From Gilvibacter sp. (GTDB lineage Bacteria; Bacteroidota; Bacteroidia; Flavobacteriales; Flavobacteriaceae): a stretch of 64,000 bases of DNA. Under the pieces are notes generated by a model, which saw nothing but the letters and a program-made list of their open reading frames with translations, had not been told where the DNA came from and ran no database searches. This document shows, piece by piece, positions 1-64,000 of the stretch. The translations under genes and the position numbers were made by a program. Position 1 is the first letter of the stretch. Each line of letters starts with the position of its first letter. The stretch spans positions 2,737-66,736 of the forward strand of contig NZ_CBFCWJ010000040.1 in the NCBI RefSeq assembly GCF_965601605.1, in the 5' to 3' direction.

Positions 1-1030
1 CGCCCCAACTGTAACTCGGGATAAAATTACGCGGAAAACCTCCACCGTAGATATTGGCACTCACTCCTACCACTGTTCCGGTATTGAACATAGTATTGAT
101 ACCGCATTTGGAGTGATCACCCATCATCAGCCCACAGAATTGAAGACCAGTTTTGGCAAAGCCTTCTGTGCTGTAATCCCAAAGACGAACTGGCGCATAA
201 TTGTTCTTTAAGTTGGAGTTGTTAGAGTCGGCTCCCATATTACACCATTCTCCTAAAACGGAGTTACCTAGAAAGCCTTCATGCCCTTTGTTGCTGTAAG
301 CAAAAAGCACAGAATTACTGACTTCTCCACCTACTTTACAATGTGGCCCTACCGTGGTTCCGCCATAAATTTTTGCGCCCATTTTAATAGTGGAATGCTC
401 GCAGAGCGCAAAAGGCCCTCTAATGGCACAAGCTTCCATAATTTCAGCGTCTTTACCAATGTAAATGGGCCCGTCAGTAGTATTCAACGAAGCGAGATAA
501 ACCTTTGCTCCTTCTTCAATGAACACCAAATCTGGATCACCGATAACATGAACGCCAGGCTCTAAAGCTTGGGATTTTTTATCCCTGGTCAACCATTCAA
601 AATCTCTAGCAATGGCAGCGGCGTTGTACTTAAAGATATCCCAAGTATTGGCAATACGGATCACATCATCATAGCTGTATTGGATTACCTCCGCAGCATC
701 AAAATCGACTTCCTCCCCTTCAGCAGCAAAGAAAGCCAGGGGCTCGTCTTCATAGAATATAGCTTGTCCTGGTTGCAATCCTTTTACAATGACCGCTAAA
801 TTATCCGATGGCAAAAATGAGCCGTTAATCAAAATATTGGTCTCCATCTCCACCATTGGAAATTTCTCTGACAAATAATCTTCTGTAACGGTCGTTGTAG
901 TGTAGCCCAATAACAGCTCCCATTTTTCACGAATCGTGAGGATTCCTACTCGAATATCTGCAACCGGACGCGTAAAGGTAAAAGGTAACAATTGATCCCG
1001 TACACCGCCGTCAAAGAGTATGTAGTTCAT
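1..1030 (-). CDS. GlmU-family putative sugar nucleotidyltransferase with hexapeptide repeats (3' end runs off the window)
   Basis: Absent from the ORF track. Manual reverse-strand translation from ATG at 1030 gives MNYILFDGGVRDQLLPFTFTRPVADIRVGILTIREKW...SNKGHEGFLGNSVLGEWCNMGADSNNSNLKNNY...FPRNFIPSYSWG, open to position 1. Typical Bacteroidetes GlmU-family protein. Confidence 0.9.
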   Translation of the reverse strand, partial: MNYILFDGGVRDQLLPFTFTRPVADIRVGILTIREKWELLLGYTTTTVTEDYLSEKFPMVEMETNILINGSFLPSDNLAVIVKGLQPGQAIFYEDEPLAFFAAEGEEVDFDAAEVIQYSYDDVIRIANTWDIFKYNAAAIARDFEWLTRDKKSQALEPGVHVIGDPDLVFIEEGAKVYLASLNTTDGPIYIGKDAEIMEACAIRGPFALCEHSTIKMGAKIYGGTTVGPHCKVGGEVSNSVLFAYSNKGHEGFLGNSVLGEWCNMGADSNNSNLKNNYAPVRLWDYSTEGFAKTGLQFCGLMMGDHSKCGINTMFNTGTVVGVSANIYGGGFPRNFIPSYSWG

Positions 1031-1060
1031 AAAGACTTTTTTCTGAGAGTAAAGCTAACA

Positions 1061-1087
1061 AAAAAAGCCTCCGATCTCTCGAAGGCT
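1061..1087 (-). terminator. Intrinsic terminator downstream of rpmE2
   Basis: GCCTCCGA-TCTC-TCGAAGGC imperfect hairpin with an A-run on the left (U-tail on the - strand). Confidence 0.55.
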
Positions 1088-1111
1088 CCTTGCAAAATAA
1101 TAACGTTTCGT

Positions 1112-1363
1112 TTATTTCTTGTACTTGGCGTATTTGTTCTTGAACTTATCAATACGACCAGCAGTATCAACTAATTTAGACTTACCAGTGTAGTAAGGGT
1201 GTGAAGTTCTAGAAATCTCCAACTTCACCAATGGGTACTCTTTTCCGTCTACCTCGATTGTTTCTTTGGTATTGGCTGTTGACTTGGTGATAAAAACATC
1301 ATCGTTTGACATGTCCTTAAAAGCAACAAATCTGTAGTTTTCTGGGTGAATTCCTTTTTTCAT
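1112..1363 (-). CDS. rpmE2: 50S ribosomal protein L31 type B
   Basis: [17 protein letters not shown]...[14 protein letters not shown]...GRIDKF; no CxxC zinc motifs. Confidence 0.97.
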
Positions 1364-1398
1364 CTCGTTATATCTTAAACTTCACATTTTTGAGGTTG

Positions 1399-1406
1399 CA
1401 AATTTA
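1399..1406 (-). promoter_or_regulatory. Bacteroidetes -7 promoter element (TAAATTTG) of rpmE2
   Basis: Exact TAnnTTTG match about 35 nt upstream of the start codon. Confidence 0.65.
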
Positions 1407-1527
1407 ATCATCTTTTATCAATGTACAAGCTTTCTTTTTTATTTTTTGATGTTGATTTGAAAAGAATTTGAAGTGTAACGAATTCTTATCTTTGTGTACT
1501 AACCAACCAAACTAAACACTTCTTCGT

Positions 1528-2055
1528 ATGGAAAATCCACAACCTTCGGTTAAAAACATTGCCTTGAATTACGGTGCCCTTTGGGGATTAGGTTCAATTG
1601 TAATTGGCGTACTCACTTATGTAACGAACACTTATATGGAAAGACCATGGTGGTCTACAGTTTTAGGAGTTGCAATTATGATCGGTGCAATTGTAATGGG
1701 CTATAAGGCATTTCTAAAGCAAAACGGTGGCTATATGAGTCTTGGGGAAGCCCTTAAGACCGGTATGGGAGTTACTTTGATCGCTTCACTAATTGGTGCA
1801 GTTTGGATGTACTTGTTCATTACTGTTGTAGAACCTGGTTTTGTTGATCAAGTAGTAGAAAATGCACAGGTTCAAATGTTAGAGCGTCAACCAGACATGC
1901 CGCAAGAACAAATGGACGCCGCGATGGAAATGACCAGAAATTTCACCCAGCCTTGGATCATGGTTACCATCAGTATTGTTGGAACACTTTTCATGGGATT
2001 CATTACTTCTTTGATCACTGGTTTGATCATGAAGCGCAACAACCCAATGGCATAA
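1528..2055 (+). CDS. DUF4199-family membrane protein
   Basis: Four TM segments, motif A..Y...NGGYMSLGEALKTG; TATCTTTG -7 box upstream. Confidence 0.85.
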   Translation: MENPQPSVKNIALNYGALWGLGSIVIGVLTYVTNTYMERPWWSTVLGVAIMIGAIVMGYKAFLKQNGGYMSLGEALKTGMGVTLIASLIGAVWMYLFITVVEPGFVDQVVENAQVQMLERQPDMPQEQMDAAMEMTRNFTQPWIMVTISIVGTLFMGFITSLITGLIMKRNNPMA

Positions 2056-2064
2056 CACGATTCT

Positions 2065-3006
2065 ATGACCTTATCGGTAGTAATACCTTTACTTAACGAA
2101 AAAGAATCGTTACCAGAATTACACGATTGGATTGCATCAGTGATGGAGTCCAATCGTTTTTCTTATGAACTTCTCTTTATTGACGACGGAAGTACAGATG
2201 GCTCTTGGGAGACCATCAAACAATTGCAAGAAAAGAATCCGCAGGTCAAAGGGATTCGCTTTTTGCAAAACTACGGCAAGTCTCAGGCTCTGCACGCTGG
2301 TTTTAAAGCTGCTGAAGGAGATATTGTCATTACCATGGATGCTGACCTTCAAGATAACCCAGAAGAGATCCCAGAGCTCGTTGCCATGATTGAGCAGGAG
2401 GATTACGATTTGGTTTCAGGTTGGAAGAAAAAGCGTTACGACAATACGGTTACTAAAAATCTGCCCTCCAAACTTTTTAATTTTGCCGCACGCAAGACTT
2501 CTGGTGTAAAACTGCACGATTTTAACTGCGGACTTAAGGCTTACAAAAGCACGGTTACCAAGACCATTGAAGTCACTGGTGAAATGCACCGATACATTCC
2601 AGTTTTGGCAAAAAATGCTGGTTTTCATAATATCGGCGAAAAAGTGGTCAAGCATCAAGCCCGAAAGTACGGTACTACCAAATTCGGTATGGAACGTTTC
2701 ATTAACGGCTTTTTAGACCTGATCACCATTTGGTTCCTCTCCCGCTTTGGCAAACGCCCAATGCACTTCTTTGGGGCTATTGGAGCTTTGATGCTGCTGA
2801 TTGGCTTCCTCTTTAGTTTGTATTTAGGGATTGACAAGTTGTTTTTGAACAAAACTGGACGTTTAATCACAGAACGTCCACAATTCTATCTCGCCTTGAC
2901 TGCAATGATTATGGGAACCCAGTTTTTTATGGCCGGATTCATCGGAGAGATGGTGCTACGCAATCGCGACAGAAAAGATCGTTACTACATCAGCGAGACG
3001 ATCTAA
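2065..3006 (+). CDS. Glycosyltransferase family 2 (polyprenol-phosphate glycosyltransferase, ArnC/DPM1-like)
   Basis: SVVIPLLNE, DDGSTD, NYGKSQAL, MDADLQD motifs; two C-terminal TM helices. Confidence 0.92.
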   Translation: MTLSVVIPLLNEKESLPELHDWIASVMESNRFSYELLFIDDGSTDGSWETIKQLQEKNPQVKGIRFLQNYGKSQALHAGFKAAEGDIVITMDADLQDNPEEIPELVAMIEQEDYDLVSGWKKKRYDNTVTKNLPSKLFNFAARKTSGVKLHDFNCGLKAYKSTVTKTIEVTGEMHRYIPVLAKNAGFHNIGEKVVKHQARKYGTTKFGMERFINGFLDLITIWFLSRFGKRPMHFFGAIGALMLLIGFLFSLYLGIDKLFLNKTGRLITERPQFYLALTAMIMGTQFFMAGFIGEMVLRNRDRKDRYYISETI

Positions 3007-5645
3007 CGCCGAATCAACGAGAAGTGACCACGAGCGCTTCTGCCATCAGGCAACTCAATCAAATACCAATAATCACTAGACGGCATTGGATTACCGCGAT
3101 AGGTTCCATCCCATCCCAATTGATTGTGCCTTAGATTTTTTAGAATTTTCCCGTATCGGTCAAAGATCTTAATGGTGGCTCCCGGGAATTCACGAGCATT
3201 GAAGATATGCCAGAGGTCGTGGAAACCGTCACCATTGGGTGTAAAATAGTTGGGGGCGCCGCCCACAAAAATTTCTTCTTCATAGATCAAACAATCTTGC
3301 GCATAGACTGCAACACGCCTTGGGCCTGCTAAAACATCATTGAACACATTTCCAGATTGCAGGAGTCCGCCGTCCAATTGATATTGCCATGGACCTTCTT
3401 CTGAAATCTCTACGGTCACCGTATTTCGATCTTGAAAATCAGCAACTATCACAGCGATCTCTGCAGGTACAGGTATGGCGACTACATTAACCGTTACCGT
3501 TGTATTACAGCCCACGCCATTAAAGACATCAACCACATATACCCCGGGATCACTCACTGCTATAGTGCGCGTAGTCTCACCGTTATCCCATAAGTAGCCC
3601 GCATAATCACCTGGATCAAGGATGATCTCATCCTCGTCTGGGCAGATCTCAATAGTTATATCCTGAGCTTCAGGAACCGGCCGAATGTCTGGAATAATGC
3701 GACCAATAAAGGCACAATCATTATTATACTCAACTCTATAGTATACTGCCAATTCGGTGTCAAAAGCTGTGAACTGAACCTGATCCACTAAAGGATTGAG
3801 TTCCAACAAAGCATCTTCGCGTGTATCGTAAAAGCTGATATCCGCTCCTGGATAGAGTTCCAAGAGTTGAGCTTCAAAATCCACTAGATCCACAATAGCT
3901 TCAAAATCCGGATTGTCACTGCGATTACATGCCACTAGGGTGACATCTCCGGCATAGGCCATAGGTTCTACGATCAAGGTCACTGGCGCGATAGCAAAAC
4001 AGAGTGCATTTTCAAAAACGCGCACATAGACTACCTGCCCATTAAATTCATTCTCGTAGCCAATTTCGGGTAATGCATTTTCATTGTTCTCGGCATCGGC
4101 TAAGGTTCTAAAGAAATTCACCGTAAATCCACGAGGATCCCCAATGAGTTCAGTCAAAGCTTCATTGAGATTAAAACGAGAGATTCCATCGTCCATACCA
4201 TCAATATCGCATTGTACAAGTTGCACTCCGCTATTGACAATAGGCGCATCACCTATCTCTACAAACTCAATATAACGTTGGGTCGGACGCGTCTCGTACT
4301 CGACATCTAAAGTCACTGTGTAGACCCCCGGGCCACTAAAAATATGTGTTGGATTGATCAAAGTGGAGGTATTTGCCGCCCCACTGGCCGGATCGCCAAA
4401 GTTCCAATTGACTGCCACTATGGGTTCATCAGAAGTGATGGTGAATGACGTCTCATCTCCCAAGCAGAAATTCTCAATATCTACAATACTTTCAAAAAAA
4501 GACTGAATGAATGGCGGTAATCCAAATTTGGTGGAGCGACCACCCAAATCAGTATCATACAACCTAAAATCACTATCTAAACGCGGGAAATTTGGCGTTC
4601 GGATCACCGAAAGATTGTTATTCGGAATAGAATGATAGATCTTTTTATCAATAGCAATCTGCAGCGTCCCGGCCAAATCACTGATGAATGGATTGGGAAT
4701 GTCGGCCACCGTAAATCTTGAGGCTACTATATCTGGCGCTTCAAGATCGTATTGAATGATATTGATGTTCTCTGTAGCCCCTGTGTCACCGTTAATGGTT
4801 TTTCCACTGGCATAGAGCTTGGAAGAATCCGCAGAGAATTCTACCCCATAAAACACCAAATCGGTTCCTAGAACCATTTCATTACTCACCACACCAGTTT
4901 CTGTATTGAAATCATACAAAAGGAACTGTCCCGTAAAGTTGGGCTGGAATATGGAATGTGCTACCGCTAGTTTATCTCCATCCGGAGAAGATTTTATCGC
5001 GCCGCGAATATTGTTGAAGTCGTTGATATTGGGACCAATAGTTGAAATAACAGGAGTAGGATTCAATCCTGTATCGCTAACAAAATAGGCGTAGAATCGA
5101 TTTTCATAATGGGTAATCACCCAATAGTTCTCGCCGTCTGCAGCACGGACACCGGTGATCTTTTCGGAACCCTGAGGCAAAAGATTCATGTTCTTTTCCG
5201 TGACATCACCTAAACCTCCACCCAAATTCATATCGACCACAGAATAGTTAAAACCGTTACCCGCTCCACCGTCTTGATAAGCTTGAACCACGTCAGAAGT
5301 AAAAATATAATAGAGGTTGGTAGTACCCGGCTGTGGAATTACCAAAGCCGATTGTGTAGCCGAAAAACTACCGTTGAGATCCTCACCGTTGGGCATGACC
5401 TCGTGAATGCGATTCCATACATTGCGCCCTTCTGTGTAGAATAATAAGGTGCCTTCTGGTGTTGAAATGGTCTCGCAACCCTCAACGGTATTGAGAACAC
5501 CATCCAAACGCGGCACAGGTTCTCCAGAATTGAAATCCAAGCCCGCGTTGCTGCCAAAAAACCAATTGGCGGCTTCACGTTGCCCATGAGCCAGGCTCAC
5601 GAGTAAAAGTAAACATAGGAATACTACGCGTTTCAAAGGGTGCAA
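3003..5645 (-). CDS. T9SS type B sorting-domain surface protein (N-terminal beta-propeller, PKD domain, SprB-like repeats)
   Basis: Signal peptide, AANWFFG start, PKD motif WNFGDPASG...HIFSGPGVYTV, C-terminus PNYFTPNGDGFHDLW...IFDRYGK...GWDG...DYWY...GHFSLIRR. Confidence 0.9.
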   Translation of the reverse strand: MHPLKRVVFLCLLLLVSLAHGQREAANWFFGSNAGLDFNSGEPVPRLDGVLNTVEGCETISTPEGTLLFYTEGRNVWNRIHEVMPNGEDLNGSFSATQSALVIPQPGTTNLYYIFTSDVVQAYQDGGAGNGFNYSVVDMNLGGGLGDVTEKNMNLLPQGSEKITGVRAADGENYWVITHYENRFYAYFVSDTGLNPTPVISTIGPNINDFNNIRGAIKSSPDGDKLAVAHSIFQPNFTGQFLLYDFNTETGVVSNEMVLGTDLVFYGVEFSADSSKLYASGKTINGDTGATENINIIQYDLEAPDIVASRFTVADIPNPFISDLAGTLQIAIDKKIYHSIPNNNLSVIRTPNFPRLDSDFRLYDTDLGGRSTKFGLPPFIQSFFESIVDIENFCLGDETSFTITSDEPIVAVNWNFGDPASGAANTSTLINPTHIFSGPGVYTVTLDVEYETRPTQRYIEFVEIGDAPIVNSGVQLVQCDIDGMDDGISRFNLNEALTELIGDPRGFTVNFFRTLADAENNENALPEIGYENEFNGQVVYVRVFENALCFAIAPVTLIVEPMAYAGDVTLVACNRSDNPDFEAIVDLVDFEAQLLELYPGADISFYDTREDALLELNPLVDQVQFTAFDTELAVYYRVEYNNDCAFIGRIIPDIRPVPEAQDITIEICPDEDEIILDPGDYAGYLWDNGETTRTIAVSDPGVYVVDVFNGVGCNTTVTVNVVAIPVPAEIAVIVADFQDRNTVTVEISEEGPWQYQLDGGLLQSGNVFNDVLAGPRRVAVYAQDCLIYEEEIFVGGAPNYFTPNGDGFHDLWHIFNAREFPGATIKIFDRYGKILKNLRHNQLGWDGTYRGNPMPSSDYWYLIELPDGRSARGHFSLIRR

Positions 5646-5680
5646 TTTTTGGTTAAATATAAGGATCAGATTTGGTTTTA

Positions 5681-6649
5681 TTACTGTTTATCAAGGCGGA
5701 TTCGCGACGGAACGGTACCTACTCCGGTACTGCCGTCAAATCCTAAATAGCCCTCTACGAGCCACAATTCGAACACAGAATCCTCTAAAGGATCTAAAGG
5801 GGCGTTCTCACTATCAGGTCCCAAAAGGATATCGTCTGCCCGCTCACTACAATTTGCATTGAGCTTGCGCAGTTGGTTTTCCCAAAAGAAGGATTCATTA
5901 CAACCCACAGTAAAATAGAACACACGCGGACGGCCGTTAGTAGGTGATTCCGGCGGGCCGGGAAAACGGATCTCCCTCACGTTTTGATTGGCACCCGTAG
6001 TAATTTGTACTAAATGAGGCGGACCAAAAGTAGGTCCAAAAGGACCATCCACCACACTACTGTATCGGTAGGTTCCTGTGAATAACTCAGGCGCAATGGG
6101 CTCCACCAATGGAATTGCATACCTGTAGGGCGAACTAAAAAAGGTCTCAAAAGCAATGATACAAGAGGCGCCACTGCCTACCGTAAAGGTGCGTTCATCT
6201 TCTAAGCGAATCAATAGACGCAAAACAACTTGGTCCCCACAACTGGATGCGGACAGCGGTACTGACAAAGCAGTTAAAACCTCATTTAAACTGTAATCGA
6301 GATTAAATCGAGGTAATCCAACCGGCCCCGTTTCAATGTCTTCCTTTTTAATAACATCAAAAAGAACCTCGGTATCCGGAACATTCCCATTGTCCGAATC
6401 ACGATCTATATACTGCGCATAAACTTCAATCTCTCGCAGCAAGTCGCCTTCCTCAACGTCTTGTTGTTCCACAACAGCATTGAAACGACTCTCGGGATCG
6501 TTGATATTAAAATCAGCTTGGACAAAATCTACGGTGCGCAAAAAGGAACCATTGGTCACGCCTTCAAAAACGAGATCAATGGCTTTGTCATCATCGGAGC
6601 ATTGCACAAAAAGCAAACCGCCCACGATTAGTAATAGCAATTTTTTCAT
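5681..6649 (-). CDS. Putative outer-membrane lipoprotein, function unknown
   Basis: Lipoprotein signal MKKLLLLIVGGLLFVQ-C-SDDD; co-oriented with and 36 nt from the T9SS gene. Confidence 0.75.
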   Translation of the reverse strand: MKKLLLLIVGGLLFVQCSDDDKAIDLVFEGVTNGSFLRTVDFVQADFNINDPESRFNAVVEQQDVEEGDLLREIEVYAQYIDRDSDNGNVPDTEVLFDVIKKEDIETGPVGLPRFNLDYSLNEVLTALSVPLSASSCGDQVVLRLLIRLEDERTFTVGSGASCIIAFETFFSSPYRYAIPLVEPIAPELFTGTYRYSSVVDGPFGPTFGPPHLVQITTGANQNVREIRFPGPPESPTNGRPRVFYFTVGCNESFFWENQLRKLNANCSERADDILLGPDSENAPLDPLEDSVFELWLVEGYLGFDGSTGVGTVPSRIRLDKQ

Positions 6650-6796
6650 TGTTCATAGGTTGGTACTCGAAAATACCGCAGGATTGTGTTATTTTTGGTA
6701 AATCCGATAGACGTTTACTCTATTTACCCCTCTAATTTCAATCCAACAAGAGTTTTAAGCTTTTCTAAAAAAGTGCCCCTAACAGGGCGATTATTG

Positions 6797-6804
6797 TACC
6801 TTTG
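6797..6804 (+). promoter_or_regulatory. -7 promoter element (TACCTTTG) of the phosphosugar mutase operon
   Basis: Exact TAnnTTTG match 16 nt before ATG 6821. Confidence 0.65.
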
Positions 6805-6820
6805 TTAATAATTCATAGCA

Positions 6821-8542
6821 ATGATTTACATAGCACCAGAAATTTTAGAGCGCGTGAACCAATGGTTGGTTCCGTTTTTTGATGAAACTACGCAACAGGA
6901 GATCAAAGAGATGATCGCAAGCGACCCCAAAGGCTTGGAAGATTCCTTTTACAAGAATTTAGCTTTTGGAACTGGTGGCATGCGTGGAATTATGGGACCG
7001 GGAGATAACCGGATCAACAAATACACCTTAGGCAAGAATACCCAAGGTCTTTCTCAGTACCTCAAAAAGGTGTTCCCTGGTGAATCTTTAAAAGTGGCTA
7101 TTGCTTATGATTGTCGTCACAACAGTAAAAGTTTAGCGGCAGAAGTTGCCAATGTATTTTCTGCCAACGGGATCGAGGTGTTCTTGTTTTCTGACCTGCG
7201 CCCTACTCCAGAACTTTCTTTTGCGGTAAAGCATTTGAACTGTCACTGCGGAATTGTTTTGACAGCATCGCACAATCCGCCGGAATACAATGGTTACAAG
7301 GTATATTGGCAAGACGGAGGTCAATTGGTGCCGCCGCAAGACAAAGAGATCATTGCTGTGATCAATGAATTGGCCTATACCGACATTCAATTTAAAGGTA
7401 ATGCGGACTTGATCCACAATATAGATACTGAACTGGACGAGGCTTTCATCTCAGCTTCATTGGAAAACGGGATGAAAGATACCACGCCAGAACAGCGAGC
7501 AGCCTTGAAGGTGGTCTTTACCCCTTTACACGGAACCTCAGTTACCGTGATTCCAGAAGTATTGACCCGTGCGGGTTATTCACAGATGCAGATCGTAGAA
7601 GCCCAAGCGACTCCAGATGGAGATTTCCCAACGGTTAAATCTCCCAACCCAGAAGAGCCAGAAGCCCTTTCTATTGCCATGAAAATAGCCGAGGACACCG
7701 GAGCAGACATGGTTATTGGGACCGATCCAGATTCGGACCGTTTAGGAATTGCCGTGCGCGATGAAAATGGCAAGATGACCATTTTGAATGGTAATCAAGC
7801 CATGGTTATCAAAACACATTTCTTGTTGGCGCAAAAAGCAGCCAGCAGCGGAATTCAGTCCGAAGATTATATAGCTTCCACCATTGTTTCTACTCCCATG
7901 ATGGGCGTTTTGGCTGCAGATTACGGCATGCCGTGTGAATTGGGCTTGACTGGGTTCAAATGGATTGCCAAAATGGTCAAGGACATGCCTGAACGCAATT
8001 TAATTGGTGGTGGAGAAGAAAGCTTCGGATTTATGGTAGGCGATTTTGTTCGCGATAAAGACGCTGTGACCGCTAGTTTGTTAGCTTGTGAGATCGCTGC
8101 CCAACAAAAAGCCAAAGGCGAAACCTTATTGGACTATGCCGTGGAGCTTTATAAAAAGTACGGAGTTTATCAGGAAGAATTGATCTCCTTTGTAAAACCA
8201 GGGAAGTCTGGTGCAGAAGAGATTCAAGCCATGATGAAGTCCCTAAGAGAAACCCCTTTAAAAGAAATTATTGGAGAATCCGTAGTGCGCGTTGATGACT
8301 ATCAATACAGTGTGAGCACGCACCCTGACGGTTCTCAAACCCCCATCGACATGCCAAAGTCGAACGTTTTGATCTATTGGACCGACCAAGGAACCAAAGT
8401 GGCTGCCCGCCCAAGTGGTACCGAGCCAAAGATCAAATTCTATCTCAGTGCCAATGCGCCCTGGGAAGGCAATTATCGTAAAACGCAAGCCGCATTGCTA
8501 GACAAAATGGATCGCATTGCAGCTCAATTCAATCTGCGCTAG
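6821..8542 (+). CDS. pgm: Phospho-sugar mutase (phosphoglucomutase/phosphomannomutase)
   Basis: FGTGGMRG, TASHNP (phosphoserine), DPDSDR (metal loop), GGEES, RPSGTEPKIK motifs. Confidence 0.95.
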   Translation: MIYIAPEILERVNQWLVPFFDETTQQEIKEMIASDPKGLEDSFYKNLAFGTGGMRGIMGPGDNRINKYTLGKNTQGLSQYLKKVFPGESLKVAIAYDCRHNSKSLAAEVANVFSANGIEVFLFSDLRPTPELSFAVKHLNCHCGIVLTASHNPPEYNGYKVYWQDGGQLVPPQDKEIIAVINELAYTDIQFKGNADLIHNIDTELDEAFISASLENGMKDTTPEQRAALKVVFTPLHGTSVTVIPEVLTRAGYSQMQIVEAQATPDGDFPTVKSPNPEEPEALSIAMKIAEDTGADMVIGTDPDSDRLGIAVRDENGKMTILNGNQAMVIKTHFLLAQKAASSGIQSEDYIASTIVSTPMMGVLAADYGMPCELGLTGFKWIAKMVKDMPERNLIGGGEESFGFMVGDFVRDKDAVTASLLACEIAAQQKAKGETLLDYAVELYKKYGVYQEELISFVKPGKSGAEEIQAMMKSLRETPLKEIIGESVVRVDDYQYSVSTHPDGSQTPIDMPKSNVLIYWTDQGTKVAARPSGTEPKIKFYLSANAPWEGNYRKTQAALLDKMDRIAAQFNLR

Positions 8543-10392
8543 TGCAATATTTTAAACAGATTATCTCTTTCGCGCGCCCCTACAAGCGCTTCGCTCTGGG
8601 GAATATAGTGTGTAATATCTTTTACGCATTATTCAGCGCCTTATCTTTTGTCACGCTGATTCCAATGTTGGACGTGCTCTTTAAAAATGAGCTGGTCAAT
8701 GGACAGCCTGGCACTGCTAAAAAACCAGAGTATACCGGTATAGCAGATACAGTGGACTATTTTAAACAGTATATGGCCTATCAGGTAGACCAATTTGCTC
8801 AAGACGATGCCTCAAAGGCCTTGATCTTGGTGATCGGTCTGGTGATTGTGATGTTCTTCTTTAAGAATATCTTCAATTATTTGGCGATGTATTTCATCAC
8901 GTTCTTGCGCAACGGTGTATTGAAGGATCTCCGCAACGCCTTGTTCGATAAGATCACACGCTTGCCCATTGCCTTTTATTCAGAAAAACGCAAAGGAGAC
9001 ACTATTGCTAGAATCTCTAATGATGTTCAGGAGATTCAGCATTCCTTCCTTTCTATTCTGGAGTTGATCGTAAGAGAGCCGCTGACCATTTTGTTTACCA
9101 TTATTACCATGCTGCTCATTAGCGGCAAGCTGACCATTTTTGTCTTTGTGTTCATTCCGATATCAGGATTCATAATTTCTCGCATCGGAAAATCATTAAA
9201 GCGAAAGTCCGATCGTGTTCAAGCAGAACAAGGAACCTTCCTATCTATTGTTGAAGAAACTTTAGGCGGATTGAAAGTGATCAAAGGATTTAACGGTGAA
9301 GGAGCTTTTAATAAGAAGTTTCAGGCCTCTACCATGCGCTTTTACAACTTTTCAAATAAGCTACTCAACAGACAGAATTTCGCTTCCCCGACCTCTGAAT
9401 TCTTGGGGATCTTTGTGATTGCTATCCTGCTTTGGTTTGGCGGACGTATGGTTTTGATCGATGGTACTTTGGATGGCAGTGATTTTATCGCTTATATGGG
9501 ATTGGCCTATAACATCCTCACTCCGGCGAAAGCGATCAGTAAGGCGAGCTACAGCGTAAAACGTGGAAACGCAGCCGCACAGCGTGTTTTAGAGATCCTA
9601 AACACAGAATCATCACTGGAAGACAAACCCAACGCCGTAGATAAAAAAGAATTCGAGCAAAGCATCAGCTTGAACAATATCTCCTTCAAATATGAAGAGG
9701 AGTATGTGCTCAAGGACTTTAATTTAGAGGTTAAAAAAGGGCAAAGTGTAGCCTTGGTGGGGCAATCTGGTAGCGGAAAAATCTACCATTGCCAATTTAG
9801 TAACACGATTCTATGATGTCAACAAAGGGAGACATCAGCGTTGATGGAACGGATATTAGAGACTTAACCAAAGCTTCCCTGCGAGGGCTTATGGGATTGG
9901 TTACACAAAGATTCCATCCTATTCAATGACACCATTAAAAACAACCTGCTCTTAGGAAAGCCAGACGCTACGGATAAAGAAGTGCATCGCGCCTTAGAAG
10001 TGGCTAATGCCTGGGAGTTTGTAAAGGACTTAACCGCAAGGCGTTGAAACCAATATTGGAGATGCCGGTAATAAACTCTCCGGAGGACAAAAGCAGCGTC
10101 TCAGCATTGCTCGTGCCGTTTTAAAGAAACCCGCCAATTATGGTTTTGGATGAAGCCACCTCGGCCCTAGATACAGAATCCGAACGTTTGGTGCAGGATG
10201 CATTGGAGAACATGATGCAAAACAGAACTTCCCATTGTGATTGCGCACCGACTATCTACCATTCAAGAATGCCCGATCATATCGTGGTATTACAAAAAGG
10301 AGGAAATTGCTGAGCAGGGAACCCACCAACAGTTGTTGGATAAAAAAGGGATCTATCACAGCTTGGTTTCCATGCAGTCTTTAGGCGCTTAA
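8542..10392 (+). pseudogene. MsbA-like ABC exporter (permease plus ATPase); the ATPase half is broken by 8 single-base insertions, probably sequencing errors
   Basis: The ORF track stops at 9816. Removing one base at about 9781, 9828, 10033, 10128, 10232, 10266, 10273 and 10303 restores GQSGSGKST...LVTQDSILFNDTI...[32 protein letters not shown]...[14 protein letters not shown]...SMQSLGA* ending at TAA 10390-10392. Confidence 0.85.
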
Positions 10393-10409
10393 CGCACTCA
10401 GCACATACA

Positions 10410-10500
10410 AACAAAAAAAAAGCAGATCTTTCGATCTGCTCTTTTTTTTAACTGCTGCCGTATTTGGGGCTCACAACAGCAGTATGATTTAATTAACAAC
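10410..10500 (-). ncRNA. Candidate small RNA 1 (hairpin exposing AGCCCCAA, then terminator)
   Basis: -7-like TACATTTA (10505-10512) with TTTG 20 nt upstream. Stem ACTGCTGTTG/CGGCAGCAGT encloses TGAGCCCCAAATA; ends in the terminator. No ATG-initiated ORF. Ends are approximate. Confidence 0.5.
10411..10449. terminator. Bidirectional intrinsic terminator
   Basis: A-run, AGCAGATC-TTTC-GATCTGCT perfect hairpin (10421-10440), T-run. Confidence 0.85.
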
Positions 10501-10653
10501 AGTGTAAATGTAGGAAGCGGGTTTTAATTTTCCAAAAAAATAATGCATTTAATCTTATTTTTTATGCATTTCATCGATGTTTTATTTGAAGTAGTCTATT
10601 CTTTCCTACAAATATTCTAGTATACCAAGAGAACAAAAAAGCTTGAGTATAGA

Positions 10654-10693
10654 CAAAATAAAAACGGGCAAACCCCCGCGGTAAGCCCGTTTT
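10654..10693 (-). terminator. Intrinsic terminator of candidate sRNA 2
   Basis: 9-bp stem AAAACGGGC/GCCCGTTTT; the longer U-tail (TTTTTATTTT) is on the - strand. Confidence 0.65.
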
Positions 10694-10748
10694 CGTAAAA
10701 TAACTAAAGTAGTTGGGGCTACATTTAGTGAACAGAAGAATGTTCTTG
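10654..10748 (-). ncRNA. Candidate small RNA 2 (hairpin with CCCCAA loop, then terminator)
   Basis: -7-like TACATTAG (10753-10760). Stem ACTAAA-T-GTAG/CTAC-TTTAGT with CCCCAA loop, then AAAACGGGC...GCCCGTTTTT hairpin with U-rich tail. Ends are approximate. Confidence 0.5.
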
Positions 10749-10915
10749 ACGGCTAATGTAGAAATATTTTTCCTACAAAAAAATATTTATTGCATTTTAT
10801 CGATGATTTTTAACTTTTTATCTGCTTTTTTATGTGTTTCCCTTATTTTGGACTACAGCATTCACCTATTTTGCTCCTTTTAATTGCTACTGATAATAAA
10901 TTTTAGACCCCAGAT

Positions 10916-10945
10916 TAAACCTTTTTGATACCTTGTAGTCATAAG
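10916..10945 (+). promoter_or_regulatory. ECF sigma-type promoter TAAACC-N16-GTCATAAG (autoregulatory candidate)
   Basis: Identical boxes and spacer length recur at 11501-11530. Confidence 0.7.
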
Positions 10946-10960
10946 GGTAAACCACTACCA

Positions 10961-11503
10961 TTGATTGCTGAATCTACTTTAGTATCGGAATTAAAGGCTC
11001 CCGAAACCCGGGAGGCTGCCTTCAGCACCCTTATGAAGCAGTATAAGGAGCGCTTGTATTGGCATATCCGAAAAATGGTGTATTCCCATGACGACACTGA
11101 TGATGTCCTCCAGAACACCTTTATCAAGGTTTACCGCAGCATAGACTCCTTTAAAGAAGAAAGTAAGCTCTATACCTGGATGTACCGAATTGCCACCAAT
11201 GAAGCCATTACTTTTCTCAATAAGAAAGCCAAACGCATGGAGACTGGAAATGAGGAAGTACAACAACAGGCGGTAGCAAACTTGGCCGCCGATCCTTATT
11301 TTGAAGGAAATGAAATTCAGCTTAAATTACAGCAAGCCATAGCGCAATTGCCGCAAAAGCAGCAGTTGGTTTTTAATATGAAGTACTTTGACGATATGAA
11401 ATACGACGATATGTCTCAGATTCTGGGCACTTCTGTGGGAGCCTTAAAAAGCTCCTACCACATCGCCGTAAAAAAAATAACCGCCCACTTGAAAGCAGAT
11501 TAA
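10961..11503 (+). CDS. ECF RNA polymerase sigma-70 factor
   Basis: Region 2 DDVLQNTFIKV...LYTWMYRIATN and region 4 LPQKQQLVF...LKSSYH. Start probably TTG 10961, since the ORF-track start at 10925 lies inside the promoter. Confidence 0.93.
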   Translation: MIAESTLVSELKAPETREAAFSTLMKQYKERLYWHIRKMVYSHDDTDDVLQNTFIKVYRSIDSFKEESKLYTWMYRIATNEAITFLNKKAKRMETGNEEVQQQAVANLAADPYFEGNEIQLKLQQAIAQLPQKQQLVFNMKYFDDMKYDDMSQILGTSVGALKSSYHIAVKKITAHLKAD

Positions 11504-11530
11504 ACCTTTGATGACAAAAACAGTCATAAG
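11501..11530 (+). promoter_or_regulatory. Second ECF-type promoter TAAACC-N16-GTCATAAG before the anti-sigma gene
   Basis: Overlaps the sigma stop codon; same boxes and 16-nt spacer as 10916-10945. Confidence 0.7.
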
Positions 11531-11539
11531 AGCAGTATC

Positions 11540-12070
11540 ATGAATTTGGAAAACTCACATAACAACACAAATCCCTACGGAATCCCTGAAGGCTACTTTG
11601 AAGGCTTTGAGGCCAGCGTCCAGGCTCGTATTGCGGAAGAAGAACTTCGCGAACTGGTAACTACGCCAGGTTTTGTGACTCCAGATGGTTATTTCGAGAC
11701 CCTAACACCGAAAGTGATTGCTCAATTGCAAAAGCCAGAACCTAAGGTGATCTCATTATTTAGCAGACGTAGCTTATTCGCGGTAGCCTCTGTAGCTGCA
11801 GCTGTGGTATTGATCGTGAGTTTGGTGACTAATTCTGGAAATACCACCACAGATACTTTAGCATTTGACAATATAGACACAGATACTCTTGAAGCCTATG
11901 TAAACAGTGATGCCATTGCATTTACAGACGCTGATTTGATAGACTTTGTCTCTGAGGAAGATTTAGAAAGCAGCTTGTTTAGTGACGAATCATTAACAGA
12001 TGAATCCATTGAGACCTACCTTCTAGACAACCTTGATGATATTGATTTAATAACCACCTACGAGGAATGA
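11540..12070 (+). CDS. Putative anti-sigma factor (single-pass membrane protein)
   Basis: PYGIPEGYFEGF / FVTPDGYFE repeats typical of Bacteroidetes anti-sigma N-termini, one TM helix, acidic C-terminus; directly downstream of the ECF sigma gene. Confidence 0.75.
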   Translation: MNLENSHNNTNPYGIPEGYFEGFEASVQARIAEEELRELVTTPGFVTPDGYFETLTPKVIAQLQKPEPKVISLFSRRSLFAVASVAAAVVLIVSLVTNSGNTTTDTLAFDNIDTDTLEAYVNSDAIAFTDADLIDFVSEEDLESSLFSDESLTDESIETYLLDNLDDIDLITTYEE

Positions 12071-12098
12071 TAGTTTCCTAACTTTGAAGACAGACACT

Positions 12099-12545
12099 AT
12101 GAAAAAACTATACTACATATTTATCTTTTGCTTACTGCTGAGCAGTTTCTCTGCCGATGCGCAGCGACAAAGGCCCAATCCTGGAGAGATTGAAGCTCAG
12201 AAAACGGCGTTTATCACCAATGCCTTAGACCTGAGTGCAGATCAAGCCCAAAAGTTTTGGCCCATTTACAATCAGTCTGAAAAGGCTATGGAAAACATCA
12301 GGCGTCAGCAAAGAGAGGCCTTGCGTCAAGTAAGACTCGGCGGTGGTTCCATTTCAGACGATGATGCCTATGCGCTGATTGAGAATTTGATGAATTGGGA
12401 ACAAGAGATGCTCAACGAACGTAAAAAACTTGTGGCCAATTTAAAAGGAGTCGTCTCACCTCAACAGATATTACGCCTCAAACGCGCAGAAGAAGAATTT
12501 AAAAGACGCCTGTTGCAAGCCATGCAAAACCGTCGAAAGAATTAA
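12099..12545 (+). CDS. Spy/CpxP-like periplasmic protein (sensor of ECF-type sigma factor family)
   Basis: Signal peptide MKKLYYIFIFCLLL, then KTAFITNALDLSADQAQKFWPIYN...SPQQILRLKRAEEEFKRRL. Confidence 0.75.
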   Translation: MKKLYYIFIFCLLLSSFSADAQRQRPNPGEIEAQKTAFITNALDLSADQAQKFWPIYNQSEKAMENIRRQQREALRQVRLGGGSISDDDAYALIENLMNWEQEMLNERKKLVANLKGVVSPQQILRLKRAEEEFKRRLLQAMQNRRKN

Positions 12546-12548
12546 AAC

Positions 12549-12577
12549 AAAAGCGGACCTCAAGGGTTCGCTTTTTT
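12549..12577. terminator. Bidirectional terminator between convergent genes
   Basis: AAAAGCGGACC-TCAA-GGGTTCGCTTTT hairpin flanked by A and T runs. Confidence 0.8.
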
Positions 12578-13622
12578 ATTTGAAGACGAGCTTATCGATC
12601 TTTCCATAACCACTAGCAAAAGCTGTGGTATCATTGACAAACTGAATGTTGTAGTAGGATTCTTCAGTGAGATCGATCCAAGAATCGCCGCCATCATTAG
12701 AATAAGATACCCCTGGAATACCAACGGCCACTATCCCCTGTCCTTTGGTGTTGGGAACATAACGCACGCAAGAGCGGTAGCCCGGTCCCGCTTGATCACT
12801 GATCAATTTCCAAGTCTTCCCACCGTCTGTGGTCACGGCCTTATTACCTCCATTCTCTGTTTTGGCCTCCCAATTCCCTCCGAAAACAATTCCGTTGTTC
12901 GCATCTAAAAAAGAAACCGAATAAATCCCCGTCATGGCCTGACCTTCCACAATTGGAGTTTCATAGACCTCCCAAGAATTTCCTCTATCCGTAGTTTTAA
13001 AAACTCGGGCGCGTTTGCCTCCAGAGACCAACCAAGCAGTGTCTCCATAAACCGCAATATTGGTATTGCTTGCAGCGAAAGCTGCTTCTCCTTCAGCGGT
13101 TTCGGGCAGTTTATCACAAGGAACTTTACTCCAAGAGTTTCCGCCGTCTGTAGTTAATATTACAGACAGACAACCGTCTGTTGGGTCTCCCATGGCAATC
13201 CCGTTTTGATCGTCCCAAAAAGCCATGGCATCGTAGAATACCTTTGGATGCGTTTCTGTGTAAACATCTTCTATAAAGGTAGGATTGGTTCCTTCTAACC
13301 CGATTTTATACAAGACTGCTGGATTTGCAATAGAAAGTACAAAAACCGCATCGCTGGTTTTGGCAATTGATCTAAAAGCCAAAAGCGAATCTTGATAACT
13401 CACCGTTGCCAGTTTAGGAACCTGCCCTTCTACCACCCCGATCTTTCCATTATTTGCCGCAAACCAAACCGTGGAATCGTTCACCGCAGCTATGGCGCGA
13501 ATACTTATGCTGTCTCTAAAAACGGCACTCGCCTCAATGCGGGTAAATTCTGGCGCACTAGAATCTGTGCAGGAAATAAACGCTAAACAAAAGATCAACA
13601 GGCTGAGCAAGGTTCTAATCAT
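12576..13622 (-). CDS. BNR/Asp-box repeat beta-propeller lipoprotein (YCF48/sialidase-like fold)
   Basis: Repeats TTDGGNSW, TTDRGNSW, TTDGGKTW, SNDGGDSW; AFAASNT motif; lipobox-like FISC. Confidence 0.85.
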   Translation of the reverse strand: MIRTLLSLLIFCLAFISCTDSSAPEFTRIEASAVFRDSISIRAIAAVNDSTVWFAANNGKIGVVEGQVPKLATVSYQDSLLAFRSIAKTSDAVFVLSIANPAVLYKIGLEGTNPTFIEDVYTETHPKVFYDAMAFWDDQNGIAMGDPTDGCLSVILTTDGGNSWSKVPCDKLPETAEGEAAFAASNTNIAVYGDTAWLVSGGKRARVFKTTDRGNSWEVYETPIVEGQAMTGIYSVSFLDANNGIVFGGNWEAKTENGGNKAVTTDGGKTWKLISDQAGPGYRSCVRYVPNTKGQGIVAVGIPGVSYSNDGGDSWIDLTEESYYNIQFVNDTTAFASGYGKIDKLVFK

Positions 13623-13737
13623 GGATCAAAAGAATTTTAGTGCAAATATAGAGTAAAGCATTGGCACGATTAATAATGATAATTTAAGCGAAGCTGTAGT
13701 AGGCTTGTTCATAAATAAGGCTACTTTTGCAGCGACA

Positions 13738-14961
13738 ATGAAAACAGAAGTACGATTCCATAGAAATCTGGTTTTCGCCACTTTAGATAGCTTAAAGCTG
13801 ATCTTCAATGAGCAAAAACAAGCCGATAAAGTCCTCAAGCAAACCTTAAAGCGTGACAAACGTTGGGGTTCAAGAGATCGTGGCTTTATCGCAGAAACTA
13901 CTTACGACATAGTGCGTTGGCAACGCTTGTACGCCAAAGCTGCAGATGTAAAAGCTCCGTATTCTCGGGAAGATCTCTTTAGACTATTTGCTGTTTGGGC
14001 CGTCCACAAAGGACACAGTCTCCCAAACTGGCCACAGCTAGAAGGTACTCCTGTTCGTAGAATCCGCGGGAAGTTTGACGAACTTAAAAACGAGCGTGTT
14101 TATCGTGAGTCCATTCCAGATTGGTTAGATGCCATGGGATTGGAACAGTTAGGAGGACAATGGGAAGAGGAGATCAAGGCACTCAATCAGCAAGCCGATG
14201 TGGTACTCCGCACCAATACCCTCAGAACCAATAAAACGCAACTAAAAGACGCTTTAGAAGATGCGGAGATCCGCACCCAATCCAAAAAAATAGCCCCTGA
14301 CGCCTTGGTTTTAGAAGAGCGTACCAACGTTTTCTCTTTACCGATCTTTAAAGAAGGCTGGTTTGAGGTTCAAGATGTTTCCTCTCAACAAGTGGCTCCA
14401 CTGTTAGATGTTCAACCCGGAATGCGCGTGGTCGATGCCTGTGCGGGTGCGGGTGGTAAAACCCTGCATTTAGCAGCACTGATGGAAAATAAAGGGCAAA
14501 TCATAGCTACAGATATTTACGATTTTAAATTGGCGGAACTCAAACGTCGCGCTCGCAGAGCGGGAGCTCACAATATTGAAACCCGTTTTATCGATTCGCC
14601 TAAAGTGATCAAAAAACTTTACGGAAAGGCAGATCGCGTGTTGATTGATGCTCCCTGTAGTGGTCTAGGGGTGCTCAAACGCAATCCGGATAGCAAATGG
14701 AAACTCTCTCCAGAGTTTATGGAAGAGGTTCAAGCGCTTCAGGCTGATATCTTAAGTCGTTATTCACGCATGGTAAAACCTGGAGGAAAAATGGTCTATG
14801 CTACCTGCTCCATCCTGCCTGCAGAGAACCAACTGCAAATTGAAAAATTCCTAGCCTCAGAAGCTGGTGAAGGATTTAAAAAAGAAACTGACAAAACACT
14901 TTGGCCTAGTAAGACCGGATACGACGGATTTTATATGTGCCTACTTACCAAATCGAACTAA
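13738..14961 (+). CDS. RsmB/NOP-family rRNA m5C methyltransferase
   Basis: EVQDVSSQ, VDACAGAGGKT, LIDAPCSGLG, YATCS motifs. Start at ATG 13738 after the TACTTTTG -7 box (13722-13729). Confidence 0.92.
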   Translation: MKTEVRFHRNLVFATLDSLKLIFNEQKQADKVLKQTLKRDKRWGSRDRGFIAETTYDIVRWQRLYAKAADVKAPYSREDLFRLFAVWAVHKGHSLPNWPQLEGTPVRRIRGKFDELKNERVYRESIPDWLDAMGLEQLGGQWEEEIKALNQQADVVLRTNTLRTNKTQLKDALEDAEIRTQSKKIAPDALVLEERTNVFSLPIFKEGWFEVQDVSSQQVAPLLDVQPGMRVVDACAGAGGKTLHLAALMENKGQIIATDIYDFKLAELKRRARRAGAHNIETRFIDSPKVIKKLYGKADRVLIDAPCSGLGVLKRNPDSKWKLSPEFMEEVQALQADILSRYSRMVKPGGKMVYATCSILPAENQLQIEKFLASEAGEGFKKETDKTLWPSKTGYDGFYMCLLTKSN

Positions 14962-14962
14962 A

Positions 14963-16003
14963 ATGAGATCCATTTTTAGCCTTGCCTTATTATTTGTTAC
15001 GAGTCTTTCTCTGGCCCAACAGCCTTATTACGATGATGTTGACCTGACTTTGACTGGTAACGCGCTTTACAACGAGTTACAGACCAAGATCAGCGATGCG
15101 AGCAGCACTTTTAATTATACCGATGCGCGTAACGCCTTGCTATCAACGGACGAGAACCCGTCCAACAGCAGTGAAGTGCTTTTGGTTTATGGCTATAATG
15201 ATTCCGATGGTAACTGTACCACGGATCGCACGCGTAACAAAAGTCTTTTTGGCGGAATGGAATGCGAGTACAATCGCGAGCATGTTTTTGCCCGCTCTAA
15301 CGCAGATCCAACCATGGGAGATGTGAGCAGCAGTACTACAGGAATAGGCGCCGATCCGCACAACCTCCGTGCCTCTGATCAGCAAATGAACAACAACAAA
15401 GGAAACCGCCGTTTCGGAGACAGTAGCGGAAACGCCGGGGTGATCAGTGGAGGAAACTGGTATCCTGGAGATGAATGGAAAGGCGATGTGGCCCGTATGA
15501 TGATGTATATGTATACGCGCTACGGCAGCCGTTGTCTTCCAGCCTTAATGGGCACTGGCCCAACAGAAGGAAGTACACAAATGCTACAACTCTTTTTAGA
15601 ATGGAACGTGGAAGACCCGGTGAGCTTTTATGAGGATCAACGCAATGATTTCCTTGAATCTGCTTACGGGAACAGAAACCCATTCATTGACAATCCTGTA
15701 CTAGCAACCATTATCTGGGGTGGTGATACGGCAGAAGACCGTTGGGGACTGCTCAGCACTGCAGATTTAAGTACCAATCCATTGACGCTCTACCCGAACC
15801 CGAATTATAGCGGAACCTTGAACATCAGCAGCACGCTGCCTGTATCTGCAATTCAAGTATATTCTATGAGTGGGCAATTGGTGCTTTCTCAAGACGATTT
15901 TCAAGGAAGTACTTTAGACGTTTCAAGCCTTAATTCTGGTGTCTATTTGGTTCGATTGACCGACGCTGAAAAACAGTTAGTAAAACGGTTAATTATTCAC
16001 TAA
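14963..16003 (+). CDS. Secreted endonuclease I-family nuclease with T9SS type A sorting domain
   Basis: NREHVF, DPHNL, WKGDVAR, GNRNPFID motifs; C-terminal LYPNP...IQVYSMSGQ...GVYLVRL. True start MRSIF at 14963. Confidence 0.9.
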   Translation: MRSIFSLALLFVTSLSLAQQPYYDDVDLTLTGNALYNELQTKISDASSTFNYTDARNALLSTDENPSNSSEVLLVYGYNDSDGNCTTDRTRNKSLFGGMECEYNREHVFARSNADPTMGDVSSSTTGIGADPHNLRASDQQMNNNKGNRRFGDSSGNAGVISGGNWYPGDEWKGDVARMMMYMYTRYGSRCLPALMGTGPTEGSTQMLQLFLEWNVEDPVSFYEDQRNDFLESAYGNRNPFIDNPVLATIIWGGDTAEDRWGLLSTADLSTNPLTLYPNPNYSGTLNISSTLPVSAIQVYSMSGQLVLSQDDFQGSTLDVSSLNSGVYLVRLTDAEKQLVKRLIIH

Positions 16004-16083
16004 ATCTTCTGGGTTTAGAGGCGAAAAATTTTCGGGAATTGACGTACCTTTGCATTGCAATTGTACGTTAATCCGGCCGTATT

Positions 16084-19000
16084 ATGATTCATTTTTTTGG
16101 CGATGCTACCACCGTTTTCGCCGTTCAAGCTACTTCTGACTTTCAAGAATCTGACCTGCAAAAATTAACCTGGCTTTTTGGCAACCGATCTCGAATCGAG
16201 GGTGCTGCCGTTAGCGGTAATTTTATTGGTCCAAGAGCTGCCATGGTAAGTCCGTGGAGCACCAATGCTGTAGAGATTACCCAGAATATGGGGCTTTCAG
16301 GCATCATTCGAATTGAACAGTATGAATCTGTAGCAGACAATTTTGAAGATTTTGACCCCATGTTAAGTCAAAAATTCAACAGCTTGAATCAGGATTTGTT
16401 CACCATTGACATCCAACCGGAATCCATCAAAGAGATCACAGACATTGCTGCTTTTAATGCCAGCGAAGGTTTGGCCTTGAGTGATGACGAGATCCAATAC
16501 TTAGAAGAACTGGCTGATCGTTTGGGCAGACCGCTTACCGACAGTGAGGTCTTTGGGTTCTCGCAAGTAAACAGTGAACACTGCCGCCACAAGATCTTCA
16601 ACGGTACTTTTGTGATTGACGGCAAAGAGCAAGACAGCAGTTTATTCAAACTGATCAAAAAGACTTCAGAAACACACCCGAACAAGATCGTTTCTGCTTA
16701 CAAGGATAACGTGGCCTTTATTGATGGACCAAAAGTTACCCAATTTGCGCCAGAGCGTCCTGAGGTTCCTTCCTACTACCAACAAGAGGACTTTGAATCT
16801 GTGATCTCGCTCAAAGCAGAGACCCACAACTTCCCAACTACTGTAGAACCGTTCAACGGAGCTGCCACAGGTTCTGGTGGAGAGATTCGCGATCGTTTGG
16901 CCGGAGGGCAAGGTTCTTTGCCGTTAGCTGGAACCGCAGTGTATATGACGGCCTACTCTCGCCTGAACGAGACACGCCCCTGGGAACAAGAGATTGATGC
17001 CAGAGATTGGTTGTATCAAACGCCTTTAGACATTTTGATCAAGGCTTCAAACGGAGCTTCAGATTTTGGGAATAAATTTGGACAACCTCTTATTGCGGGG
17101 TCTGTCCTGACTTTTGAGCATGAAGAAGATGCTCGCATTCTCGGCTTCGACAAGGTGATCATGTTGGCCGGTGGAATCGGTTATGGAAAAAAATCACAGG
17201 CTATTAAAGCCACGCCGTCCAAAGATGACGAGATCGTTATTCTAGGAGGTGAGAATTACCGCATAGGTATGGGAGGTGCAGCAGTTTCATCCGCAGATAC
17301 CGGAGCCTTCAGTAGCGGTATTGAACTCAACGCAATTCAACGCTCCAATCCAGAAATGCAAAAGCGTGCTGCAAATGCCATCCGCGGTATGATCGAAAGC
17401 AAAGACAATCCAATCGTTTCCATTCACGATCACGGAGCTGGTGGCCACCTGAACTGTCTCTCTGAATTGGTTGAAGAAACTGGAGGACATATAGATCTTG
17501 ACGCACTACCAGTAGGAGACCCTACCCTATCGGCTAAAGAATTGATCGGTAATGAGTCTCAAGAACGTATGGGCTTGGTCATTGGTAGTGAAGATGCCGA
17601 TATACTGAAACAGGTAGCAGATCGTGAGCGTTCTCCCATGTATAAGGTGGGGAAAGTTACCGACGACCATCGATTTAAATTTGAAGGCAGCAAGTCAGGC
17701 CAAAAGCCAATGGACTTTATGTTGAGCGATATGTTTGGAAGCTCGCCAAAGACCATTATGGAAGATCAGCGAATCGATCAAGATTTCAACGCGATCTCCT
17801 ATGACCCAGCTGCTTTAAAACAGTATGTTTTTGAGCTAATGCGCTTAGAAGCGGTTGCCTGTAAAGATTGGCTAACCAACAAAGTAGACCGCTGTGTGAG
17901 CGGACGTGTAGCCAAGCAACAATGCGCAGGACCTTTGCAATTGCCTTTGAATAATTGTGGTGTGATGGCGCTAGATTACAAAGGTAAAGAAGGAGTCGCC
18001 ACGGCGATTGGTCATTCCCCGGTAAGCGGTTTATTAAACCCAGCTGCAGGAAGTCGCAACTCCATAACAGAATCATTGACCAATATTCTTTGGGCACCAA
18101 TCCAAGACGGTCTAAGTGGAGTTTCACTTTCAGCAAACTGGATGTGGCCTTGTAACAACCCTGGAGAAGATGCACGCTTGTATGAAGCCGTAAAAGCGGT
18201 TTCCGACTTTGCAATTGAACTGGGAATCAACGTACCTACCGGAAAGGATTCCCTTTCCATGAAACAGAAATACAAAGACCGCGAAGTTTTGTCACCAGGA
18301 ACGGTGATCATTTCTGCCGCGGGTCACTGTGATGATATTACTAAGGTTGTTGAACCTGTCTTGCAGAAAAAAGCTGGCAGTGTGTACTACATCGACTTTT
18401 CAAAAACTGCAGCTGCCTTGGGCGGTTCCTCCTTTGCTCAGACACGTTCTGCCTTAGGAAAGACACCTGCGGATGTGGCAGACGCGGCTTATGTAAAAAC
18501 AGCCTTCAACACCCTTCAAGAGTTGATTAGAGGAAATCAGATCGCTGCGGGCCATGATATTGGTTCTGGTGGATTGATCACTACTTTGGCCGAAATGTGT
18601 TTTGCCGATCGCGATTTGGGAGCCGATGTGGACTTAAGCGATTTAAACGCTGCTGATTTTGCTACGGCACTCTTTGCTGAAAACTGCGGAGTTGTAATTC
18701 AAGCTGCGAACAACGACTCTTTTGAGAGCGCTTTGAACAAGGCTGGTATTTCATTTGTGAAACTTGGGTCAGTTCTTCAAACTGCACAATTAAATGTGAA
18801 CTTTAAAGGAGATTCCTTGAGTTTTGACATAGACGAATTACGCGATGCTTGGTATGAGACCTCTTACCTTTTGGACCGTGAACAAAGTGGAGCTGACAAC
18901 GCCAAGGAACGTTTTGACAATTATAAAAAGCAACCGCTGAGTTTTGAATTCCCTGCGGATTTTACCGGAGCACTTCCTGAGATCGATCCGGCGAAGCCTA

Positions 19001-19755
19001 GAATCAAAGCAGCCATCATTCGTGAAAAAGGCTCTAACAGTGAGCGTGAAATGGCAAACGCCATGTATTTGGCAGGTTTTGACGTAAAGGACGTTCATAT
19101 GACCGACCTGATCAGCGGACGCGAAACCTTAGAAGATATTCAATTCATTGGCGCTGTAGGAGGCTTTTCCAACAGTGACGTATTAGGCTCTGCCAAAGGA
19201 TGGGCTGGCGCCTTCCTTTACAACGAAAAGGCCAAAGCTGCGTTGGATAATTTCTTCACCAGAAAGGACACCCTATCTTTAGGAGTGTGCAACGGATGCC
19301 AGCTATTTGTGGAACTCGGCGTGATCAATCCAGACCACGATGAGAAACCTAAGATGCTTCACAATGAAACGGGTAAGTTTGAATGTAGCTTTACTTCTGT
19401 GACCATTCAGGAAAATCCTTCGGTAATGCTTGCAGGACTTGCAGGAAGTACTTTGGGAATCTGGGCTGCTCACGGTGAAGGTAAATTTGCTTTGCCTAAA
19501 GCAGAGTCCGCTTACAACATCGTTGCCAAATACGGTTATGAAGGACTTCCGGCAAATCCAAACGGTTCTGACTACAACACGGCCATGATGTGTGATAATA
19601 GCGGACGTCACTTAGTGATGATGCCTCACTTGGAACGCTCTACCTTCCCTTGGAACTGGGGACATTACCCAGCAGATAGAGACGACAAAGTGACTCCTTG
19701 GCTACAAGCCTTCGTAAATGCACGCGAGTGGCTAGAGCAAAACATGGAGGGCTAA
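16084..19755 (+). CDS. purL: Phosphoribosylformylglycinamidine synthase (large fused form)
   Basis: NSEHCRHKIF, KAETHNFPT, GAATGSGGEIRD, GVCNGCQ, MMPHLER; TACCTTTG -7 box at 16045-16052. Confidence 0.98.
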   Translation: MIHFFGDATTVFAVQATSDFQESDLQKLTWLFGNRSRIEGAAVSGNFIGPRAAMVSPWSTNAVEITQNMGLSGIIRIEQYESVADNFEDFDPMLSQKFNSLNQDLFTIDIQPESIKEITDIAAFNASEGLALSDDEIQYLEELADRLGRPLTDSEVFGFSQVNSEHCRHKIFNGTFVIDGKEQDSSLFKLIKKTSETHPNKIVSAYKDNVAFIDGPKVTQFAPERPEVPSYYQQEDFESVISLKAETHNFPTTVEPFNGAATGSGGEIRDRLAGGQGSLPLAGTAVYMTAYSRLNETRPWEQEIDARDWLYQTPLDILIKASNGASDFGNKFGQPLIAGSVLTFEHEEDARILGFDKVIMLAGGIGYGKKSQAIKATPSKDDEIVILGGENYRIGMGGAAVSSADTGAFSSGIELNAIQRSNPEMQKRAANAIRGMIESKDNPIVSIHDHGAGGHLNCLSELVEETGGHIDLDALPVGDPTLSAKELIGNESQERMGLVIGSEDADILKQVADRERSPMYKVGKVTDDHRFKFEGSKSGQKPMDFMLSDMFGSSPKTIMEDQRIDQDFNAISYDPAALKQYVFELMRLEAVACKDWLTNKVDRCVSGRVAKQQCAGPLQLPLNNCGVMALDYKGKEGVATAIGHSPVSGLLNPAAGSRNSITESLTNILWAPIQDGLSGVSLSANWMWPCNNPGEDARLYEAVKAVSDFAIELGINVPTGKDSLSMKQKYKDREVLSPGTVIISAAGHCDDITKVVEPVLQKKAGSVYYIDFSKTAAALGGSSFAQTRSALGKTPADVADAAYVKTAFNTLQELIRGNQIAAGHDIGSGGLITTLAEMCFADRDLGADVDLSDLNAADFATALFAENCGVVIQAANNDSFESALNKAGISFVKLGSVLQTAQLNVNFKGDSLSFDIDELRDAWYETSYLLDREQSGADNAKERFDNYKKQPLSFEFPADFTGALPEIDPAKPRIKAAIIREKGSNSEREMANAMYLAGFDVKDVHMTDLISGRETLEDIQFIGAVGGFSNSDVLGSAKGWAGAFLYNEKAKAALDNFFTRKDTLSLGVCNGCQLFVELGVINPDHDEKPKMLHNETGKFECSFTSVTIQENPSVMLAGLAGSTLGIWAAHGEGKFALPKAESAYNIVAKYGYEGLPANPNGSDYNTAMMCDNSGRHLVMMPHLERSTFPWNWGHYPADRDDKVTPWLQAFVNAREWLEQNMEG

Positions 19756-19873
19756 ACACCTAGTTTTTAGTGGATCGTCAATTTACCCACGCCTTATAAA
19801 GGTGCATTTAAGGGTATGGCAAAAAATGGCTGTATTTTTTTGTAATTTGCAAGAAATCTAGCAGAAACGAACT

Positions 19874-21652
19874 ATGACAGAAATTAAGAGACTCTTTGAC
19901 TTCCCCTATTACCAACTGGAAAACCTGCCGCGCGAGGATGCGCTAGTGACCAAAAAAGCCGGCAACTGGACAAAAACATCAACCCAAGAATACGTAGATC
20001 AAGCCAATGCCATTAGTCGTGGTTTGCTGCGTTTGGGAGTAGACAGTGGTGATAAAGTCGCTTTGATCTCCATGACCAATCGCACCGAATGGAATATTTG
20101 CGATATTGGAATCTTACAACTCGGTGCTCAGGATGTGCCGATATACCCAACCATCTCAGAAGAAGATTACGCTTACGTACTCAATCACAGTGAATCTAAG
20201 TATTGTTTTGTTTCCTGCCAGGAGGTTTTGGAGAAGATCAATAAAATCAAAGATCAAGTTCCTACTCTAAAAGGAGTATACTCTTTTGACAGTATTGACG
20301 GTTGTGATAATTGGTCTAAAGTTTTAGAACTCGGAGCCGATGATTCCAATCAGGCGGAAGTTCAAAAACGCATGGACGCGGTAAAGGAATCTGACCTTGC
20401 CACCTTAATATATACCTCAGGAACAACTGGAAAGCCTAAAGGAGTGATGTTGAGTCATAGCAATATTGTGAGCAATGCTATCAATAGTTCAACCCGCTTA
20501 CCGATAGTTCAAGGATCTGCTAAAGCCTTGAGTTTTCTACCGGTTTGTCATATCTACGAACGTATGCTGATGTATATGTATCAATACACGGGTACGGGGA
20601 TTTATTTTGCTGAGTCGCTGGAGACCATCAGTGACAACTTAAAAGAAGTACAGCCGCAAGTGATGTCAGCGGTTCCGCGTCTGTTAGAAAAAGTATACGA
20701 CAAGATCATTGCTAAAGGTACTGACCTTACCGGAGTGAAAAAGAAATTGTTCTTCTGGGCTGTATCATTGGGCCTTCAATGGAAGCCTTATCGCGCCAAC
20801 GGCGGATGGTATGAGTTTAAGTTGGGAATTGCCCGTAAACTCATCTTCAGCAAGTGGCAAGAAGCTCTTGGAGGAAATCTGCAAGCTATTGCCTCAGGTT
20901 CTGCTGCGTTGCAACCGCGTTTAGCACGTGTCTTCAACGCTGCTGGCTGCCCTGTTTTTGAAGGCTATGGTCTTACTGAGACTTCTCCTGTGGTTTCCGT
21001 GAACGATATGCGTAACGGTGGACTCCGAATTGGAACCGTTGGTAAAGTATTGCCAGACACCGAAGTGAAGATCGCAGAAGACGGCGAGATCCTCGTTAAA
21101 GGACCTCAGGTAATGATGGGATATTATAAGGATCCTGAAAAATCTGCAGAAGTTTTAAAAAACGGCTACTTCCACACCGGTGATATTGGAGAAGTAGATG
21201 CTGATGGATTCTTAAAGATCACGGATCGCAAGAAGGAAATGTTCAAAACATCCGGAGGAAAATACATTGCGCCTCAGCTTATTGAAAATGTGATGAAGCA
21301 ATCGCGCTTTATTGAGCAGATTATGGTTATTGGTGATGGAGAGAAAATGCCGGCGGCATTTATTCAACCGAATTTTGAATTCATTGCCGATTGGAATGAG
21401 CGCAAAGAAAAAGGCCTACCAGCTGACCCATCCGCTTTGATCAAAGAAGCTAAGCTCATCAAACGCATCCAAAAGGAAGTGGACAAATACAATCAACGCT
21501 TCGGGAAATGGGAGATGATCAAAAAGTTTGAGCTGACTCCAGAAGTTTGGAGTATAGAAGAAGGACACCTCACTCCTACTATGAAAATGCGCCGAAAAGT
21601 GATCAAAGAAAAGTATATGGACCTTTATAATAAGATCTACGACAAAGCATAA
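19874..21652 (+). CDS. Long-chain fatty acid-CoA ligase
   Basis: YTSGTTGKPKGVMLSH, EGYGLTETSP, TGDIG, DRKKEMFKTSGGKYIAP. Confidence 0.95.
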   Translation: MTEIKRLFDFPYYQLENLPREDALVTKKAGNWTKTSTQEYVDQANAISRGLLRLGVDSGDKVALISMTNRTEWNICDIGILQLGAQDVPIYPTISEEDYAYVLNHSESKYCFVSCQEVLEKINKIKDQVPTLKGVYSFDSIDGCDNWSKVLELGADDSNQAEVQKRMDAVKESDLATLIYTSGTTGKPKGVMLSHSNIVSNAINSSTRLPIVQGSAKALSFLPVCHIYERMLMYMYQYTGTGIYFAESLETISDNLKEVQPQVMSAVPRLLEKVYDKIIAKGTDLTGVKKKLFFWAVSLGLQWKPYRANGGWYEFKLGIARKLIFSKWQEALGGNLQAIASGSAALQPRLARVFNAAGCPVFEGYGLTETSPVVSVNDMRNGGLRIGTVGKVLPDTEVKIAEDGEILVKGPQVMMGYYKDPEKSAEVLKNGYFHTGDIGEVDADGFLKITDRKKEMFKTSGGKYIAPQLIENVMKQSRFIEQIMVIGDGEKMPAAFIQPNFEFIADWNERKEKGLPADPSALIKEAKLIKRIQKEVDKYNQRFGKWEMIKKFELTPEVWSIEEGHLTPTMKMRRKVIKEKYMDLYNKIYDKA

Positions 21653-21694
21653 ATTTAAATTGTAGTGTAAGGACTTGCTCCTTGTTTAAGACTC

Positions 21695-21730
21695 AATAAA
21701 GGTGTGGAACGTTCTGCGCCTTTATTTTTT
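21695..21730 (+). terminator. Intrinsic terminator
   Basis: AATAAAGGTG...CGCCTTTATT hairpin followed by a T-run. Confidence 0.6.
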
Positions 21731-21735
21731 TATCT

Positions 21736-22719
21736 ATGAGAAAGTTTTTTTTAGTACTGCTGATGAGTCTGGGCAGTCTCCCCTATAGTTTTAGCCAAAC
21801 CCGTACCGAAGCCTTTAATCAGAATGTAGAACTCGGCGCCATCAGCTGGTACCGCGACTACGATGAAGCCTTAGCTGCATCCAAAGCAGAGCACAAGCCA
21901 GTTTTGATATTATTTCAAGAAGTTCCCGGTTGTGCCACCTGTAGAAACTATGGCAACAATGTGCTTTCTCATCCGCTGCTCACAGAAGCTATAGAAAATG
22001 AATTCATCCCCTTAGCCATCTTCAATAACAAAGGGGGAAAAGATGCTGCTGTACTTAAAAAATACCGCGAACCCAGTTGGAACAATCCGGTGGTTCGTAT
22101 TGTCAATGAAAACGGTGAGAATCTTGTGAATCGCATTGCTGGAAATTATACAGCCTTAGGGTTGTATCAAGGAATGCAAAAAGCATTGCTTAAAGAACAA
22201 ATAACACCACCAGCATATATGGAGATTCTAGCTGAAGAACTGCAACTGCGCCCAGACAATACCAAACAAGCGGTTTACAGCATGTATTGCTTTTGGTCTG
22301 GAGAAAAAGCTTTGGGCTCTTTAGCCGGAGTGGTGAAAACGGAGGCTGGTTTTTCAGGCGGACGTGAGGTAGTAAAGGTTACTTATAATAAGGATGAGAT
22401 CTCCAAAGATGCCATTGATGCTTTTGCCCAACGCAACAGCATCAACCCAATTATTGGTAATGCAAAATTCCGCGCAGCGCTCAATGATGAAGACTATTAC
22501 CTGCAACGCTCCTTATACCGTTACTTGCCGTTGAGCGAAGTACAACGCACCAAGATCAACAGCTTAATTGGGCAAGGCATAGACCCCACGTATATCTTAA
22601 GCCCTTCTCAGGAACGCTGGTTGCAGCTCATCAAGAATAAAACGATTGCCAAAGAGAATCGTTCTGAAAATTCTTTCAAAACAGAATTCCTAGACCTAAA
22701 GCGCGTCCACTCCTTATAA
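21736..22719 (+). CDS. VPGUxxT-family thioredoxin-like protein (Cys form) fused to an MsrA-like domain
   Basis: Signal peptide; QEVPGCATC redox motif; PSWNNPVVR; C-terminal MYCFWSGE...TEAGF resembling MsrA GCFWG. Confidence 0.8.
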   Translation: MRKFFLVLLMSLGSLPYSFSQTRTEAFNQNVELGAISWYRDYDEALAASKAEHKPVLILFQEVPGCATCRNYGNNVLSHPLLTEAIENEFIPLAIFNNKGGKDAAVLKKYREPSWNNPVVRIVNENGENLVNRIAGNYTALGLYQGMQKALLKEQITPPAYMEILAEELQLRPDNTKQAVYSMYCFWSGEKALGSLAGVVKTEAGFSGGREVVKVTYNKDEISKDAIDAFAQRNSINPIIGNAKFRAALNDEDYYLQRSLYRYLPLSEVQRTKINSLIGQGIDPTYILSPSQERWLQLIKNKTIAKENRSENSFKTEFLDLKRVHSL

Positions 22720-22760
22720 CCTAGGTCTGCAAGCTGCTGAATATCTTTTTAGAAATATTT

Positions 22761-22776
22761 ATTATGCATGCATAGT
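22761..22776. promoter_or_regulatory. Palindromic operator (TATGCATGCATA core) overlapping the marR promoter
   Basis: Perfect 12-bp palindrome at 22763-22774, just upstream of the -7 box TATCTTTG (22786-22793). Confidence 0.65.
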
Positions 22777-22811
22777 ATTTTTCATTATCTTTGGGATGAA
22801 ATTTTATCCAA

Positions 22812-23264
22812 ATGAAGGAAAAGACCATTGACTATATTTTGCGAGCCACCTGGATGGCTGTTGCCAAAATGTATAATGAAGAAGCCGGTAAAAAGGGTTC
22901 GACTATGGCAACGGGATTTGCGCTAATCAGCATAGATCCTGAAGAAGGAACTCCCTCTACGGCCCTAGGACCCAAAATGGGCATGGAAGCTACTAGCCTT
23001 TCTCGCACCTTAAAAACCATGGAAGAAAAAGGTTTGATAGAACGCAGACCCAACCCATTAGACGGCCGTGGTGTTTTAATTCATTTGACGGATTTTGGAC
23101 GAGAAATGCGCGATTACTCCAAACAAGTTGTGATCACTTTTGATGAAGCTGTAAAAGAAACTGTAAACAAGGAAGACTTTGCAACCTTTATGCGTGTGGC
23201 CAACAACATCCTAGAACTCATTCAATCAAAGAAAATATACAACGACAAAAAAATTGTATCCTAA
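22812..23264 (+). CDS. MarR-family transcriptional regulator of the beta-oxidation operon
   Basis: SLSRTLKTMEEKGLIERRPNPLDGRGVLIHLT winged helix; abuts the dehydrogenase start codon. Confidence 0.93.
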   Translation: MKEKTIDYILRATWMAVAKMYNEEAGKKGSTMATGFALISIDPEEGTPSTALGPKMGMEATSLSRTLKTMEEKGLIERRPNPLDGRGVLIHLTDFGREMRDYSKQVVITFDEAVKETVNKEDFATFMRVANNILELIQSKKIYNDKKIVS

Positions 23265-25673
23265 ATGGCAAAACGTACCATTAATAAAGTAGCAGTCATT
23301 GGCTCCGGGATCATGGGAAGCGGAATCGCTTGTCATTTTGCCAATATTGGAGTTGAAGTTCTGCTTTTAGACATAGTTCCACGCGAACTCAACGAAAAAG
23401 AACAAGCCAAAGGCTTAACCTTAGAAGACAAGGTAGTTAGAAACCGCATGGTTAATGATGCCTTGACTAAGGCTATCAAGTCTAAGCCAGCTCCGCTTTA
23501 TCACAAAAGCTTCGCCAGCAGAATCACAACTGGAAACTTAGAAGACGATATCGCTAAAGTCAGCGAGGTAGATTGGATTATTGAGGTGGTTGTAGAACGT
23601 CTGGACATCAAAAAGCAAGTCTTTGAGAATCTGGAGAAATATAGAAAACCAGGAACGCTTATTACCTCAAATACTTCAGGTATCCCGATCAAATTCATGA
23701 GTGAAGGGCGCAGTGAGGATTTCCAAGCGCACTTCTGTGGAACGCACTTCTTTAACCCTGCGCGTTACTTGAAACTCTTTGAGATCATTCCTGGACCTAA
23801 GACCAATCCAGAGGTTTTGGACTTCTTGAACGGATACGGAGAACAGTATTTAGGCAAGACCTCAGTAGTTGCCAAAGACACCCCGGCATTTATCGGGAAC
23901 CGCATTGGGATCTTTAGCATTATGAGCTTGTTCCATATGGTTAAGGAAATGGACCTGACCATTGAAGAAGTTGACAAATTGAGCGGACCGGTAATTGGTC
24001 GTCCAAAATCTGCCACTTTTAGAACGGTAGATGTTGTGGGGCTTGATACACTTGTGCACGTAGCCAACGGAATTGCAGACAACTGCCCGGATGATGAACG
24101 CAAACCACTTTTTGTTTTGCCCGATTTCATCAACACTATGATGGAAAATCAGTGGTTAGGAAGCAAGTCCGGACAAGGGTTCTACAAAAAAGTAAAGAAA
24201 GAAGACGGTTCTAGCGAGATCCTTTCCTTGGATCTAAACACCTTGGAGTACCGCGCTAAAAAACGCGCCTCTTTTGGCACTCTAGAATTGACAAAAAGCA
24301 TTGATAAAGTCATTGATCGTTGGCCAGTTTTGGTCGGTGGAAAGGACAAGGCTGGTGAGTTCTACCGCAAGACCTTGGCGGCACTTTTTGCCTATGTTTC
24401 TCACCGCGTACCAGAGATCACGGATCAGCTTTATAAAATTGATGACGCCATGAAGGCAGGATTCGGATGGGAACACGGGCCTTTCCAGATCTGGGATGCC
24501 ATTGGTGTAGACAAAGGTTTAGAATTCATTGCAGCAGAAGGATTAGAAGCAGCTGCTTGGGTTCAAGAAATGCGAGACAGCGGAAGCTACAGCTTCTACT
24601 CTGTAGTTGATGGAGCTACTTATAGCTATGATCGTGACCAAAAGTCTCAGCAAAAAATTCCAGGACAGGATGCCTTTATCATCTTGGACAACATCAGAAA
24701 ATCCAAAGAGGTCTTTAAAAACAGCGGCGTTGTTGTTGAAGATCTAGGCGATGGAATCCTCAACGTAGAATTCCAAAGCAAGATGAATACCATTGGTGGT
24801 GATGTTCTAGCCGGATTAAACAAGGCCGTAGACATTGCAGAGAAGGATTTTGATGGATTGGTGGTTGGAAACCAGGCGGCAAACTTCTCTGTAGGCGCCA
24901 ATATTGGGATGATCTTTATGATGGCTGTAGAGCAGGAATATGACGAGCTCAACGCTGCTATTAAATACTTCCAAGACACGGTAATGCGCATGCGTTATTC
25001 TTCCATCCCAACAGTAGTTGCTCCTCACGGAATGACACTTGGTGGAGGTTGTGAATTGTCGCTACACGCTGATATGGTTGTAGCCGCTGCGGAAACCTAT
25101 ATCGGACTCGTTGAGTTTGGTGTGGGTGTGATCCCTGGAGGTGGTGGTAGTAAGGAAATGGCGCTTCGTGCAGCAGACACCTTCCACAAAAATGATGTGG
25201 AACTCAACGTATTGCAGGAGTATTTCTTGACCATTGGTATGGCAAAAGTAGCTACCTCTGCATATGAAGCCTACGATACCGGAATCCTTCAAAAAGGAAA
25301 AGATATCGTAGTGGTTAACAAAGACCGCCAATTGGCAACCGCTAAAGCTTATGCCCGTATTATGGCAGATCGCGGCTACACCAAGCCGATCCAACGTACA
25401 GATGTAAAAGTACTTGGAAAGCAAGCCTTAGGTATGTTCTTGGTAGGTACAGATTCTATGGAAGCTGGACGCTACATCAGTGAGCACGATAAGAAGATCG
25501 CCAACAAATTGGCCTATGTAATGGCTGGTGGAGATCTTTCAGAGCCGCAACGTGTTAGCGAACAATACTTGCTCAATCTGGAACGTGAAGCCTTCCTATC
25601 TCTTTGTACAGAGCGCAAGACGCTGGAGCGTATTGAGCATATGTTGAAAAAGGGTAAACCATTAAGAAACTAG
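23265..25673 (+). CDS. fadN: 3-hydroxyacyl-CoA dehydrogenase / enoyl-CoA hydratase (FadN type)
   Basis: GSGIMGSGIA Rossmann motif, HFFNP, C-terminal crotonase GGGCE...EFGVGVIPGGGG. Confidence 0.92.
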   Translation: MAKRTINKVAVIGSGIMGSGIACHFANIGVEVLLLDIVPRELNEKEQAKGLTLEDKVVRNRMVNDALTKAIKSKPAPLYHKSFASRITTGNLEDDIAKVSEVDWIIEVVVERLDIKKQVFENLEKYRKPGTLITSNTSGIPIKFMSEGRSEDFQAHFCGTHFFNPARYLKLFEIIPGPKTNPEVLDFLNGYGEQYLGKTSVVAKDTPAFIGNRIGIFSIMSLFHMVKEMDLTIEEVDKLSGPVIGRPKSATFRTVDVVGLDTLVHVANGIADNCPDDERKPLFVLPDFINTMMENQWLGSKSGQGFYKKVKKEDGSSEILSLDLNTLEYRAKKRASFGTLELTKSIDKVIDRWPVLVGGKDKAGEFYRKTLAALFAYVSHRVPEITDQLYKIDDAMKAGFGWEHGPFQIWDAIGVDKGLEFIAAEGLEAAAWVQEMRDSGSYSFYSVVDGATYSYDRDQKSQQKIPGQDAFIILDNIRKSKEVFKNSGVVVEDLGDGILNVEFQSKMNTIGGDVLAGLNKAVDIAEKDFDGLVVGNQAANFSVGANIGMIFMMAVEQEYDELNAAIKYFQDTVMRMRYSSIPTVVAPHGMTLGGGCELSLHADMVVAAAETYIGLVEFGVGVIPGGGGSKEMALRAADTFHKNDVELNVLQEYFLTIGMAKVATSAYEAYDTGILQKGKDIVVVNKDRQLATAKAYARIMADRGYTKPIQRTDVKVLGKQALGMFLVGTDSMEAGRYISEHDKKIANKLAYVMAGGDLSEPQRVSEQYLLNLEREAFLSLCTERKTLERIEHMLKKGKPLRN

Positions 25674-25676
25674 AAG

Positions 25677-26867
25677 ATGAAAACAGCATATATAGTAAAA
25701 GCATATAGAACCGCCGTGGGGAAAGCGCCTCGCGGACTGTTCCGATTTAAGCGTCCGGACGAACTGGCAGCAGAAACGATTGAGTACATGATGAAGGAGC
25801 TGCCGGAACTGGACAAAACCCGTATAGACGACGTTATTGTTGGAAATGCAATGCCAGAGGCAGAACAAGGCTTGAACATGGCGCGTTTGATCTCTTTGAT
25901 GGGATTAAAAGTAGAGGATGTTCCTGGGGTAACTGTAAACCGCTACTGTGCATCTGGAATTGAAACAATTGCCATGGCAACAGCTAAGATCCAAAGCGGT
26001 ATGGCCGATTGTATCATTGCCGGTGGGGCGGAAAGCATGAGCTACATTCCAATGGGTGGATACAAACCTACTCCAGATTACGGCCTAGCCAAGAACGGAA
26101 ACGAAGATTACTACTGGGGAATGGGATTGACTGCAGAAGCTGTGGCCGATCAGTTTAAAGTATCCCGAGAGGATCAGGATGAGTTTGCTTACAACTCCCA
26201 TCAAAAAGCTTTGAAAGCACAGGCTGAAGGGCGTTTTGACGATCAGATTGTTCCTATAGAAGTGAATCACACTTTTGTGAACGCTGCAGGTAAAAAAGAA
26301 ACCAAGAGCTATACTGTAAACAAAGACGAAGGCCCAAGAGCAGATACTTCTTTGGCGGTTTTAGGAAAGCTGCGCCCGGTATTTGCTGACGGCGGAAGTG
26401 TGACTGCTGGTAACTCTTCTCAAATGAGTGATGGAGCCGCTTTTGTGATGGTGATGAGCGAAGAAATGGTAAAGGAATTGAACTTGGAACCCATTGCGCG
26501 CATGGTAAATTTTGCCGCTGCGGGTGTAGAGCCGAGAATTATGGGAATTGGTCCGGTAAAGGCAATTCCAAAGGCTTTAAAGCAAGCGGGCTTAAAGCAA
26601 GAAGACATTGACTTAATTGAACTCAATGAAGCCTTTGCTTCTCAATCTTTAGCCGTGATTCGCGAGCTGGGATTGAATCAGGAGATCATCAATGTGAACG
26701 GTGGAGCTATTTCTCTCGGACATCCACTGGGATGTACAGGAGCTAAACTGAGTGTGCAACTCTTTGATGAGATGCGCAAACGCGATATGAAAGGCAAGTA
26801 CGGAATGGTAACCATGTGTGTGGGAACCGGTCAAGGTGCTGCAGGTATTTACGAATTTTTAAACTAA
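25677..26867 (+). CDS. fadA: Acetyl-CoA C-acyltransferase (3-ketoacyl-CoA thiolase)
   Basis: NRYCASG, NEAFA, GHPLGCTGA, MCVGTGQG. Confidence 0.95.
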   Translation: MKTAYIVKAYRTAVGKAPRGLFRFKRPDELAAETIEYMMKELPELDKTRIDDVIVGNAMPEAEQGLNMARLISLMGLKVEDVPGVTVNRYCASGIETIAMATAKIQSGMADCIIAGGAESMSYIPMGGYKPTPDYGLAKNGNEDYYWGMGLTAEAVADQFKVSREDQDEFAYNSHQKALKAQAEGRFDDQIVPIEVNHTFVNAAGKKETKSYTVNKDEGPRADTSLAVLGKLRPVFADGGSVTAGNSSQMSDGAAFVMVMSEEMVKELNLEPIARMVNFAAAGVEPRIMGIGPVKAIPKALKQAGLKQEDIDLIELNEAFASQSLAVIRELGLNQEIINVNGGAISLGHPLGCTGAKLSVQLFDEMRKRDMKGKYGMVTMCVGTGQGAAGIYEFLN

Positions 26868-26873
26868 GAAGGC

Positions 26874-28685
26874 ATGGAAACAGTAGACAAGCAAGATATT
26901 ATTCGAGGAGGTCAGTTTATCGTAAAAGAGACCTCTTGCCAGGACGTATTTACTCCAGAGGATTTTTCTGAGGAGCAACAAATGATGAAAGAATCTGTAA
27001 AGGAATTCGTTGATCGTGAAGTATGGCCTAAGAAAGAACAATTTGAAAAGAAAGACTATGCCTTGACAGAGTCTGTAATGCGCAAAGCGGGAGAGCTAGG
27101 GTTCTTAGGAGTAGCTGTACCAGAAGAGTACGGTGGATTAGGAATGGGATTCGTCTCTACCATGTTGGTGTGTGATTACATCTCTGGAGCTACAGGATCT
27201 GTGGCAACTGCCTTTGGAGCGCATACTGGGATTGGAACCATGCCAATTACCCTTTATGGTTCTGAAGAACAAAAACAAAAATATGTGCCGCAATTGGCTA
27301 TGGGTGAGGTTTTCGGAGCTTACTGTTTGACCGAGCCAGGAGCTGGATCTGACGCAAACTCTGGAAAAACCAAAGCCGTTCTTTCAGAAGACGGATCACA
27401 CTACTTGATCTCGGGTCAAAAAATGTGGATCTCTAACGCCGGTTTTGCTTCCACCTTTATTGTATTTGCTCGAATTGAAGACGACAAGAACATCACCGGT
27501 TTCATCGTTGAATACGATCCGGAGAATCCAAACGGAATCACTTTAGGAGAAGAAGAGCACAAGCTCGGAATTCACTCCTCTTCTACCCGTCAGGTATTCT
27601 TTAATGAAACTAAGGTTCCTGTTGAGAATATGCTATCGGAACGCGGAAACGGCTTTAAGATCGCCATGAACGCTTTGAACGTAGGGCGAATCAAATTGGC
27701 GGCTGCTTGTTTGGATGCGCAACGCCGTGTAATTGGAGAAGCAGTGAAATACGCCAATGAGCGTGTACAGTTCAAGACTCCTATTATGAACTTCGGAGCC
27801 ATTCAGGCTAAGATCGCAAACATGGCTACTAGTTGTTATGTTGGAGAGTCTGCGAGTTACCGCGCGGCTAAGGATATTGAGAACCGAATCAACATCCGCC
27901 TGGAAGATGGGAACACCCACCAAGAAGCTGAGCTTAAAGGTGTGGAAGAATTTGCCATTGAGTGTTCCATTTTGAAAGTTGCTGTGTCTGAAGACATTCA
28001 GAACTGTACGGATGAAGGGATCCAAGTTTTTGGAGGAATGGGCTTTAGCGCCGATACACCAATGGAATCTGCTTGGAGAGACGCCCGCATCTCTAGAATC
28101 TATGAGGGTACCAACGAGATCAACCGTATGTTGGCGGTTGGGATGTTGGTCAAAAAGGCCATGAAAGGACATGTTGACCTATTAAACCCAGCAATGGCTG
28201 TGGCTAATGAGTTGACTGGAATTCCATCTTTTGAAACTCCTGACTACAGCGCGCCAATGAGCGAAGAAAAAGCCATGATCGCCAAGTTGAAAAAGGTATT
28301 CCTTATGGTAGCCGGTAGCGCCGTTCAAAAATTTGGACCGCAATTGGAAGAGCACCAACAGCTTTTGATGTCCGCTGCGGATATCCTAATTGAGATCTAT
28401 ATGACAGAATCTGCTGTATTGCGCACCGAGAAGAACATTGAGCGTTTTGGTTTGGATTCTCAAACGGAGCAGATCGCGATGACGCAATTGTACTTATACG
28501 ATGCTGTGAACATTGTAAACGATAAGGCCAAAGAAGGGATCATCTCTTTTGCTGAGGGCGATGAACAACGCATGATGCTAATGGGTCTTAAGCGTTTCAC
28601 TAAATATCAAAACAATCCTAACGTGGTGGCTTTGCGCAAGCAGATCGCTGCCCGCGTTGCCAAGGATAACGATTACAGTTTTTAA
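26874..28685 (+). CDS. fadE: Acyl-CoA dehydrogenase (long form)
   Basis: YCLTEPGAGSDA, GQKMWISNAG, QVFGGMGF, RIYEGTNEINR. Confidence 0.92.
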   Translation: METVDKQDIIRGGQFIVKETSCQDVFTPEDFSEEQQMMKESVKEFVDREVWPKKEQFEKKDYALTESVMRKAGELGFLGVAVPEEYGGLGMGFVSTMLVCDYISGATGSVATAFGAHTGIGTMPITLYGSEEQKQKYVPQLAMGEVFGAYCLTEPGAGSDANSGKTKAVLSEDGSHYLISGQKMWISNAGFASTFIVFARIEDDKNITGFIVEYDPENPNGITLGEEEHKLGIHSSSTRQVFFNETKVPVENMLSERGNGFKIAMNALNVGRIKLAAACLDAQRRVIGEAVKYANERVQFKTPIMNFGAIQAKIANMATSCYVGESASYRAAKDIENRINIRLEDGNTHQEAELKGVEEFAIECSILKVAVSEDIQNCTDEGIQVFGGMGFSADTPMESAWRDARISRIYEGTNEINRMLAVGMLVKKAMKGHVDLLNPAMAVANELTGIPSFETPDYSAPMSEEKAMIAKLKKVFLMVAGSAVQKFGPQLEEHQQLLMSAADILIEIYMTESAVLRTEKNIERFGLDSQTEQIAMTQLYLYDAVNIVNDKAKEGIISFAEGDEQRMMLMGLKRFTKYQNNPNVVALRKQIAARVAKDNDYSF

Positions 28686-28710
28686 ATTAGGGTTTTAATT
28701 ATTGTGATAG

Positions 28711-28738
28711 AGCCGCCCTGTTGGGGCGGCTTTTTTTT
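28711..28738 (+). terminator. Intrinsic terminator of the fad operon
   Basis: AGCCGCCC-TGTTG-GGGCGGCT followed by a T-run. Confidence 0.85.
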
Positions 28739-28774
28739 GGCTTCGTTTTTGCTATCTTTATGCAAACAACACTC

Positions 28775-29635
28775 ATGAATCGCATACTATACCTACTCAC
28801 GCTTTGTGGAAGTCTTGCTTTTGGACAAACCAATCCGGATGTTTTTATTGCCAGTATTGACATGGATGAAGAAGGTACCACCATCAATGGTCTACAAAAT
28901 CTATCCAACGATCCGGGTTATGACAACCAGCCGAGTTTTGGCACGGACAATTTGTTGCTCTATGCCGGAAACAACAACGGACAAACGGATATCTTTCAGA
29001 TGCACTCGCGTATGGGGCGCAAAATGCTTGCCGGCGGCTCATTAGCTGGTGGAGAATATTCGCCTCAGCTTATGCCAGATGAGAGCGGTATTGCTGCAGT
29101 TCGCTTAGACACTACAGGTTTGCAGCGCTTGTATCGTTATGAGCGCAGCGGAAAATCCACAGTGTTGATCCCAGATCTTATGGTGGCATATTTTACCTTC
29201 TACGATGCCAATCAGATCGTGGGCTGTTATATTGAAGACGAAACCTTAAACCTTTTTGTACACAAATTAGATGAAGCTAAGACCTATACCTTGCTTAAAG
29301 ATGTAGGCCGCAGCTTCCATAAAGTCCCGGGACAAAACTCAGTGAGTTATACGGCCACAAATGAACAAGGACAGCAAGATGTATATCTGTTGGACATGGA
29401 CAGTTTGGAAAGCTTTTTTGTGACCCAACTACCCATTGGAGTTAATGATTATGCCTGGCTGAATGATTCTCAATTGATCGTGGGGAGTAACAGCAGTTTA
29501 TTTGTATATGACACCTTTGACAAAAAGGACTGGGAAAAATTTGCGGATCTAGACGCTAATGTGATCACAGACATCAGTCGCCTTGCTGTGAGTCCTTCAG
29601 GAACACGAATCGCCTTGGTTGGGATCCCGAAATAG
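28775..29635 (+). CDS. Secreted TolB-like beta-propeller protein
   Basis: Signal peptide MNRILYLL..., YDNQPSF, EYSPQLMP, RLAVSPSGTRIA. The ORF-track start at 28721 falls inside the terminator. Confidence 0.75.
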   Translation: MNRILYLLTLCGSLAFGQTNPDVFIASIDMDEEGTTINGLQNLSNDPGYDNQPSFGTDNLLLYAGNNNGQTDIFQMHSRMGRKMLAGGSLAGGEYSPQLMPDESGIAAVRLDTTGLQRLYRYERSGKSTVLIPDLMVAYFTFYDANQIVGCYIEDETLNLFVHKLDEAKTYTLLKDVGRSFHKVPGQNSVSYTATNEQGQQDVYLLDMDSLESFFVTQLPIGVNDYAWLNDSQLIVGSNSSLFVYDTFDKKDWEKFADLDANVITDISRLAVSPSGTRIALVGIPK

Positions 29636-29707
29636 TAAATAATTATAACCGTTTACCAGCAGCGCTATTAATTGTTAGAGATTCGTTTTATCAGAAACTA
29701 ACTAACA

Positions 29708-30331
29708 ATGATTCAAAGACTAACAATAACATGTTTAGGCCTCCTGCTGCTTAGCTGCAGTAAAAGAGATCCTGTTCGAGAGGTAAGAATACCCGAAGTT
29801 GATTTTGAGCTCACCTCTTGTGGCCAAGCCAATTACCCAGAATGGTCCACATCACCCTATGTCCTTCCCTATCCCGTCGGCAAATCTTATAATATTGGAT
29901 TGACGCATTGCAGCAGCAGTTTTCATGCTGACGGAGAACCGGATCAATTTGCTGTAGATTTTGATATGAGTATTGGAACCTTGGTTACCGCAGCCAGAGC
30001 CGGGCGGGTTATCCATATAGAAGAAAGTGGCCAAGACGGCAATTTCCCCAACAATTTGGTGGTGGTCCAACACAGTGATAACACCTTTGCCCAATACATG
30101 CATCTTACTCAAAATGGAGCCATTGTAGAACTGAATGATCTGGTGGTTCAAGGCGATTCCATTGGTTTTAGCGGATCCACTGGTCTAGCAGGTTATCCAC
30201 ATTTACATTTTATTGTCACTGGCGGCGGATGGACCTTCCCTTACCTTGGTCTTCCCGTGAACTTTAGAAATACGACACCAAACCCCACCCGATTGACCAG
30301 CGGAATTATGTACAGAGCCGAACCGTATTAA
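29708..30331 (+). CDS. M23-family metallopeptidase lipoprotein
   Basis: LLLSC lipobox; H..AVDF, YMHL, GSTG...PHLHF. Confidence 0.88.
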   Translation: MIQRLTITCLGLLLLSCSKRDPVREVRIPEVDFELTSCGQANYPEWSTSPYVLPYPVGKSYNIGLTHCSSSFHADGEPDQFAVDFDMSIGTLVTAARAGRVIHIEESGQDGNFPNNLVVVQHSDNTFAQYMHLTQNGAIVELNDLVVQGDSIGFSGSTGLAGYPHLHFIVTGGGWTFPYLGLPVNFRNTTPNPTRLTSGIMYRAEPY

Positions 30332-30377
30332 CATCTTTTCTGAATCTTTTTGGCTAATTTTAGGCAAAAAGACCACA

Positions 30378-31706
30378 ATGCGGAATTCTACCCTGCTTTT
30401 GCTGCTTCTAAGCAGTATTTGTTATGCCCAGCAAGACCCTAGAATGTATGATATCATCGATGCAGTATCTGAAGACAGAATACGGCAAGACGTCAGAACC
30501 CTCGCGGATTTTGGAACGCGACACACCTTGAGCGACACCCTTTCTGAGACTCGTGGAATTGGTGCAGCTAGACGTTGGATCAAAAGTGAATTTGAAAAAA
30601 CCTCTGCTTCTTGCAACGGTTGTTTGGAGGTGTTTTATCAAAGCGATTTTGTGCCCAAAGGAGATAATCAACGCATTGTAAAAGATGTCAATGTGGTCAA
30701 TGTAGTGGCCATTCAACGCGGAACCAAATACCCCAATCGGTTCATCATCATGAGCGGGGATATAGATTCTCGTGTAAGTAATCCCAATGATTTTACTTCG
30801 GACTCCCCTGGAGCCAATGACAATGCCACAGGAATGGCTGGTGCCTTAGAAGCAGCGCGTGTGCTTTCCAAATACAGCTTTGAAAACAGCATTATTTATG
30901 TGGGTCTTAGCGGTGAAGAACAAGGCCTCTACGGAGGAAAAGGCCTAGCGGCTTATGCCAAAGAGAAAGGCTGGGAGATCATTGGAGTCTTTAACAACGA
31001 TATGATTGGAAACATCACTGGAGTTGACGGCGTGATTGACAACAGAACCTTCAGAATCTTTAGCGAGCCCTATCCACCGGAGCCAGATGCACGCAGATTA
31101 CGTGCCATGCGTTTTTACGGTGGAGAAGTTGATGGGATCTCCCGTCAATTAGCTCGTTATGTGTATAAAACCACCAAAACCTATATGCCGGAGATGAATC
31201 CGATGATGGTTTATCGCTTGGATCGCTTTGGTCGTGGTGGACATCACCGTCCCTTTAACGATGCTGGATTTGCGGGTATCCGTATCATGGAAGCCCATGA
31301 GAATTACACCCAACAGCACCAAGACATCCGAGTGGAAGACGGCATAGCCTACGGAGATACTTTTGAACATGTGAATTTTCCCTACGCCAAAAAGCTCACC
31401 GCTGTAAACGCCATAAACTTAGCAAGCTTGGCTTGGGCGCCACCCGCACCTAAAGAAGTTGGTATTGGCGGAATTGTAGAGGCCAGTGCCCGTTTAGAAT
31501 GGTCTGCCGTTGAAGGCGCTGTAGCCTATAAGATCTACTGGCGAGACACTACATCACCGACTTGGGACAATGCCCGAATTGTTACAGAAGGCACCAGCGC
31601 AACCTTAGATGGCATTGTTATTGACAACTATTTCTTCGGAGTTGCAGCCGTTGGAGCCGATGGGCACGAAAGTGAAGTTGTATTTCCCAATAAAATTATT
31701 CGTTAG
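30378..31706 (+). CDS. M28-family peptidase with C-terminal FN3-like domain
   Basis: PGANDNATG, GEEQGL, NNDMIG, GGHHRPF motifs. Confidence 0.88.
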   Translation: MRNSTLLLLLLSSICYAQQDPRMYDIIDAVSEDRIRQDVRTLADFGTRHTLSDTLSETRGIGAARRWIKSEFEKTSASCNGCLEVFYQSDFVPKGDNQRIVKDVNVVNVVAIQRGTKYPNRFIIMSGDIDSRVSNPNDFTSDSPGANDNATGMAGALEAARVLSKYSFENSIIYVGLSGEEQGLYGGKGLAAYAKEKGWEIIGVFNNDMIGNITGVDGVIDNRTFRIFSEPYPPEPDARRLRAMRFYGGEVDGISRQLARYVYKTTKTYMPEMNPMMVYRLDRFGRGGHHRPFNDAGFAGIRIMEAHENYTQQHQDIRVEDGIAYGDTFEHVNFPYAKKLTAVNAINLASLAWAPPAPKEVGIGGIVEASARLEWSAVEGAVAYKIYWRDTTSPTWDNARIVTEGTSATLDGIVIDNYFFGVAAVGADGHESEVVFPNKIIR

Positions 31707-33329
31707 ATGAATTATCGTTTTCTTTTTTTACTGCTGATCTGCAGCATTTCTTTTGGTCAAAATTATACCCGTCAAGATTCTTTAAGAGGACAAATCACTG
31801 CCGAGCGCGCTTGGTGGGACTTACAGCATTACCAGCTGGATGTCACCGTAGACATTGACAACCAAAGCCTTTCGGGCTTCAATACTATCACCTATAAAGT
31901 GTTGGAAAACGCAGATCGATTGCAACTTGATCTGCAAGAACCCATGCGAATTGATAAGGTTGTTCAAAATGGAAAAGAGCTCGAATGGACCTCAGAAGGC
32001 ATTGCCCATTTCATTCAGCTTAAAAAGAAAATGAAGCCGGGCAAAGAGGAAAAGCTCACCGTTTACTTTAGTGGAAACCCGCGTATCGCAAAAAATCCAC
32101 CTTGGGATGGCGGTTTTGTCTTTACCCAAGACAGCAACGGGAAGCCGTTTGTGGCCAATGCCAATCAAGGAATTGGCGCCAGTATTTGGTGGCCCAATAA
32201 AGACCATCCTTATGATGAGCCCGATCAAGGCACCATTATTAGCGTAACTACACCCAAAGACCTTATGGACGTCTCTAACGGCCGGTTGATCAAAGTGGAC
32301 AGCACAGCGACGACCAAGACCTGGACTTGGCAAGTAGTGAATCCCATCAATAACTACGGGATCAATATCAATATTGGAGATTATGTGCATTTTGGAGAAG
32401 ATTACGCCGGAGAAGCCGGAAAACTGGATGTAGACTATTATGTTCTCAGAGAGAATGAAGCCAAGGCCCGCAAACAATTTGAACAAACTATAGGAATGTT
32501 AGAGGCCTTTGAACATTGGTTTGGCCCCTACCCCTTTTATGAAGACGGATTCAAGCTGGTGGAAGCTCCTTACTTGGGGATGGAACATCAAAGTTCGGTT
32601 ACCTATGGCAATGGCTATAAGAATGGTTATCGCGGATATGATCTCTCTGGCAGTGGTTGGGGAATGGAGTTCGATTTTATCATTATTCACGAAGCTGGTC
32701 ACGAATGGTTTGCCAATAATATTACCAACAATGATGTGGCGGATATGTGGGTGCATGAAGGCTTCACCGCATACAGCGAAAACCTCTATTTGGATTATCA
32801 TCACGGACTTCAGGCTGCAACCGATTATGTGGTCGGAACACGAAAGATCATCATGAATGACTTACCTGTGATTGGAGATTATGGTGTTCGTAACTCGGGC
32901 AGTAGCGATATGTACTACAAAGGTGCCAATATGCTTCACACTTTGCGTATGCTTATAGAAGATGATGAACTCTGGCGCAAGATTCTCAGAGGCTTGAATG
33001 AAGACTTTAGACATCAAACTGTGAGTAGCAAACAGGTAGAAGATTATATCAGCAAAGCCACTGGCAAAGACTTATCGGCCTTCTTCAATCAATATTTGCG
33101 CACCACCATGATTCCAAATCTGGAACTCGCGATAGATGGAGATCAATTGAAGTATCGCTACACCAACATAGTAGACGATTTTGACATGCCCGTGATCATG
33201 ATGCTGAACGATCAAGAAAAATGGATCTTTCCCAACAAAGACTGGCAAACTGAAAAATGGGAGGACACAATTAACTTCGTTGGAGTTAAGCGCGATTTTT
33301 ATGTAGAACCCGTGATGCTTGAAGACTGA
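31707..33329 (+). CDS. M1-family aminopeptidase
   Basis: GMEHQ, HEAGHEWF...WVHEGF zinc motif, YYKG. Confidence 0.93.
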   Translation: MNYRFLFLLLICSISFGQNYTRQDSLRGQITAERAWWDLQHYQLDVTVDIDNQSLSGFNTITYKVLENADRLQLDLQEPMRIDKVVQNGKELEWTSEGIAHFIQLKKKMKPGKEEKLTVYFSGNPRIAKNPPWDGGFVFTQDSNGKPFVANANQGIGASIWWPNKDHPYDEPDQGTIISVTTPKDLMDVSNGRLIKVDSTATTKTWTWQVVNPINNYGININIGDYVHFGEDYAGEAGKLDVDYYVLRENEAKARKQFEQTIGMLEAFEHWFGPYPFYEDGFKLVEAPYLGMEHQSSVTYGNGYKNGYRGYDLSGSGWGMEFDFIIIHEAGHEWFANNITNNDVADMWVHEGFTAYSENLYLDYHHGLQAATDYVVGTRKIIMNDLPVIGDYGVRNSGSSDMYYKGANMLHTLRMLIEDDELWRKILRGLNEDFRHQTVSSKQVEDYISKATGKDLSAFFNQYLRTTMIPNLELAIDGDQLKYRYTNIVDDFDMPVIMMLNDQEKWIFPNKDWQTEKWEDTINFVGVKRDFYVEPVMLED

Positions 33330-33898
33330 TGGAAGAGCGTCCGGAACTGTATTTTCCACGCGATGTGGAATGGCGGGATTGGCTGGAGGTCAATCACGGA
33401 CAGTATCCCAAGGGCATCTACCTCATCTTTTATAAACTGGAGAACAATATACCCACCATGCGCTGGGAAGAAGCCGTACGCGTGGCCTTGTGTTACGGTT
33501 GGATAGATTCTACCGTAAAGAGTTTAGGAGGCGGTAAACGACGGCAATACTTCTGCCCGCGCAATCCAAAAAGCAATTGGTCCGCCTTAAATAAAAAGTA
33601 CATCACAGAATTAGAAGCTGCTGGTCTTATTCATGAAGCGGGTTATAAAATGATTGACCTCGCCAAAGAGACTGGTACTTGGACCGCCATGGACGATGTG
33701 GAAAACGGCATCATTCCCCCTGATCTGCAAAAGGCTTTTGATCGCCATCCTATGGCCTTTGAGAACTACAACAACTTTAGCCGTGGTTACAGAAAGAGTT
33801 ATCTCAGCTGGCTACATAGTGCCAAACGTGAAGAAACTCGGCAAAAACGCATTGCAGAGATCATTGAATTGTGCGCATCCAATATTAAATCGCGCTAA
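33329..33898 (+). CDS. YdeI/OmpD-associated family protein
   Basis: EEAVRVALCYGWIDS, PRNPKSNWSALNK, AKREETRQKRI. Confidence 0.9.
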   Translation: MEERPELYFPRDVEWRDWLEVNHGQYPKGIYLIFYKLENNIPTMRWEEAVRVALCYGWIDSTVKSLGGGKRRQYFCPRNPKSNWSALNKKYITELEAAGLIHEAGYKMIDLAKETGTWTAMDDVENGIIPPDLQKAFDRHPMAFENYNNFSRGYRKSYLSWLHSAKREETRQKRIAEIIELCASNIKSR

Positions 33899-33926
33899 AA
33901 GAGTATCTTTAATAAATTTCACTAAC

Positions 33927-36900
33927 ATGACGCGATCATTCACGCTAATTTGCCTCTTGTGCGTATCATTCACCTTTGCACAAAAAGAGGATGCTTCATG
34001 GGACGTAACCGCTCCTGGAGACGATTTCAATTATAAAACGCACCGCTTTACCACTACTGAGGGTACTTGGATGAATCTGGATGTAAGTCCAGATGGTAAG
34101 ACCATTGTCTTTGACATGCTTGGCGATATTTACAGCCTCTCAACCAATGGCGGGAAGGCCAAAGTGTTGCGCAGTGGAATTCCTTTTGAAATTCAGCCGC
34201 GATTTAGCCCAGACGGAACCAAGATTCTCTTTACTAGTGATGCGGGTGGCGGTGATAATATTTGGGTCATGGATGCTGATGGATCCAACGCTAAACAGAT
34301 CACCAAAGAAAACTTTAGACTGCTCAACAACGCTGCATGGATGCCAGACGGCTATTCGTTTGTAGCTCGTAAACACTTTACTTCTGGGCGTTCCTTAGGA
34401 GCTGGAGAAATGTGGCAGTATCACATCACCGGCGGGAGCGGAATCCAATTGACCAAACGCAAGAACGATCAGCAAGACGTGAATGAGCCTGTGATTAGCC
34501 CTGATGGAAAGTACCTCTACTACAGCGAGGACGTTTATCCTGGAGGCTTTTTCCAATACAACAAAGACCCGAATAAGCAGATTTATGTCATTAATCGCTA
34601 TGAATTTGCCACGGGTAAAACCACTCAGCTTACTGGAGGACCTGGTGGTGCAGCACGTCCGCAGCTTTCTCCAGACGGAACCATGATGGCTTTTGTAAAA
34701 CGGGTCCGCACTAAATCAGTTTTATACATTCACAACTTAGAGACTGGCGTAGAATACCCAGTATTTGATGCGCTGAACAAAGATCAGCAAGAGGCTTGGG
34801 CTATCTTTGGCGTTTATCCAAACTTTGACTGGTTGCCAGACAACAAGCATTTGGTCTTTTGGGCAAAGGGAAAGATCCACAAGCTCAATATTGCAGACCT
34901 TAGCCTTTCTGTGATTCCTTTTGAGGCGGATGTAAAACTTGAGTTGGCAGAAACGGTTCATTTCAACACGCCCATTTCTGATAAAGACTTCACCAGTAAA
35001 GCTATTCGACAAGCTGTTACCTCACCTGATGGGAAAACGCTTGTTTTTCACGCCTTGGGATATTTATGGACCAAGTCCTTACCTAACGGCACCCCTAAGA
35101 GATTAACTCAAGGCACCGATTTCGAGTTTGAGCCAAGCTTCTCCCCAAACGGAAACAGGATCGTTTTCGTTACTTGGAACGACTTAGAAAAAGGTGCCGT
35201 TTTTTCCATCCCAACCTCAGGTGGGTCGGCAACGCGACTCACTTCGGAAAAAGCGATTTACAGAACTCCGGCCTACAACAGAGCGGGAACGCAGATCACA
35301 TTTAGACGAGAAGGTGGCAATACCGACCAAGGATTCACTTATACTAAAGACAGTGGTCTTTACAGTATGAATGCCGATGGGAGCGGAATGAAGAAACTTA
35401 CCACAGAAGGTGAATATCCGAGCTATAACAGTACGGACAGCCGTATTTATTACCAAACTGGAGGCACCTACTTTGGAAATAACACCAAAAGTTTGCACAG
35501 TGTTGATCTCAATGGGCAGGACAAACAAACTCACGTGAGCTCCAAATATGCAAACCGCTTGGTACCGAGTCCAGACGATCAGTGGATCGGGTTTAGCAAC
35601 TTGCATCGCGCTTATATTGCGCCTTTGGTGCTCAATGGAAAAACCCAAGACCTCACGCCAAACAGCACTAATGTTCCGGTGGTTCAAGTCAGCAAGGATG
35701 CTGGGATCAATATACACTGGTCTTCAGATAGTAAAGCTATGATGTGGACTTTAGGTGATGAATATTTTAAAAACGATCTGACTGACAAGTTTGGCTTTAT
35801 TCCTGGTGGAAAAGAAGAGGCCACTGACATGAGTGAATCGGGCATAAAAATTGGCTTACAACCGGCCGTGGACAAACCCAGCGGTGTTATTGCCTTTACC
35901 AATGCTCGAATTATTACGATGGAAGGCGATCAAGTCATAGAAAATGGAACCATAGTCATCAAGGCCAATAGAATTGCTGCTGTTGGAGCAGCTGATGATG
36001 TAAGCGTTCCAAGTGGCGCTAAGGTCATGGATATGAGTGGCAAGACCATTATGCCAGGTATGGTTGATGCGCATGCACATCTAGGAGCCTTCCGCTACGG
36101 ACTCACTACGCAGCAAAACTGGCAACTTACAGCCAATTTGGCCTTTGGTGTAACCACAGCGCATGACCCATCAGCAAATACAGAGACGGTCTTTACCTTA
36201 TCTGAAATGGTAAAAGCAGGTAATCTTGTTGGACCACGCATCTACTCTACCGGTTTTATCCTTTACGGTGCTGATGGAGATTTTAAAGCGGTGATAAACA
36301 GTTTAGACGATGCCAGATCGGCCATAAAAAGAACTAAAGCTTTTGGAGCAACTTCTGTGAAGAGTTACAACCAACCCAGACGTGAGCAGCGCCAACAGGT
36401 CATGCAGGCGGCGCGTGAGTTGGGCATCAATGTAGTGCCAGAAGGCGGATCCACCTTCTTCCATAACCTGACTATGGTGATGGACGGACATACCGGTGTT
36501 GAACACAACATTCCAATTGCACCAGTTTACAAAGATGTGATTGAACTTTGGAAGAATTCTGGAACAGGATACACCCCGACGCATATTGTAAACTATTCCA
36601 GCATGAGTGGTGAATACTACTGGTATCAAACCACCAATGTTTGGGAGAATGAAAAATTGCTGAAATACACACCCAGAAGTGTCATTGACGCGCGTTCCAG
36701 ACACCGCACTATGATTCCTATGGAAGAATATACCAATGGGCACATCTTGAATTCACAGACCACGACCGCCTTGGCGAATGCTGGGGTAAAAGTAAATATG
36801 GGAGCTCATGGACAATTGCAAGGAATGGGCGCCCATTGGGAAACCTGGATGCTTGCTCAAGGAGGAATGACTCCGTTACAAGCCTTGCAGGCGGCAACCA

Positions 36901-37211
36901 TAAACGGAGCAGAGTATATCGGTGCTGGGAATGACATAGGTTCCTTGAAGGTTGGAAAATTGGCGGATCTTTTAATTTTGGATGAAAATCCGTTAGAAGA
37001 CATTCAAAACACCAACACCATACTATACACCATGGTCAACGGTCGTTTATACGATACCTCAACCATGGATGAAGTTGGGAATTCGCCTAAAAAGAGATTG
37101 CCGTTCTACTGGGAACAACCGGGCTATAACCAAGCGTTTCCTTGGCATGAAGAAAGCAACAGCTTCTTAAGACCGGGCTGCGGTTGCCATATTGGACATC
37201 AAGCAAACTAG
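33927..37211 (+). CDS. Secreted amidohydrolase with TolB/PD40 beta-propeller domains
   Basis: True start MTRSFTLICLL at 33927; many SPDG repeats; MPGMVDAHAH, GAHGQ, GSLKVGKLADL. Confidence 0.9.
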   Translation: MTRSFTLICLLCVSFTFAQKEDASWDVTAPGDDFNYKTHRFTTTEGTWMNLDVSPDGKTIVFDMLGDIYSLSTNGGKAKVLRSGIPFEIQPRFSPDGTKILFTSDAGGGDNIWVMDADGSNAKQITKENFRLLNNAAWMPDGYSFVARKHFTSGRSLGAGEMWQYHITGGSGIQLTKRKNDQQDVNEPVISPDGKYLYYSEDVYPGGFFQYNKDPNKQIYVINRYEFATGKTTQLTGGPGGAARPQLSPDGTMMAFVKRVRTKSVLYIHNLETGVEYPVFDALNKDQQEAWAIFGVYPNFDWLPDNKHLVFWAKGKIHKLNIADLSLSVIPFEADVKLELAETVHFNTPISDKDFTSKAIRQAVTSPDGKTLVFHALGYLWTKSLPNGTPKRLTQGTDFEFEPSFSPNGNRIVFVTWNDLEKGAVFSIPTSGGSATRLTSEKAIYRTPAYNRAGTQITFRREGGNTDQGFTYTKDSGLYSMNADGSGMKKLTTEGEYPSYNSTDSRIYYQTGGTYFGNNTKSLHSVDLNGQDKQTHVSSKYANRLVPSPDDQWIGFSNLHRAYIAPLVLNGKTQDLTPNSTNVPVVQVSKDAGINIHWSSDSKAMMWTLGDEYFKNDLTDKFGFIPGGKEEATDMSESGIKIGLQPAVDKPSGVIAFTNARIITMEGDQVIENGTIVIKANRIAAVGAADDVSVPSGAKVMDMSGKTIMPGMVDAHAHLGAFRYGLTTQQNWQLTANLAFGVTTAHDPSANTETVFTLSEMVKAGNLVGPRIYSTGFILYGADGDFKAVINSLDDARSAIKRTKAFGATSVKSYNQPRREQRQQVMQAARELGINVVPEGGSTFFHNLTMVMDGHTGVEHNIPIAPVYKDVIELWKNSGTGYTPTHIVNYSSMSGEYYWYQTTNVWENEKLLKYTPRSVIDARSRHRTMIPMEEYTNGHILNSQTTTALANAGVKVNMGAHGQLQGMGAHWETWMLAQGGMTPLQALQAATINGAEYIGAGNDIGSLKVGKLADLLILDENPLEDIQNTNTILYTMVNGRLYDTSTMDEVGNSPKKRLPFYWEQPGYNQAFPWHEESNSFLRPGCGCHIGHQAN

Positions 37212-37220
37212 TAATGCATT

Positions 37221-37517
37221 ATGAAATATTGGAGAGCCCTACTCCATTATTATTTTAGTCAACTGATCCCAGGATTGGCCTTATTCTTCTTGAGCTGGGC
37301 CTTTATTGATCTGATTTGGGCGATGGGTATTTACATACTCTTTGCGCATATTGTAGGCTATCTCGCTTTTAGATCTTTTTACGCAGAACAGCTCAACTTC
37401 TATAATAATCTGGGTTTTACCACAGGACGCTTACTGCTAAATGTCTTTTACATCAACCTAGTACTTTTGGTTGTTTTGGCAGCACTGGTGTCATTAATTC
37501 TTTGGGTTTTATTTTGA
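37221..37517 (+). CDS. Small hydrophobic membrane protein (98 aa)
   Basis: About three TM segments, FYNNLG motif; stop overlaps the next start (TTGA). Confidence 0.7.
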   Translation: MKYWRALLHYYFSQLIPGLALFFLSWAFIDLIWAMGIYILFAHIVGYLAFRSFYAEQLNFYNNLGFTTGRLLLNVFYINLVLLVVLAALVSLILWVLF

Positions 37518-38170
37518 AGCTGATCGGACTCAATATTACCAAGTCATTCGGCTCCAGTAAAATACTGGAGGATGTTTCTTTGCAAATCAATTCCGGAGGT
37601 ATTTTTGGATTGTTAGGCCGAAACGGCTGTGGTAAGTCTACACTTTTAAAAATACTTTTTGGAAGCTTAAAGGCAGATTCAGGCTCCTTATACCTCAATC
37701 AAGAGGTGTATGAACCCTATCGCAATTTTAAGCAGCAAAAGGTCGCCTATTTGGCCCAAGACGGGATGTATCCGCGGCAACTCAAAGTAAAAGACCTGAT
37801 ACCTATGGTCTCCCCTGATGGAGAGGCCCAGGACCGCATCTTCTATACCCCTGGCATTCATGAGCTCACTAAGAAATGGGTGGGTTCGCTCTCTGAAGGA
37901 CAACGTACCTATTTAGGGGTTGTACTGTCTTGTTATATGCCGCACCCTGTTTTACTTCTGGACGAACCTTTTTCCATGACCGATCCAAAAACCATAGAAC
38001 AAATCAAAGTCCTTTTGGAAGAAACTACTAAGCAAAAAGCGGTTCTGATTACTGATCATTACTACCACGATGTCATGGAACTGTGCAGTGAGATCAGAGT
38101 CTTACAGCATGGAAAACTTCATGAGATCAAGCAAGAAGACGATCTTAAACGCTTAGGGTACATCCGATAA
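37514..38170 (+). CDS. ABC-type ATP-binding protein (LptB-like)
   Basis: GRNGCGKS, LSEGQ, LLLDEPFS, LITDH; probable TTG start at 37514. Confidence 0.85.
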   Translation: MKLIGLNITKSFGSSKILEDVSLQINSGGIFGLLGRNGCGKSTLLKILFGSLKADSGSLYLNQEVYEPYRNFKQQKVAYLAQDGMYPRQLKVKDLIPMVSPDGEAQDRIFYTPGIHELTKKWVGSLSEGQRTYLGVVLSCYMPHPVLLLDEPFSMTDPKTIEQIKVLLEETTKQKAVLITDHYYHDVMELCSEIRVLQHGKLHEIKQEDDLKRLGYIR

Positions 38171-38280
38171 GATGCAAAAATCCTCCACAAACGGGATATC
38201 ACATTAAATTTCCATTACCCGTTAGAAATTCCTGCAGTTGATTCGTATCTTTAAAAAAGTAATACTAAACATTAAGAGAC

Positions 38281-38658
38281 ATGATCAAGACAAAATATCA
38301 AAGTGTACTGGATTTAGGTGAAAAACTAAACATTCAGAACGGAGACGTTCGTGAAGAAGACGGACAACTCAAAGTATGGGGTACAGCTGCTACTCCTTAT
38401 GAAAAGAACCTATTGTGGGATGAGATCAAGAAGGTAGGCGGAGAAAGCCCTGCAGACATCATGGCTGATATTCAGGTAGCCGATGATTCTGTATACCACC
38501 GTCACACTGTGGCTAGCGGAGAATCTTTAAGCAAGATCGCTAAGCACTACTACAAAGATCCAATGAAGTATCAGGCGATTTTTGAGGCCAATACGGACAT
38601 CCTTAAGAATCCAGATATGATCCACCCAGGACAAGAATTGGTTATCCCTAACCTATAA
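38281..38658 (+). CDS. LysM peptidoglycan-binding protein (Kbp/YgaU-like)
   Basis: HTVASGESLSKIAKHYY...IFEAN...PDMIHPGQELVIP. Confidence 0.92.
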   Translation: MIKTKYQSVLDLGEKLNIQNGDVREEDGQLKVWGTAATPYEKNLLWDEIKKVGGESPADIMADIQVADDSVYHRHTVASGESLSKIAKHYYKDPMKYQAIFEANTDILKNPDMIHPGQELVIPNL

Positions 38659-38675
38659 TTGACACTTGAACACTT

Positions 38676-38700
38676 AAAAAACCGCCTTAGGGCGGTTTTT
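38676..38700. terminator. Bidirectional terminator
   Basis: AAAAAACCGCC-TTAG-GGCGGTTTTT. Confidence 0.85.
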
Positions 38701-38706
38701 TTATTT

Positions 38707-39435
38707 CTAAACGATCAATTTTTTAACGGCTTCTACATAGCCCCGACTCACCCGAACGCTGGCACCGCTCTTGACTGTGATGTCATAGGTTTTACCGTAT
38801 TTAGCTACTTCTTGAATGGCTTGAAGATTCACCAAAGAAGATCGGTGGACGCGCAAAAATAGCTTGGGATCCAATTTATCTGCCAAGGCACTGATTCCGT
38901 AATTGCTTACAAAACTACCCGCTGCGGTGTGCAACTTGGAATAATCACCATAGGCTTCAATCCATTCGATTTGAGCTACCTCAATAGTGATTAGTTTTTT
39001 GTTGGAGGATACCAAAACCCGCTCGGGATAATGGGCCGTATCCATAAGTAAAGTGTTAGTAAGTGGCGCCAAGGCTTGCTGCGGATCTGACTTGGTCAAA
39101 CGTTCCACTGCTACTCTAAAACGATCTTTGGTGTAAGGCTTCAATAAATAATCCACTGCGTGCACTTCAAAGGCCTTTAAGGCGTATTTATCATAAGCAG
39201 TAGAGAAAATAATCTGCGGCAGTTCCTCCAAGCGCGTAATCACTTCAAATCCTGTGAGCCCGGGCATTTGAATATCCAGAAACACTAAATCGGGTTTAAA
39301 GCGATTGATCTCTTTTACAGCATCAACGCCATTGTTAACCTCAGCTATTACAATGAGATCTGGGTAATCTTCTAAGTATTCGCGAATCAACGAACGCCCT
39401 GCCTGCTCGTCATCAACAATAATAACCTTCTGCAC
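38707..39435 (-). CDS. LytTR-family response regulator (system 1)
   Basis: Receiver IVDDE...FLDIQMP...DYLLKP; LytTR FLRVHRS. GTG start overlaps the kinase stop. Confidence 0.95.
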   Translation of the reverse strand: MQKVIIVDDEQAGRSLIREYLEDYPDLIVIAEVNNGVDAVKEINRFKPDLVFLDIQMPGLTGFEVITRLEELPQIIFSTAYDKYALKAFEVHAVDYLLKPYTKDRFRVAVERLTKSDPQQALAPLTNTLLMDTAHYPERVLVSSNKKLITIEVAQIEWIEAYGDYSKLHTAAGSFVSNYGISALADKLDPKLFLRVHRSSLVNLQAIQEVAKYGKTYDITVKSGASVRVSRGYVEAVKKLIV

Positions 39436-40514
39436 TAAATGACAAATTTTATAATGGCTCCTTGAGGTGTATTGTCAAAGATCTCTAATTGTGATTGATA
39501 CATCTTTTGCAAACGCAGATGCGTATTGGCCAATCCTATTCCTTTGGTAAACGCGGCTTCCTTGTCAGCAATGCCCACCCCAGTGTCGGCTACCTCAAAC
39601 ATGAGCTTCTCCTCTTTTTTAAAGATGCTGATACTGATGGAACCGCCTTCAATTATGCTGGAGAGGCCATGTTTAATGGAATTCTCTACCAGAGGTTGCA
39701 GAAGCATCGGCGGAATCTTTTCATCGTACAGAGACTGATCTACGTTAAAATTCAAAGACAGTCTATCTCCATAACGCGCTTTCTCCAAATCTAGATATTT
39801 GGTAACAAATTCCAACTCTTCTCCTAAAGTGACCAACTCTTCTTGTGATGCGCGCAGTTGATATCTGAACAAATCAGAAAGTTGCGCGATCATGGTACGT
39901 GTCTTTTCTTGACCTGGAGGTACTGAGGCGTTGATGGTATTGAATACGTTGTATAAGAAGTGTGGATTCAATTGGGCTTTGATCGCGGAGAGTTCGCTCT
40001 TTAAAGCCGCTTGACGCAATTCTCCTTCTAGTTTTAGTTTCTCCTGATTCTTTCTAAAATATTCATAGGCATGAAAAAATCCGAATTGGATCATATAAAA
40101 CAGTGCCGGAATATATACATCCCAAACTTCCGCACCTCCTTGCAAATGCCACATGCCCCAGGCTTCACTGAGCTCGTAATAGATAAACTTTGACGCAAAC
40201 ACAAAGATGGGAAGCGTGATAATATGTACCAGCAGGCGTTGATAGAGTCTCCAATCTTTGAGTCCTCTAAAAATCAGCAGCCAGACGGGAATCGTCAATA
40301 AAAAGAAAATGGTGTACTGCATCCCTCCGCGGCGAATAAAGGGCACCAATTGAAAAATAGCGTCTTCTGGATCGTTATAACCTGCGCGATTCACCCAAAG
40401 GGTAATGTGGTACATCAATGCAAAGAGCATATAAAGCCCAAAGGTGATCAAAATATCTTTGATCCGCACACTTGCTACGGTCCTGTCGTACCAGGCTGTT
40501 TTGGTGGTTTCCAT
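39435..40514 (-). CDS. LytS-type sensor histidine kinase (system 1)
   Basis: Four TM helices; LKSELSAIKAQLNPHFLYN; LQPLVENSIKHG; DTGVG; GIGLAN. Confidence 0.95.
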   Translation of the reverse strand: METTKTAWYDRTVASVRIKDILITFGLYMLFALMYHITLWVNRAGYNDPEDAIFQLVPFIRRGGMQYTIFFLLTIPVWLLIFRGLKDWRLYQRLLVHIITLPIFVFASKFIYYELSEAWGMWHLQGGAEVWDVYIPALFYMIQFGFFHAYEYFRKNQEKLKLEGELRQAALKSELSAIKAQLNPHFLYNVFNTINASVPPGQEKTRTMIAQLSDLFRYQLRASQEELVTLGEELEFVTKYLDLEKARYGDRLSLNFNVDQSLYDEKIPPMLLQPLVENSIKHGLSSIIEGGSISISIFKKEEKLMFEVADTGVGIADKEAAFTKGIGLANTHLRLQKMYQSQLEIFDNTPQGAIIKFVI

Positions 40515-40516
40515 GA

Positions 40517-42178
40517 TTAATTTTTAGCTGATGGCGTGTAGATCACGTTTTGCACACGACCATAATTTAGTGAAAAACCTTTTAGGGTATTGTCTGAATT
40601 GAACTGCGGAGTTAAAATATAGCCTCCATTGACCCTGATGGTATTTGCTCGGATTAACTCAGCCTCAAGTGCTCTGTCTTTTAGTTGAACTGTGAATTGA
40701 TTTTCTCCTAAGTAGCGCACCAGCATTTTAGAATCCAATTCCGCATTAGCGTAATCTCCAGAAAGCTTTTGTAGTTCTTCTGGGATGATCTCTAAAGGAG
40801 GCAACCACCCTGCTTTGCGCATAGGTATCTGCTGATGGTACAGTTCAAAGTCGAATTTACCCGCGCTGTTCTCACTGGGTACAAATGCGACTGCCAAACC
40901 AGAACCGTTGGTGTACTTATACACATTCCCTTTAAAGTGTTCCAAGGCAACGGGGTTGGCTCCTTTAATTTCTCTAAACAAAGTATCATTGCGCTTTACT
41001 ATGGCGACCTCGGTGCTTGATTCTAGCAAATAGGTACCTAAAATGGAACTTTCTTTGGGTTTGGCCCCTAGAGTCTCTGGCATGCTTGGTGAGGCGACTC
41101 CCTGTTCTTGAGGACCGTAAATGGTTTCTAAAACTTGTGTTGCCAGATAACTGGCGTCCACTATGCCGTTGTTCATTACAAACACAGACAATTGATCCTG
41201 TGGCAAACGCGCTACATGAGCTCCGTAAGCCCCAGTGGCTCCAGAATGATAAATCATAGGCTGACCGTTAAAATTGCCTTGTTCCAAGCCGTAACTGTAG
41301 CCCGTGGGTGAAAGATCCAAGGCTTGCTGGCTAGTAGCCTTCCAAGAGTTTTGATCTGCGAGCACTGCAGCCTGGATCTGCTTCTCATAATTGAGCATAT
41401 CGCCTAGAGAAGTGTAGAGAAAACCATCTCCATGCAAATCGGTGATCATTGGATAGATCTGCCAACGGCCATCTCCCCAATTGGCATAAGCTGTTGTTTT
41501 ATTAGGGATGACCTCCATATAATTGTCAGAAAATTGGGTGTGATTCAGTCCGATGGATTTGAACCAGTTTCTGGAATAATCGGCAAAGGATTCTCCCGTG
41601 ACTTTCGCGACAACAGCAGCCAGTACAATATATCCACTGTTGCTGTAGGTATAATCACTACCTGGTTTAAAATTGAGTGTTTGTTGCTTTTGTAGCATCT
41701 TTAAAACGGTCTTATTGCTTAAGCCCTCGCGCCTCCACCAAGGGTTTCGCTGTACCGCCATTAGATCACAATAATCTCTAATCCCGCTGGTATGTGTGAG
41801 AATCTGCTCTATAGTGATGGGATCTTTAATAGCCTTGTATAATTCAGGTAAATAGGTTCTTAGATCGTCCTGCAAATTCAGTTTACCTTGCAAACTAAGG
41901 TCTACAACCATAGCAGCAGTAAACTGTTTGGCTACTGAGGCAATATTAAAAACCGACTGCTCGTCTACAGGGATCTGATATTCCAAATTGGCGAAGCCTG
42001 CATAATGCTCAAAGACAACCTCTCCTTTATATACAACTCCAACAGCAACTCCAGGAGTGTCATCTCCGATCTGTTGATCTATTAGTGATTGTAAGGCTGC
42101 TTGGTCAATTTGTTGGGCATGGATTGCTCCTGTAACAGCTAAAAATAGGCTCAGTAAAAATTGTGTTCGTTTAGTCAT
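40517..42178 (-). CDS. Secreted serine hydrolase (beta-lactamase / D-aminopeptidase family)
   Basis: SVAK (SxxK), YSN, HSGATG motifs; signal peptide. Confidence 0.9.
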   Translation of the reverse strand: MTKRTQFLLSLFLAVTGAIHAQQIDQAALQSLIDQQIGDDTPGVAVGVVYKGEVVFEHYAGFANLEYQIPVDEQSVFNIASVAKQFTAAMVVDLSLQGKLNLQDDLRTYLPELYKAIKDPITIEQILTHTSGIRDYCDLMAVQRNPWWRREGLSNKTVLKMLQKQQTLNFKPGSDYTYSNSGYIVLAAVVAKVTGESFADYSRNWFKSIGLNHTQFSDNYMEVIPNKTTAYANWGDGRWQIYPMITDLHGDGFLYTSLGDMLNYEKQIQAAVLADQNSWKATSQQALDLSPTGYSYGLEQGNFNGQPMIYHSGATGAYGAHVARLPQDQLSVFVMNNGIVDASYLATQVLETIYGPQEQGVASPSMPETLGAKPKESSILGTYLLESSTEVAIVKRNDTLFREIKGANPVALEHFKGNVYKYTNGSGLAVAFVPSENSAGKFDFELYHQQIPMRKAGWLPPLEIIPEELQKLSGDYANAELDSKMLVRYLGENQFTVQLKDRALEAELIRANTIRVNGGYILTPQFNSDNTLKGFSLNYGRVQNVIYTPSAKN

Positions 42179-42194
42179 GATGATGAATTTTACT

Positions 42195-42339
42195 CAAATG
42201 TAAGGAGTTGAATTTGATTGAACTAGCTCCATCAGACGAATGGGCCTATAGCCCGATGAATGGTCCGGGTACGTTCGTCGGCTTATAGGCCCACTGGTCG
42301 GTTTGTACTTTTATATGTCTTAAAACCATCACATATTTG
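42195..42339. promoter_or_regulatory. Divergent promoter pair with LytTR-type boxes in a 65-bp imperfect palindrome
   Basis: -7 boxes TACATTTG (42195-42202, -) and CATATTTG (42332-42339, +); paired 9-bp boxes with a 20-bp period on each strand. Confidence 0.65.
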
Positions 42340-42363
42340 CCTTGTCAATCAAACATCAGCATT

Positions 42364-44784
42364 ATGAACAATTCAATCAAAAAACGAATTTCACTACTTC
42401 TCATCCTCTTGAGTAGTGGTTTGCTCGAGGGCCAAAATCTAGAGCTTAGCGGGCAGTTAGTAGATCCAAACCAACAAGCCGTTGCCTTTGCCACTACTTA
42501 CCTCTACAAGGCGCAAGACAGCACTTTGGTAAAGGCGACCATCACCGATGCGGATGGCTTCTTTTTAATTAAGGAGTTGCCAAGTGACCGGTATTATATT
42601 GCGTTAAACAGTCTAGGTTTTGCTCCCTACCAATCCGAAGCATTCAACTTAGACCATAACTTAAAACTACCGACTATCCGTTTAGAGGAAGCCGCAGAAG
42701 CCTTGGATGAGGTTACCATTATTGCCGAAAAGCCGATCGTAGAGGTTTTAGCGGACAAGACCGTATTTAATGTGGATAAGACCATCAATGCCACAGGAAG
42801 TACCGGTTTTGAATTACTCCGTAAAGCACCGGGAGTACTCATTGACAATAACAACAGCATTATTGTAGAAGGAAAAGCCGGCGTGCAGATCTATATTGAC
42901 GGAAGACCTTCTGTGCTGGCCGGCCAAGATTTGGTGAATTATTTGGAAACCTTGCAATCCACAGACATTGAATCTATTGAGATCATCACTCAACCCTCCT
43001 CTAAGTACGAGGCTGCAGGAAACGCCGGTATCATTAACATCATTCTAAAGCGCAACAAAAGCTTAGGTACAAACGGTTCTTTGACCTTGGGATATATTCA
43101 AGGAAAGTTCCCACGGGTGAACAGCTCTGTAAATTTGAACAACCGCGGTAAAAAAACCAATCTCTACGGCACCTACAGCAATCGTTTTGGAGACGGTTTT
43201 GGTTTTATTGATCTGTTTAGACGTCAGAACGGAACCACCTTTGATCAGCGCAGTACAACCGTTTTAGACATCAACAATCACAACATCAAAACAGGTTTTG
43301 ACTATTACATCAATGACAAACATACTCTGGGCGTACTTTTCAATGCCAACTTTAGTAATGTGATCAACAGCACCGACAGTCGTACGCCAATCATTCCAGG
43401 AGGACAAACCATGCCGGTAGAAGTGTTGATCGCTCAGAGCAACTCAGACAATGTTTCTTCAAACTTGAACGGTAACCTCAACTACAAATACAAAGACACC
43501 ATTGGTCGTGAATTCACAGTAGATCTTAACTACGGAAATTTTTACAGCGATCGCAACAACTTTCAACCTAACTTCTACCTAAACGGAGCAGAAGAAGATA
43601 CGCTGAGCGAATCCATTGCGCGTTTTATCACGCCGATTCAGATCGATATTCTAGCGGGACAGGTAGATTACGAACAGCCGCTTATGGGCGGAAAAATCGC
43701 TTCGGGAATTCGCTATTCCTATGTCAAGACCAACAATGTGTTTGACTTCTTTGATGTGGTGGACGGACAAGAGATCCTCAACCTGGAACAAACCAACACC
43801 TTTGATTATACAGAACAGATCAATGCCGGCTATTTGAATTACAATATCCGTTGGGACAAATGGAATTTACAGTTGGGCCTACGCGTAGAACAAACCATCT
43901 CTGAGGGAGACTTGACCTCTGCCCAAGACAACGCCAATGATCTGGTGGAACGCAACTATACCGATTGGTTCCCCAGTGGTGGATTGACTTATCAACTAAA
44001 TCGAAAGAACAGCTTTGCCTTGACTTACAGCCGTAGGATCCAACGCCCGACCTATCAAAGTTTGAATCCTTTTCAATTTAAGATTGACGAGCTGACCTTT
44101 AGACAAGGAAATCCCTTCTTGCAGCCGCAGTACACCAACAACATCAAACTATCACACACCTATAATTACCGTTTGACTACTTCTTTTACCTATACCTACA
44201 TCTCTGACTTTTTTGCTCAGGTTACCGAGGCATTGGGAGAAGATCAAAACTTCATCAATCAGCGTAATGTGGCCAACCAACGGGTTTATAATTTTGGAAT
44301 CTCCTACCCTACGCGTATTAACGATTGGTGGAGCATCTATTTTAGTGTCAATGCCTTTAGAAGTGAATATGAAGCCACCTCAGAAGATTTCTTGGCGGTG
44401 AGTCAAAACACCTTGAGTTTCTACGGACAGAACACCTTTAAGTTACCTGCGGATTTCACCTTTGAGGTCTCAGGTTGGTTTCAATCGCCTTCTATTTGGG
44501 GAGGAACCTACCAGACCAATAGCTTAGGTTCTTTAGATGTAGCGCTGCAAAAAAAGTTCTTCAATGACAAACTTACCCTTAGAATTGCGGGCAGCGATAT
44601 CTTATTTACCTCGCCATGGTCTGGGGTTACTGAGTTCGGAGATCTGATCATAGACGGTAGCGGAGGTTCAGACAGCAGACAGTTTAGACTCAGTTTGAAC
44701 TACAACTTCGGTTCTGACGAGGTCAAAAAGGCGCGTAAAAGAAAAACAGCCATTGAAGACGAATCCGGCCGTATCGAAAATTAA
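42364..44784 (+). CDS. TonB-dependent receptor / outer-membrane beta-barrel with N-terminal carboxypeptidase-regulatory-like domain
   Basis: Plug LLRKAPGV...IESIEIITQPSSKYEAAG.AGIINI; FSRRIQRP-like YSRRIQRP; LSLNYNFG C-terminus. Start at 42364, since 42337 lies in the -7 box. Confidence 0.9.
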   Translation: MNNSIKKRISLLLILLSSGLLEGQNLELSGQLVDPNQQAVAFATTYLYKAQDSTLVKATITDADGFFLIKELPSDRYYIALNSLGFAPYQSEAFNLDHNLKLPTIRLEEAAEALDEVTIIAEKPIVEVLADKTVFNVDKTINATGSTGFELLRKAPGVLIDNNNSIIVEGKAGVQIYIDGRPSVLAGQDLVNYLETLQSTDIESIEIITQPSSKYEAAGNAGIINIILKRNKSLGTNGSLTLGYIQGKFPRVNSSVNLNNRGKKTNLYGTYSNRFGDGFGFIDLFRRQNGTTFDQRSTTVLDINNHNIKTGFDYYINDKHTLGVLFNANFSNVINSTDSRTPIIPGGQTMPVEVLIAQSNSDNVSSNLNGNLNYKYKDTIGREFTVDLNYGNFYSDRNNFQPNFYLNGAEEDTLSESIARFITPIQIDILAGQVDYEQPLMGGKIASGIRYSYVKTNNVFDFFDVVDGQEILNLEQTNTFDYTEQINAGYLNYNIRWDKWNLQLGLRVEQTISEGDLTSAQDNANDLVERNYTDWFPSGGLTYQLNRKNSFALTYSRRIQRPTYQSLNPFQFKIDELTFRQGNPFLQPQYTNNIKLSHTYNYRLTTSFTYTYISDFFAQVTEALGEDQNFINQRNVANQRVYNFGISYPTRINDWWSIYFSVNAFRSEYEATSEDFLAVSQNTLSFYGQNTFKLPADFTFEVSGWFQSPSIWGGTYQTNSLGSLDVALQKKFFNDKLTLRIAGSDILFTSPWSGVTEFGDLIIDGSGGSDSRQFRLSLNYNFGSDEVKKARKRKTAIEDESGRIEN

Positions 44785-44803
44785 TCATCAAAAAACGAGA
44801 ATC

Positions 44804-45385
44804 ATGAAATTCATCCTAACAATCATCCTAGTACTCTCCGCATTACTGGCGCAGGCGCAGGACAAATATCTAACCATTGTTAGATCAGACAAGGCTTTTG
44901 ACCAAGTGACCTATCCGCCAAATACACGTTTTGAACTCAAAGATGCTCAAGGACAAATCGTATTTTCAGATAAGAGTCTTATGGGAAACTTTGAAATCAC
45001 GGAAGTCTATGAACTATCGGTTTATCCAAATTACAAGGATGAACCAGACCATTTTACCTTAAAAACCGGGCAACTGCAACTCAACAAAGCGGAGCGTCTC
45101 AGAGTATCGCGTTCTTCCAGTGATTGGGGATATATGTCCTCCGGAGTAACAGTAGAAAAATCCCTCAAGCCTTCTCAGCGTAATTACGGTTTGCAAAATG
45201 TTACCTTGAATTTCAGCAACGGTGTGGAGTTCACCTATACCGATGGCGATTACAAAGCTGTTTTAAACGGAAAAGAGCTGGAGATCAAAGGCAAATACCT
45301 AATCTACAGCCCTCTTGGAATTCATAAAGTCAGTTTCAATCCGCAGAACGGAAAAGTGTACTGGGTCTTTGAACCGCGTTCTTAA
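44804..45385 (+). CDS. Hypothetical secreted protein
   Basis: Signal peptide MKFILTIILVLSALLAQAQ; 19 nt after the receptor gene. Confidence 0.7.
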   Translation: MKFILTIILVLSALLAQAQDKYLTIVRSDKAFDQVTYPPNTRFELKDAQGQIVFSDKSLMGNFEITEVYELSVYPNYKDEPDHFTLKTGQLQLNKAERLRVSRSSSDWGYMSSGVTVEKSLKPSQRNYGLQNVTLNFSNGVEFTYTDGDYKAVLNGKELEIKGKYLIYSPLGIHKVSFNPQNGKVYWVFEPRS

Positions 45386-46845
45386 AGCCCGCTTATATAG
45401 CTTCCATAAAGATCTTTAAAATGAAGACCATCTCCCATTGGGTGTTTGCTAAGCTTTTTGTACTCGGCGAGTGCCCAAAGGATGCTCTCCTTGTAGAAAG
45501 ATCGATCTTCCTTGGTTACATCTGGCGTGTATTCACGTACCAAGTCATCTAGAGGTACAATACGGTTCAAAGCGCTGGTATATTCGCTGTCTGAAAGGTT
45601 ATCTAAAAGTTCAAAACCGGGTTCTTCAAAGAACCAAGCGACAACCTCAGCATAAGGATCTTTATCTCCGTCGCGCTGCAGTTTTTCTACTTTAGGAAAA
45701 TGGTTTTCAAAGCTCGCTAATACGGCATCAGCAATTAATTGTTGTGCTACTTGTGCCGCCCCTTCTTGTTCGCCTTCGTATACAAGCTCAACCTTTCCAG
45801 TGATAGCAGGAATGACTCCCATAAAGTCACCCAAACGCACGGTGGTCTCAGATTCATTATTGATCAAAGCACGGCGCTCGGCAGTACTGAGTAAGTTTTG
45901 GTAGGCCGTAATACTCATTCGCGCACTAACGCCACTCTTGGCGTCAATAAACTCGCTCTTACGAGCTTCAAAACTGATCTGTTCCAAAATATCTTTAGCC
46001 AAGTCTGGCACATAGATATTGGCCTTTTCTGCTGCCGCAGCCTCTGTTTCCTGTTGGGTAATCTTTCTGGCGATCTCCAAACTGTCTGGATAGTGCGTTA
46101 AGATCTGCGAACCAATACGGTCCTTAAGCGGTGTTACTATACTTCCGCGATTGGTGTAATCTTCAGGGTTCGCCGTAAATACGAACTGAATATCTAAAGG
46201 CAAACGCAATTTGAAGCCGCGGATTTGTACATCTCCTTCTTGCAGAATATTGAACAGCGCCACTTGAATGCGCGCTTGAAGATCTGGCAATTCATTGATC
46301 ACAAAGATGCAACGATTGGCTCTAGGGATCATTCCAAAGTGAATCACGCGATCATCCGCATAGGTCAATTTTAAATTAGCCGCTTTGATCGGATCAACAT
46401 CGCCAATAAGATCAGCAACAGTAACGTCTGGAGTTGCTAGCTTTTCTGCAAAACGATCTTCTCGGTGCAACCAACTAATTGGTGTGTCGTCTCCCTGATC
46501 GACTAATAATTCACGAGCATAGCGGGATACTGGCGCAAAGGGATCGTCATTGATCTCACTACCTGCAACTACCGGAATGTACTCATCCAAAAGACTGATC
46601 ATTTGACGCGCTAAACGCGTTTTTGCCTGTCCTCTAAGGCCTAATAAGTTTATGTTGTGCTTACTCAGAATGGCGCGTTCCAGCTCCGGGATCACGGAGT
46701 ATTCATAACCGTGAATGCCCTCAAAAACGGTCTCTTTAGCCTGTAATTTGGTAATGAGGTTCTTGCGCAATTCATCTTTGACAGACTGATAGCCGTAGCC
46801 TGCAGCCTTGAGTTCTTTAAGCGTTTTAATATTCTCTGTATTCAT
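45382..46845 (-). CDS. MoxR/Mg-chelatase ChlI-like AAA+ ATPase
   Basis: GLRGQAKT Walker A, INELPDL, TANPEDYTNRG, LKDR. Confidence 0.85.
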   Translation of the reverse strand: MNTENIKTLKELKAAGYGYQSVKDELRKNLITKLQAKETVFEGIHGYEYSVIPELERAILSKHNINLLGLRGQAKTRLARQMISLLDEYIPVVAGSEINDDPFAPVSRYARELLVDQGDDTPISWLHREDRFAEKLATPDVTVADLIGDVDPIKAANLKLTYADDRVIHFGMIPRANRCIFVINELPDLQARIQVALFNILQEGDVQIRGFKLRLPLDIQFVFTANPEDYTNRGSIVTPLKDRIGSQILTHYPDSLEIARKITQQETEAAAAEKANIYVPDLAKDILEQISFEARKSEFIDAKSGVSARMSITAYQNLLSTAERRALINNESETTVRLGDFMGVIPAITGKVELVYEGEQEGAAQVAQQLIADAVLASFENHFPKVEKLQRDGDKDPYAEVVAWFFEEPGFELLDNLSDSEYTSALNRIVPLDDLVREYTPDVTKEDRSFYKESILWALAEYKKLSKHPMGDGLHFKDLYGSYISGL

Positions 46846-46851
46846 AGCTTT

Positions 46852-47976
46852 TTATCCTTTAATTCGCTTTTTGCGATTGGCTTCGTAATCGGTAAAAATC
46901 ATCTCGCCCAAACCTTTAAGCCCTGTATAGAAGGCCTTGCCTTGGTTAGCAGCTGTAAAGTGATCCACAAACTGCATCAAATACGGGTCTTGGGCAATCA
47001 TAAAAGTGGTGATAGGAATGTGCAGCTTTCGGGCCTGTGCCGCCATAGTGTAGCATTTGCTCACAATATGCGGATCCAATCCATTGCTGTTTTTGTAGTA
47101 ACGCCCGTCTGGAAGTTGCATACAACTTGGCTTCCCATCGGTGATCATAAAGATCTGTTTGTTGGTATTTCTTTTTCTGCGGAGCATATCCATGGCCAGT
47201 TGCAACCCAGCTACCGTATTGGTATGATAAGGTCCTACTTGCAGATAGGGCAAGTCTTTTACCTTAATGGGCCAGGCATCATTACCAAAGACCAATATAT
47301 CTAAAGTGTCTTTGGGATAACGCGTCATGATCAATTCAGATAGCGCCATGGCTACTTTCTTGGCTGGAGTGATTCGATCCTCTCCGTAGAGAATCATGCT
47401 GTGGCTGATATCTATCATAAGCACCGTGCTCATCTGCGCCTTGTACATCGACTCTTCTACCACTAAGTCTTTCTCCGTTAGATGGAATCCATCCAAGCCG
47501 TTATTGATCTGGGCATTGCGCAAGCTTTCCGTCATGGAAATACGATCCAAGGCATCTCCAAATTGGTAGTTGCGAAACTCTCCGGCCATCTCATCTCCGT
47601 TACCGGTATATTTTGTTTTGTGGTTCCCTGATCCGCTTCGTTTTAAGCGTCCAAAGATCTGTTCCAAAGCTCTTTTGCGTAGGGCACGCTCGGTCTTCTC
47701 GGTAAGTGCTACTCCGCCGGAACCGTCGGGTTTGATCTCTTCGCGGATATAGCCCTTCTTTTTAAGGTCCTCAACAAAATCGTCTAAGGTGTAATCCTCT
47801 GTGGTAAGTTGGTATTCCTGATCGAGTTGCTCAAGCCAATCCATCGCCTCGTCAAAATCTCCGGAAGTATGGGTGATCAACTCCTGAAAAACTTCGAACA
47901 ATCGGTCAAAGGGAGACTGCTCTTCTGCTTCGTGACGGGTAAAGGCAAAGCCTATGGAACGCTTCGGATTCTTCAT
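46852..47976 (-). CDS. von Willebrand factor A domain protein
   Basis: MIDISHSM (MIDAS), HTNT, MITDG; paired with the AAA+ gene. Confidence 0.88.
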   Translation of the reverse strand: MKNPKRSIGFAFTRHEAEEQSPFDRLFEVFQELITHTSGDFDEAMDWLEQLDQEYQLTTEDYTLDDFVEDLKKKGYIREEIKPDGSGGVALTEKTERALRKRALEQIFGRLKRSGSGNHKTKYTGNGDEMAGEFRNYQFGDALDRISMTESLRNAQINNGLDGFHLTEKDLVVEESMYKAQMSTVLMIDISHSMILYGEDRITPAKKVAMALSELIMTRYPKDTLDILVFGNDAWPIKVKDLPYLQVGPYHTNTVAGLQLAMDMLRRKRNTNKQIFMITDGKPSCMQLPDGRYYKNSNGLDPHIVSKCYTMAAQARKLHIPITTFMIAQDPYLMQFVDHFTAANQGKAFYTGLKGLGEMIFTDYEANRKKRIKG

Positions 47977-48084
47977 TGTATAAAATTAAGACATTCTCAG
48001 GCCAATAGCTAGGTGTTAACACCGCTTTAAGAATTGTATACATCTTATGTAGTACCTTTAAGCTTTCTGAAAACCAACCTGACC

Positions 48085-51000
48085 ATGAAACACCTTTTAT
48101 TAGGCGTTGCCATCCTATTCTCACTCGGAGGATGGAGCCAAACAGTAGACTTAGAACAATTTGAAAACATGGAACCCCGAAACATCGGTCCGGGGGGCAT
48201 GAGCGGGCGTGTAACTGCCATTGACGTAGTACACGATAATCCACAAATGATGTATGCCGGAACCGCTTCTGGAGGCCTTTGGATGTCTGATTCCGGAGGG
48301 ATTGACTGGGAACCGATCTTTGACAATCAGCCCACAGCCTCTATTGGAGCCGTAGCCATTCAGCAATCCAATCCTAGTGTGATCTGGGTTGGTACCGGAG
48401 AAGGAAACCCTAGAAACAGTCTTAACGGCGGATTTGGAGTGTATCGTTCCCTAGACGGCGGAAAGAGCTGGGAATCTATGGGCTTGGAAGAAACGCGTCA
48501 CATCCACCGAATCATCATTCATCCAGACGATCCAAACACTGTTTATGTCGGTGCCATTGGAAGTCCTTGGGGAGAGCATCCGCAGCGTGGCGTTTTCAAA
48601 ACCACTGATGGCGGAAAGTCTTGGGAAAAGGTATTGAGTGCTAATAACAAGACGGGAGTAGCCGATATGGTTATGGATCCGTCCAATCCAAACAAATTGA
48701 TCGTAGCTCTTTGGGAGCACAAACGCGATCCGTGGTTCTTTAAATCTGGAGGCGAAGGCTCTGGCCTATTCATCACTTATGACGGTGGAGAGAATTGGTC
48801 AGAAAAAACAGATGAAGACGGCCTGCCTGCAGGAGATTTAGGACGTATTGGTATTGCTATTGCCAGAAATAAGCCAAATGTGGTTTACGCTTTAGTGGAG
48901 GCCAAAAAGAACGCCTTATATAAAAGTACTGACGGCGGAGAGTCTTGGACCATGATCAACAATAAGAGCGATATTGGTAACCGTCCGTTCTACTATTCAG
49001 AGATCTATGTAGATCCGCAGAACGAGAATCGCGTTTACAGCATCTTTACTTATGTGAACGTCTCTGAGGATGGCGGAAAGAACTTCAACCAACTCATGCC
49101 GGCCTACGGAGTCTCTAACGGAGTACACCCAGACCACCACGCTTGGTGGATCCATCCAGAGAACGGCAACTTCATGATAGATGGTAACGATGGTGGACTC
49201 AACATAACTCATGACGGTGGAAAGAACTGGCGCTTTGTGGGGAATATTCCTGTGGCTCAATTCTACCACATTGCTGTAGATAATGAGTTCCCTTATAACG
49301 TATACGGAGGAATGCAAGACAACGGTTCTTGGAGAGGTCCAGCTTATGTTTGGCGTGCTCAAGGAATCCGTAACTCATACTGGCAGGAGATCAGTTTTGG
49401 TGATGGATTTGACGTGGTTCCAGACCGCGACGATTCCCGCTTTGGTTGGTCCATGAGTCAGCAAGGCTATGTTTCTCGCTATGACTGGCAAACGGGTAAC
49501 AACTATTCAGTGCGTCCTACGCACCCAGATCCAGATGTACAGCTGCGCTTTAACTGGAACTCTGCGATCAATATTGATCCATTTGACAACAGTACGATTT
49601 ACTTCGGATCTCAATTTGTACACAAATCCACAGATAAAGGTTTGACCTGGGAGATCATTTCTCAAGACTTGACCACCAACGATCCGGAGAAACAAAAGCA
49701 AGGAGAAAGTGGCGGACTTACCATGGATGCTACTGGTGCTGAGAACCACACTACAGTCTTGGTCATTGAACCTTCTCCGCTAGAGCAGAACATGCTTTGG
49801 GCAGGAACGGATGACGGACGTGTACACTACACCACTAACGGTGGCGGTAGTTGGACAGAAGTTTCCAATAACATTAAAGGCCTACCTGCTGGAAGCTGGA
49901 TTGTACAGATCAAAGCCTCTAACAAGCGCAAAGGAGAAGCACTATTGGTTGCCAATGATTATAGAAGATACAACTACAGTGCTTATGTATATCGCACCAA
50001 GGATTACGGGAAGACTTGGCAGCGTATCGTAGATGACAATGATGTGATCAGTTATACCCTTTGTGTGGTTGAAGATCCTGAAGAGGAGAACCTACTCTTT
50101 ATGGGAACAGATGATGGACTCTATGTTTCTATTAACGGCGGAGGCGATTGGGTTAAGTGGACCAACGGTTTCCCAACGGTTCCTGTTAAGGACTTAGTGA
50201 TACACCCCAGAGAGCACGATTTGGTGATCGGTACTTTTGGGCGAGCAGCTTGGGTCTTGGATGACATTCGTCCCTTAAGAGCATTAGCTGCGGATGCAAA
50301 CAAGTCTAAGTCTACTTTGGCGTTGTTTGATCCTGCAACAGCTTATTTGGCTGCCTACCAACAACCAACTGGAAGTCGTTTTGGAGGTGATGCCCTTTAC
50401 AATGGAGAGAATCGTGATTTTGGAGCTCAGATCCGTTATTTGATCAACAAGCCAGAACAGGAAGAAAAAGCCGAGGATGCTGAAGAAGACGAGATGGCCG
50501 TGAAATGGGACTCCATCACTTTAAACATCTATGACGGACAACGCTTGATCAGAACCCTCAAACAAAAAGCACCTAAAGACAATAAAGTGAACAATTTCAC
50601 TTGGTACCTCAACGAGAAAGGTGTAGATAGACCAAGCCGACGCATTAGAACGCGCAACTTTGGAGAGCCTGGAGGAGTTGAAGTAAAACCGGGAACCTAT
50701 CGTCTGGAAATGATCTACGGAGATCAAACGGCAAACAGCCAGATCACTGTAAAGATGGATCCGAGATTAGACGTTCCACCTCAGGCGATTGAAAATGCTT
50801 ACCAGAATGGTAAAACGCTAGAGTCCATGACGCAGACTGCTGCAGATGCCGTAAAACAATTGGTAGAAAGCAAGAACATTGCCGACGACTATAAATCCAA
50901 ACTGAGTAAACTCGATAAGGAAGCTCATAAAGAGGCCATAGACCAAAGCAAAGAGATCATTAAGGCCATTGACGAGGTCATTGCTCTTTATTTAGGTAAG

Positions 51001-51267
51001 GTGGACGAGCGTCAAGGTATTACGCGCAATCCAGAGGTAACTATCATGCAGCGTATCGGGCTGGCAAGACAATATGCTACTAGCCGTCCAAACGGGACAA
51101 CTTCCACAGAGACGCGTTTAATGACTCAAGCCCGCACTGCTTTACAGGCAGGTTTAGATGCAACCAACACCTTCTTTACCGATCAGTGGCCAAGCTATCG
51201 CGAGGCTATGGAAGCCATCAACACTTCAGCCTTTAAAGAAGTGAAACAATTTAGTTTGCAGAATTAA
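48085..51267 (+). CDS. Secreted BNR/VPS10 (sortilin-like) beta-propeller glycosyl-hydrolase-like protein
   Basis: GPGGMSGRV start; many S/T-x-D-G-G-x-x-W Asp boxes; start MKHLLL at 48085. Confidence 0.85.
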   Translation: MKHLLLGVAILFSLGGWSQTVDLEQFENMEPRNIGPGGMSGRVTAIDVVHDNPQMMYAGTASGGLWMSDSGGIDWEPIFDNQPTASIGAVAIQQSNPSVIWVGTGEGNPRNSLNGGFGVYRSLDGGKSWESMGLEETRHIHRIIIHPDDPNTVYVGAIGSPWGEHPQRGVFKTTDGGKSWEKVLSANNKTGVADMVMDPSNPNKLIVALWEHKRDPWFFKSGGEGSGLFITYDGGENWSEKTDEDGLPAGDLGRIGIAIARNKPNVVYALVEAKKNALYKSTDGGESWTMINNKSDIGNRPFYYSEIYVDPQNENRVYSIFTYVNVSEDGGKNFNQLMPAYGVSNGVHPDHHAWWIHPENGNFMIDGNDGGLNITHDGGKNWRFVGNIPVAQFYHIAVDNEFPYNVYGGMQDNGSWRGPAYVWRAQGIRNSYWQEISFGDGFDVVPDRDDSRFGWSMSQQGYVSRYDWQTGNNYSVRPTHPDPDVQLRFNWNSAINIDPFDNSTIYFGSQFVHKSTDKGLTWEIISQDLTTNDPEKQKQGESGGLTMDATGAENHTTVLVIEPSPLEQNMLWAGTDDGRVHYTTNGGGSWTEVSNNIKGLPAGSWIVQIKASNKRKGEALLVANDYRRYNYSAYVYRTKDYGKTWQRIVDDNDVISYTLCVVEDPEEENLLFMGTDDGLYVSINGGGDWVKWTNGFPTVPVKDLVIHPREHDLVIGTFGRAAWVLDDIRPLRALAADANKSKSTLALFDPATAYLAAYQQPTGSRFGGDALYNGENRDFGAQIRYLINKPEQEEKAEDAEEDEMAVKWDSITLNIYDGQRLIRTLKQKAPKDNKVNNFTWYLNEKGVDRPSRRIRTRNFGEPGGVEVKPGTYRLEMIYGDQTANSQITVKMDPRLDVPPQAIENAYQNGKTLESMTQTAADAVKQLVESKNIADDYKSKLSKLDKEAHKEAIDQSKEIIKAIDEVIALYLGKVDERQGITRNPEVTIMQRIGLARQYATSRPNGTTSTETRLMTQARTALQAGLDATNTFFTDQWPSYREAMEAINTSAFKEVKQFSLQN

Positions 51268-51294
51268 TTTGCCTAAATTCGGACAGAAGTCTGT

Positions 51295-52743
51295 TTGATG
51301 GAACGTAACTATACAAAAACAAAGAAAGCAGGCCTCATTATGGGGCCTGTTTTATTTATAGTCCTTTGGTTTTTTAAAGGACATATACTCAGTGATGCTG
51401 CGGACCCAGTAATTGCCGTAGCTGCTTGGATGATCTGTTGGTGGATCACAGAGGCAGTCTCAATTTCTGTTACCGCCTTATTACCGCTAATCCTTTTCCC
51501 GCTAACCAATGTGATGCCCATAAAGGAAGTGGCTCCGCATTACGGCAGCAGTATTGTGTTTTTATTCTTCGGAGGATTTGTGATGGCCTTGGCCTTGGAA
51601 AAAGTGAATCTGCACAAACGTCTGGCCTTATCCATCATTAAGATCACGGGAACCTCTCCCAACCGAATTGTGCTCGGTTTTATGTTAGCCACTGCCCTTT
51701 TGAGTATGTGGATCAGTAATACGGCCAGCGCTTTAGTCATGCTTCCAATTGGTCTTTCTGTGATCAATTTGCTGATTGATGATGCCGATGGTTTTACCAA
51801 AAACGACAGGAACTTTGCGTTAAGCGTCATGTTGGGAATTGCTTACGCAGCCAACTCCGGAGGAATTGCGACCATCATTGGAACTCCGCCAAATTCGGTG
51901 CTCATCGGTTTTCTGGAAAACGAATACAACACTACAATTTCCTTTTTGAATTGGATGGTCATGGGCCTTCCCTTTTCCATAATCATGATTGGCTTGGTTT
52001 ACTTTATTCTAGTGCACGTGGCCTTTCCAAACCGCCTGAAACGCTTTGATGCGTCCAAAGACCTCATCGATTCAGAATTAAAAAAACTAGGTGGTTTAAG
52101 CCGAAAAGAAAAGCAAGTATTAGCCGTATTTGCTGTAGCCATAAGCCTTTGGATCTTTAGAGGAGTCCTGAATGCTCAATTTCCTGGCTTAGGGCTGACC
52201 GATACAGAAATTAGTATGTATGCCGCAATTGCGCTCTTTGTTATACCCAATCGATTCTCTAAGGGGCAGTTTATTTTAGAATGGCAAGACACCTCAAAAC
52301 TAGCTTGGGGAATCTTGATCCTCTTTGGTGGAGGCCTGGCGTTGGCTTCTGGTTTATCTCAAGCTGGTATCATAACTACCATTGCGAATTATATCGCAGC
52401 GATGGATGGATTGAGCACCACCACCATTGCCATTTTGATCATTGCCGTAATGCTCTTTATGACCGAATTAATGAGCAACGTAGCATTAGTGGCAATTTTT
52501 GCACCTGTTGTTGCCGGAATCGCTTTAGGACTTGATATGCCCATGGAGCATTTGCTCATTCCTGTGGCTATGGCTTCTAGCTGTGCGTTTATGTTGCCGA
52601 TGGCCACTCCGCCAAACGCCATTGTCTTTGCCAGTGGATACATCAAGATCAAGGACATGGTACGGGCAGGATTCTTCCTGAATCTGCTGGCCGTTGGACT
52701 GCTGTTTATATTTCTTAAACTGGTGATTCCTTTTGTTTTCTAA
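51295..52743 (+). CDS. DASS/SLC13-family sodium-coupled anion symporter
   Basis: SMWISNTA, GTPPN, SNVA, ATPPNAIV motifs. Confidence 0.93.
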   Translation: MMERNYTKTKKAGLIMGPVLFIVLWFFKGHILSDAADPVIAVAAWMICWWITEAVSISVTALLPLILFPLTNVMPIKEVAPHYGSSIVFLFFGGFVMALALEKVNLHKRLALSIIKITGTSPNRIVLGFMLATALLSMWISNTASALVMLPIGLSVINLLIDDADGFTKNDRNFALSVMLGIAYAANSGGIATIIGTPPNSVLIGFLENEYNTTISFLNWMVMGLPFSIIMIGLVYFILVHVAFPNRLKRFDASKDLIDSELKKLGGLSRKEKQVLAVFAVAISLWIFRGVLNAQFPGLGLTDTEISMYAAIALFVIPNRFSKGQFILEWQDTSKLAWGILILFGGGLALASGLSQAGIITTIANYIAAMDGLSTTTIAILIIAVMLFMTELMSNVALVAIFAPVVAGIALGLDMPMEHLLIPVAMASSCAFMLPMATPPNAIVFASGYIKIKDMVRAGFFLNLLAVGLLFIFLKLVIPFVF

Positions 52744-52832
52744 GCTGGGTTCAATCAGGTCAAATCAAAAAAAATACACAGAATACCGCAACGCATTAGC
52801 GACAGGACTTTTTTATTTATACATTTGAATCA

Positions 52833-54020
52833 ATGAATCCCTCTGCAGCTGGTTGGATAGATAAATTTTTTCACGAGTTTTCAAATGAAGACCTCTTAGT
52901 CCCTTTTGAACCCAAAGGACATTTCTATACCCAATTGCGAAAAACGGGCTTTGTTTACGGCAACTCTGTCGCTGCCTTGGTCAATAAACCCATCAGTGAG
53001 CTTAATCTCACGGCTGCAGAGTTAAACAAAGCCAACCTACTCCACAGTCTTTACGTAATCTATTACAAGCAAACCCAAGTTTCTAATGTCAAAAAGTTCT
53101 TAGAACACGCCATTAGCTTCTATCGGGAGATCGATCGCGGTCGCATGAGTCTGCTTTCTAAACTATCCTTGGGTAAATCGGTTAGTAAGAATCTAGAGAA
53201 GATCTTATCTGCTCGAATTTTGGAGAGTGATGCCACATTAAAAAAAGAACAGACCTACGCATTTTCTAATGTACTCTTGGCCACGGATCTGTTGACCTAT
53301 CAGATCTATTGTGATTCTCCGATGTTGGCGAAGAACTATGCCACTTCTTTGGAAAAGGCCATTGCCACCTATTGCTTCGGAGCTTTACAATCCAAAACCA
53401 AACAAGATAAATACGATATACTGCTCTTAGAGCTGTTTGAAATGGCTGGATTGAGCACCACAGCGGCTCCCTTAGAAATGTTCTTTAGCGACACGCATAT
53501 GACCCTAACAGCACCTTATTTGTTAGACCTCTGCTGTATGGCCATTAAAGACGATTTAAAGGTAGAACCCTCCGAGCGTGAGTACATCTTGCATTTGGCC
53601 ATTCAATTGGGCTTAGAACAAGAAGAAGCGCTTGTAGCTTTGGATGAGCTTGAACTCTTTATGGAAGAGCATGAGAATGCTATTCACTTTTTCAATCACA
53701 CGCATCCGGTTCAGCATTTCTATAAGCAGACCAGTAGCACTGTAGAACGCTTGATTTTACGCAACAAAAAGCGCCTCATCAAAGAGCTCAGCGAAAGCGG
53801 AGAGCTGCTTGTGCTTTTAGGGCAATCGACTATACGTGAATTGGACGCTAAAGAAAAAGACAAGGTCAAAGATCAACTTCTGGATATGTTCAAAAGCATT
53901 CCTTCACTGACCATATTCCTTTTACCTGGCGGAAGCCTTTTATTACCACTTTTTATCAAGTTTATTCCTAAACTGCTTCCCTCAGCATTCAACGAGAATC
54001 GCATTGACGACGACAAATAA
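52833..54020 (+). CDS. LETM1-related protein
   Basis: C-terminal KDQLLDMFKSIPSLTIFLLPGGSLLLP...LLPSAF; TACATTTG -7 box at 52820-52827. Confidence 0.8.
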   Translation: MNPSAAGWIDKFFHEFSNEDLLVPFEPKGHFYTQLRKTGFVYGNSVAALVNKPISELNLTAAELNKANLLHSLYVIYYKQTQVSNVKKFLEHAISFYREIDRGRMSLLSKLSLGKSVSKNLEKILSARILESDATLKKEQTYAFSNVLLATDLLTYQIYCDSPMLAKNYATSLEKAIATYCFGALQSKTKQDKYDILLLELFEMAGLSTTAAPLEMFFSDTHMTLTAPYLLDLCCMAIKDDLKVEPSEREYILHLAIQLGLEQEEALVALDELELFMEEHENAIHFFNHTHPVQHFYKQTSSTVERLILRNKKRLIKELSESGELLVLLGQSTIRELDAKEKDKVKDQLLDMFKSIPSLTIFLLPGGSLLLPLFIKFIPKLLPSAFNENRIDDDK

Positions 54021-54049
54021 AAAAACCCTCGCTTAAAGCGAGGGTTTTT
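54021..54049. terminator. Bidirectional terminator
   Basis: AAAAACCCTCGCT-TAA-AGCGAGGGTTTTT. Confidence 0.9.
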
Positions 54050-54071
54050 CTTTACGAAAGGTTTGTCGTAA

Positions 54072-57000
54072 TTATTGCTTCACAACACGTTTAACCGTTT
54101 GTCCTTGATCTGTGATGATCTGAACAAAGTATAGTCCTGAAGCCACATCGTTTAGGTTGAACTGGATTTCAGCTCCAACACCTTGTACGTTTAGTCTCTT
54201 AATCAAACGTCCGTTTACGTCATAAAGGTTCACGTCTTCAACAATCGCAGTACTGCGGTTGCGAAGGGTCAAATCTCCTTGACTTGGGTTCGGATATAGT
54301 GTGATCACATTGTCAATTCCAAATTCGTCTACACTCAATACTCCTTCTACAGTTAGGGTAAACGTACAGTCGCTAGAGTTTCCTGCAGCATCTGTAGCAG
54401 TAAGTGTTACGGTATAATCTCCAGGTCCTAACTCAGCACCTACCGCAGGATCTTGCGTAATTGTTGGATCCTCTGGACAGTTATCTGAGAAAGTAGCAGA
54501 TAATGAGTAATCTGGAACTACATAGGGTAGTCCGTCTTCAATTACATATACTTCATCTTCAGGGCAAGTGATCTCAGGAGCAATGTCCTCAGCAATTACT
54601 TGTGTAAGTGTACGTGGCGCAACACAACCAGCAAAGCCAATTCCGATGCTCTCGTTAGGCTCCCCGTAAGAAGCTTCCAAACAAGTGTTTGGCCAGTCTA
54701 ATGCGCTGTCTGAATCTCCGTTACGTTGGAAAGAGTCGTTACAGTTTGCTGTTAGCGCAGCACCTGCACCTATCCAGTCAAGATCGGCAGCAGTAATATT
54801 GAATCCAGCTACATTGATATCGAAAGTTGCAAGCGTTGCACTGTCTACGTTCCAGAACGCAGAGTCTACTACGTTTCCAGAAGGATCTAGAATAAGGATC
54901 CATCCTGAATCAGGAGCATCGTTATCCCACCATAGGTTACTACCCCAGTAGTCCGCGTCACCTGCAGTATCGTTCCAAGCAATGGCTTCATCTTCATCCA
55001 TAACACCTAAAGTCTGAACCACTGGGTTCACGGTGTTGATGTTAGAGAATGGCTCTTCACTAACTACTACTCGGTATCCGGTGTAATCAGTTTGTACTCC
55101 TACGTTTTGGATCTCAAAACGGTCTGGAGTTTCTAGAGTTACTTCAGAAATTACCAATTTAGACAAGAAGTCATCAGCAGTCTCTTCAGCCCATAGATCA
55201 ACAGAACCTGTTGGAGTGAATGTGTAGTCAGTACCTTCAAATAAGAAAGCTCCACCTACCTCAGCATCAAACCAACGAATGTTGTTAGCAGGATCTGAAA
55301 GTGTTGCAGTTACAGTCACCTCATCTCCGATACATACGTCAGTAACACCAGTTGTCAATGGAGAATCCGGAGTCGCCAATACTTCGATATCATCTGTTGC
55401 TACAGAAGCCGAAGCACAAGCTGAATCTCCAATTTCATAAGTGATTGTGTGAACTCCAACACCAGCCACAACTGGGTCAAACGTATAGGTAAGTCCGTCT
55501 CCGTTGTCAGTAACACCAGGACCGCTGTATACACCACCAATTGGGCTACCAGCACCTGTTACTTCAAAAGCCTCTTCAGTAGAACATACGTCTGAAGGAG
55601 CAGTAAAGTTAGCTTCTCCAGAAGGAGTGTCGAAGTTCTCAGTTCCATCAGCAACACTGAAAGAAGAACCTTGAATGGCGTTGATACCAAGACCACGCTT
55701 AGCAAACGCATCCCAAATGATACATTCGTTAGCACCTCCGTAGATCGCAACGTCTGCCGCTAGAATAGCGTCACGACCGTCTACGAATCCAGGGCTACAT
55801 GGTTGAAGCTTCATCGCTTCCGTAACAAGGGCGATTGCCATTACGTTACCAGCATCTAAAGAAGCATCTCCAGTAAAGTTGTAAATATCAGCATCCCATC
55901 CGTTAGCGTCAATCAAGCCCCAGGTCATTTCCCAAAGCATCATGGCCCATACAGATCCTACTCCGTGAGGAACAGCAGACGACTGAATAAAGTCATATGT
56001 CTGTGGGTTAATGTTCATATCAGTACTGTATGGGAAAGGACGAATCCCAGCTCCATCAGGACCTTCATTAAATAGGTAAGTACCTACTCCGCGTGGATCT
56101 ACACCAGCGTCTCCTGGCTCCATAGTCATTACAAGACCGTACCAGTCAGACCATCCTTCTCCCATCTGCTCAGAGTTACCTAAACATCCAGCAGCTCCTG
56201 GTCCACCAGTCAAACGGTTAGAAATACCATGTCCGTATTCGTGGATAATTACAAGGTTGTCATAGTCACCGTCACGAGATCCACAAGTATACATCTGCAT
56301 ACGTGGGTTTCCTCCGTCTGGTGGAGTTCCGAAGTTTGCGTTACAAGTTCCAGAACCGTCTTGGGCTTCAGAATCTACAGAGTCTCCTCCGATTCCACCA
56401 CCACCGTAGTTATTTTCTTGGAAGTTACCTCCAGCTTCATCAAAACCATACTGATACAATACATCGTGAATGATGTTAGTCCAGTAGAAAAGGTTTGTTA
56501 CTGCCGCAGCTTCGTATTGGTTTGCAGCAGAGTAAGCGATATCCCACTCGAATCCTACACCACCGAAGAACAGGTCAGATCCACCGTCAGGCTGGAATCC
56601 TACATTGTCTCCATCTTCATAAGCGTTAGCATTGTTACCACGAGTTGTAGTAAACTCGGCTCCAGCAACACCGTTGGTATCGTGCCATCCAAATGGAGAA
56701 GCCGTTGGGTCTGCAGGATTTACTTCAAAAGTACGGTCTCCGAAGAATGGACTTTCTAGCGGTAAAGCGAAAACTTCATAACACTCAACGCATCCACCAG
56801 CATCAGCAGCAGACTTGTCTACAGCAGGCTGAAGATTTAGGTTGAAGTTGGCTCCGTGATCGTGTCCACTGTGATCGTGATCTGCATGGTCGTGTTCAAA
56901 TTCACAGCTTACCATCCAGTTTACGCGGTCAATGATTTGACCAGTGCTAGCATCTACACGAACGGACCACCAGTTTTGCTGGCCGATCTCTAAAATAGAA

Positions 57001-57539
57001 AGGTCCCAAGCAAGAGTAATGTCTCCTTCTTCTGATTTCTGGTAAGTAAGCGCTACTGGAATCTCTAAAAGCGAGATACCACCGTCGCTCATTAGCATTT
57101 TTGGAGATCCTTCAGACAGATCCTCAACGATAGAGAATGATTTTGTCGGCGTGTAACCCAATGCATTAGCTGCTGCAGCGATAGCTCCATCAGCTGAAAG
57201 GCCTGGACTGGTCATTCCACTCGACTTGTCAATCGATTGTGAAACAAAACCGTTGTTCATTTTCAATAGTGTTCCATCTGGCATGATGTGCGCAGAGGAT
57301 TCTGAACCATAAACAGGAATTCCATTTACAAGTTGTCGGTAGTAAACGTGAGTAATTCCACTCACCTTACTAACGTTTTGGTTTGTAATCTCGAACTCAA
57401 TGTCTTGAGACGTCAGTCCGTGATTTTCTTTTTGTTGGCTTAAGTAGTTAGAGATGGTTGTTGTTGCATCCTGAGCGAATGATTGCAGCGTGAACAAACT
57501 GCATAACCCAAGGAGTACAACCAGGGTACATTTTTTCAT
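54072..57539 (-). CDS. M36 (fungalysin) metallopeptidase with FTP propeptide, Ig-like and HYR domains and T9SS type A sorting domain
   Basis: HEYGHGISNRL and EGWSD zinc motifs; DIAPEITCP...FSDNC HYR; LYPNPS...GLYFVQI CTD. Confidence 0.92.
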   Translation of the reverse strand: MKKCTLVVLLGLCSLFTLQSFAQDATTTISNYLSQQKENHGLTSQDIEFEITNQNVSKVSGITHVYYRQLVNGIPVYGSESSAHIMPDGTLLKMNNGFVSQSIDKSSGMTSPGLSADGAIAAAANALGYTPTKSFSIVEDLSEGSPKMLMSDGGISLLEIPVALTYQKSEEGDITLAWDLSILEIGQQNWWSVRVDASTGQIIDRVNWMVSCEFEHDHADHDHSGHDHGANFNLNLQPAVDKSAADAGGCVECYEVFALPLESPFFGDRTFEVNPADPTASPFGWHDTNGVAGAEFTTTRGNNANAYEDGDNVGFQPDGGSDLFFGGVGFEWDIAYSAANQYEAAAVTNLFYWTNIIHDVLYQYGFDEAGGNFQENNYGGGGIGGDSVDSEAQDGSGTCNANFGTPPDGGNPRMQMYTCGSRDGDYDNLVIIHEYGHGISNRLTGGPGAAGCLGNSEQMGEGWSDWYGLVMTMEPGDAGVDPRGVGTYLFNEGPDGAGIRPFPYSTDMNINPQTYDFIQSSAVPHGVGSVWAMMLWEMTWGLIDANGWDADIYNFTGDASLDAGNVMAIALVTEAMKLQPCSPGFVDGRDAILAADVAIYGGANECIIWDAFAKRGLGINAIQGSSFSVADGTENFDTPSGEANFTAPSDVCSTEEAFEVTGAGSPIGGVYSGPGVTDNGDGLTYTFDPVVAGVGVHTITYEIGDSACASASVATDDIEVLATPDSPLTTGVTDVCIGDEVTVTATLSDPANNIRWFDAEVGGAFLFEGTDYTFTPTGSVDLWAEETADDFLSKLVISEVTLETPDRFEIQNVGVQTDYTGYRVVVSEEPFSNINTVNPVVQTLGVMDEDEAIAWNDTAGDADYWGSNLWWDNDAPDSGWILILDPSGNVVDSAFWNVDSATLATFDINVAGFNITAADLDWIGAGAALTANCNDSFQRNGDSDSALDWPNTCLEASYGEPNESIGIGFAGCVAPRTLTQVIAEDIAPEITCPEDEVYVIEDGLPYVVPDYSLSATFSDNCPEDPTITQDPAVGAELGPGDYTVTLTATDAAGNSSDCTFTLTVEGVLSVDEFGIDNVITLYPNPSQGDLTLRNRSTAIVEDVNLYDVNGRLIKRLNVQGVGAEIQFNLNDVASGLYFVQIITDQGQTVKRVVKQ

Positions 57540-57631
57540 AGAATTTTGATTTAGCGTTTTTGTTATTCTAAACGTGCTCTAAAGTATTAAAAAAACTATG
57601 AATTTGATAACAGAAATTTAACAAAAACTAT

Positions 57632-57656
57632 CAAATGTTAGTTTTTTTAACATTTG
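57632..57656. promoter_or_regulatory. Palindrome CAAATGTTA-N7-TAACATTTG upstream of the M36 protease
   Basis: Perfect 9-bp arms; extra TAACA half-sites at 57608 and 57619. Confidence 0.45.
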
Positions 57657-57699
57657 GGAATAATTTTGTTTAAACTTTCGCTATCAAGGTATTACACCC

Positions 57700-58455
57700 T
57701 TACTCCAACCAAAGTTTGAAGTCTTTAACTCGTTCGCGTGCCACGATAACGTCCTGATCCTTATAGCTCTCTAACTTAATTTGCAAGCGGGAGTTTGTAT
57801 AAGAAATGATGTCTTTTATCGCATTGATGTTGATGAAGAACTTTCTGTTGATACGGAAAAAAGTTGCGGGTTCTAACTCGTCTTCCAACTGTTCTAAAGT
57901 AGTATCCAGCAGGTAGTCTCGCCCTTCAAAAGTATGGGCATAGGTGCCTTTATTCTCACTGTAGAAGCATTCGATCTCATCTACCGGAATCATGCGTAAA
58001 TGCTGTCCAATCTTAACGGTAAAGCGCTTTTTGTACTCCCGCTCTACCGGGTTGGTCAATAACTTTTTGATATCCTCAAAGTTGAGTTGCACATTGGAAG
58101 TTTGCTTTTGCTGATTCTTGTATTGGTTTATGGCCGAGATCAGCTCGTCTTCATCAATTGGCTTGAGCAAGTAATCAATACTGTTCAATTTAAAAGCTTG
58201 CAAGGCGTATTCATCATAAGCCGTGGTGAAGATAATTGCACTGGTAATATCGATTTTATCAAAAATCTCAAAGGAGAGTCCGTCACTCAATTGGATGTCT
58301 AAAAAGATGACTTCTGGATGCGAATTCTCCGAAAACCAGGCTATGGATTCTTCAACAGAATGCAATAAGGTCAAAACCTCAACATCTTGCGCTTCTAGCA
58401 TGCGTTTTAAACGGCGTGCTGACGGCTTCTCGTCTTCAATGATTAATACTTGCAT
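57700..58455 (-). CDS. LytTR-family response regulator (system 2)
   Basis: IIEDE...FLDIQLSDG...DYLLKP; FFRINRK; VARERV. Confidence 0.95.
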   Translation of the reverse strand: MQVLIIEDEKPSARRLKRMLEAQDVEVLTLLHSVEESIAWFSENSHPEVIFLDIQLSDGLSFEIFDKIDITSAIIFTTAYDEYALQAFKLNSIDYLLKPIDEDELISAINQYKNQQKQTSNVQLNFEDIKKLLTNPVEREYKKRFTVKIGQHLRMIPVDEIECFYSENKGTYAHTFEGRDYLLDTTLEQLEDELEPATFFRINRKFFININAIKDIISYTNSRLQIKLESYKDQDVIVARERVKDFKLWLE

Positions 58456-58472
58456 AATAGATTTACGGTAGG

Positions 58473-58799
58473 TTAGTAATTTAAGTGCTGTTCTTCTTCC
58501 TCTTCTTCTCGCATGAATTCACGGATCTTGCGCTCTTCCCAGTTTTTAATGAAGCCGAGTTTATCACTAAAGACCCACAGTCCGTGAAAGAACAGACCAA
58601 TTCCCCAGAAAAGCGGTGTGGTAAAGATAGACCAGTGCGGGATCTCAAAACCGATGTTCCCTTCGTTAAAAACCAATACTCTAATTAAAATGATGGCCGT
58701 ATTCACAATTAGGTAAACCACTAGGTGGTTGTAGAACCCTTTTATGTTTTCTACCTTTTTCTTGGCGCGACCGTATTTAGACTCTGTATATTTTTCCAT
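58473..58799 (-). CDS. 2TM-domain protein
   Basis: RAKKKVENIKGFYNHL...WGIGLFFH...WEERKIREFM. Confidence 0.9.
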   Translation of the reverse strand: MEKYTESKYGRAKKKVENIKGFYNHLVVYLIVNTAIILIRVLVFNEGNIGFEIPHWSIFTTPLFWGIGLFFHGLWVFSDKLGFIKNWEERKIREFMREEEEEEQHLNY

Positions 58800-58819
58800 G
58801 ATTGATAAATGTTGTTTGC

Positions 58820-59203
58820 TTATTCCCAGCGTTGGCTGGAATTGTAATTCTTATCCGTATCCCAGTTGATCTTATCATCCCAGGACTCCTCCTCTCGTTG
58901 ACCTCCATTTTCATGGAACTCTTCCTCACGCATGAATTCGCGGATCTTGCGTTCTTCCCAATCGCGGTTGAACACCGGGCTTAATCTAAAGGCTTTAATG
59001 GCGTGGAAAACCAACCCGATTCCCCATCCAAAGGCAGCCCACAAAAACCAGACGTAGCTAAATCCGTTGGTCGTGTAATTGATCCAAGCCAAAAATGGAA
59101 TGATGATCAAGTACCACATCAGGCTGGTATAGAACTTTTTAAGCTCTTCCACGCGTTCTTTAGCGCGGATGTATTTGTTTTGATTTTTAGGACTGTTACT
59201 CAT
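58820..59203 (-). CDS. 2TM-domain protein
   Basis: RAKERVEELKKFYTSL...WGIGLVFH...WEERKIREFM. Confidence 0.9.
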   Translation of the reverse strand: MSNSPKNQNKYIRAKERVEELKKFYTSLMWYLIIIPFLAWINYTTNGFSYVWFLWAAFGWGIGLVFHAIKAFRLSPVFNRDWEERKIREFMREEEFHENGGQREEESWDDKINWDTDKNYNSSQRWE

Positions 59204-59222
59204 GATTTTTAAATTTGATACT

Positions 59223-59293
59223 CAAAGATATTTAAGGACTCGGGCTGCGACAATTCTTTAGGACCGAACGGTCGTTTTTTACTGCTGAATTGT
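59223..59293 (-). promoter_or_regulatory. LytTR-type promoter before the 2TM genes
   Basis: ACAATTCAG-N12-ACCGTTCGG-N33-TATCTTTG. Confidence 0.65.
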
Positions 59294-59294
59294 A

Positions 59295-60629
59295 TTAGAG
59301 ATCATCTTTGTCCATAAACTCACGGATCTTGCGCTCTTCCCAGTTCTTACCCAGAAGCGGATTGTAACTAAATACTTCCATGGCATGGCCTACGACTCCC
59401 AGTCCCCATCCGCCAATTGGAAACAAGGCCCAAGGAAAATCTGTAGACATTAAGTTCAAATAAATAAAGATGGGCACAAAGATCAAATAGATGGCAAAAT
59501 GCACATAAAATCCTTTGATCTTGTCTACGCGCTCTTGGGCACGCAGGTAACGTTTTTCACTGATATATTCTTGTTGTGTATTCATTGTAGTTGCTTTTTG
59601 TTTAGTGAGCAGTGGTATGGCCACTACAAACTCTTTGTTGACTTCTGAGATCAAAACGGGTCGATCTGTCAATAGTTGATAACGTTGTCTGATATTTTGC
59701 AATCCTACTCCACTACTCTTTTTGACTACCTGTTTGGGTTGAATATTGTTTTTAACCACCAAGGCGCCGTCTTGTTCATAAATAGTGATCACCAAGCGTT
59801 TACTGGGTGTCACCATATTGTGTTTCACCGCATTCTCCAACAGCAGCTGCAAACTCAAAGGCACTACTTTGGCATCTGGGTTTTTTAGGTTTTGCGGCGG
59901 ATTGTACTCAATCGCTTCTTCAAAACGCATCTTGAGTAGCGAAATGTAAAGCTGTGCAAAATCCAGTTCTTCCTGAAGCGTTACTAGGTCTTTGTTCTTC
60001 TGCTCTAAAACATATCGGTATACCTTTGAGAGCGAAGTGGTGAACTTGGTCGCCGCTTTGGGATTCTCTTCAATCAGGCTGGTGAGCACGTTCAAACTGT
60101 TGAACAAAAAGTGCGGATCCAGCTGATTTTTCAAAGCGTCAAAACTCGCTGCTGCAGATCCTGCGATCTTCTTTTGCTCCTTGACCTGGGTATCACGGGT
60201 AAACTTGTAATAGTAGAAGGTGTAATAAATGGTGAGCATCACCACGGTGATCATCAGGGCCACCATATAGTACTCTGGCTTTTCAGAGGCTAAAAAGTCC
60301 CTGATGGCCTTTCCTTCTAAAATTGTGTGAATGAACAATCGGATCACCGCAATGGCCACAATGGTTGCTCCAATGCTGGAAAGGATCGACTGGATCAGGT
60401 TTTTCGCTTTAAAGAACTGCTTTCCGTATTTATTGACAAAGTGACTGATGATGTACCCGTTGAGCACAAACAAGACCACAGAATAAATTTGATTGATGGT
60501 GAATTCTGTCAACAGCTTGCCAAAGGATTCTATGCGCCATCCCAACATATAGCTGATGATCATCAGCACGATGAAGATGATTATTCCGAATCCAAAACCG
60601 CGGATTGCTTCTTTAAAGAATCGAGTCAT
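59295..60629 (-). CDS. LytS-type histidine kinase with C-terminal 2TM domain (system 2)
   Basis: LKNQLDPHFLFNSLN, LLENAVKHN, GVGLQNI, then RAQERVDKIKGFY...WEERKIREFM. Confidence 0.93.
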   Translation of the reverse strand: MTRFFKEAIRGFGFGIIIFIVLMIISYMLGWRIESFGKLLTEFTINQIYSVVLFVLNGYIISHFVNKYGKQFFKAKNLIQSILSSIGATIVAIAVIRLFIHTILEGKAIRDFLASEKPEYYMVALMITVVMLTIYYTFYYYKFTRDTQVKEQKKIAGSAAASFDALKNQLDPHFLFNSLNVLTSLIEENPKAATKFTTSLSKVYRYVLEQKNKDLVTLQEELDFAQLYISLLKMRFEEAIEYNPPQNLKNPDAKVVPLSLQLLLENAVKHNMVTPSKRLVITIYEQDGALVVKNNIQPKQVVKKSSGVGLQNIRQRYQLLTDRPVLISEVNKEFVVAIPLLTKQKATTMNTQQEYISEKRYLRAQERVDKIKGFYVHFAIYLIFVPIFIYLNLMSTDFPWALFPIGGWGLGVVGHAMEVFSYNPLLGKNWEERKIREFMDKDDL

Positions 60630-60631
60630 AA

Positions 60632-61264
60632 TTAGTTATTACAAGTTCTGTCAATTACTTCAAGGCCGTAGTCTTTTCCGTGCTGTGGATAGAACTCTTC
60701 ACTAGCCTGAAAGTTGTCATATAAAAGTATGGCTTTTTGCAAATCTTCACAGAATTCTGCGGGATCTTGTCCAAAAAAGCGCGCTGCGCCCATATCCCAT
60801 TCCAGTTTCCCCATGGCAACACGAGGATTGTTCGGATCGATTTTAGCTGCCTTCTGATAAATGGCTGCTACTTTGGGTGCATACTGCATGCCGTACTTTT
60901 CACCATCAAAAGCTACCCAAGAGGTATACCATTGCGCCTCTACTACCAGCAATTCTGGATTGTTCGGGCTTACTCCTTTAGCTAGATTTAAATATTCCTG
61001 AGCTTTGTTGAGCATGGCGGTTCTCTTGTCCAAATCCATTTCTTCATAGCTCTCAATGGTAATGATCAAGGCTACGTAATAAGCGGGTAACCATTGGTCA
61101 GTTTCTACATTAGATATGCGTTCAAAAATGTTTGAAGCTTCTAATGGTTTGTCTTCTCCCCAAGTGGTCAGTGCTTTTTGCATACCCTTTTGGTAGGGAG
61201 TTTGTGCTGTGACACCAAAGGCCACAGAGATCATTAAAGCGAAAGTAAATACGAGTGTTTGCAT
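60632..61264 (-). CDS. Secreted TPR-like helical protein
   Basis: Signal peptide; FERISNVE...WLPAYY, AAKIDPNNPR motifs. Confidence 0.75.
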   Translation of the reverse strand: MQTLVFTFALMISVAFGVTAQTPYQKGMQKALTTWGEDKPLEASNIFERISNVETDQWLPAYYVALIITIESYEEMDLDKRTAMLNKAQEYLNLAKGVSPNNPELLVVEAQWYTSWVAFDGEKYGMQYAPKVAAIYQKAAKIDPNNPRVAMGKLEWDMGAARFFGQDPAEFCEDLQKAILLYDNFQASEEFYPQHGKDYGLEVIDRTCNN

Positions 61265-61286
61265 GACTGTTGTGATTAATATGTCG

Positions 61287-61357
61287 TAAATATCTGGTCT
61301 TGTTAGTGCATTTCACACTTAAGTAGACCCAACTGTTGTTTTTTGCTGATGAAGTGT
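61287..61357 (-). promoter_or_regulatory. Weaker LytTR-type promoter before the TPR-like gene
   Basis: ACACTTCAT-N12-ACAGTTGGG-N33-GATATTTA (degenerate -7). Confidence 0.45.
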
Positions 61358-61366
61358 AGTTCTGTC

Positions 61367-63535
61367 TTAGAGGTTGTCCAATTGGTTGTCTGTTCCGTCA
61401 TCGGAGATGGTCCAAAAGAAGCCGACAAAGAAGAACTGATCTGCTGCCGGACGCAGGGCTCGGCGATCAAATTGACCGTTTGCATTGGGCGTGTTGGCGT
61501 ACTGATACCCGTTCACATTTTTAAAGCCCAGCATATTGTTTACCGAGAAGTACAAGATCTTTTGTTGGTCAATGAGATAAGCCCAATTAAAACTCAGACT
61601 GTGAAAGTCCTTGGTCTTTTCTTGTAAAAATCCAGGCCTGTTCAGATCCGTATAAGTTCTTCCACTACTGTATTGATAGCTCCAACCCAACTGACTCTTT
61701 AGCTTATCTACCCAAAGTTTGGTCACCACAGAGAGGTTATGTGTATTGGCAAAATTAGGTGTGGCTGCTGTTGGAAAGTTTTGATACTGTCGCTCGGTAT
61801 CCAAATAGGAATAACTCACCCAATAGTCCAGATTCTTAATGGACGTATTATCCCTCCAAAAAAGATCAAAGCCTTGCGCGTAGCCGTCTCCAGCGTTTCC
61901 AAATTGACTTTCAAAACCGGCCATTTCCGTGTCAAAAGTGACCAGATCATTATAGTCTTTGCGGTACAGCTCTGCTCTGAAGATCTTTCCTTCATGGCTG
62001 AACTGATAGTTTAAGATATAGTGTTGTGTCATCTGCGGATCCAATCCTGGGGAAAACTTTAAAAAGTCATTCCCAACCTGCTGATAAAAGTTTCCGTAAG
62101 CCAAAGACAGTTGACTGTGTTTCCCTGTTTTATAGGCTGATGAAACTCGCGGTGCAATACTAAAACGGTCATTGGCTTGGGTGTACTCCCCACGCAGTCC
62201 GACCTTTACAGCAAACTTTTTGGAGAAAATGATATCGCTCTCCGCAAAGGCTGCACTGATGTTATTATTGAAGCCGTAATCCACATTAAAGTCTGGATTG
62301 TTGAAATTCTCATCAAAATCGGTCCAAAACTGTTCGGCTCCAAAAGCCAACTTAAACCTACTGTTGAATCGCTTTCTCACCTTTGCTTTTGCGTGAACGG
62401 AATATTCCGTGTTGTCTATATTGTTGTCAATGATGGTCACATCGGTATTGGCAACGGTAAAACTTCCGCCCAGATCCAACTTCCAACCGTTGTCAAAGCG
62501 TTTGTAATAAGAGCTGTTGGTGTACCAGTTTCTGTTCTTTAAACGAAAGAACAAGCCTTCCTCAAGGTTAATATCCTCCTGAGTCAAGCTAAAGTTTGAA
62601 CTGTCAAAAGCCGTGTAGACCTTTAAGAGTCCGTCTCCTATCTTGTGACGATATACCGCCTCCCCTGCAAAGGTTTCAAAAGGCTCATCCCAATCATTTC
62701 GATCTGGATAAACCACTAAATAAGGTGCTAGATTGATGTAAGAAGCATTAAAACTCACCGAACTCTTATCCCAAAGTTTGGTGTGTCCCAAAGAACCTCC
62801 CACGGTCATAATGGCTATGTCTGTTTTATTCTGGACAGGCTCATCAATGGTATTGAGCAAAAGCACTGAAGACAAGCCCTGCCCGAATTCCGCAGAATAT
62901 CCGCCGGTAGAAAAAGTGATCCCATCAAAGAGAAATGGCGAATAGCGTCCGCGAGTTGGAATGTTATTGGTTGTAGGCGTGTAGGGCGTAAAAACACGGA
63001 TCCCATCTATAAAGATTTGTGTTTCTCCAGCATCACCACCACGAACAAAAAGACGGCCGTCTTCAGAAACCGTGGTGGTTCCTGGTAAAGTTTGCAGCGC
63101 TCCGACAAAATCACCCAAGGCGCTTGCTGTGGTAACCACGTCCAAAGGTTTTAAAACGGAGACCTTGCTATTGTCTCCGGCTTCAAAGGTTCCCGCAGAC
63201 AGCACCACAGTTTCCAATGCATTAAGGTCTTCTCGTAGTTTAAGTGTAAGACCATTCATTGCCGTGATCTCTGCAGCATATTCCAAGGTTTCAAAACCAA
63301 TGTACGAGATCGAAAGTGTTTGTACTCCTGTTTCTTCGGATTCAAAACTGAAGCTTCCATCGGCGGCAGTGGATGCCCCGTCATAGGTTCCTACTAAAAA
63401 GACATTGGCTCCCTCTACCGGGTTTCCGCTAGGATCAGTAACTGAACCGTTTACTGTAGTTTGCCCAAAAGCCTGGATTAAAAACCCTAAACAGGAGATT
63501 AAAAATAAGACGAGTGATTTGGTGAATTTTCGCAT
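61367..63535 (-). CDS. TonB-dependent receptor with N-terminal carboxypeptidase-regulatory-like domain
   Basis: Plug LQTLPGT...GRLFVRGG...FSTGGYSAEFGQGLSSV; C-terminal FFFVGFFWTIS. Confidence 0.92.
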   Translation of the reverse strand: MRKFTKSLVLFLISCLGFLIQAFGQTTVNGSVTDPSGNPVEGANVFLVGTYDGASTAADGSFSFESEETGVQTLSISYIGFETLEYAAEITAMNGLTLKLREDLNALETVVLSAGTFEAGDNSKVSVLKPLDVVTTASALGDFVGALQTLPGTTTVSEDGRLFVRGGDAGETQIFIDGIRVFTPYTPTTNNIPTRGRYSPFLFDGITFSTGGYSAEFGQGLSSVLLLNTIDEPVQNKTDIAIMTVGGSLGHTKLWDKSSVSFNASYINLAPYLVVYPDRNDWDEPFETFAGEAVYRHKIGDGLLKVYTAFDSSNFSLTQEDINLEEGLFFRLKNRNWYTNSSYYKRFDNGWKLDLGGSFTVANTDVTIIDNNIDNTEYSVHAKAKVRKRFNSRFKLAFGAEQFWTDFDENFNNPDFNVDYGFNNNISAAFAESDIIFSKKFAVKVGLRGEYTQANDRFSIAPRVSSAYKTGKHSQLSLAYGNFYQQVGNDFLKFSPGLDPQMTQHYILNYQFSHEGKIFRAELYRKDYNDLVTFDTEMAGFESQFGNAGDGYAQGFDLFWRDNTSIKNLDYWVSYSYLDTERQYQNFPTAATPNFANTHNLSVVTKLWVDKLKSQLGWSYQYSSGRTYTDLNRPGFLQEKTKDFHSLSFNWAYLIDQQKILYFSVNNMLGFKNVNGYQYANTPNANGQFDRRALRPAADQFFFVGFFWTISDDGTDNQLDNL

Positions 63536-63567
63536 GAGCGCTGATTTTCATTTTTTGATTGATGGTT

Positions 63568-63638
63568 CAAAGATGCAGCTGCGAAATCAGTCCGACTAAA
63601 AAATCCGACTGAACTGTAAAAAAGGAAGGCTCAACTGA
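63568..63638 (-). promoter_or_regulatory. LytTR-type promoter of the TonB-receptor operon
   Basis: TCAGTTGAG-N12-ACAGTTCAG-N33-CATCTTTG; both boxes fit the AgrA-type consensus. Confidence 0.7.
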
Positions 63639-63677
63639 AAAAGTGGTATCTTTAAGGGTAACCAATTTGAAAAAGAA

Positions 63678-64000
63678 ATGCGAAAAATTACACTATTATT
63701 GACCATTTGCTTTGCCTTGTTTCAGGCCAAAGCACAAGACACCTTTTCTATTGTAGCCGTTGACCCAGCCACTGGTGAAGTAGGCGCGGCTGGCGCATCC
63801 TGCGTAGATGGCGTTGGAGACCTTGGAGGACTCATTGACATTATCAGCGCCATTATTCCGGGCCGTGGAGGAATCAACTCTCAGGCTTATGTTTGTATCC
63901 CGAATGCCAACTTAGCCAACGGGATCGAGCAAATGGAAGCTGGGGCTTCTCCAGCAGAGATCATCTCATGGCTCTTTGCCAATGACAGTTTCCCTTGTGG
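63678..64000 (+). CDS. DUF1028-family (Ntn-hydrolase-like) secreted protein, runs off the window
   Basis: Absent from the ORF track. ATG 63678 gives MRKITLLLTICFALFQAKAQDTFSIVAVDPATGEVGAAGASC...GRGGINSQA, open to the window end. Confidence 0.8.
   Translation, partial: MRKITLLLTICFALFQAKAQDTFSIVAVDPATGEVGAAGASCVDGVGDLGGLIDIISAIIPGRGGINSQAYVCIPNANLANGIEQMEAGASPAEIISWLFANDSFPC

Follow-up and report, generated by a model that had tools for sequence, protein, structure and literature searches.

Genomic Context and Anatomy of the Two Units

The window (the whole stretch of 64,000 nucleotides analysed here) contains an intergenic region bounded on both sides by genes of the + strand, in which two short units are predicted on the - strand (Table 1). 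On one side lies an msbA-like ABC exporter gene, which is convergent with the units and carries at least seven frameshifts in its nucleotide-binding half (from ~9780). The predicted terminator of unit 2 lies directly at the 3′ end of this gene and is bidirectional, that is to say, it serves msbA as well. On the other side is a divergent operon made up of an ECF sigma gene, a gene for a putative anti-sigma membrane protein and a gene for an LTXXQ/Spy-like periplasmic protein, which by its gene content looks like an envelope-stress module. The promoters of the two units, as read from the sequence, are of the housekeeping -33/-7 type and not of the ECF type.

Table 1. Positions of the genes and predicted RNA features at the locus (window coordinates).
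Feature	Positions	Strand	Details
msbA-like ABC exporter gene, convergent	8542..10395	+	ORFs, Pfam
Unit 2 predicted sRNA	10412..10499	-	~88 nt; fold z -6.8, MFE -35.2 kcal/mol
Unit 2 terminator	10413-10448	-	terminator scan match
Unit 2 hairpin	10451-10483	-	loop AGCCCCAAA at 10463-10471
Unit 2 promoter	10505..10536	-	-33 TTTG 10533-10536; -7 TACATTTA 10505-10512
Unit 2 upstream boxes	10544..10578	-	ATCGATGAAATGCA 10565-10578; GATTAAATGCA 10544-10554
Unit 1 predicted sRNA	10660..10747	-	~88 nt; fold z -4.9, MFE -31.9 kcal/mol
Unit 1 terminator	10661-10693	-	invariant G-run 10673-10677 in apical loop
Unit 1 loop-bearing hairpin	10703-10729	-	loop CCCCAA at 10713-10718
Unit 1 5′ hairpin	10730-10745	-	
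Unit 1 promoter	10753..10779	-	-33 TTTG 10776-10779; -7 TACATTAG 10753-10760
Unit 1 upstream promoter box ATCGATAAAATGCA	10791..10804	-	read from sequence; kept upstream of relatives in other genera
Divergent operon	10925..12545	+	ORFs, Pfam
ECF sigma gene	10925-11503	+	Sigma70_r2/r4
Putative anti-sigma membrane protein gene	11540-12070	+	176 aa, no Pfam match
LTXXQ/Spy-like periplasmic protein gene	12084-12545	+	

The original prediction had described two minus-strand units of the same layout, each consisting of a -7 box, a hairpin with a C-rich 8-mer at its tip and a terminator, with a size of about 90 nt and no real ORF. The -7 boxes, a TTTG at the proper spacing and both loop 8-mers do lie on the - strand at the positions it gave. 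On the + strand the 8-mer TTGGGGCT occupies 10464-10471 and 10713-10720 (a further copy in the window is at 2771-2778), so that the minus-strand reading of these two sites gives AGCCCCAA, one per unit. Both units also fold in the way described, with the loop hairpin followed by a terminator and a T-run: in the RNAfold structures, AGCCCCAA(A) caps a 12-bp stem in unit 2 and a 6+4-bp stem with one bulge in unit 1. Folds as stable as those of units 1 and 2 were reached by 0 of 200 shuffles. Outside the loop and the promoter region, little sequence is common to the two units. The predicted length is ~88 nt for each, and the family described below has no conserved ORF. The only ORF is a 33-codon TTG frame running through the terminator; together with alignment indels that are not multiples of three, this led to the rejection of a coding role.

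The promoter of unit 1 is unchanged across six species of the genus and matches the Bacteroidetes consensus TTTG / TAnnTTTG (PMC9723704). Upstream boxes of the same type occur 15 times in the genome, against 2 occurrences of the reversed control, and the distal box region of unit 2 is identical at 26 of 26 nt in another genus. It was considered whether the ATCGATnAAATGCA boxes mark a special regulon common to Rfp13 targets (for Rfp13, see below), and this was rejected: HU and valS are also preceded by them, which points to a general strong-promoter or activator element. As for the 8-mer itself, AGCCCCAA shows no genome-wide excess (81 copies, ~67 expected), nor is GCCCCAA in hairpin loops across the genome more frequent than its permutations. 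That is to say, the motif by itself is uninformative, and the case for the units rests on arrangement and conservation.

Conservation and Family Models

Both units are near-invariant in five other species of the genus, where the 150-nt spacer between them has diverged. Within the genus the stem of unit 2 shows compensatory exchanges, from U-A to C-G and from C-G to U-A. The same layout is found in other genera: an ECF sigma gene, then one or more sRNAs encoded on the other strand, then msbA with its 3′ end. A scan with the ECF sigma protein gave 80 named Flavobacteriaceae loci, including Winogradskyella, Algibacter, Tamlana, Gelidibacter, Seonamhaeicola, Psychroserpens, Flavivirga and Planktosalinus; in about 60 of them the opposite strand carries CCCCAA at 210-270 nt from the start of the sigma gene. 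These ~60 units have two ATCGATnAAnTGnA boxes, a -33 TTG, a -7 TAnnTTTG, the hairpin and the terminator. Since members had initially been gathered by requiring CCCCAA, the loci without it were then checked with the covariance model R1 (described below), which added three members with the loops CCCUAA, CCCAAA and CCCAAG. The loop of the family is thus strongly yet not absolutely fixed, and the sRNA keeps its synteny with the ECF sigma gene in about 63 of the 80 named loci.

In the alignment of hairpin 1 (59 sequences from different genera), 14 of the 16 base pairs show compensatory changes; for example, one pair is GC in 27 sequences, AU in 24 and GU in 7. R1, the model of the unit-2 type, was built from this 59-unit alignment. 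It finds exactly one match per genome in 59 of 151 Flavobacteriaceae genera (about 40%), and has no match in apparent Flavobacterium genomes or in about 90 genomes from the order's other families. When matches were chosen regardless of context, 10 out of 10 were flanked by the ECF sigma gene and msbA. R2, the model of the unit-1 type, gives one match per genome in 15 of the 151 genera, and in 12 of these 15 the match lies ~230-260 nt upstream of an independent R1 match. Tandem units are also recognised by eye in the source genus and in the G022 genus. In the unit-1 type, AGCCCCAAC and the GCGGGGG at the apex of the terminator are invariant and the stems covary. Unit 1 is therefore assigned to a paralogue distinct from the unit-2 type, as judged from the sequences, and the joint occurrence of R1 and R2 in 12 genera indicates that the tandem pair is an old arrangement and not a recent duplication.

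In the source genome, unit 2 is the only significant match of R1 (47 bits) and unit 1 scores 86 bits with R2; the E-values of both models are rough, and because the units of the window sat in both seed alignments these scores are partly circular. Independent support for the assignment comes from conservation in the genus and the family. Both units match a family model, lie between the ECF sigma gene and msbA, and are on the strand opposite the sigma gene. By this comparative evidence both appear to be conserved RNA genes that are presumably transcribed. The idea of an sRNA family of paralogues whose loop is fixed and whose stems vary has thus held up: covariation is seen both in hairpin 1 and in the unit-1 type, and promoter and terminator are kept.

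Relation to Known RNA Families

The original prediction could assign the units to no Rfam family, and the covariance-model search bears this out: no match reached the gathering score of Rfam 15 anywhere in the 64-kb window. At E<=10 no relevant match was obtained in 10300-10950 (RsaE, CsrB/RsmZ, Flavo-1 and 6S included), and at E<=0.001 there was none in five loci with typical family members. The sole sub-threshold match is RF04180 (BTnc231) on unit 2, with 34.1 bits against a gathering score of 80.4. Membership was rejected, for the alignment covers the generic stem-loop-plus-terminator shape alone. A description of the ECF-msbA CCCCAA-loop family was not found in the literature searched. What is new is the family itself and its proposal as a partner of Rfp13; as kinds, the promoter-to-terminator sRNA and the sponge are already known.

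Rfp13 in Flavobacteriaceae

It has been reported that Rfp13 of Flavobacterium psychrophilum is an sRNA of 73 nt, "induced under iron depletion"; its sequence begins with CCAUUACAUAAGUAGGUUAAGUUAUGGUAGAUUUGGGGCAAAAAAGGCGG and contains ACAUAAGUAGGUUAAG and AGAUUUGGGGC (PMC9723704 and its supplement). The source genome holds three Rfp13-type genes, two in tandem (C18 at ~61.8 kb and C18 at ~63.2 kb) and one variant (C17 at ~26.9 kb). We know of no target of Rfp13. Its core, ACAUAAGUAGGUUAAGUUYAUGGUAGAUUUGGGGC, is identical across 11 named genera, and the exact 29-nt pattern occurs in 122 of the 151 genera in 1-5 copies, with zero occurrences of the reversed control. From this sequence comparison, Rfp13 ranks among the most conserved non-coding sequences in the Flavobacteriaceae. 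Its seed is 95% unpaired in the accessibility calculation. The units were also considered as members of the Rfp13 family itself. This was rejected, because they hold the reverse complement of parts of the core and not the core.

Complementarity between the Units and Rfp13

The element ACAUAAGUAGGUUAAG of Rfp13 is the exact complement of CUUAACCUACUUAUGU, the conserved 5′ motif of the family, and AGAUUUGGGGC complements GCCCCAAAUCU in the family loop region. Both elements stand in the same 5′-to-3′ order in the two RNAs, so Rfp13 is not merely the opposite strand of a family member; with the order A...B in the sRNAs, no single colinear duplex with Rfp13 is possible. At least 9 contiguous pairs between the 5′ end of a member and the loop of Rfp13 can be formed by 88% of the members, against 4% of shuffles. 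In many members the loop of the terminator contains an extra (C)CCCAAAUC. Over the five positions that follow CCCCAA, 42-58 of the 59 family sequences read R-U-C-U-R, although these positions lie partly inside a stem that elsewhere covaries freely. Such a pattern suits pairing with UAGAUUUGGGG, since the alternation of A and G keeps a pair with U.

The units of the source genus are without the 5′ motif of other genera, and the complementarity to Rfp13 within the source genome comprises 9 nt in unit 2 (GCCCCAAAU) and 7 nt in unit 1 (GCCCCAA). In an accessibility-aware single-helix estimate, the predicted pairing GCCCCAAAU:AUUUGGGGC of unit 2 reaches -12.7 kcal/mol (shuffled mean -3.1), and the loop-seed pairing of unit 1 reaches -9.0 kcal/mol (shuffled mean -4.5), with 0 of 100 shuffles attaining either energy. 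RNAcofold gave -9.4 and -5.5 kcal/mol for the units with Rfp13, which lies within the shuffles; this method has no means of representing a helix between two molecules that falls in a hairpin loop. Thus, as is characteristic of sponge RNAs, accessible loop sites are predicted to face the unpaired seed of an sRNA encoded in the same genome.

The distribution of the two RNAs is likewise that of a sponge and its sRNA, in that the family is present only where Rfp13 occurs: Rfp13 is found in 59 of 59 R1-positive genomes, compared with 122 of 151 overall (hypergeometric 7e-8, a value that ignores phylogeny and is confounded by kinship). There are 63 Rfp13-positive genera without the family. Genomes with two units tend to have two seed variants of Rfp13, UAGAUUU together with UAAGAUUU or the C17-type, a trend that may just reflect shared ancestry. 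Since Rfp13 is otherwise invariant, only the UAAGAUUU variant is informative on covariation between seed and loop, and here the comparison is mixed: the loop of the L024 locus fits the variant, whereas that of L085 misfits the Rfp13 of its own genome.

Candidate mRNA Partners

A search of the genome for extra copies of the promoter with the loop hairpin, as the original prediction had proposed, gave one only, and this is an mRNA leader: the sole other promoter-plus-AGCCCCAAAUC-loop copy belongs to a CAP-domain lipoprotein gene (C18 at ~35.4 kb), which has the promoter boxes and the leader hairpin in common with the units. Its start region, AUGAACCUACUUA, also matches the loop of Rfp13, and the motifs of this leader are kept in 6 of 6 other genomes of the genus searched. 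In addition, the leader of a large secreted protein (C37 at ~10.7 kb) is approximately the full reverse complement of Rfp13. The cofold gains with Rfp13 are -22.4 kcal/mol for the CAP leader and -29.6 kcal/mol for the C37 leader, and 0 of 100 shuffles reach either; on these modelled energies both leaders are strong candidate targets of Rfp13. On C24, CUUAACCUACUUAUG stands at the beginning of a small zinc-ribbon ORF. In the mRNA leaders the motif order is B...A, which is colinear with Rfp13, and the sRNAs with their order A...B are accordingly not plain copies of a target leader. Moreover, TTGGGGC stands 20-30 nt upstream of five long-ORF starts, C26:55447(+), C26:43554(-), C48:13135(-), C39:29184(+) and C37:133980(+). 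Several mRNAs thus offer UUGGGGC near their start codons, and Rfp13 is not the sole plausible partner.

Proposed Function and Alternative Explanations

The two units would be independently transcribed sRNAs of ~88 nt and ancient paralogues within a Flavobacteriaceae-specific family. Each would be driven by a housekeeping-type promoter with ATCGATnAAATGCA boxes upstream and would end at an intrinsic terminator. The working part would be the hairpin loop (A)GCCCCAA(A), which is predicted to pair with the invariant single-stranded G-rich seed (UAGAUUUGGGGC) of Rfp13-type sRNAs. Because the same loop is displayed in mRNA 5′ leaders that are near-perfectly complementary to Rfp13, we infer a role of the units as decoys (sponges) or mutual antagonists; that is, they would compete with the leader mRNAs for Rfp13 and thereby modulate the Rfp13 response. 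The arguments for and against a role as decoys or antagonists of Rfp13 are evenly balanced in our judgement, for transcription, pairing and regulatory direction are all predicted, the pairing is short in the genus, and there are mRNAs with UUGGGGC.

Those mRNAs lend some weight to another explanation, in which the units are ordinary trans-acting sRNAs whose C-rich loop acts on UUGGGG(C) tracts in mRNA initiation regions, the match to Rfp13 being incidental or secondary. The pairing of 7-9 nt upstream of the five long-ORF starts is about as long as that with Rfp13, and there is a precedent in the C-rich-loop sRNAs of Firmicutes. However, direct mRNA targeting explains neither the second and third Rfp13-complementary motifs of other genera, nor the perfect co-occurrence with Rfp13, nor the conservation of the exact Rfp13 complement around CCCCAA, and it is therefore regarded as unlikely, though worth keeping in view. 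It may also be that the loops are sites for an RNA-binding protein (e.g., an RRM-1 protein like RbpB), which the RNAs titrate or deliver in the manner of CsrB or 6S. Bacteroides RbpB binds multicopy sRNAs sequence-specifically (PMC11697453), and the same loop on two sRNAs and at least two mRNA leaders would suit such a protein. The change from A to G after CCCCAA, which keeps the wobble with U, fits RNA-RNA pairing instead, and a perfectly complementary, accessible RNA partner is present in the same genome; nor do the RNAs, with one or two loops each, offer a CsrB-like array, so protein binding seems quite improbable. Of the modes suggested in the original prediction, the pairing with GGGG tracts is the one favoured, its best-supported partner being the single-stranded GAUUUGGGGC seed of Rfp13-type sRNAs. 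The titration of a protein in the manner of CsrB/RsmZ finds no support, for there is one C-rich loop per unit where that type has many GGA loop repeats, and an array of GGA-type repeats is absent.

Just as little probability is attached to the units having no trans function at all, being either relics of duplicated promoter-plus-leader modules or elements with a cis influence on the ECF sigma gene and msbA. The promoter boxes and leader hairpin common to the units and the CAP-lipoprotein gene could be read in this way, as could the strict synteny with the ECF sigma gene and msbA and the bidirectional terminator that unit 2 provides for msbA. Against this, one copy per genome has been kept across at least 59 genera, the loop being fixed and the stems covarying, which indicates selection on the RNA itself, and the tandem arrangement of unit 1 and unit 2 is old.

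If the decoy role holds, it could form part of an sRNA-against-sRNA circuit of the Flavobacteriaceae. In this circuit, a stand-alone decoy family beside the ECF operon would carry one to three mimic sites for Rfp13; Rfp13 would be the ultra-conserved, multicopy sRNA induced by iron depletion and stationary phase; and its true targets (secreted proteins and lipoproteins, such as the CAP-domain lipoprotein) would bear the same loop plus a start-codon motif. This wider picture is put forward tentatively, and we rate it somewhat short of an even chance. To our knowledge, the mechanism of very few sRNAs is understood in Bacteroidota, where Hfq and ProQ are missing and Shine-Dalgarno pairing is mostly absent too. 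If true, the circuit would be without precedent in this phylum as a sponge-type RNA network and would provide the first targets and the first regulator for Rfp13. In any case, the question of Rfp13 targets is made testable by a conserved partner family, two covariance models and candidate leaders, and the ECF sigma / Spy-like operon next to the units hints that envelope stress may be connected with the Rfp13 response.

Comparison with Known Systems

The closest point of reference is given by Rfp13 and Rfp15 of F. psychrophilum (Guerin et al. 2021, ISME Commun, PMC9723704). These are short sRNAs from the same bacterial family as the units; like the units they have a terminator and a sigma-A promoter, and they are multicopy. 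Rfp13 is nevertheless non-homologous to the units, which bear the complement of its loop and seed, and it adjoins sodA/purF in other genomes, whereas the units are flanked by the ECF sigma gene and msbA. Another sRNA of F. psychrophilum, Rfp47, has a 3′ hairpin (CUUUAGU-CCCCCAA-CUAAAG) that closely resembles ACUAAAUGUAG-CCCCAA-CUACUUUAGU of unit 1, but it is located near rnz, is annotated with 118 nt and has a long AU-rich 5′ part; on the likeness of the hairpins it may be a distant relative of the family. BTnc231 and FopS/GibS of Bacteroides thetaiotaomicron belong to the same phylum and are likewise intergenic sRNAs, built of one stem-loop and a terminator behind a -33/-7 promoter, and FopS also forms a paralogous family. 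FopS, however, targets susC start regions by pairing with its single-stranded 5′ end and is a ligand of RbpB, and no motif common with the units was found.

In Firmicutes, RsaE/RoxS and RNAIII bind G-rich initiation regions through C-rich loops. With these RNAs and the Rsa family the units have in common the exposed C-runs in loops and a similar size. The Firmicutes RNAs, though, bind the Shine-Dalgarno sequence, which is rare in Bacteroidetes mRNAs, and show no similarity to the units in sequence or model, Rfam having been searched up to E<=10. The mode of action proposed here is closest to that of the Proteobacteria sponges (SroC-GcvB, AgvB-GcvB, 3′ETS-leuZ-RyhB/RybB and chbBC-ChiX), in which target-like sites complementary to the seed of an sRNA are also present in its mRNA targets. 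Most of those sponges arise by processing of mRNAs or tRNA spacers, and they require Hfq, whereas the units would be stand-alone genes with their own promoters in an Hfq-less phylum, with an interaction that is predicted.

Rfp13-type genes and their candidate targets

In the window's own genome (G000), three genes resemble Rfp13, the F. psychrophilum sRNA that is induced by iron depletion and whose G-rich seed is complementary to the C-rich loop of units 1 and 2, the two predicted sRNAs between the ECF sigma operon and the msbA-like gene. All three of them contain the seed UUUGGGGC, and no Rfam family was found for these genes. The unit types and the seed can also be compared between genomes: among the matches listed, and in a comparison that ignores kinship, two seed variants of Rfp13, GGUAGAUUUGGGG and GGUAAGAUUUGGGG, occur in most genomes having both unit types, and the single-unit genomes among the Flavobacteriaceae genera sampled mostly have only the GGUAGAUUUGGGG variant.

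Two mRNA leaders, one belonging to a CAP-domain lipoprotein gene and the other to a secreted-protein gene, both contain the loop CCCCAAAUC together with a start-codon motif, and from their complementarity they are candidates for the first Rfp13 targets. A small Cys-rich ORF can pair with the Rfp13 loop over 15 nt through its CUUAACCUACUUAUG, judged by complementarity, and directly upstream of this ORF is a paralogue.

Coordinates of the features (C14 to C37 are contigs of G000)
Feature	Location	Strand	Remark
ATCGATnAAATGCA boxes	window 10544-10578 and 10791-10804	-	immediately upstream of the -33 element
Terminator of unit 1	window 10661-10693	-	
Nucleotide-binding half of msbA-like ABC exporter	window 9780-10395	+	
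Tandem Rfp13-type sRNA genes (2)	C18:61800-61880 and 63160-63240	+	
Rfp13-type variant	C17:26850-26935	-	longer 5' hairpin
CAP-domain lipoprotein gene leader	C18:~35300-35450	-	near-complete Rfp13 complement
Leader of gene for secreted protein (at least 800 aa)	C37:~10650-10720	-	near-complete Rfp13 complement
Small Cys-rich (zinc-ribbon-like) ORF	C24:~68900-68960	-	CUUAACCUACUUAUG across start codon
Match to R1	C14:14947-15029	+	29.7 bits

Promoter boxes and the adjoining gene

Genome-wide, the ATCGATnAAATGCA box found upstream of the units occurs 15 times, versus 2 for the reversed control, and it also precedes the HU, valS and lipoprotein genes. Its sequence is identical at up to 26/26 nt in another genus, and in a third genus it lies upstream of a gldJ/K-like gene; the boxes probably serve promoters in general, as an activator or UP-like element.

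The msbA-like gene next to unit 2 is broken in its nucleotide-binding half, where at least seven frameshifts, the first directly after the Walker A motif GQSGSGK, spread the coding sequence across three frames; this half is either a pseudogene or a poorly assembled stretch.

Terminator loop of unit 1 and possible relatives

In the alignment of unit-1 homologues (A5), the apical loop of the terminator of unit 1 and its homologues contains an invariant GCGGGGG, which, judged by base complementarity, could form a kissing contact with the AGCCCC of unit 1's own hairpin loop or of unit 2. A C/U difference among genera preserves G-C or G-U pairing in this putative contact, and both sides are otherwise invariant.

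R1, the covariance model of the unit-2 type, gave a weak match on C14, where the sRNA-like unit has a terminator and lacks the CCCCAA loop. This unit begins with AACCUAUUAUGUAUGGUUC, similar to the 5' end of unit-1 types in other genera.

In F. psychrophilum, the Rfp47 transcript annotated in the supplement of PMC9723704 has at its 3' end the hairpin CUUUAGU-CCCCCAA-CUAAAG, closely resembling that of unit 1, and by this likeness Rfp47 may be a Flavobacterium relative of the CCCCAA-loop sRNA family.

Follow-up and report, generated by a model that had tools for sequence, protein, structure and literature searches.

What do the six co-oriented genes at positions 57700–63638 of a 64,000-nucleotide stretch of Gilvibacter sp. 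DNA (hereafter the window) respond to, and how is their expression set? All six open reading frames lie on the minus strand, as the preliminary description of the locus had it. They encode a TonB-dependent receptor of 722 aa (61367..63535; Pfam CarboxypepD_reg-like, Plug and TonB barrel), a secreted all-helical protein of 210 aa (60632..61264), a histidine kinase (59295..60629) that combines PF06580 with a C-terminal 2TM domain (PF13239), two free 2TM proteins, namely an a-type of 127 aa (58820..59203; PF13239, E 7e-29) and a b- or "last"-type of 108 aa (58473..58799; PF13239, E 2.4e-24), and a REC-LytTR response regulator of 251 aa (57700..58455; PF00072 and PF04397). The start codon of the kinase gene overlaps the stop codon of the gene for the secreted protein (TAATTATG). 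The motif WEERKIREFM, announced for all three 2TM domains, is indeed present in the kinase-fused and both free copies. Judging from its sequence, the locus is a hus-type module under predicted LytS/LytTR control. No publication on this system was found in the literature searched.

The secreted protein had been labelled TPR-like, a label that gives way here to the HusA haemophore family. No Pfam family matches it; the profile of its family (A1), run against the PDB, finds HusA (6BQS) with E 3.1e-13 over query positions 40–207 of 208 and chain positions 28–192, and a reciprocal search with a HusA fragment returns the orthologue beside the kinase gene in G018. The best PDB match of its AF2 model (pLDDT 91) in Foldseek is again 6bqs, with TM 0.76/0.79 over 193 columns. 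Profile and predicted fold alike place the protein in the HusA haemophore family. HusA binds haem, with a preference for metal-free porphyrins (PMC6173696, PMC11681262), in a groove lined by F80, L123, V124, W130 and Y164 (PMC6173696). In the alignment, F80 corresponds to Y73, which keeps an aromatic side chain, while L123/V124 are replaced by A/F, and W130 and Y164 by Gly; near the groove positions, W116, Y124, W156 and F164 are invariant aromatics of the HusA-like family. Since the groove residues are only partly kept, the ligand may differ from that of HusA.

The obvious point of comparison is Porphyromonas gingivalis, whose Hus system consists of the haemophore HusA (PG2227), the TonB receptor HusB (PG2226), the regulator HusC and the membrane protein HusD. 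Its gene order is husD-husC-husB-husA (PMC11681262), and the Gilvibacter locus shares with it, besides the HusA homologue, a TonB receptor gene directly upstream. In about 34 of 40 Bacteroidia loci, a homologue of this receptor (HMM E 1e-150 to 1e-254) is encoded directly before the HusA-like gene; by gene order, the receptor is the HusB-like partner. Assignment to the SusC/RagA receptors was rejected (TIGR04056, 52.7 bits against a cut-off of 368, with only the N-terminal CarboxypepD_reg part matching). Other Bacteroidia hus loci contain a membrane protein of ~195 aa and a small wHTH protein (PF13601), lying upstream of the receptor in L171 and L187, a pair that resembles husD-husC by gene order and product names. 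Here, in contrast, the kinase, the LytTR regulator and the 2TM proteins stand in place of that pair. Also unlike P. gingivalis, the host is free-living and marine and encodes two haem-synthesis enzymes, ferrochelatase and glutamyl-tRNA reductase, so that it probably makes its own haem and the auxotrophy rationale of the pathogen does not apply. This would point to Hus roles beyond the relief of auxotrophy, such as scavenging iron, exploiting the tetrapyrroles of algae or guarding against phototoxic porphyrins.

The regulatory pair has the hallmarks of the LytS/LytTR class, a PF06580 kinase with N- and G-boxes and a REC-LytTR regulator. The regulator (PF00072, E 9e-15; PF04397, E 3e-21) has orthologues that are 58–78% identical across Flavobacteriaceae genera. 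In the kinase, AF2 secondary structure suggests four N-terminal TM helices, a DHp domain (PF06580, E 2.8e-25; phospho-acceptor H173), the ATPase with its N-box at 262–271, a disordered linker and the C-terminal 2TM domain (~353–442); H173, E265–N271 of the N-box and G307–L310 of the G-box are invariant in 35 kinase orthologues. The monomer model is of modest confidence (pTM 0.43) and uninformative on 2TM partners. As in AgrA/AgrC, LytSR, BtsSR and YpdAB, a PF06580 kinase is paired with a REC-LytTR regulator, a 9-12-9 operator lies by the promoter, and autoregulation is predicted. However, unlike LytSR, BtsSR and YpdAB, the kinase yields no match to the 5TM-Lyt sensor domain even at E up to 10, and the regulator scores far below the equivalog cut-offs for BtsR (107.9 bits against 246) and LytR (101.6 against 375), so that orthology to either regulator, or of the pair to LytS, BtsS or YpdA proper, was discarded. 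Further differences from all these LytTR systems are a Bacteroidota -33/-7 promoter, the 2TM domain as an additional membrane anchor behind the ATPase and an output in TonB-dependent uptake.

Three direct repeats of 9+12+9 bp had been reported in the intergenic gaps, and on the minus strand they read exactly as quoted. Box 1, TCAGTTGAG-N12-ACAGTTCAG (63609..63638), is the putative operator of the receptor promoter; box 2, ACACTTCAT-N12-ACAGTTGGG (61328..61357), that of the HusA-like/kinase unit; and box 3, ACAATTCAG-N12-ACCGTTCGG (59264..59293), which begins 2 nt past the kinase stop codon, that of the 2TM-2TM-regulator unit. Against a matrix derived exclusively from relatives, they score 31.3, 41.0 and 35.7 bits, respectively. 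The fixed spacing is also exact: 33 nt separate each box from a minus-strand Bacteroidota -7 element, these being CATCTTTG (63568..63575, 32 nt before the receptor ATG), GATATTTA (61287..61294, 22 nt before the ATG) and TATCTTTG (59223..59230, 19 nt before the ATG). The attribution to an AgrA/LytTR-type layout holds as well, for the half-site ACA(G/A)TTC(A/G)G is close to the AgrA consensus ACAGTTAAG (PMC11039898), an operator of this type being defined as two 9-bp direct repeats like that site, 12–13 bp apart and abutting the promoter.

Could the repeats have arisen by chance, or belong to some generic repetitive element devoid of regulatory meaning? The shortness and degeneracy of the half-sites speak for it, and the 3 matches in the window to a degenerate pattern covering the boxes, against 0.02 expected, come from a circular test, the pattern having been derived from the same three sites. 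Non-circular tests are provided by an out-of-sample site and by orthologous loci. The former is the top-ranked hit of a scan of the 3.06-Mb genome, C21:7204-7233 on another contig, which lies upstream of a DUF2141 gene and, as in the window, 33 nt from CATCTTTG. A matrix of 75 columns built without the genome's own sites gave, above 14 bits, exactly four matches in the same 3.06 Mb, the three window boxes and the DUF2141 site. This fourth promoter had escaped the preliminary description.

In relatives, boxes sought in orthologous loci recur ~90–105 nt upstream of the same genes in 120 Flavobacteriaceae loci, with the -33 and -7 columns invariant. Forward boxes outnumber reverse ones by 67 to 2 in a set of 41 loci from different genera and by 150 to 6 in 80 named loci (pooled strand bias 217:8). 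Among the columns unused in site selection, T41 and the -7 element positions A65, T68 and T69 show no variation in any of the 59 aligned sites. In other Bacteroidia families, a box (score >=16) stands 76–98 nt before the receptor ATG in 11 of 12 hus-type loci that carry the LytTR regulator, vs none of 24 that do not. These comparative data effectively refute a chance origin, which we regard as extremely improbable, and support in silico the view that the boxes are conserved operators set at a constant distance from the -33/-7 promoter.

The proposal that these elements form a positive-feedback circuit stands in its first part, the conserved operators before the receptor, sensor and 2TM/regulator units; activation, its second part, is inferred from their position upstream of the -33 element. 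A closed autoregulated regulon is the natural reading of boxes preceding these three units, and exactly four such promoters in the genome suggest that the circuit is closed and positively autoregulated. The locus would represent the version of a hus-type uptake system found in Flavobacteriaceae, run by its own LytS-family kinase and LytTR regulator. A dimer of the phosphorylated regulator would bind the 9-12-9 repeat (consensus ACA[A/G]TTCAT-N12-ACA[G/A]TTC[G/A]G), which lies at roughly -76 to -47, its downstream end 9 nt short of a T-rich -33 element and 33 nt short of a TAnnTTTG -7 element. The bound regulator would then recruit RNA polymerase with the housekeeping sigma factor to four otherwise weak promoters, those of the receptor gene, the HusA-like and kinase genes, the 2TM-2TM-regulator unit and the unlinked DUF2141 gene. 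The genome has other LytTR regulators, which could in principle use the same boxes.

The nature of the stimulus is a separate question. Having short loops only and no periplasmic domain, the kinase appears to be an intramembrane-type histidine kinase whose sensing probably takes place in the membrane itself, the 2TM hairpins, fused as well as free, being candidate partner subunits. The likeliest stimulus would be the hydrophobic cargo of HusA/HusB, a porphyrin-like molecule, which would make uptake substrate-induced. Alternatively, the circuit may be real with HusA/HusB and DUF2141 as mere outputs, the kinase and 2TM proteins sensing the state of the membrane or envelope (stress, lipid perturbation, photo-oxidative damage). 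Four plus two TM helices with short loops are the typical build of an intramembrane-sensing kinase, the genome's probable haem synthesis fits this alternative, and DUF2141 occurs in settings connected with lipids and pigments, forming a domain of LptZ (PMC13692018) and being encoded by a gene that adjoins crtG (PMC5989583). However, about 28 of 40 distant loci pair HusA/HusB with a regulator module of their own, which is LytS/LytTR in 12 and wHTH in 16; such coupling is typical of substrate-specific control, and the regulon contains uptake proteins and the signalling proteins themselves, nothing else. Sensing of the envelope state is accordingly rated as unlikely. A hus-type locus within a closed, self-activating LytTR circuit, induced by porphyrin-like cargo and with the 2TM proteins as kinase partners, is what we consider probable.

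No paper on the 2TM domain PF13239 was found in the literature searched. The three domains score 93.2, 100.2 and 85.6 bits against a gathering cut-off of 24.8. A kinase-fused 2TM never stands alone: one or more free copies go with it in 40 of 40 loci of one set and 64 of 64 of another. Among 12 hus-linked kinases outside Flavobacteriaceae, the 11 tail-less ones occur without any free 2TM gene, and the sole tail-bearing one, in L181 (Flavobacteriales), has three. In a paralogue tree in which the 95%-identical Gilvibacter locus L071 represents the free copies of the window, its a-type orthologue falls within the clade holding the kinase-fused copies, and the b-type groups with last-position copies of other genera. 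By this tree, the a-type is the paralogue class closest to the fused copy, and the free copies are old paralogues that keep their position. The suggestion that they may bind or titrate the kinase tail is compatible with the invariable presence of free copies beside fused ones.

Free 2TM proteins might instead be effectors, for example inner-membrane carriers or buffers of hydrophobic cargo, or holin-like proteins as in LytSR-LrgAB. Of 16 wHTH-governed loci, in which there is no kinase, 10 likewise encode a genuine PF13239 protein (E 1e-13) after the HusB/HusA pair, free copies number 1 to 9 per locus, and some arrays hold internal boxes of their own. Against such a role stand the strict fused/free co-occurrence, the adjacency of the 2TM gene to regulatory genes in the wHTH loci too, and conservation that is highest in the cytoplasmic juxtamembrane helices rather than in the TM or periplasmic parts; we hold it to be quite unlikely. 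The occurrence of the 2TM domain beside HusA/HusB pairs with a different type of regulator had gone unnoticed in the preliminary description. Its two architectures are a LytS-type kinase with fused and associated copies (Flavobacteriales) and a membrane protein with a wHTH regulator (other Bacteroidia). More tentatively, and with doubt outweighing belief, the hairpin could be an unrecognised membrane signalling module for HusA/HusB cargo, one that links transcription to a porphyrin-like molecule reaching the inner membrane and does so in the two architectures independently. The His of the WGIGLxxH motif is not conserved, which argues against simple haem ligation by the 2TM domain.

Intramembrane-sensing kinases with small membrane accessories include SaeS with SaeP/SaeQ, LiaS with LiaF and BceS with BceAB. 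The present system has in common with them a kinase without an extracytoplasmic domain and small co-regulated membrane proteins encoded alongside, but its accessories are paralogues of the kinase-fused domain in arrays of 1–9; no homology of the 2TM proteins to SaeP/SaeQ, LiaF or BceAB was found. The analogy drawn earlier with streptococcal LytTR regulatory systems is weak. HdrRM and BrsRM resemble the locus in that a LytTR regulator is encoded with small membrane proteins and autoregulated via direct repeats (here a prediction). However, their regulators lack both a receiver domain and a kinase, a membrane inhibitor keeping them in check, whereas the Gilvibacter regulator has a receiver domain and is encoded with a cognate kinase.

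If the circuit operates as proposed, PF13239 would for the first time be given a function and a testable class of ligand, and the overlooked HusA/HusB identity supplies the candidate signal or cargo. Work on Hus has so far been confined to the oral pathogen P. gingivalis; the system would now extend to free-living marine Flavobacteriaceae with haem-synthesis enzymes. Should the 2TM hairpin be a signalling module, these bacteria would own a substrate-induced tetrapyrrole-sensing regulon, with haem, a biosynthetic intermediate or degradation products of chlorophyll from algae in the sea as possible cargo. The locus also provides a natural example of a kinase accompanied by free paralogues of one of its own domains, and a fully predicted regulon of a Bacteroidota LytTR regulator (operator, -33/-7 spacing and four targets), for which no counterpart was found in the literature searched. 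DUF2141, without known function, joins this predicted regulon, and in many other genera its homologue sits inside the orthologous operon.

Six open reading frames, all on the minus strand, occupy positions 63535-57700 of the window, and their coordinates together with Pfam searches bear out the co-oriented six-gene module of the preliminary description. The first gene (63535-61367) encodes a TonB-dependent receptor of 722 aa with a CarboxypepD_reg-like domain, a plug and a barrel. It is followed by genes for a secreted 210-aa protein without a Pfam family (61264-60632), a 444-aa kinase that combines PF06580 with a C-terminal PF13239 2TM domain (60629-59295), two free PF13239 2TM proteins of 127 aa (59203-58820) and 108 aa (58799-58473), and a regulator with REC and LytTR domains (58455-57700). 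The kinase start overlaps the stop of the 210-aa gene (TAATTATG), the remaining gene junctions measure 17-20 nt, and all three 2TM domains of the window contain WEERKIREFM. A reading as a defence system was rejected because PADLOC defence models gave nothing relevant. Literature searches found no paper describing this arrangement in the library that was covered, nor one there containing both HusA and LytTR; matches to “2TM domain-containing” concerned the unrelated glycine-zipper SlyB family, and a coevolution paper on F. johnsoniae mentions a mutated LytTR regulator for which no link to the window system could be made. What the present analysis adds to the preliminary description is the proposed HusA/HusB identity of the cargo genes, a fourth promoter, that of a DUF2141 gene, and the recurrence of the 2TM domain at hus-type loci under two regulator types.

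The 210-aa protein, labelled TPR-like in the preliminary description, is a homologue of HusA. A family profile built from 28 sequences had a single convincing PDB match, 6BQS (P. gingivalis PG_2227 HusA; E 3.1e-13, almost full length), and the same structure is the best match of the AF2 model (pLDDT 91; TM 0.76/0.79). A search for related loci with the HusA-like profile gave matches in Flavobacteriaceae only. Of 401 genomes of Bacteroidia searched with the HusA fragment taken from the profile-6BQS alignment, 67 encode a homologue. The receptor is the predicted partner of the HusA-like protein: among 40 loci with a HusA-like gene outside Flavobacteriaceae, about 34 encode a close homologue of the window receptor immediately upstream of that gene. 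In P. gingivalis, HusB is the TonB receptor of HusA (PMC6173696, PMC11681262); the link of the window receptor to HusB is transitive and runs via loci with HusA-like genes that reach 44% identity to 6BQS. The published groove residues are only partly conserved (F80 is replaced by Y73, L123/V124 by A/F, and W130 and Y164 by Gly), so that the ligand is a hypothesis, not a finding. Ferrochelatase and glutamyl-tRNA reductase are encoded in the source genome and the organism is probably a haem prototroph. The window system would thus not simply relieve an auxotrophy, whereas the Hus system of P. gingivalis relieves that for haem.

The three intergenic repeats of the preliminary description (63609-63638, 61328-61357 and 59264-59293; boxes 1 to 3) are present on the minus strand exactly as quoted. 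Each 9-12-9 repeat is followed after 33 nt by CATCTTTG, GATATTTA or TATCTTTG, all variant forms of TAnnTTTG, the -7 element of Bacteroidota, and the ATG lies 32, 22 and 19 nt beyond these elements. The kinase stop codon precedes the start of box 3 by 2 nt. The half-site is nearly identical to the AgrA site ACAGTTAAG (PMC11039898).

The window belongs to contig C40 of a 3.06-Mb draft genome whose nearest named relative is a Gilvibacter MAG (protein identity 95%). When this genome was scanned with a crude matrix built from the six half-sites of the window boxes, the top rank went to an out-of-sample site on contig C21 (7204-7233, ACAGTTCAG-N12-ACAGTTCGG). Exactly 33 nt separate it from the -7 element CATCTTTG, and 27 nt further lies the ATG of a gene for a secreted 141-aa DUF2141 protein (PF09912, E 2e-27), which has no match in the PDB. 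The second match, C5:14195, was dropped, as it lies within a 1025-aa ORF and disappeared with the full matrix. That 75-column matrix was derived from sites of other genera only, own sites left out, and applied to both strands. Exactly four matches in the whole genome exceed 14 bits, namely the DUF2141 promoter (48.1), box 2 (41.0), box 3 (35.7) and box 1 (31.3), which argues for a closed regulon; as predicted, it would comprise the receptor, the HusA-like gene with the kinase, the 2TM-2TM-regulator unit and DUF2141. On C21 the box starts at the stop of an upstream 282-aa ORF (6356-7204), and promoter and DUF2141 gene together span G000 C21:7204-7727. Since a longer DUF2141 ORF call (ATG 7245) begins upstream of the predicted transcription start, ATG 7302 is probably the true start.

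Downstream of the regulator gene, after a 160-nt gap with no box and no obvious terminator, the minus strand encodes a secreted 1155-aa protein (54072-57539) with a HEYGHG zinc-protease motif and a C-terminal tail resembling a type IX secretion sorting domain. The matrix scan places this gene outside the regulon.

A full-length kinase-2TM orthologue occurs in about 49 of 61 genera of Flavobacteriaceae. Across 40 orthologous 11-kb loci the core is constant: the kinase-2TM gene, between one and five genes for free 2TM proteins, and the regulator gene. Upstream of it stand the HusA-like gene in 26 and, within reach of the 11-kb loci, the receptor in about 14. In several genera the DUF2141 gene lies within the operon, which accounts for the unlinked fourth promoter of the source genome. 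In 41 loci of different genera there are 67 boxes in gene orientation versus 2 in reverse, one of the latter before a reversed DUF2141 gene; another 80 named loci of the family contributed 150 and 6, respectively. Cultured strains that carry the locus include Altibacter lentus JLT2010, Maribacter thermophilus HT7-2, Algibacter mikhailovii KCTC 12710 and Ulvibacter antarcticus DSM 23424. The boxes nearly always lie 90-105 nt upstream of an ATG, and the genes behind them in relatives are the receptor, the DUF2141/helical-protein/kinase unit and the first free 2TM gene. Alignment of 59 sites yields the consensus tt-ACA(A/G)TTCAT-C(c/a)ttaAAAAttt-ACA(G/A)TTC(G/A)G-TA. Some columns not used for site picking are the same in all 59: the T at +11 from the box, which belongs to a TTTT run forming a -33-like element, and the A, T and T of (G/C)AtaTTTG at +35, +38 and +39. 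The synteny survey thus finds the boxes recurring in orthologous loci, and the positive-feedback regulon proposed in the preliminary description is strongly supported by comparative, not experimental, evidence. Loci from Pontimicrobium and Algibacter (L081:4355-5086, L125:7080-7808, L131:7084-7809) have a gene for a TonB-like, proline-rich protein of about 242 aa, positioned between that of the receptor and the box belonging to the HusA-like gene.

Outside the family, a LytTR regulator together with a LytS-type kinase occurs at 12 of the 40 sampled HusA-like loci. Eleven of these kinases have no 2TM tail, and their loci contain no free 2TM gene; the exception is one Flavobacteriales locus with both fused and free 2TM. 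Another 16 loci encode a multi-TM protein of about 195 aa and a wHTH protein of about 96 aa (PF13601), followed in 10 cases by a genuine PF13239 2TM protein (E 1e-13), and about 12 are without a recognised regulator. By gene order and product names only, L171 and L187, with a membrane protein and wHTH upstream of the receptor, resemble the published husD-husC-husB-husA arrangement of P. gingivalis (PMC11681262). Of the 12 regulator-bearing loci, 11 have a 9-12-9 box with a -7 element at a distance of 76-98 nt before the receptor ATG (score >=16), the twelfth having a diverged copy seen by eye, versus none of 24 loci without the regulator (top score 11.9). The box tracks the regulator rather than the receptor. 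Another motif, palindromic and shared by two wHTH-regulated loci, L166 (~5230-5260) and L168 (~5545-5575), precedes the receptor gene there (TTGGTTTATAAAATAAACTA / TTGGTTTATATTATAAACTA) and may be the wHTH operator. At two hus-type loci outside the family, L193:4554 and L195:4385, a LytTR-type regulator gene lies upstream of the receptor, with neither a kinase nor a recognisable box.

The signature derived across 273 2TM domains opens with a basic helix at the N-terminus (KYxRAKxRVxxxKxFY) and continues through TM1, a variable loop and TM2, which contains WGIGL, to WEERKIxEFM. A14, W82 and E83 are its only invariant residues. In the kinase the domain comes after the cytoplasmic ATPase domain, which should place both conserved helices in the cytoplasm. 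The His that follows WGIGL in TM2 (WGIGLxxH) is often replaced by Q or K. Since many a-type copies have Q or K at this position, haem ligation by the His was discarded as a general property. The family profile had no match in the PDB (best E 7.9). Every locus has free copies, from 1 to 9 of them; Maribacter-type loci (L079, L112, L123, L134) have arrays of 6-9 in which the first free copy is followed by a second box, which would give part of the array its own promoter. In a maximum-likelihood tree, one well-supported clade (100/96) unites the kinase-fused with the first free copies, and the “last” copies of different genera form clades of their own, which indicates that the paralogues are old and have kept their array position. 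This pattern, and the fact that fused and free domains strictly co-occur, are more in keeping with partner subunits of a hetero-oligomer than with an amplification of dosage. The presence of the domain in wHTH-type loci shows that it can also work without a kinase. Titration of the kinase by 2TM proteins is a plausible hypothesis.

All of 35 kinase orthologues share, unchanged, H173 of DPHFLFNSLN as well as GVGL and the N-box LLLENAVKHN. The model of the kinase has four N-terminal TM helices with short loops and a disordered linker (344-358) before the 2TM hairpin; for this monomer a pTM of 0.43 is too low for judging the packing of the 2TM tail. The regulator scores far under the equivalog cut-offs for BtsR and LytR. 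Another LytS-type kinase of the window lacks a 2TM tail; it is encoded on the minus strand (39435-40514) beside a beta-lactamase-like serine hydrolase (40517-42178, minus strand), divergently from a CarboxypepD_reg-type TonB receptor (~42365-44784, plus strand). Between this pair and the receptor lies a GC-rich palindrome (42235-42299) to which the box matrices gave no match. Its repeats are of the GA(C/T)GAATGG type, unlike the boxes studied here, and the palindrome probably serves another LytTR system as operator.
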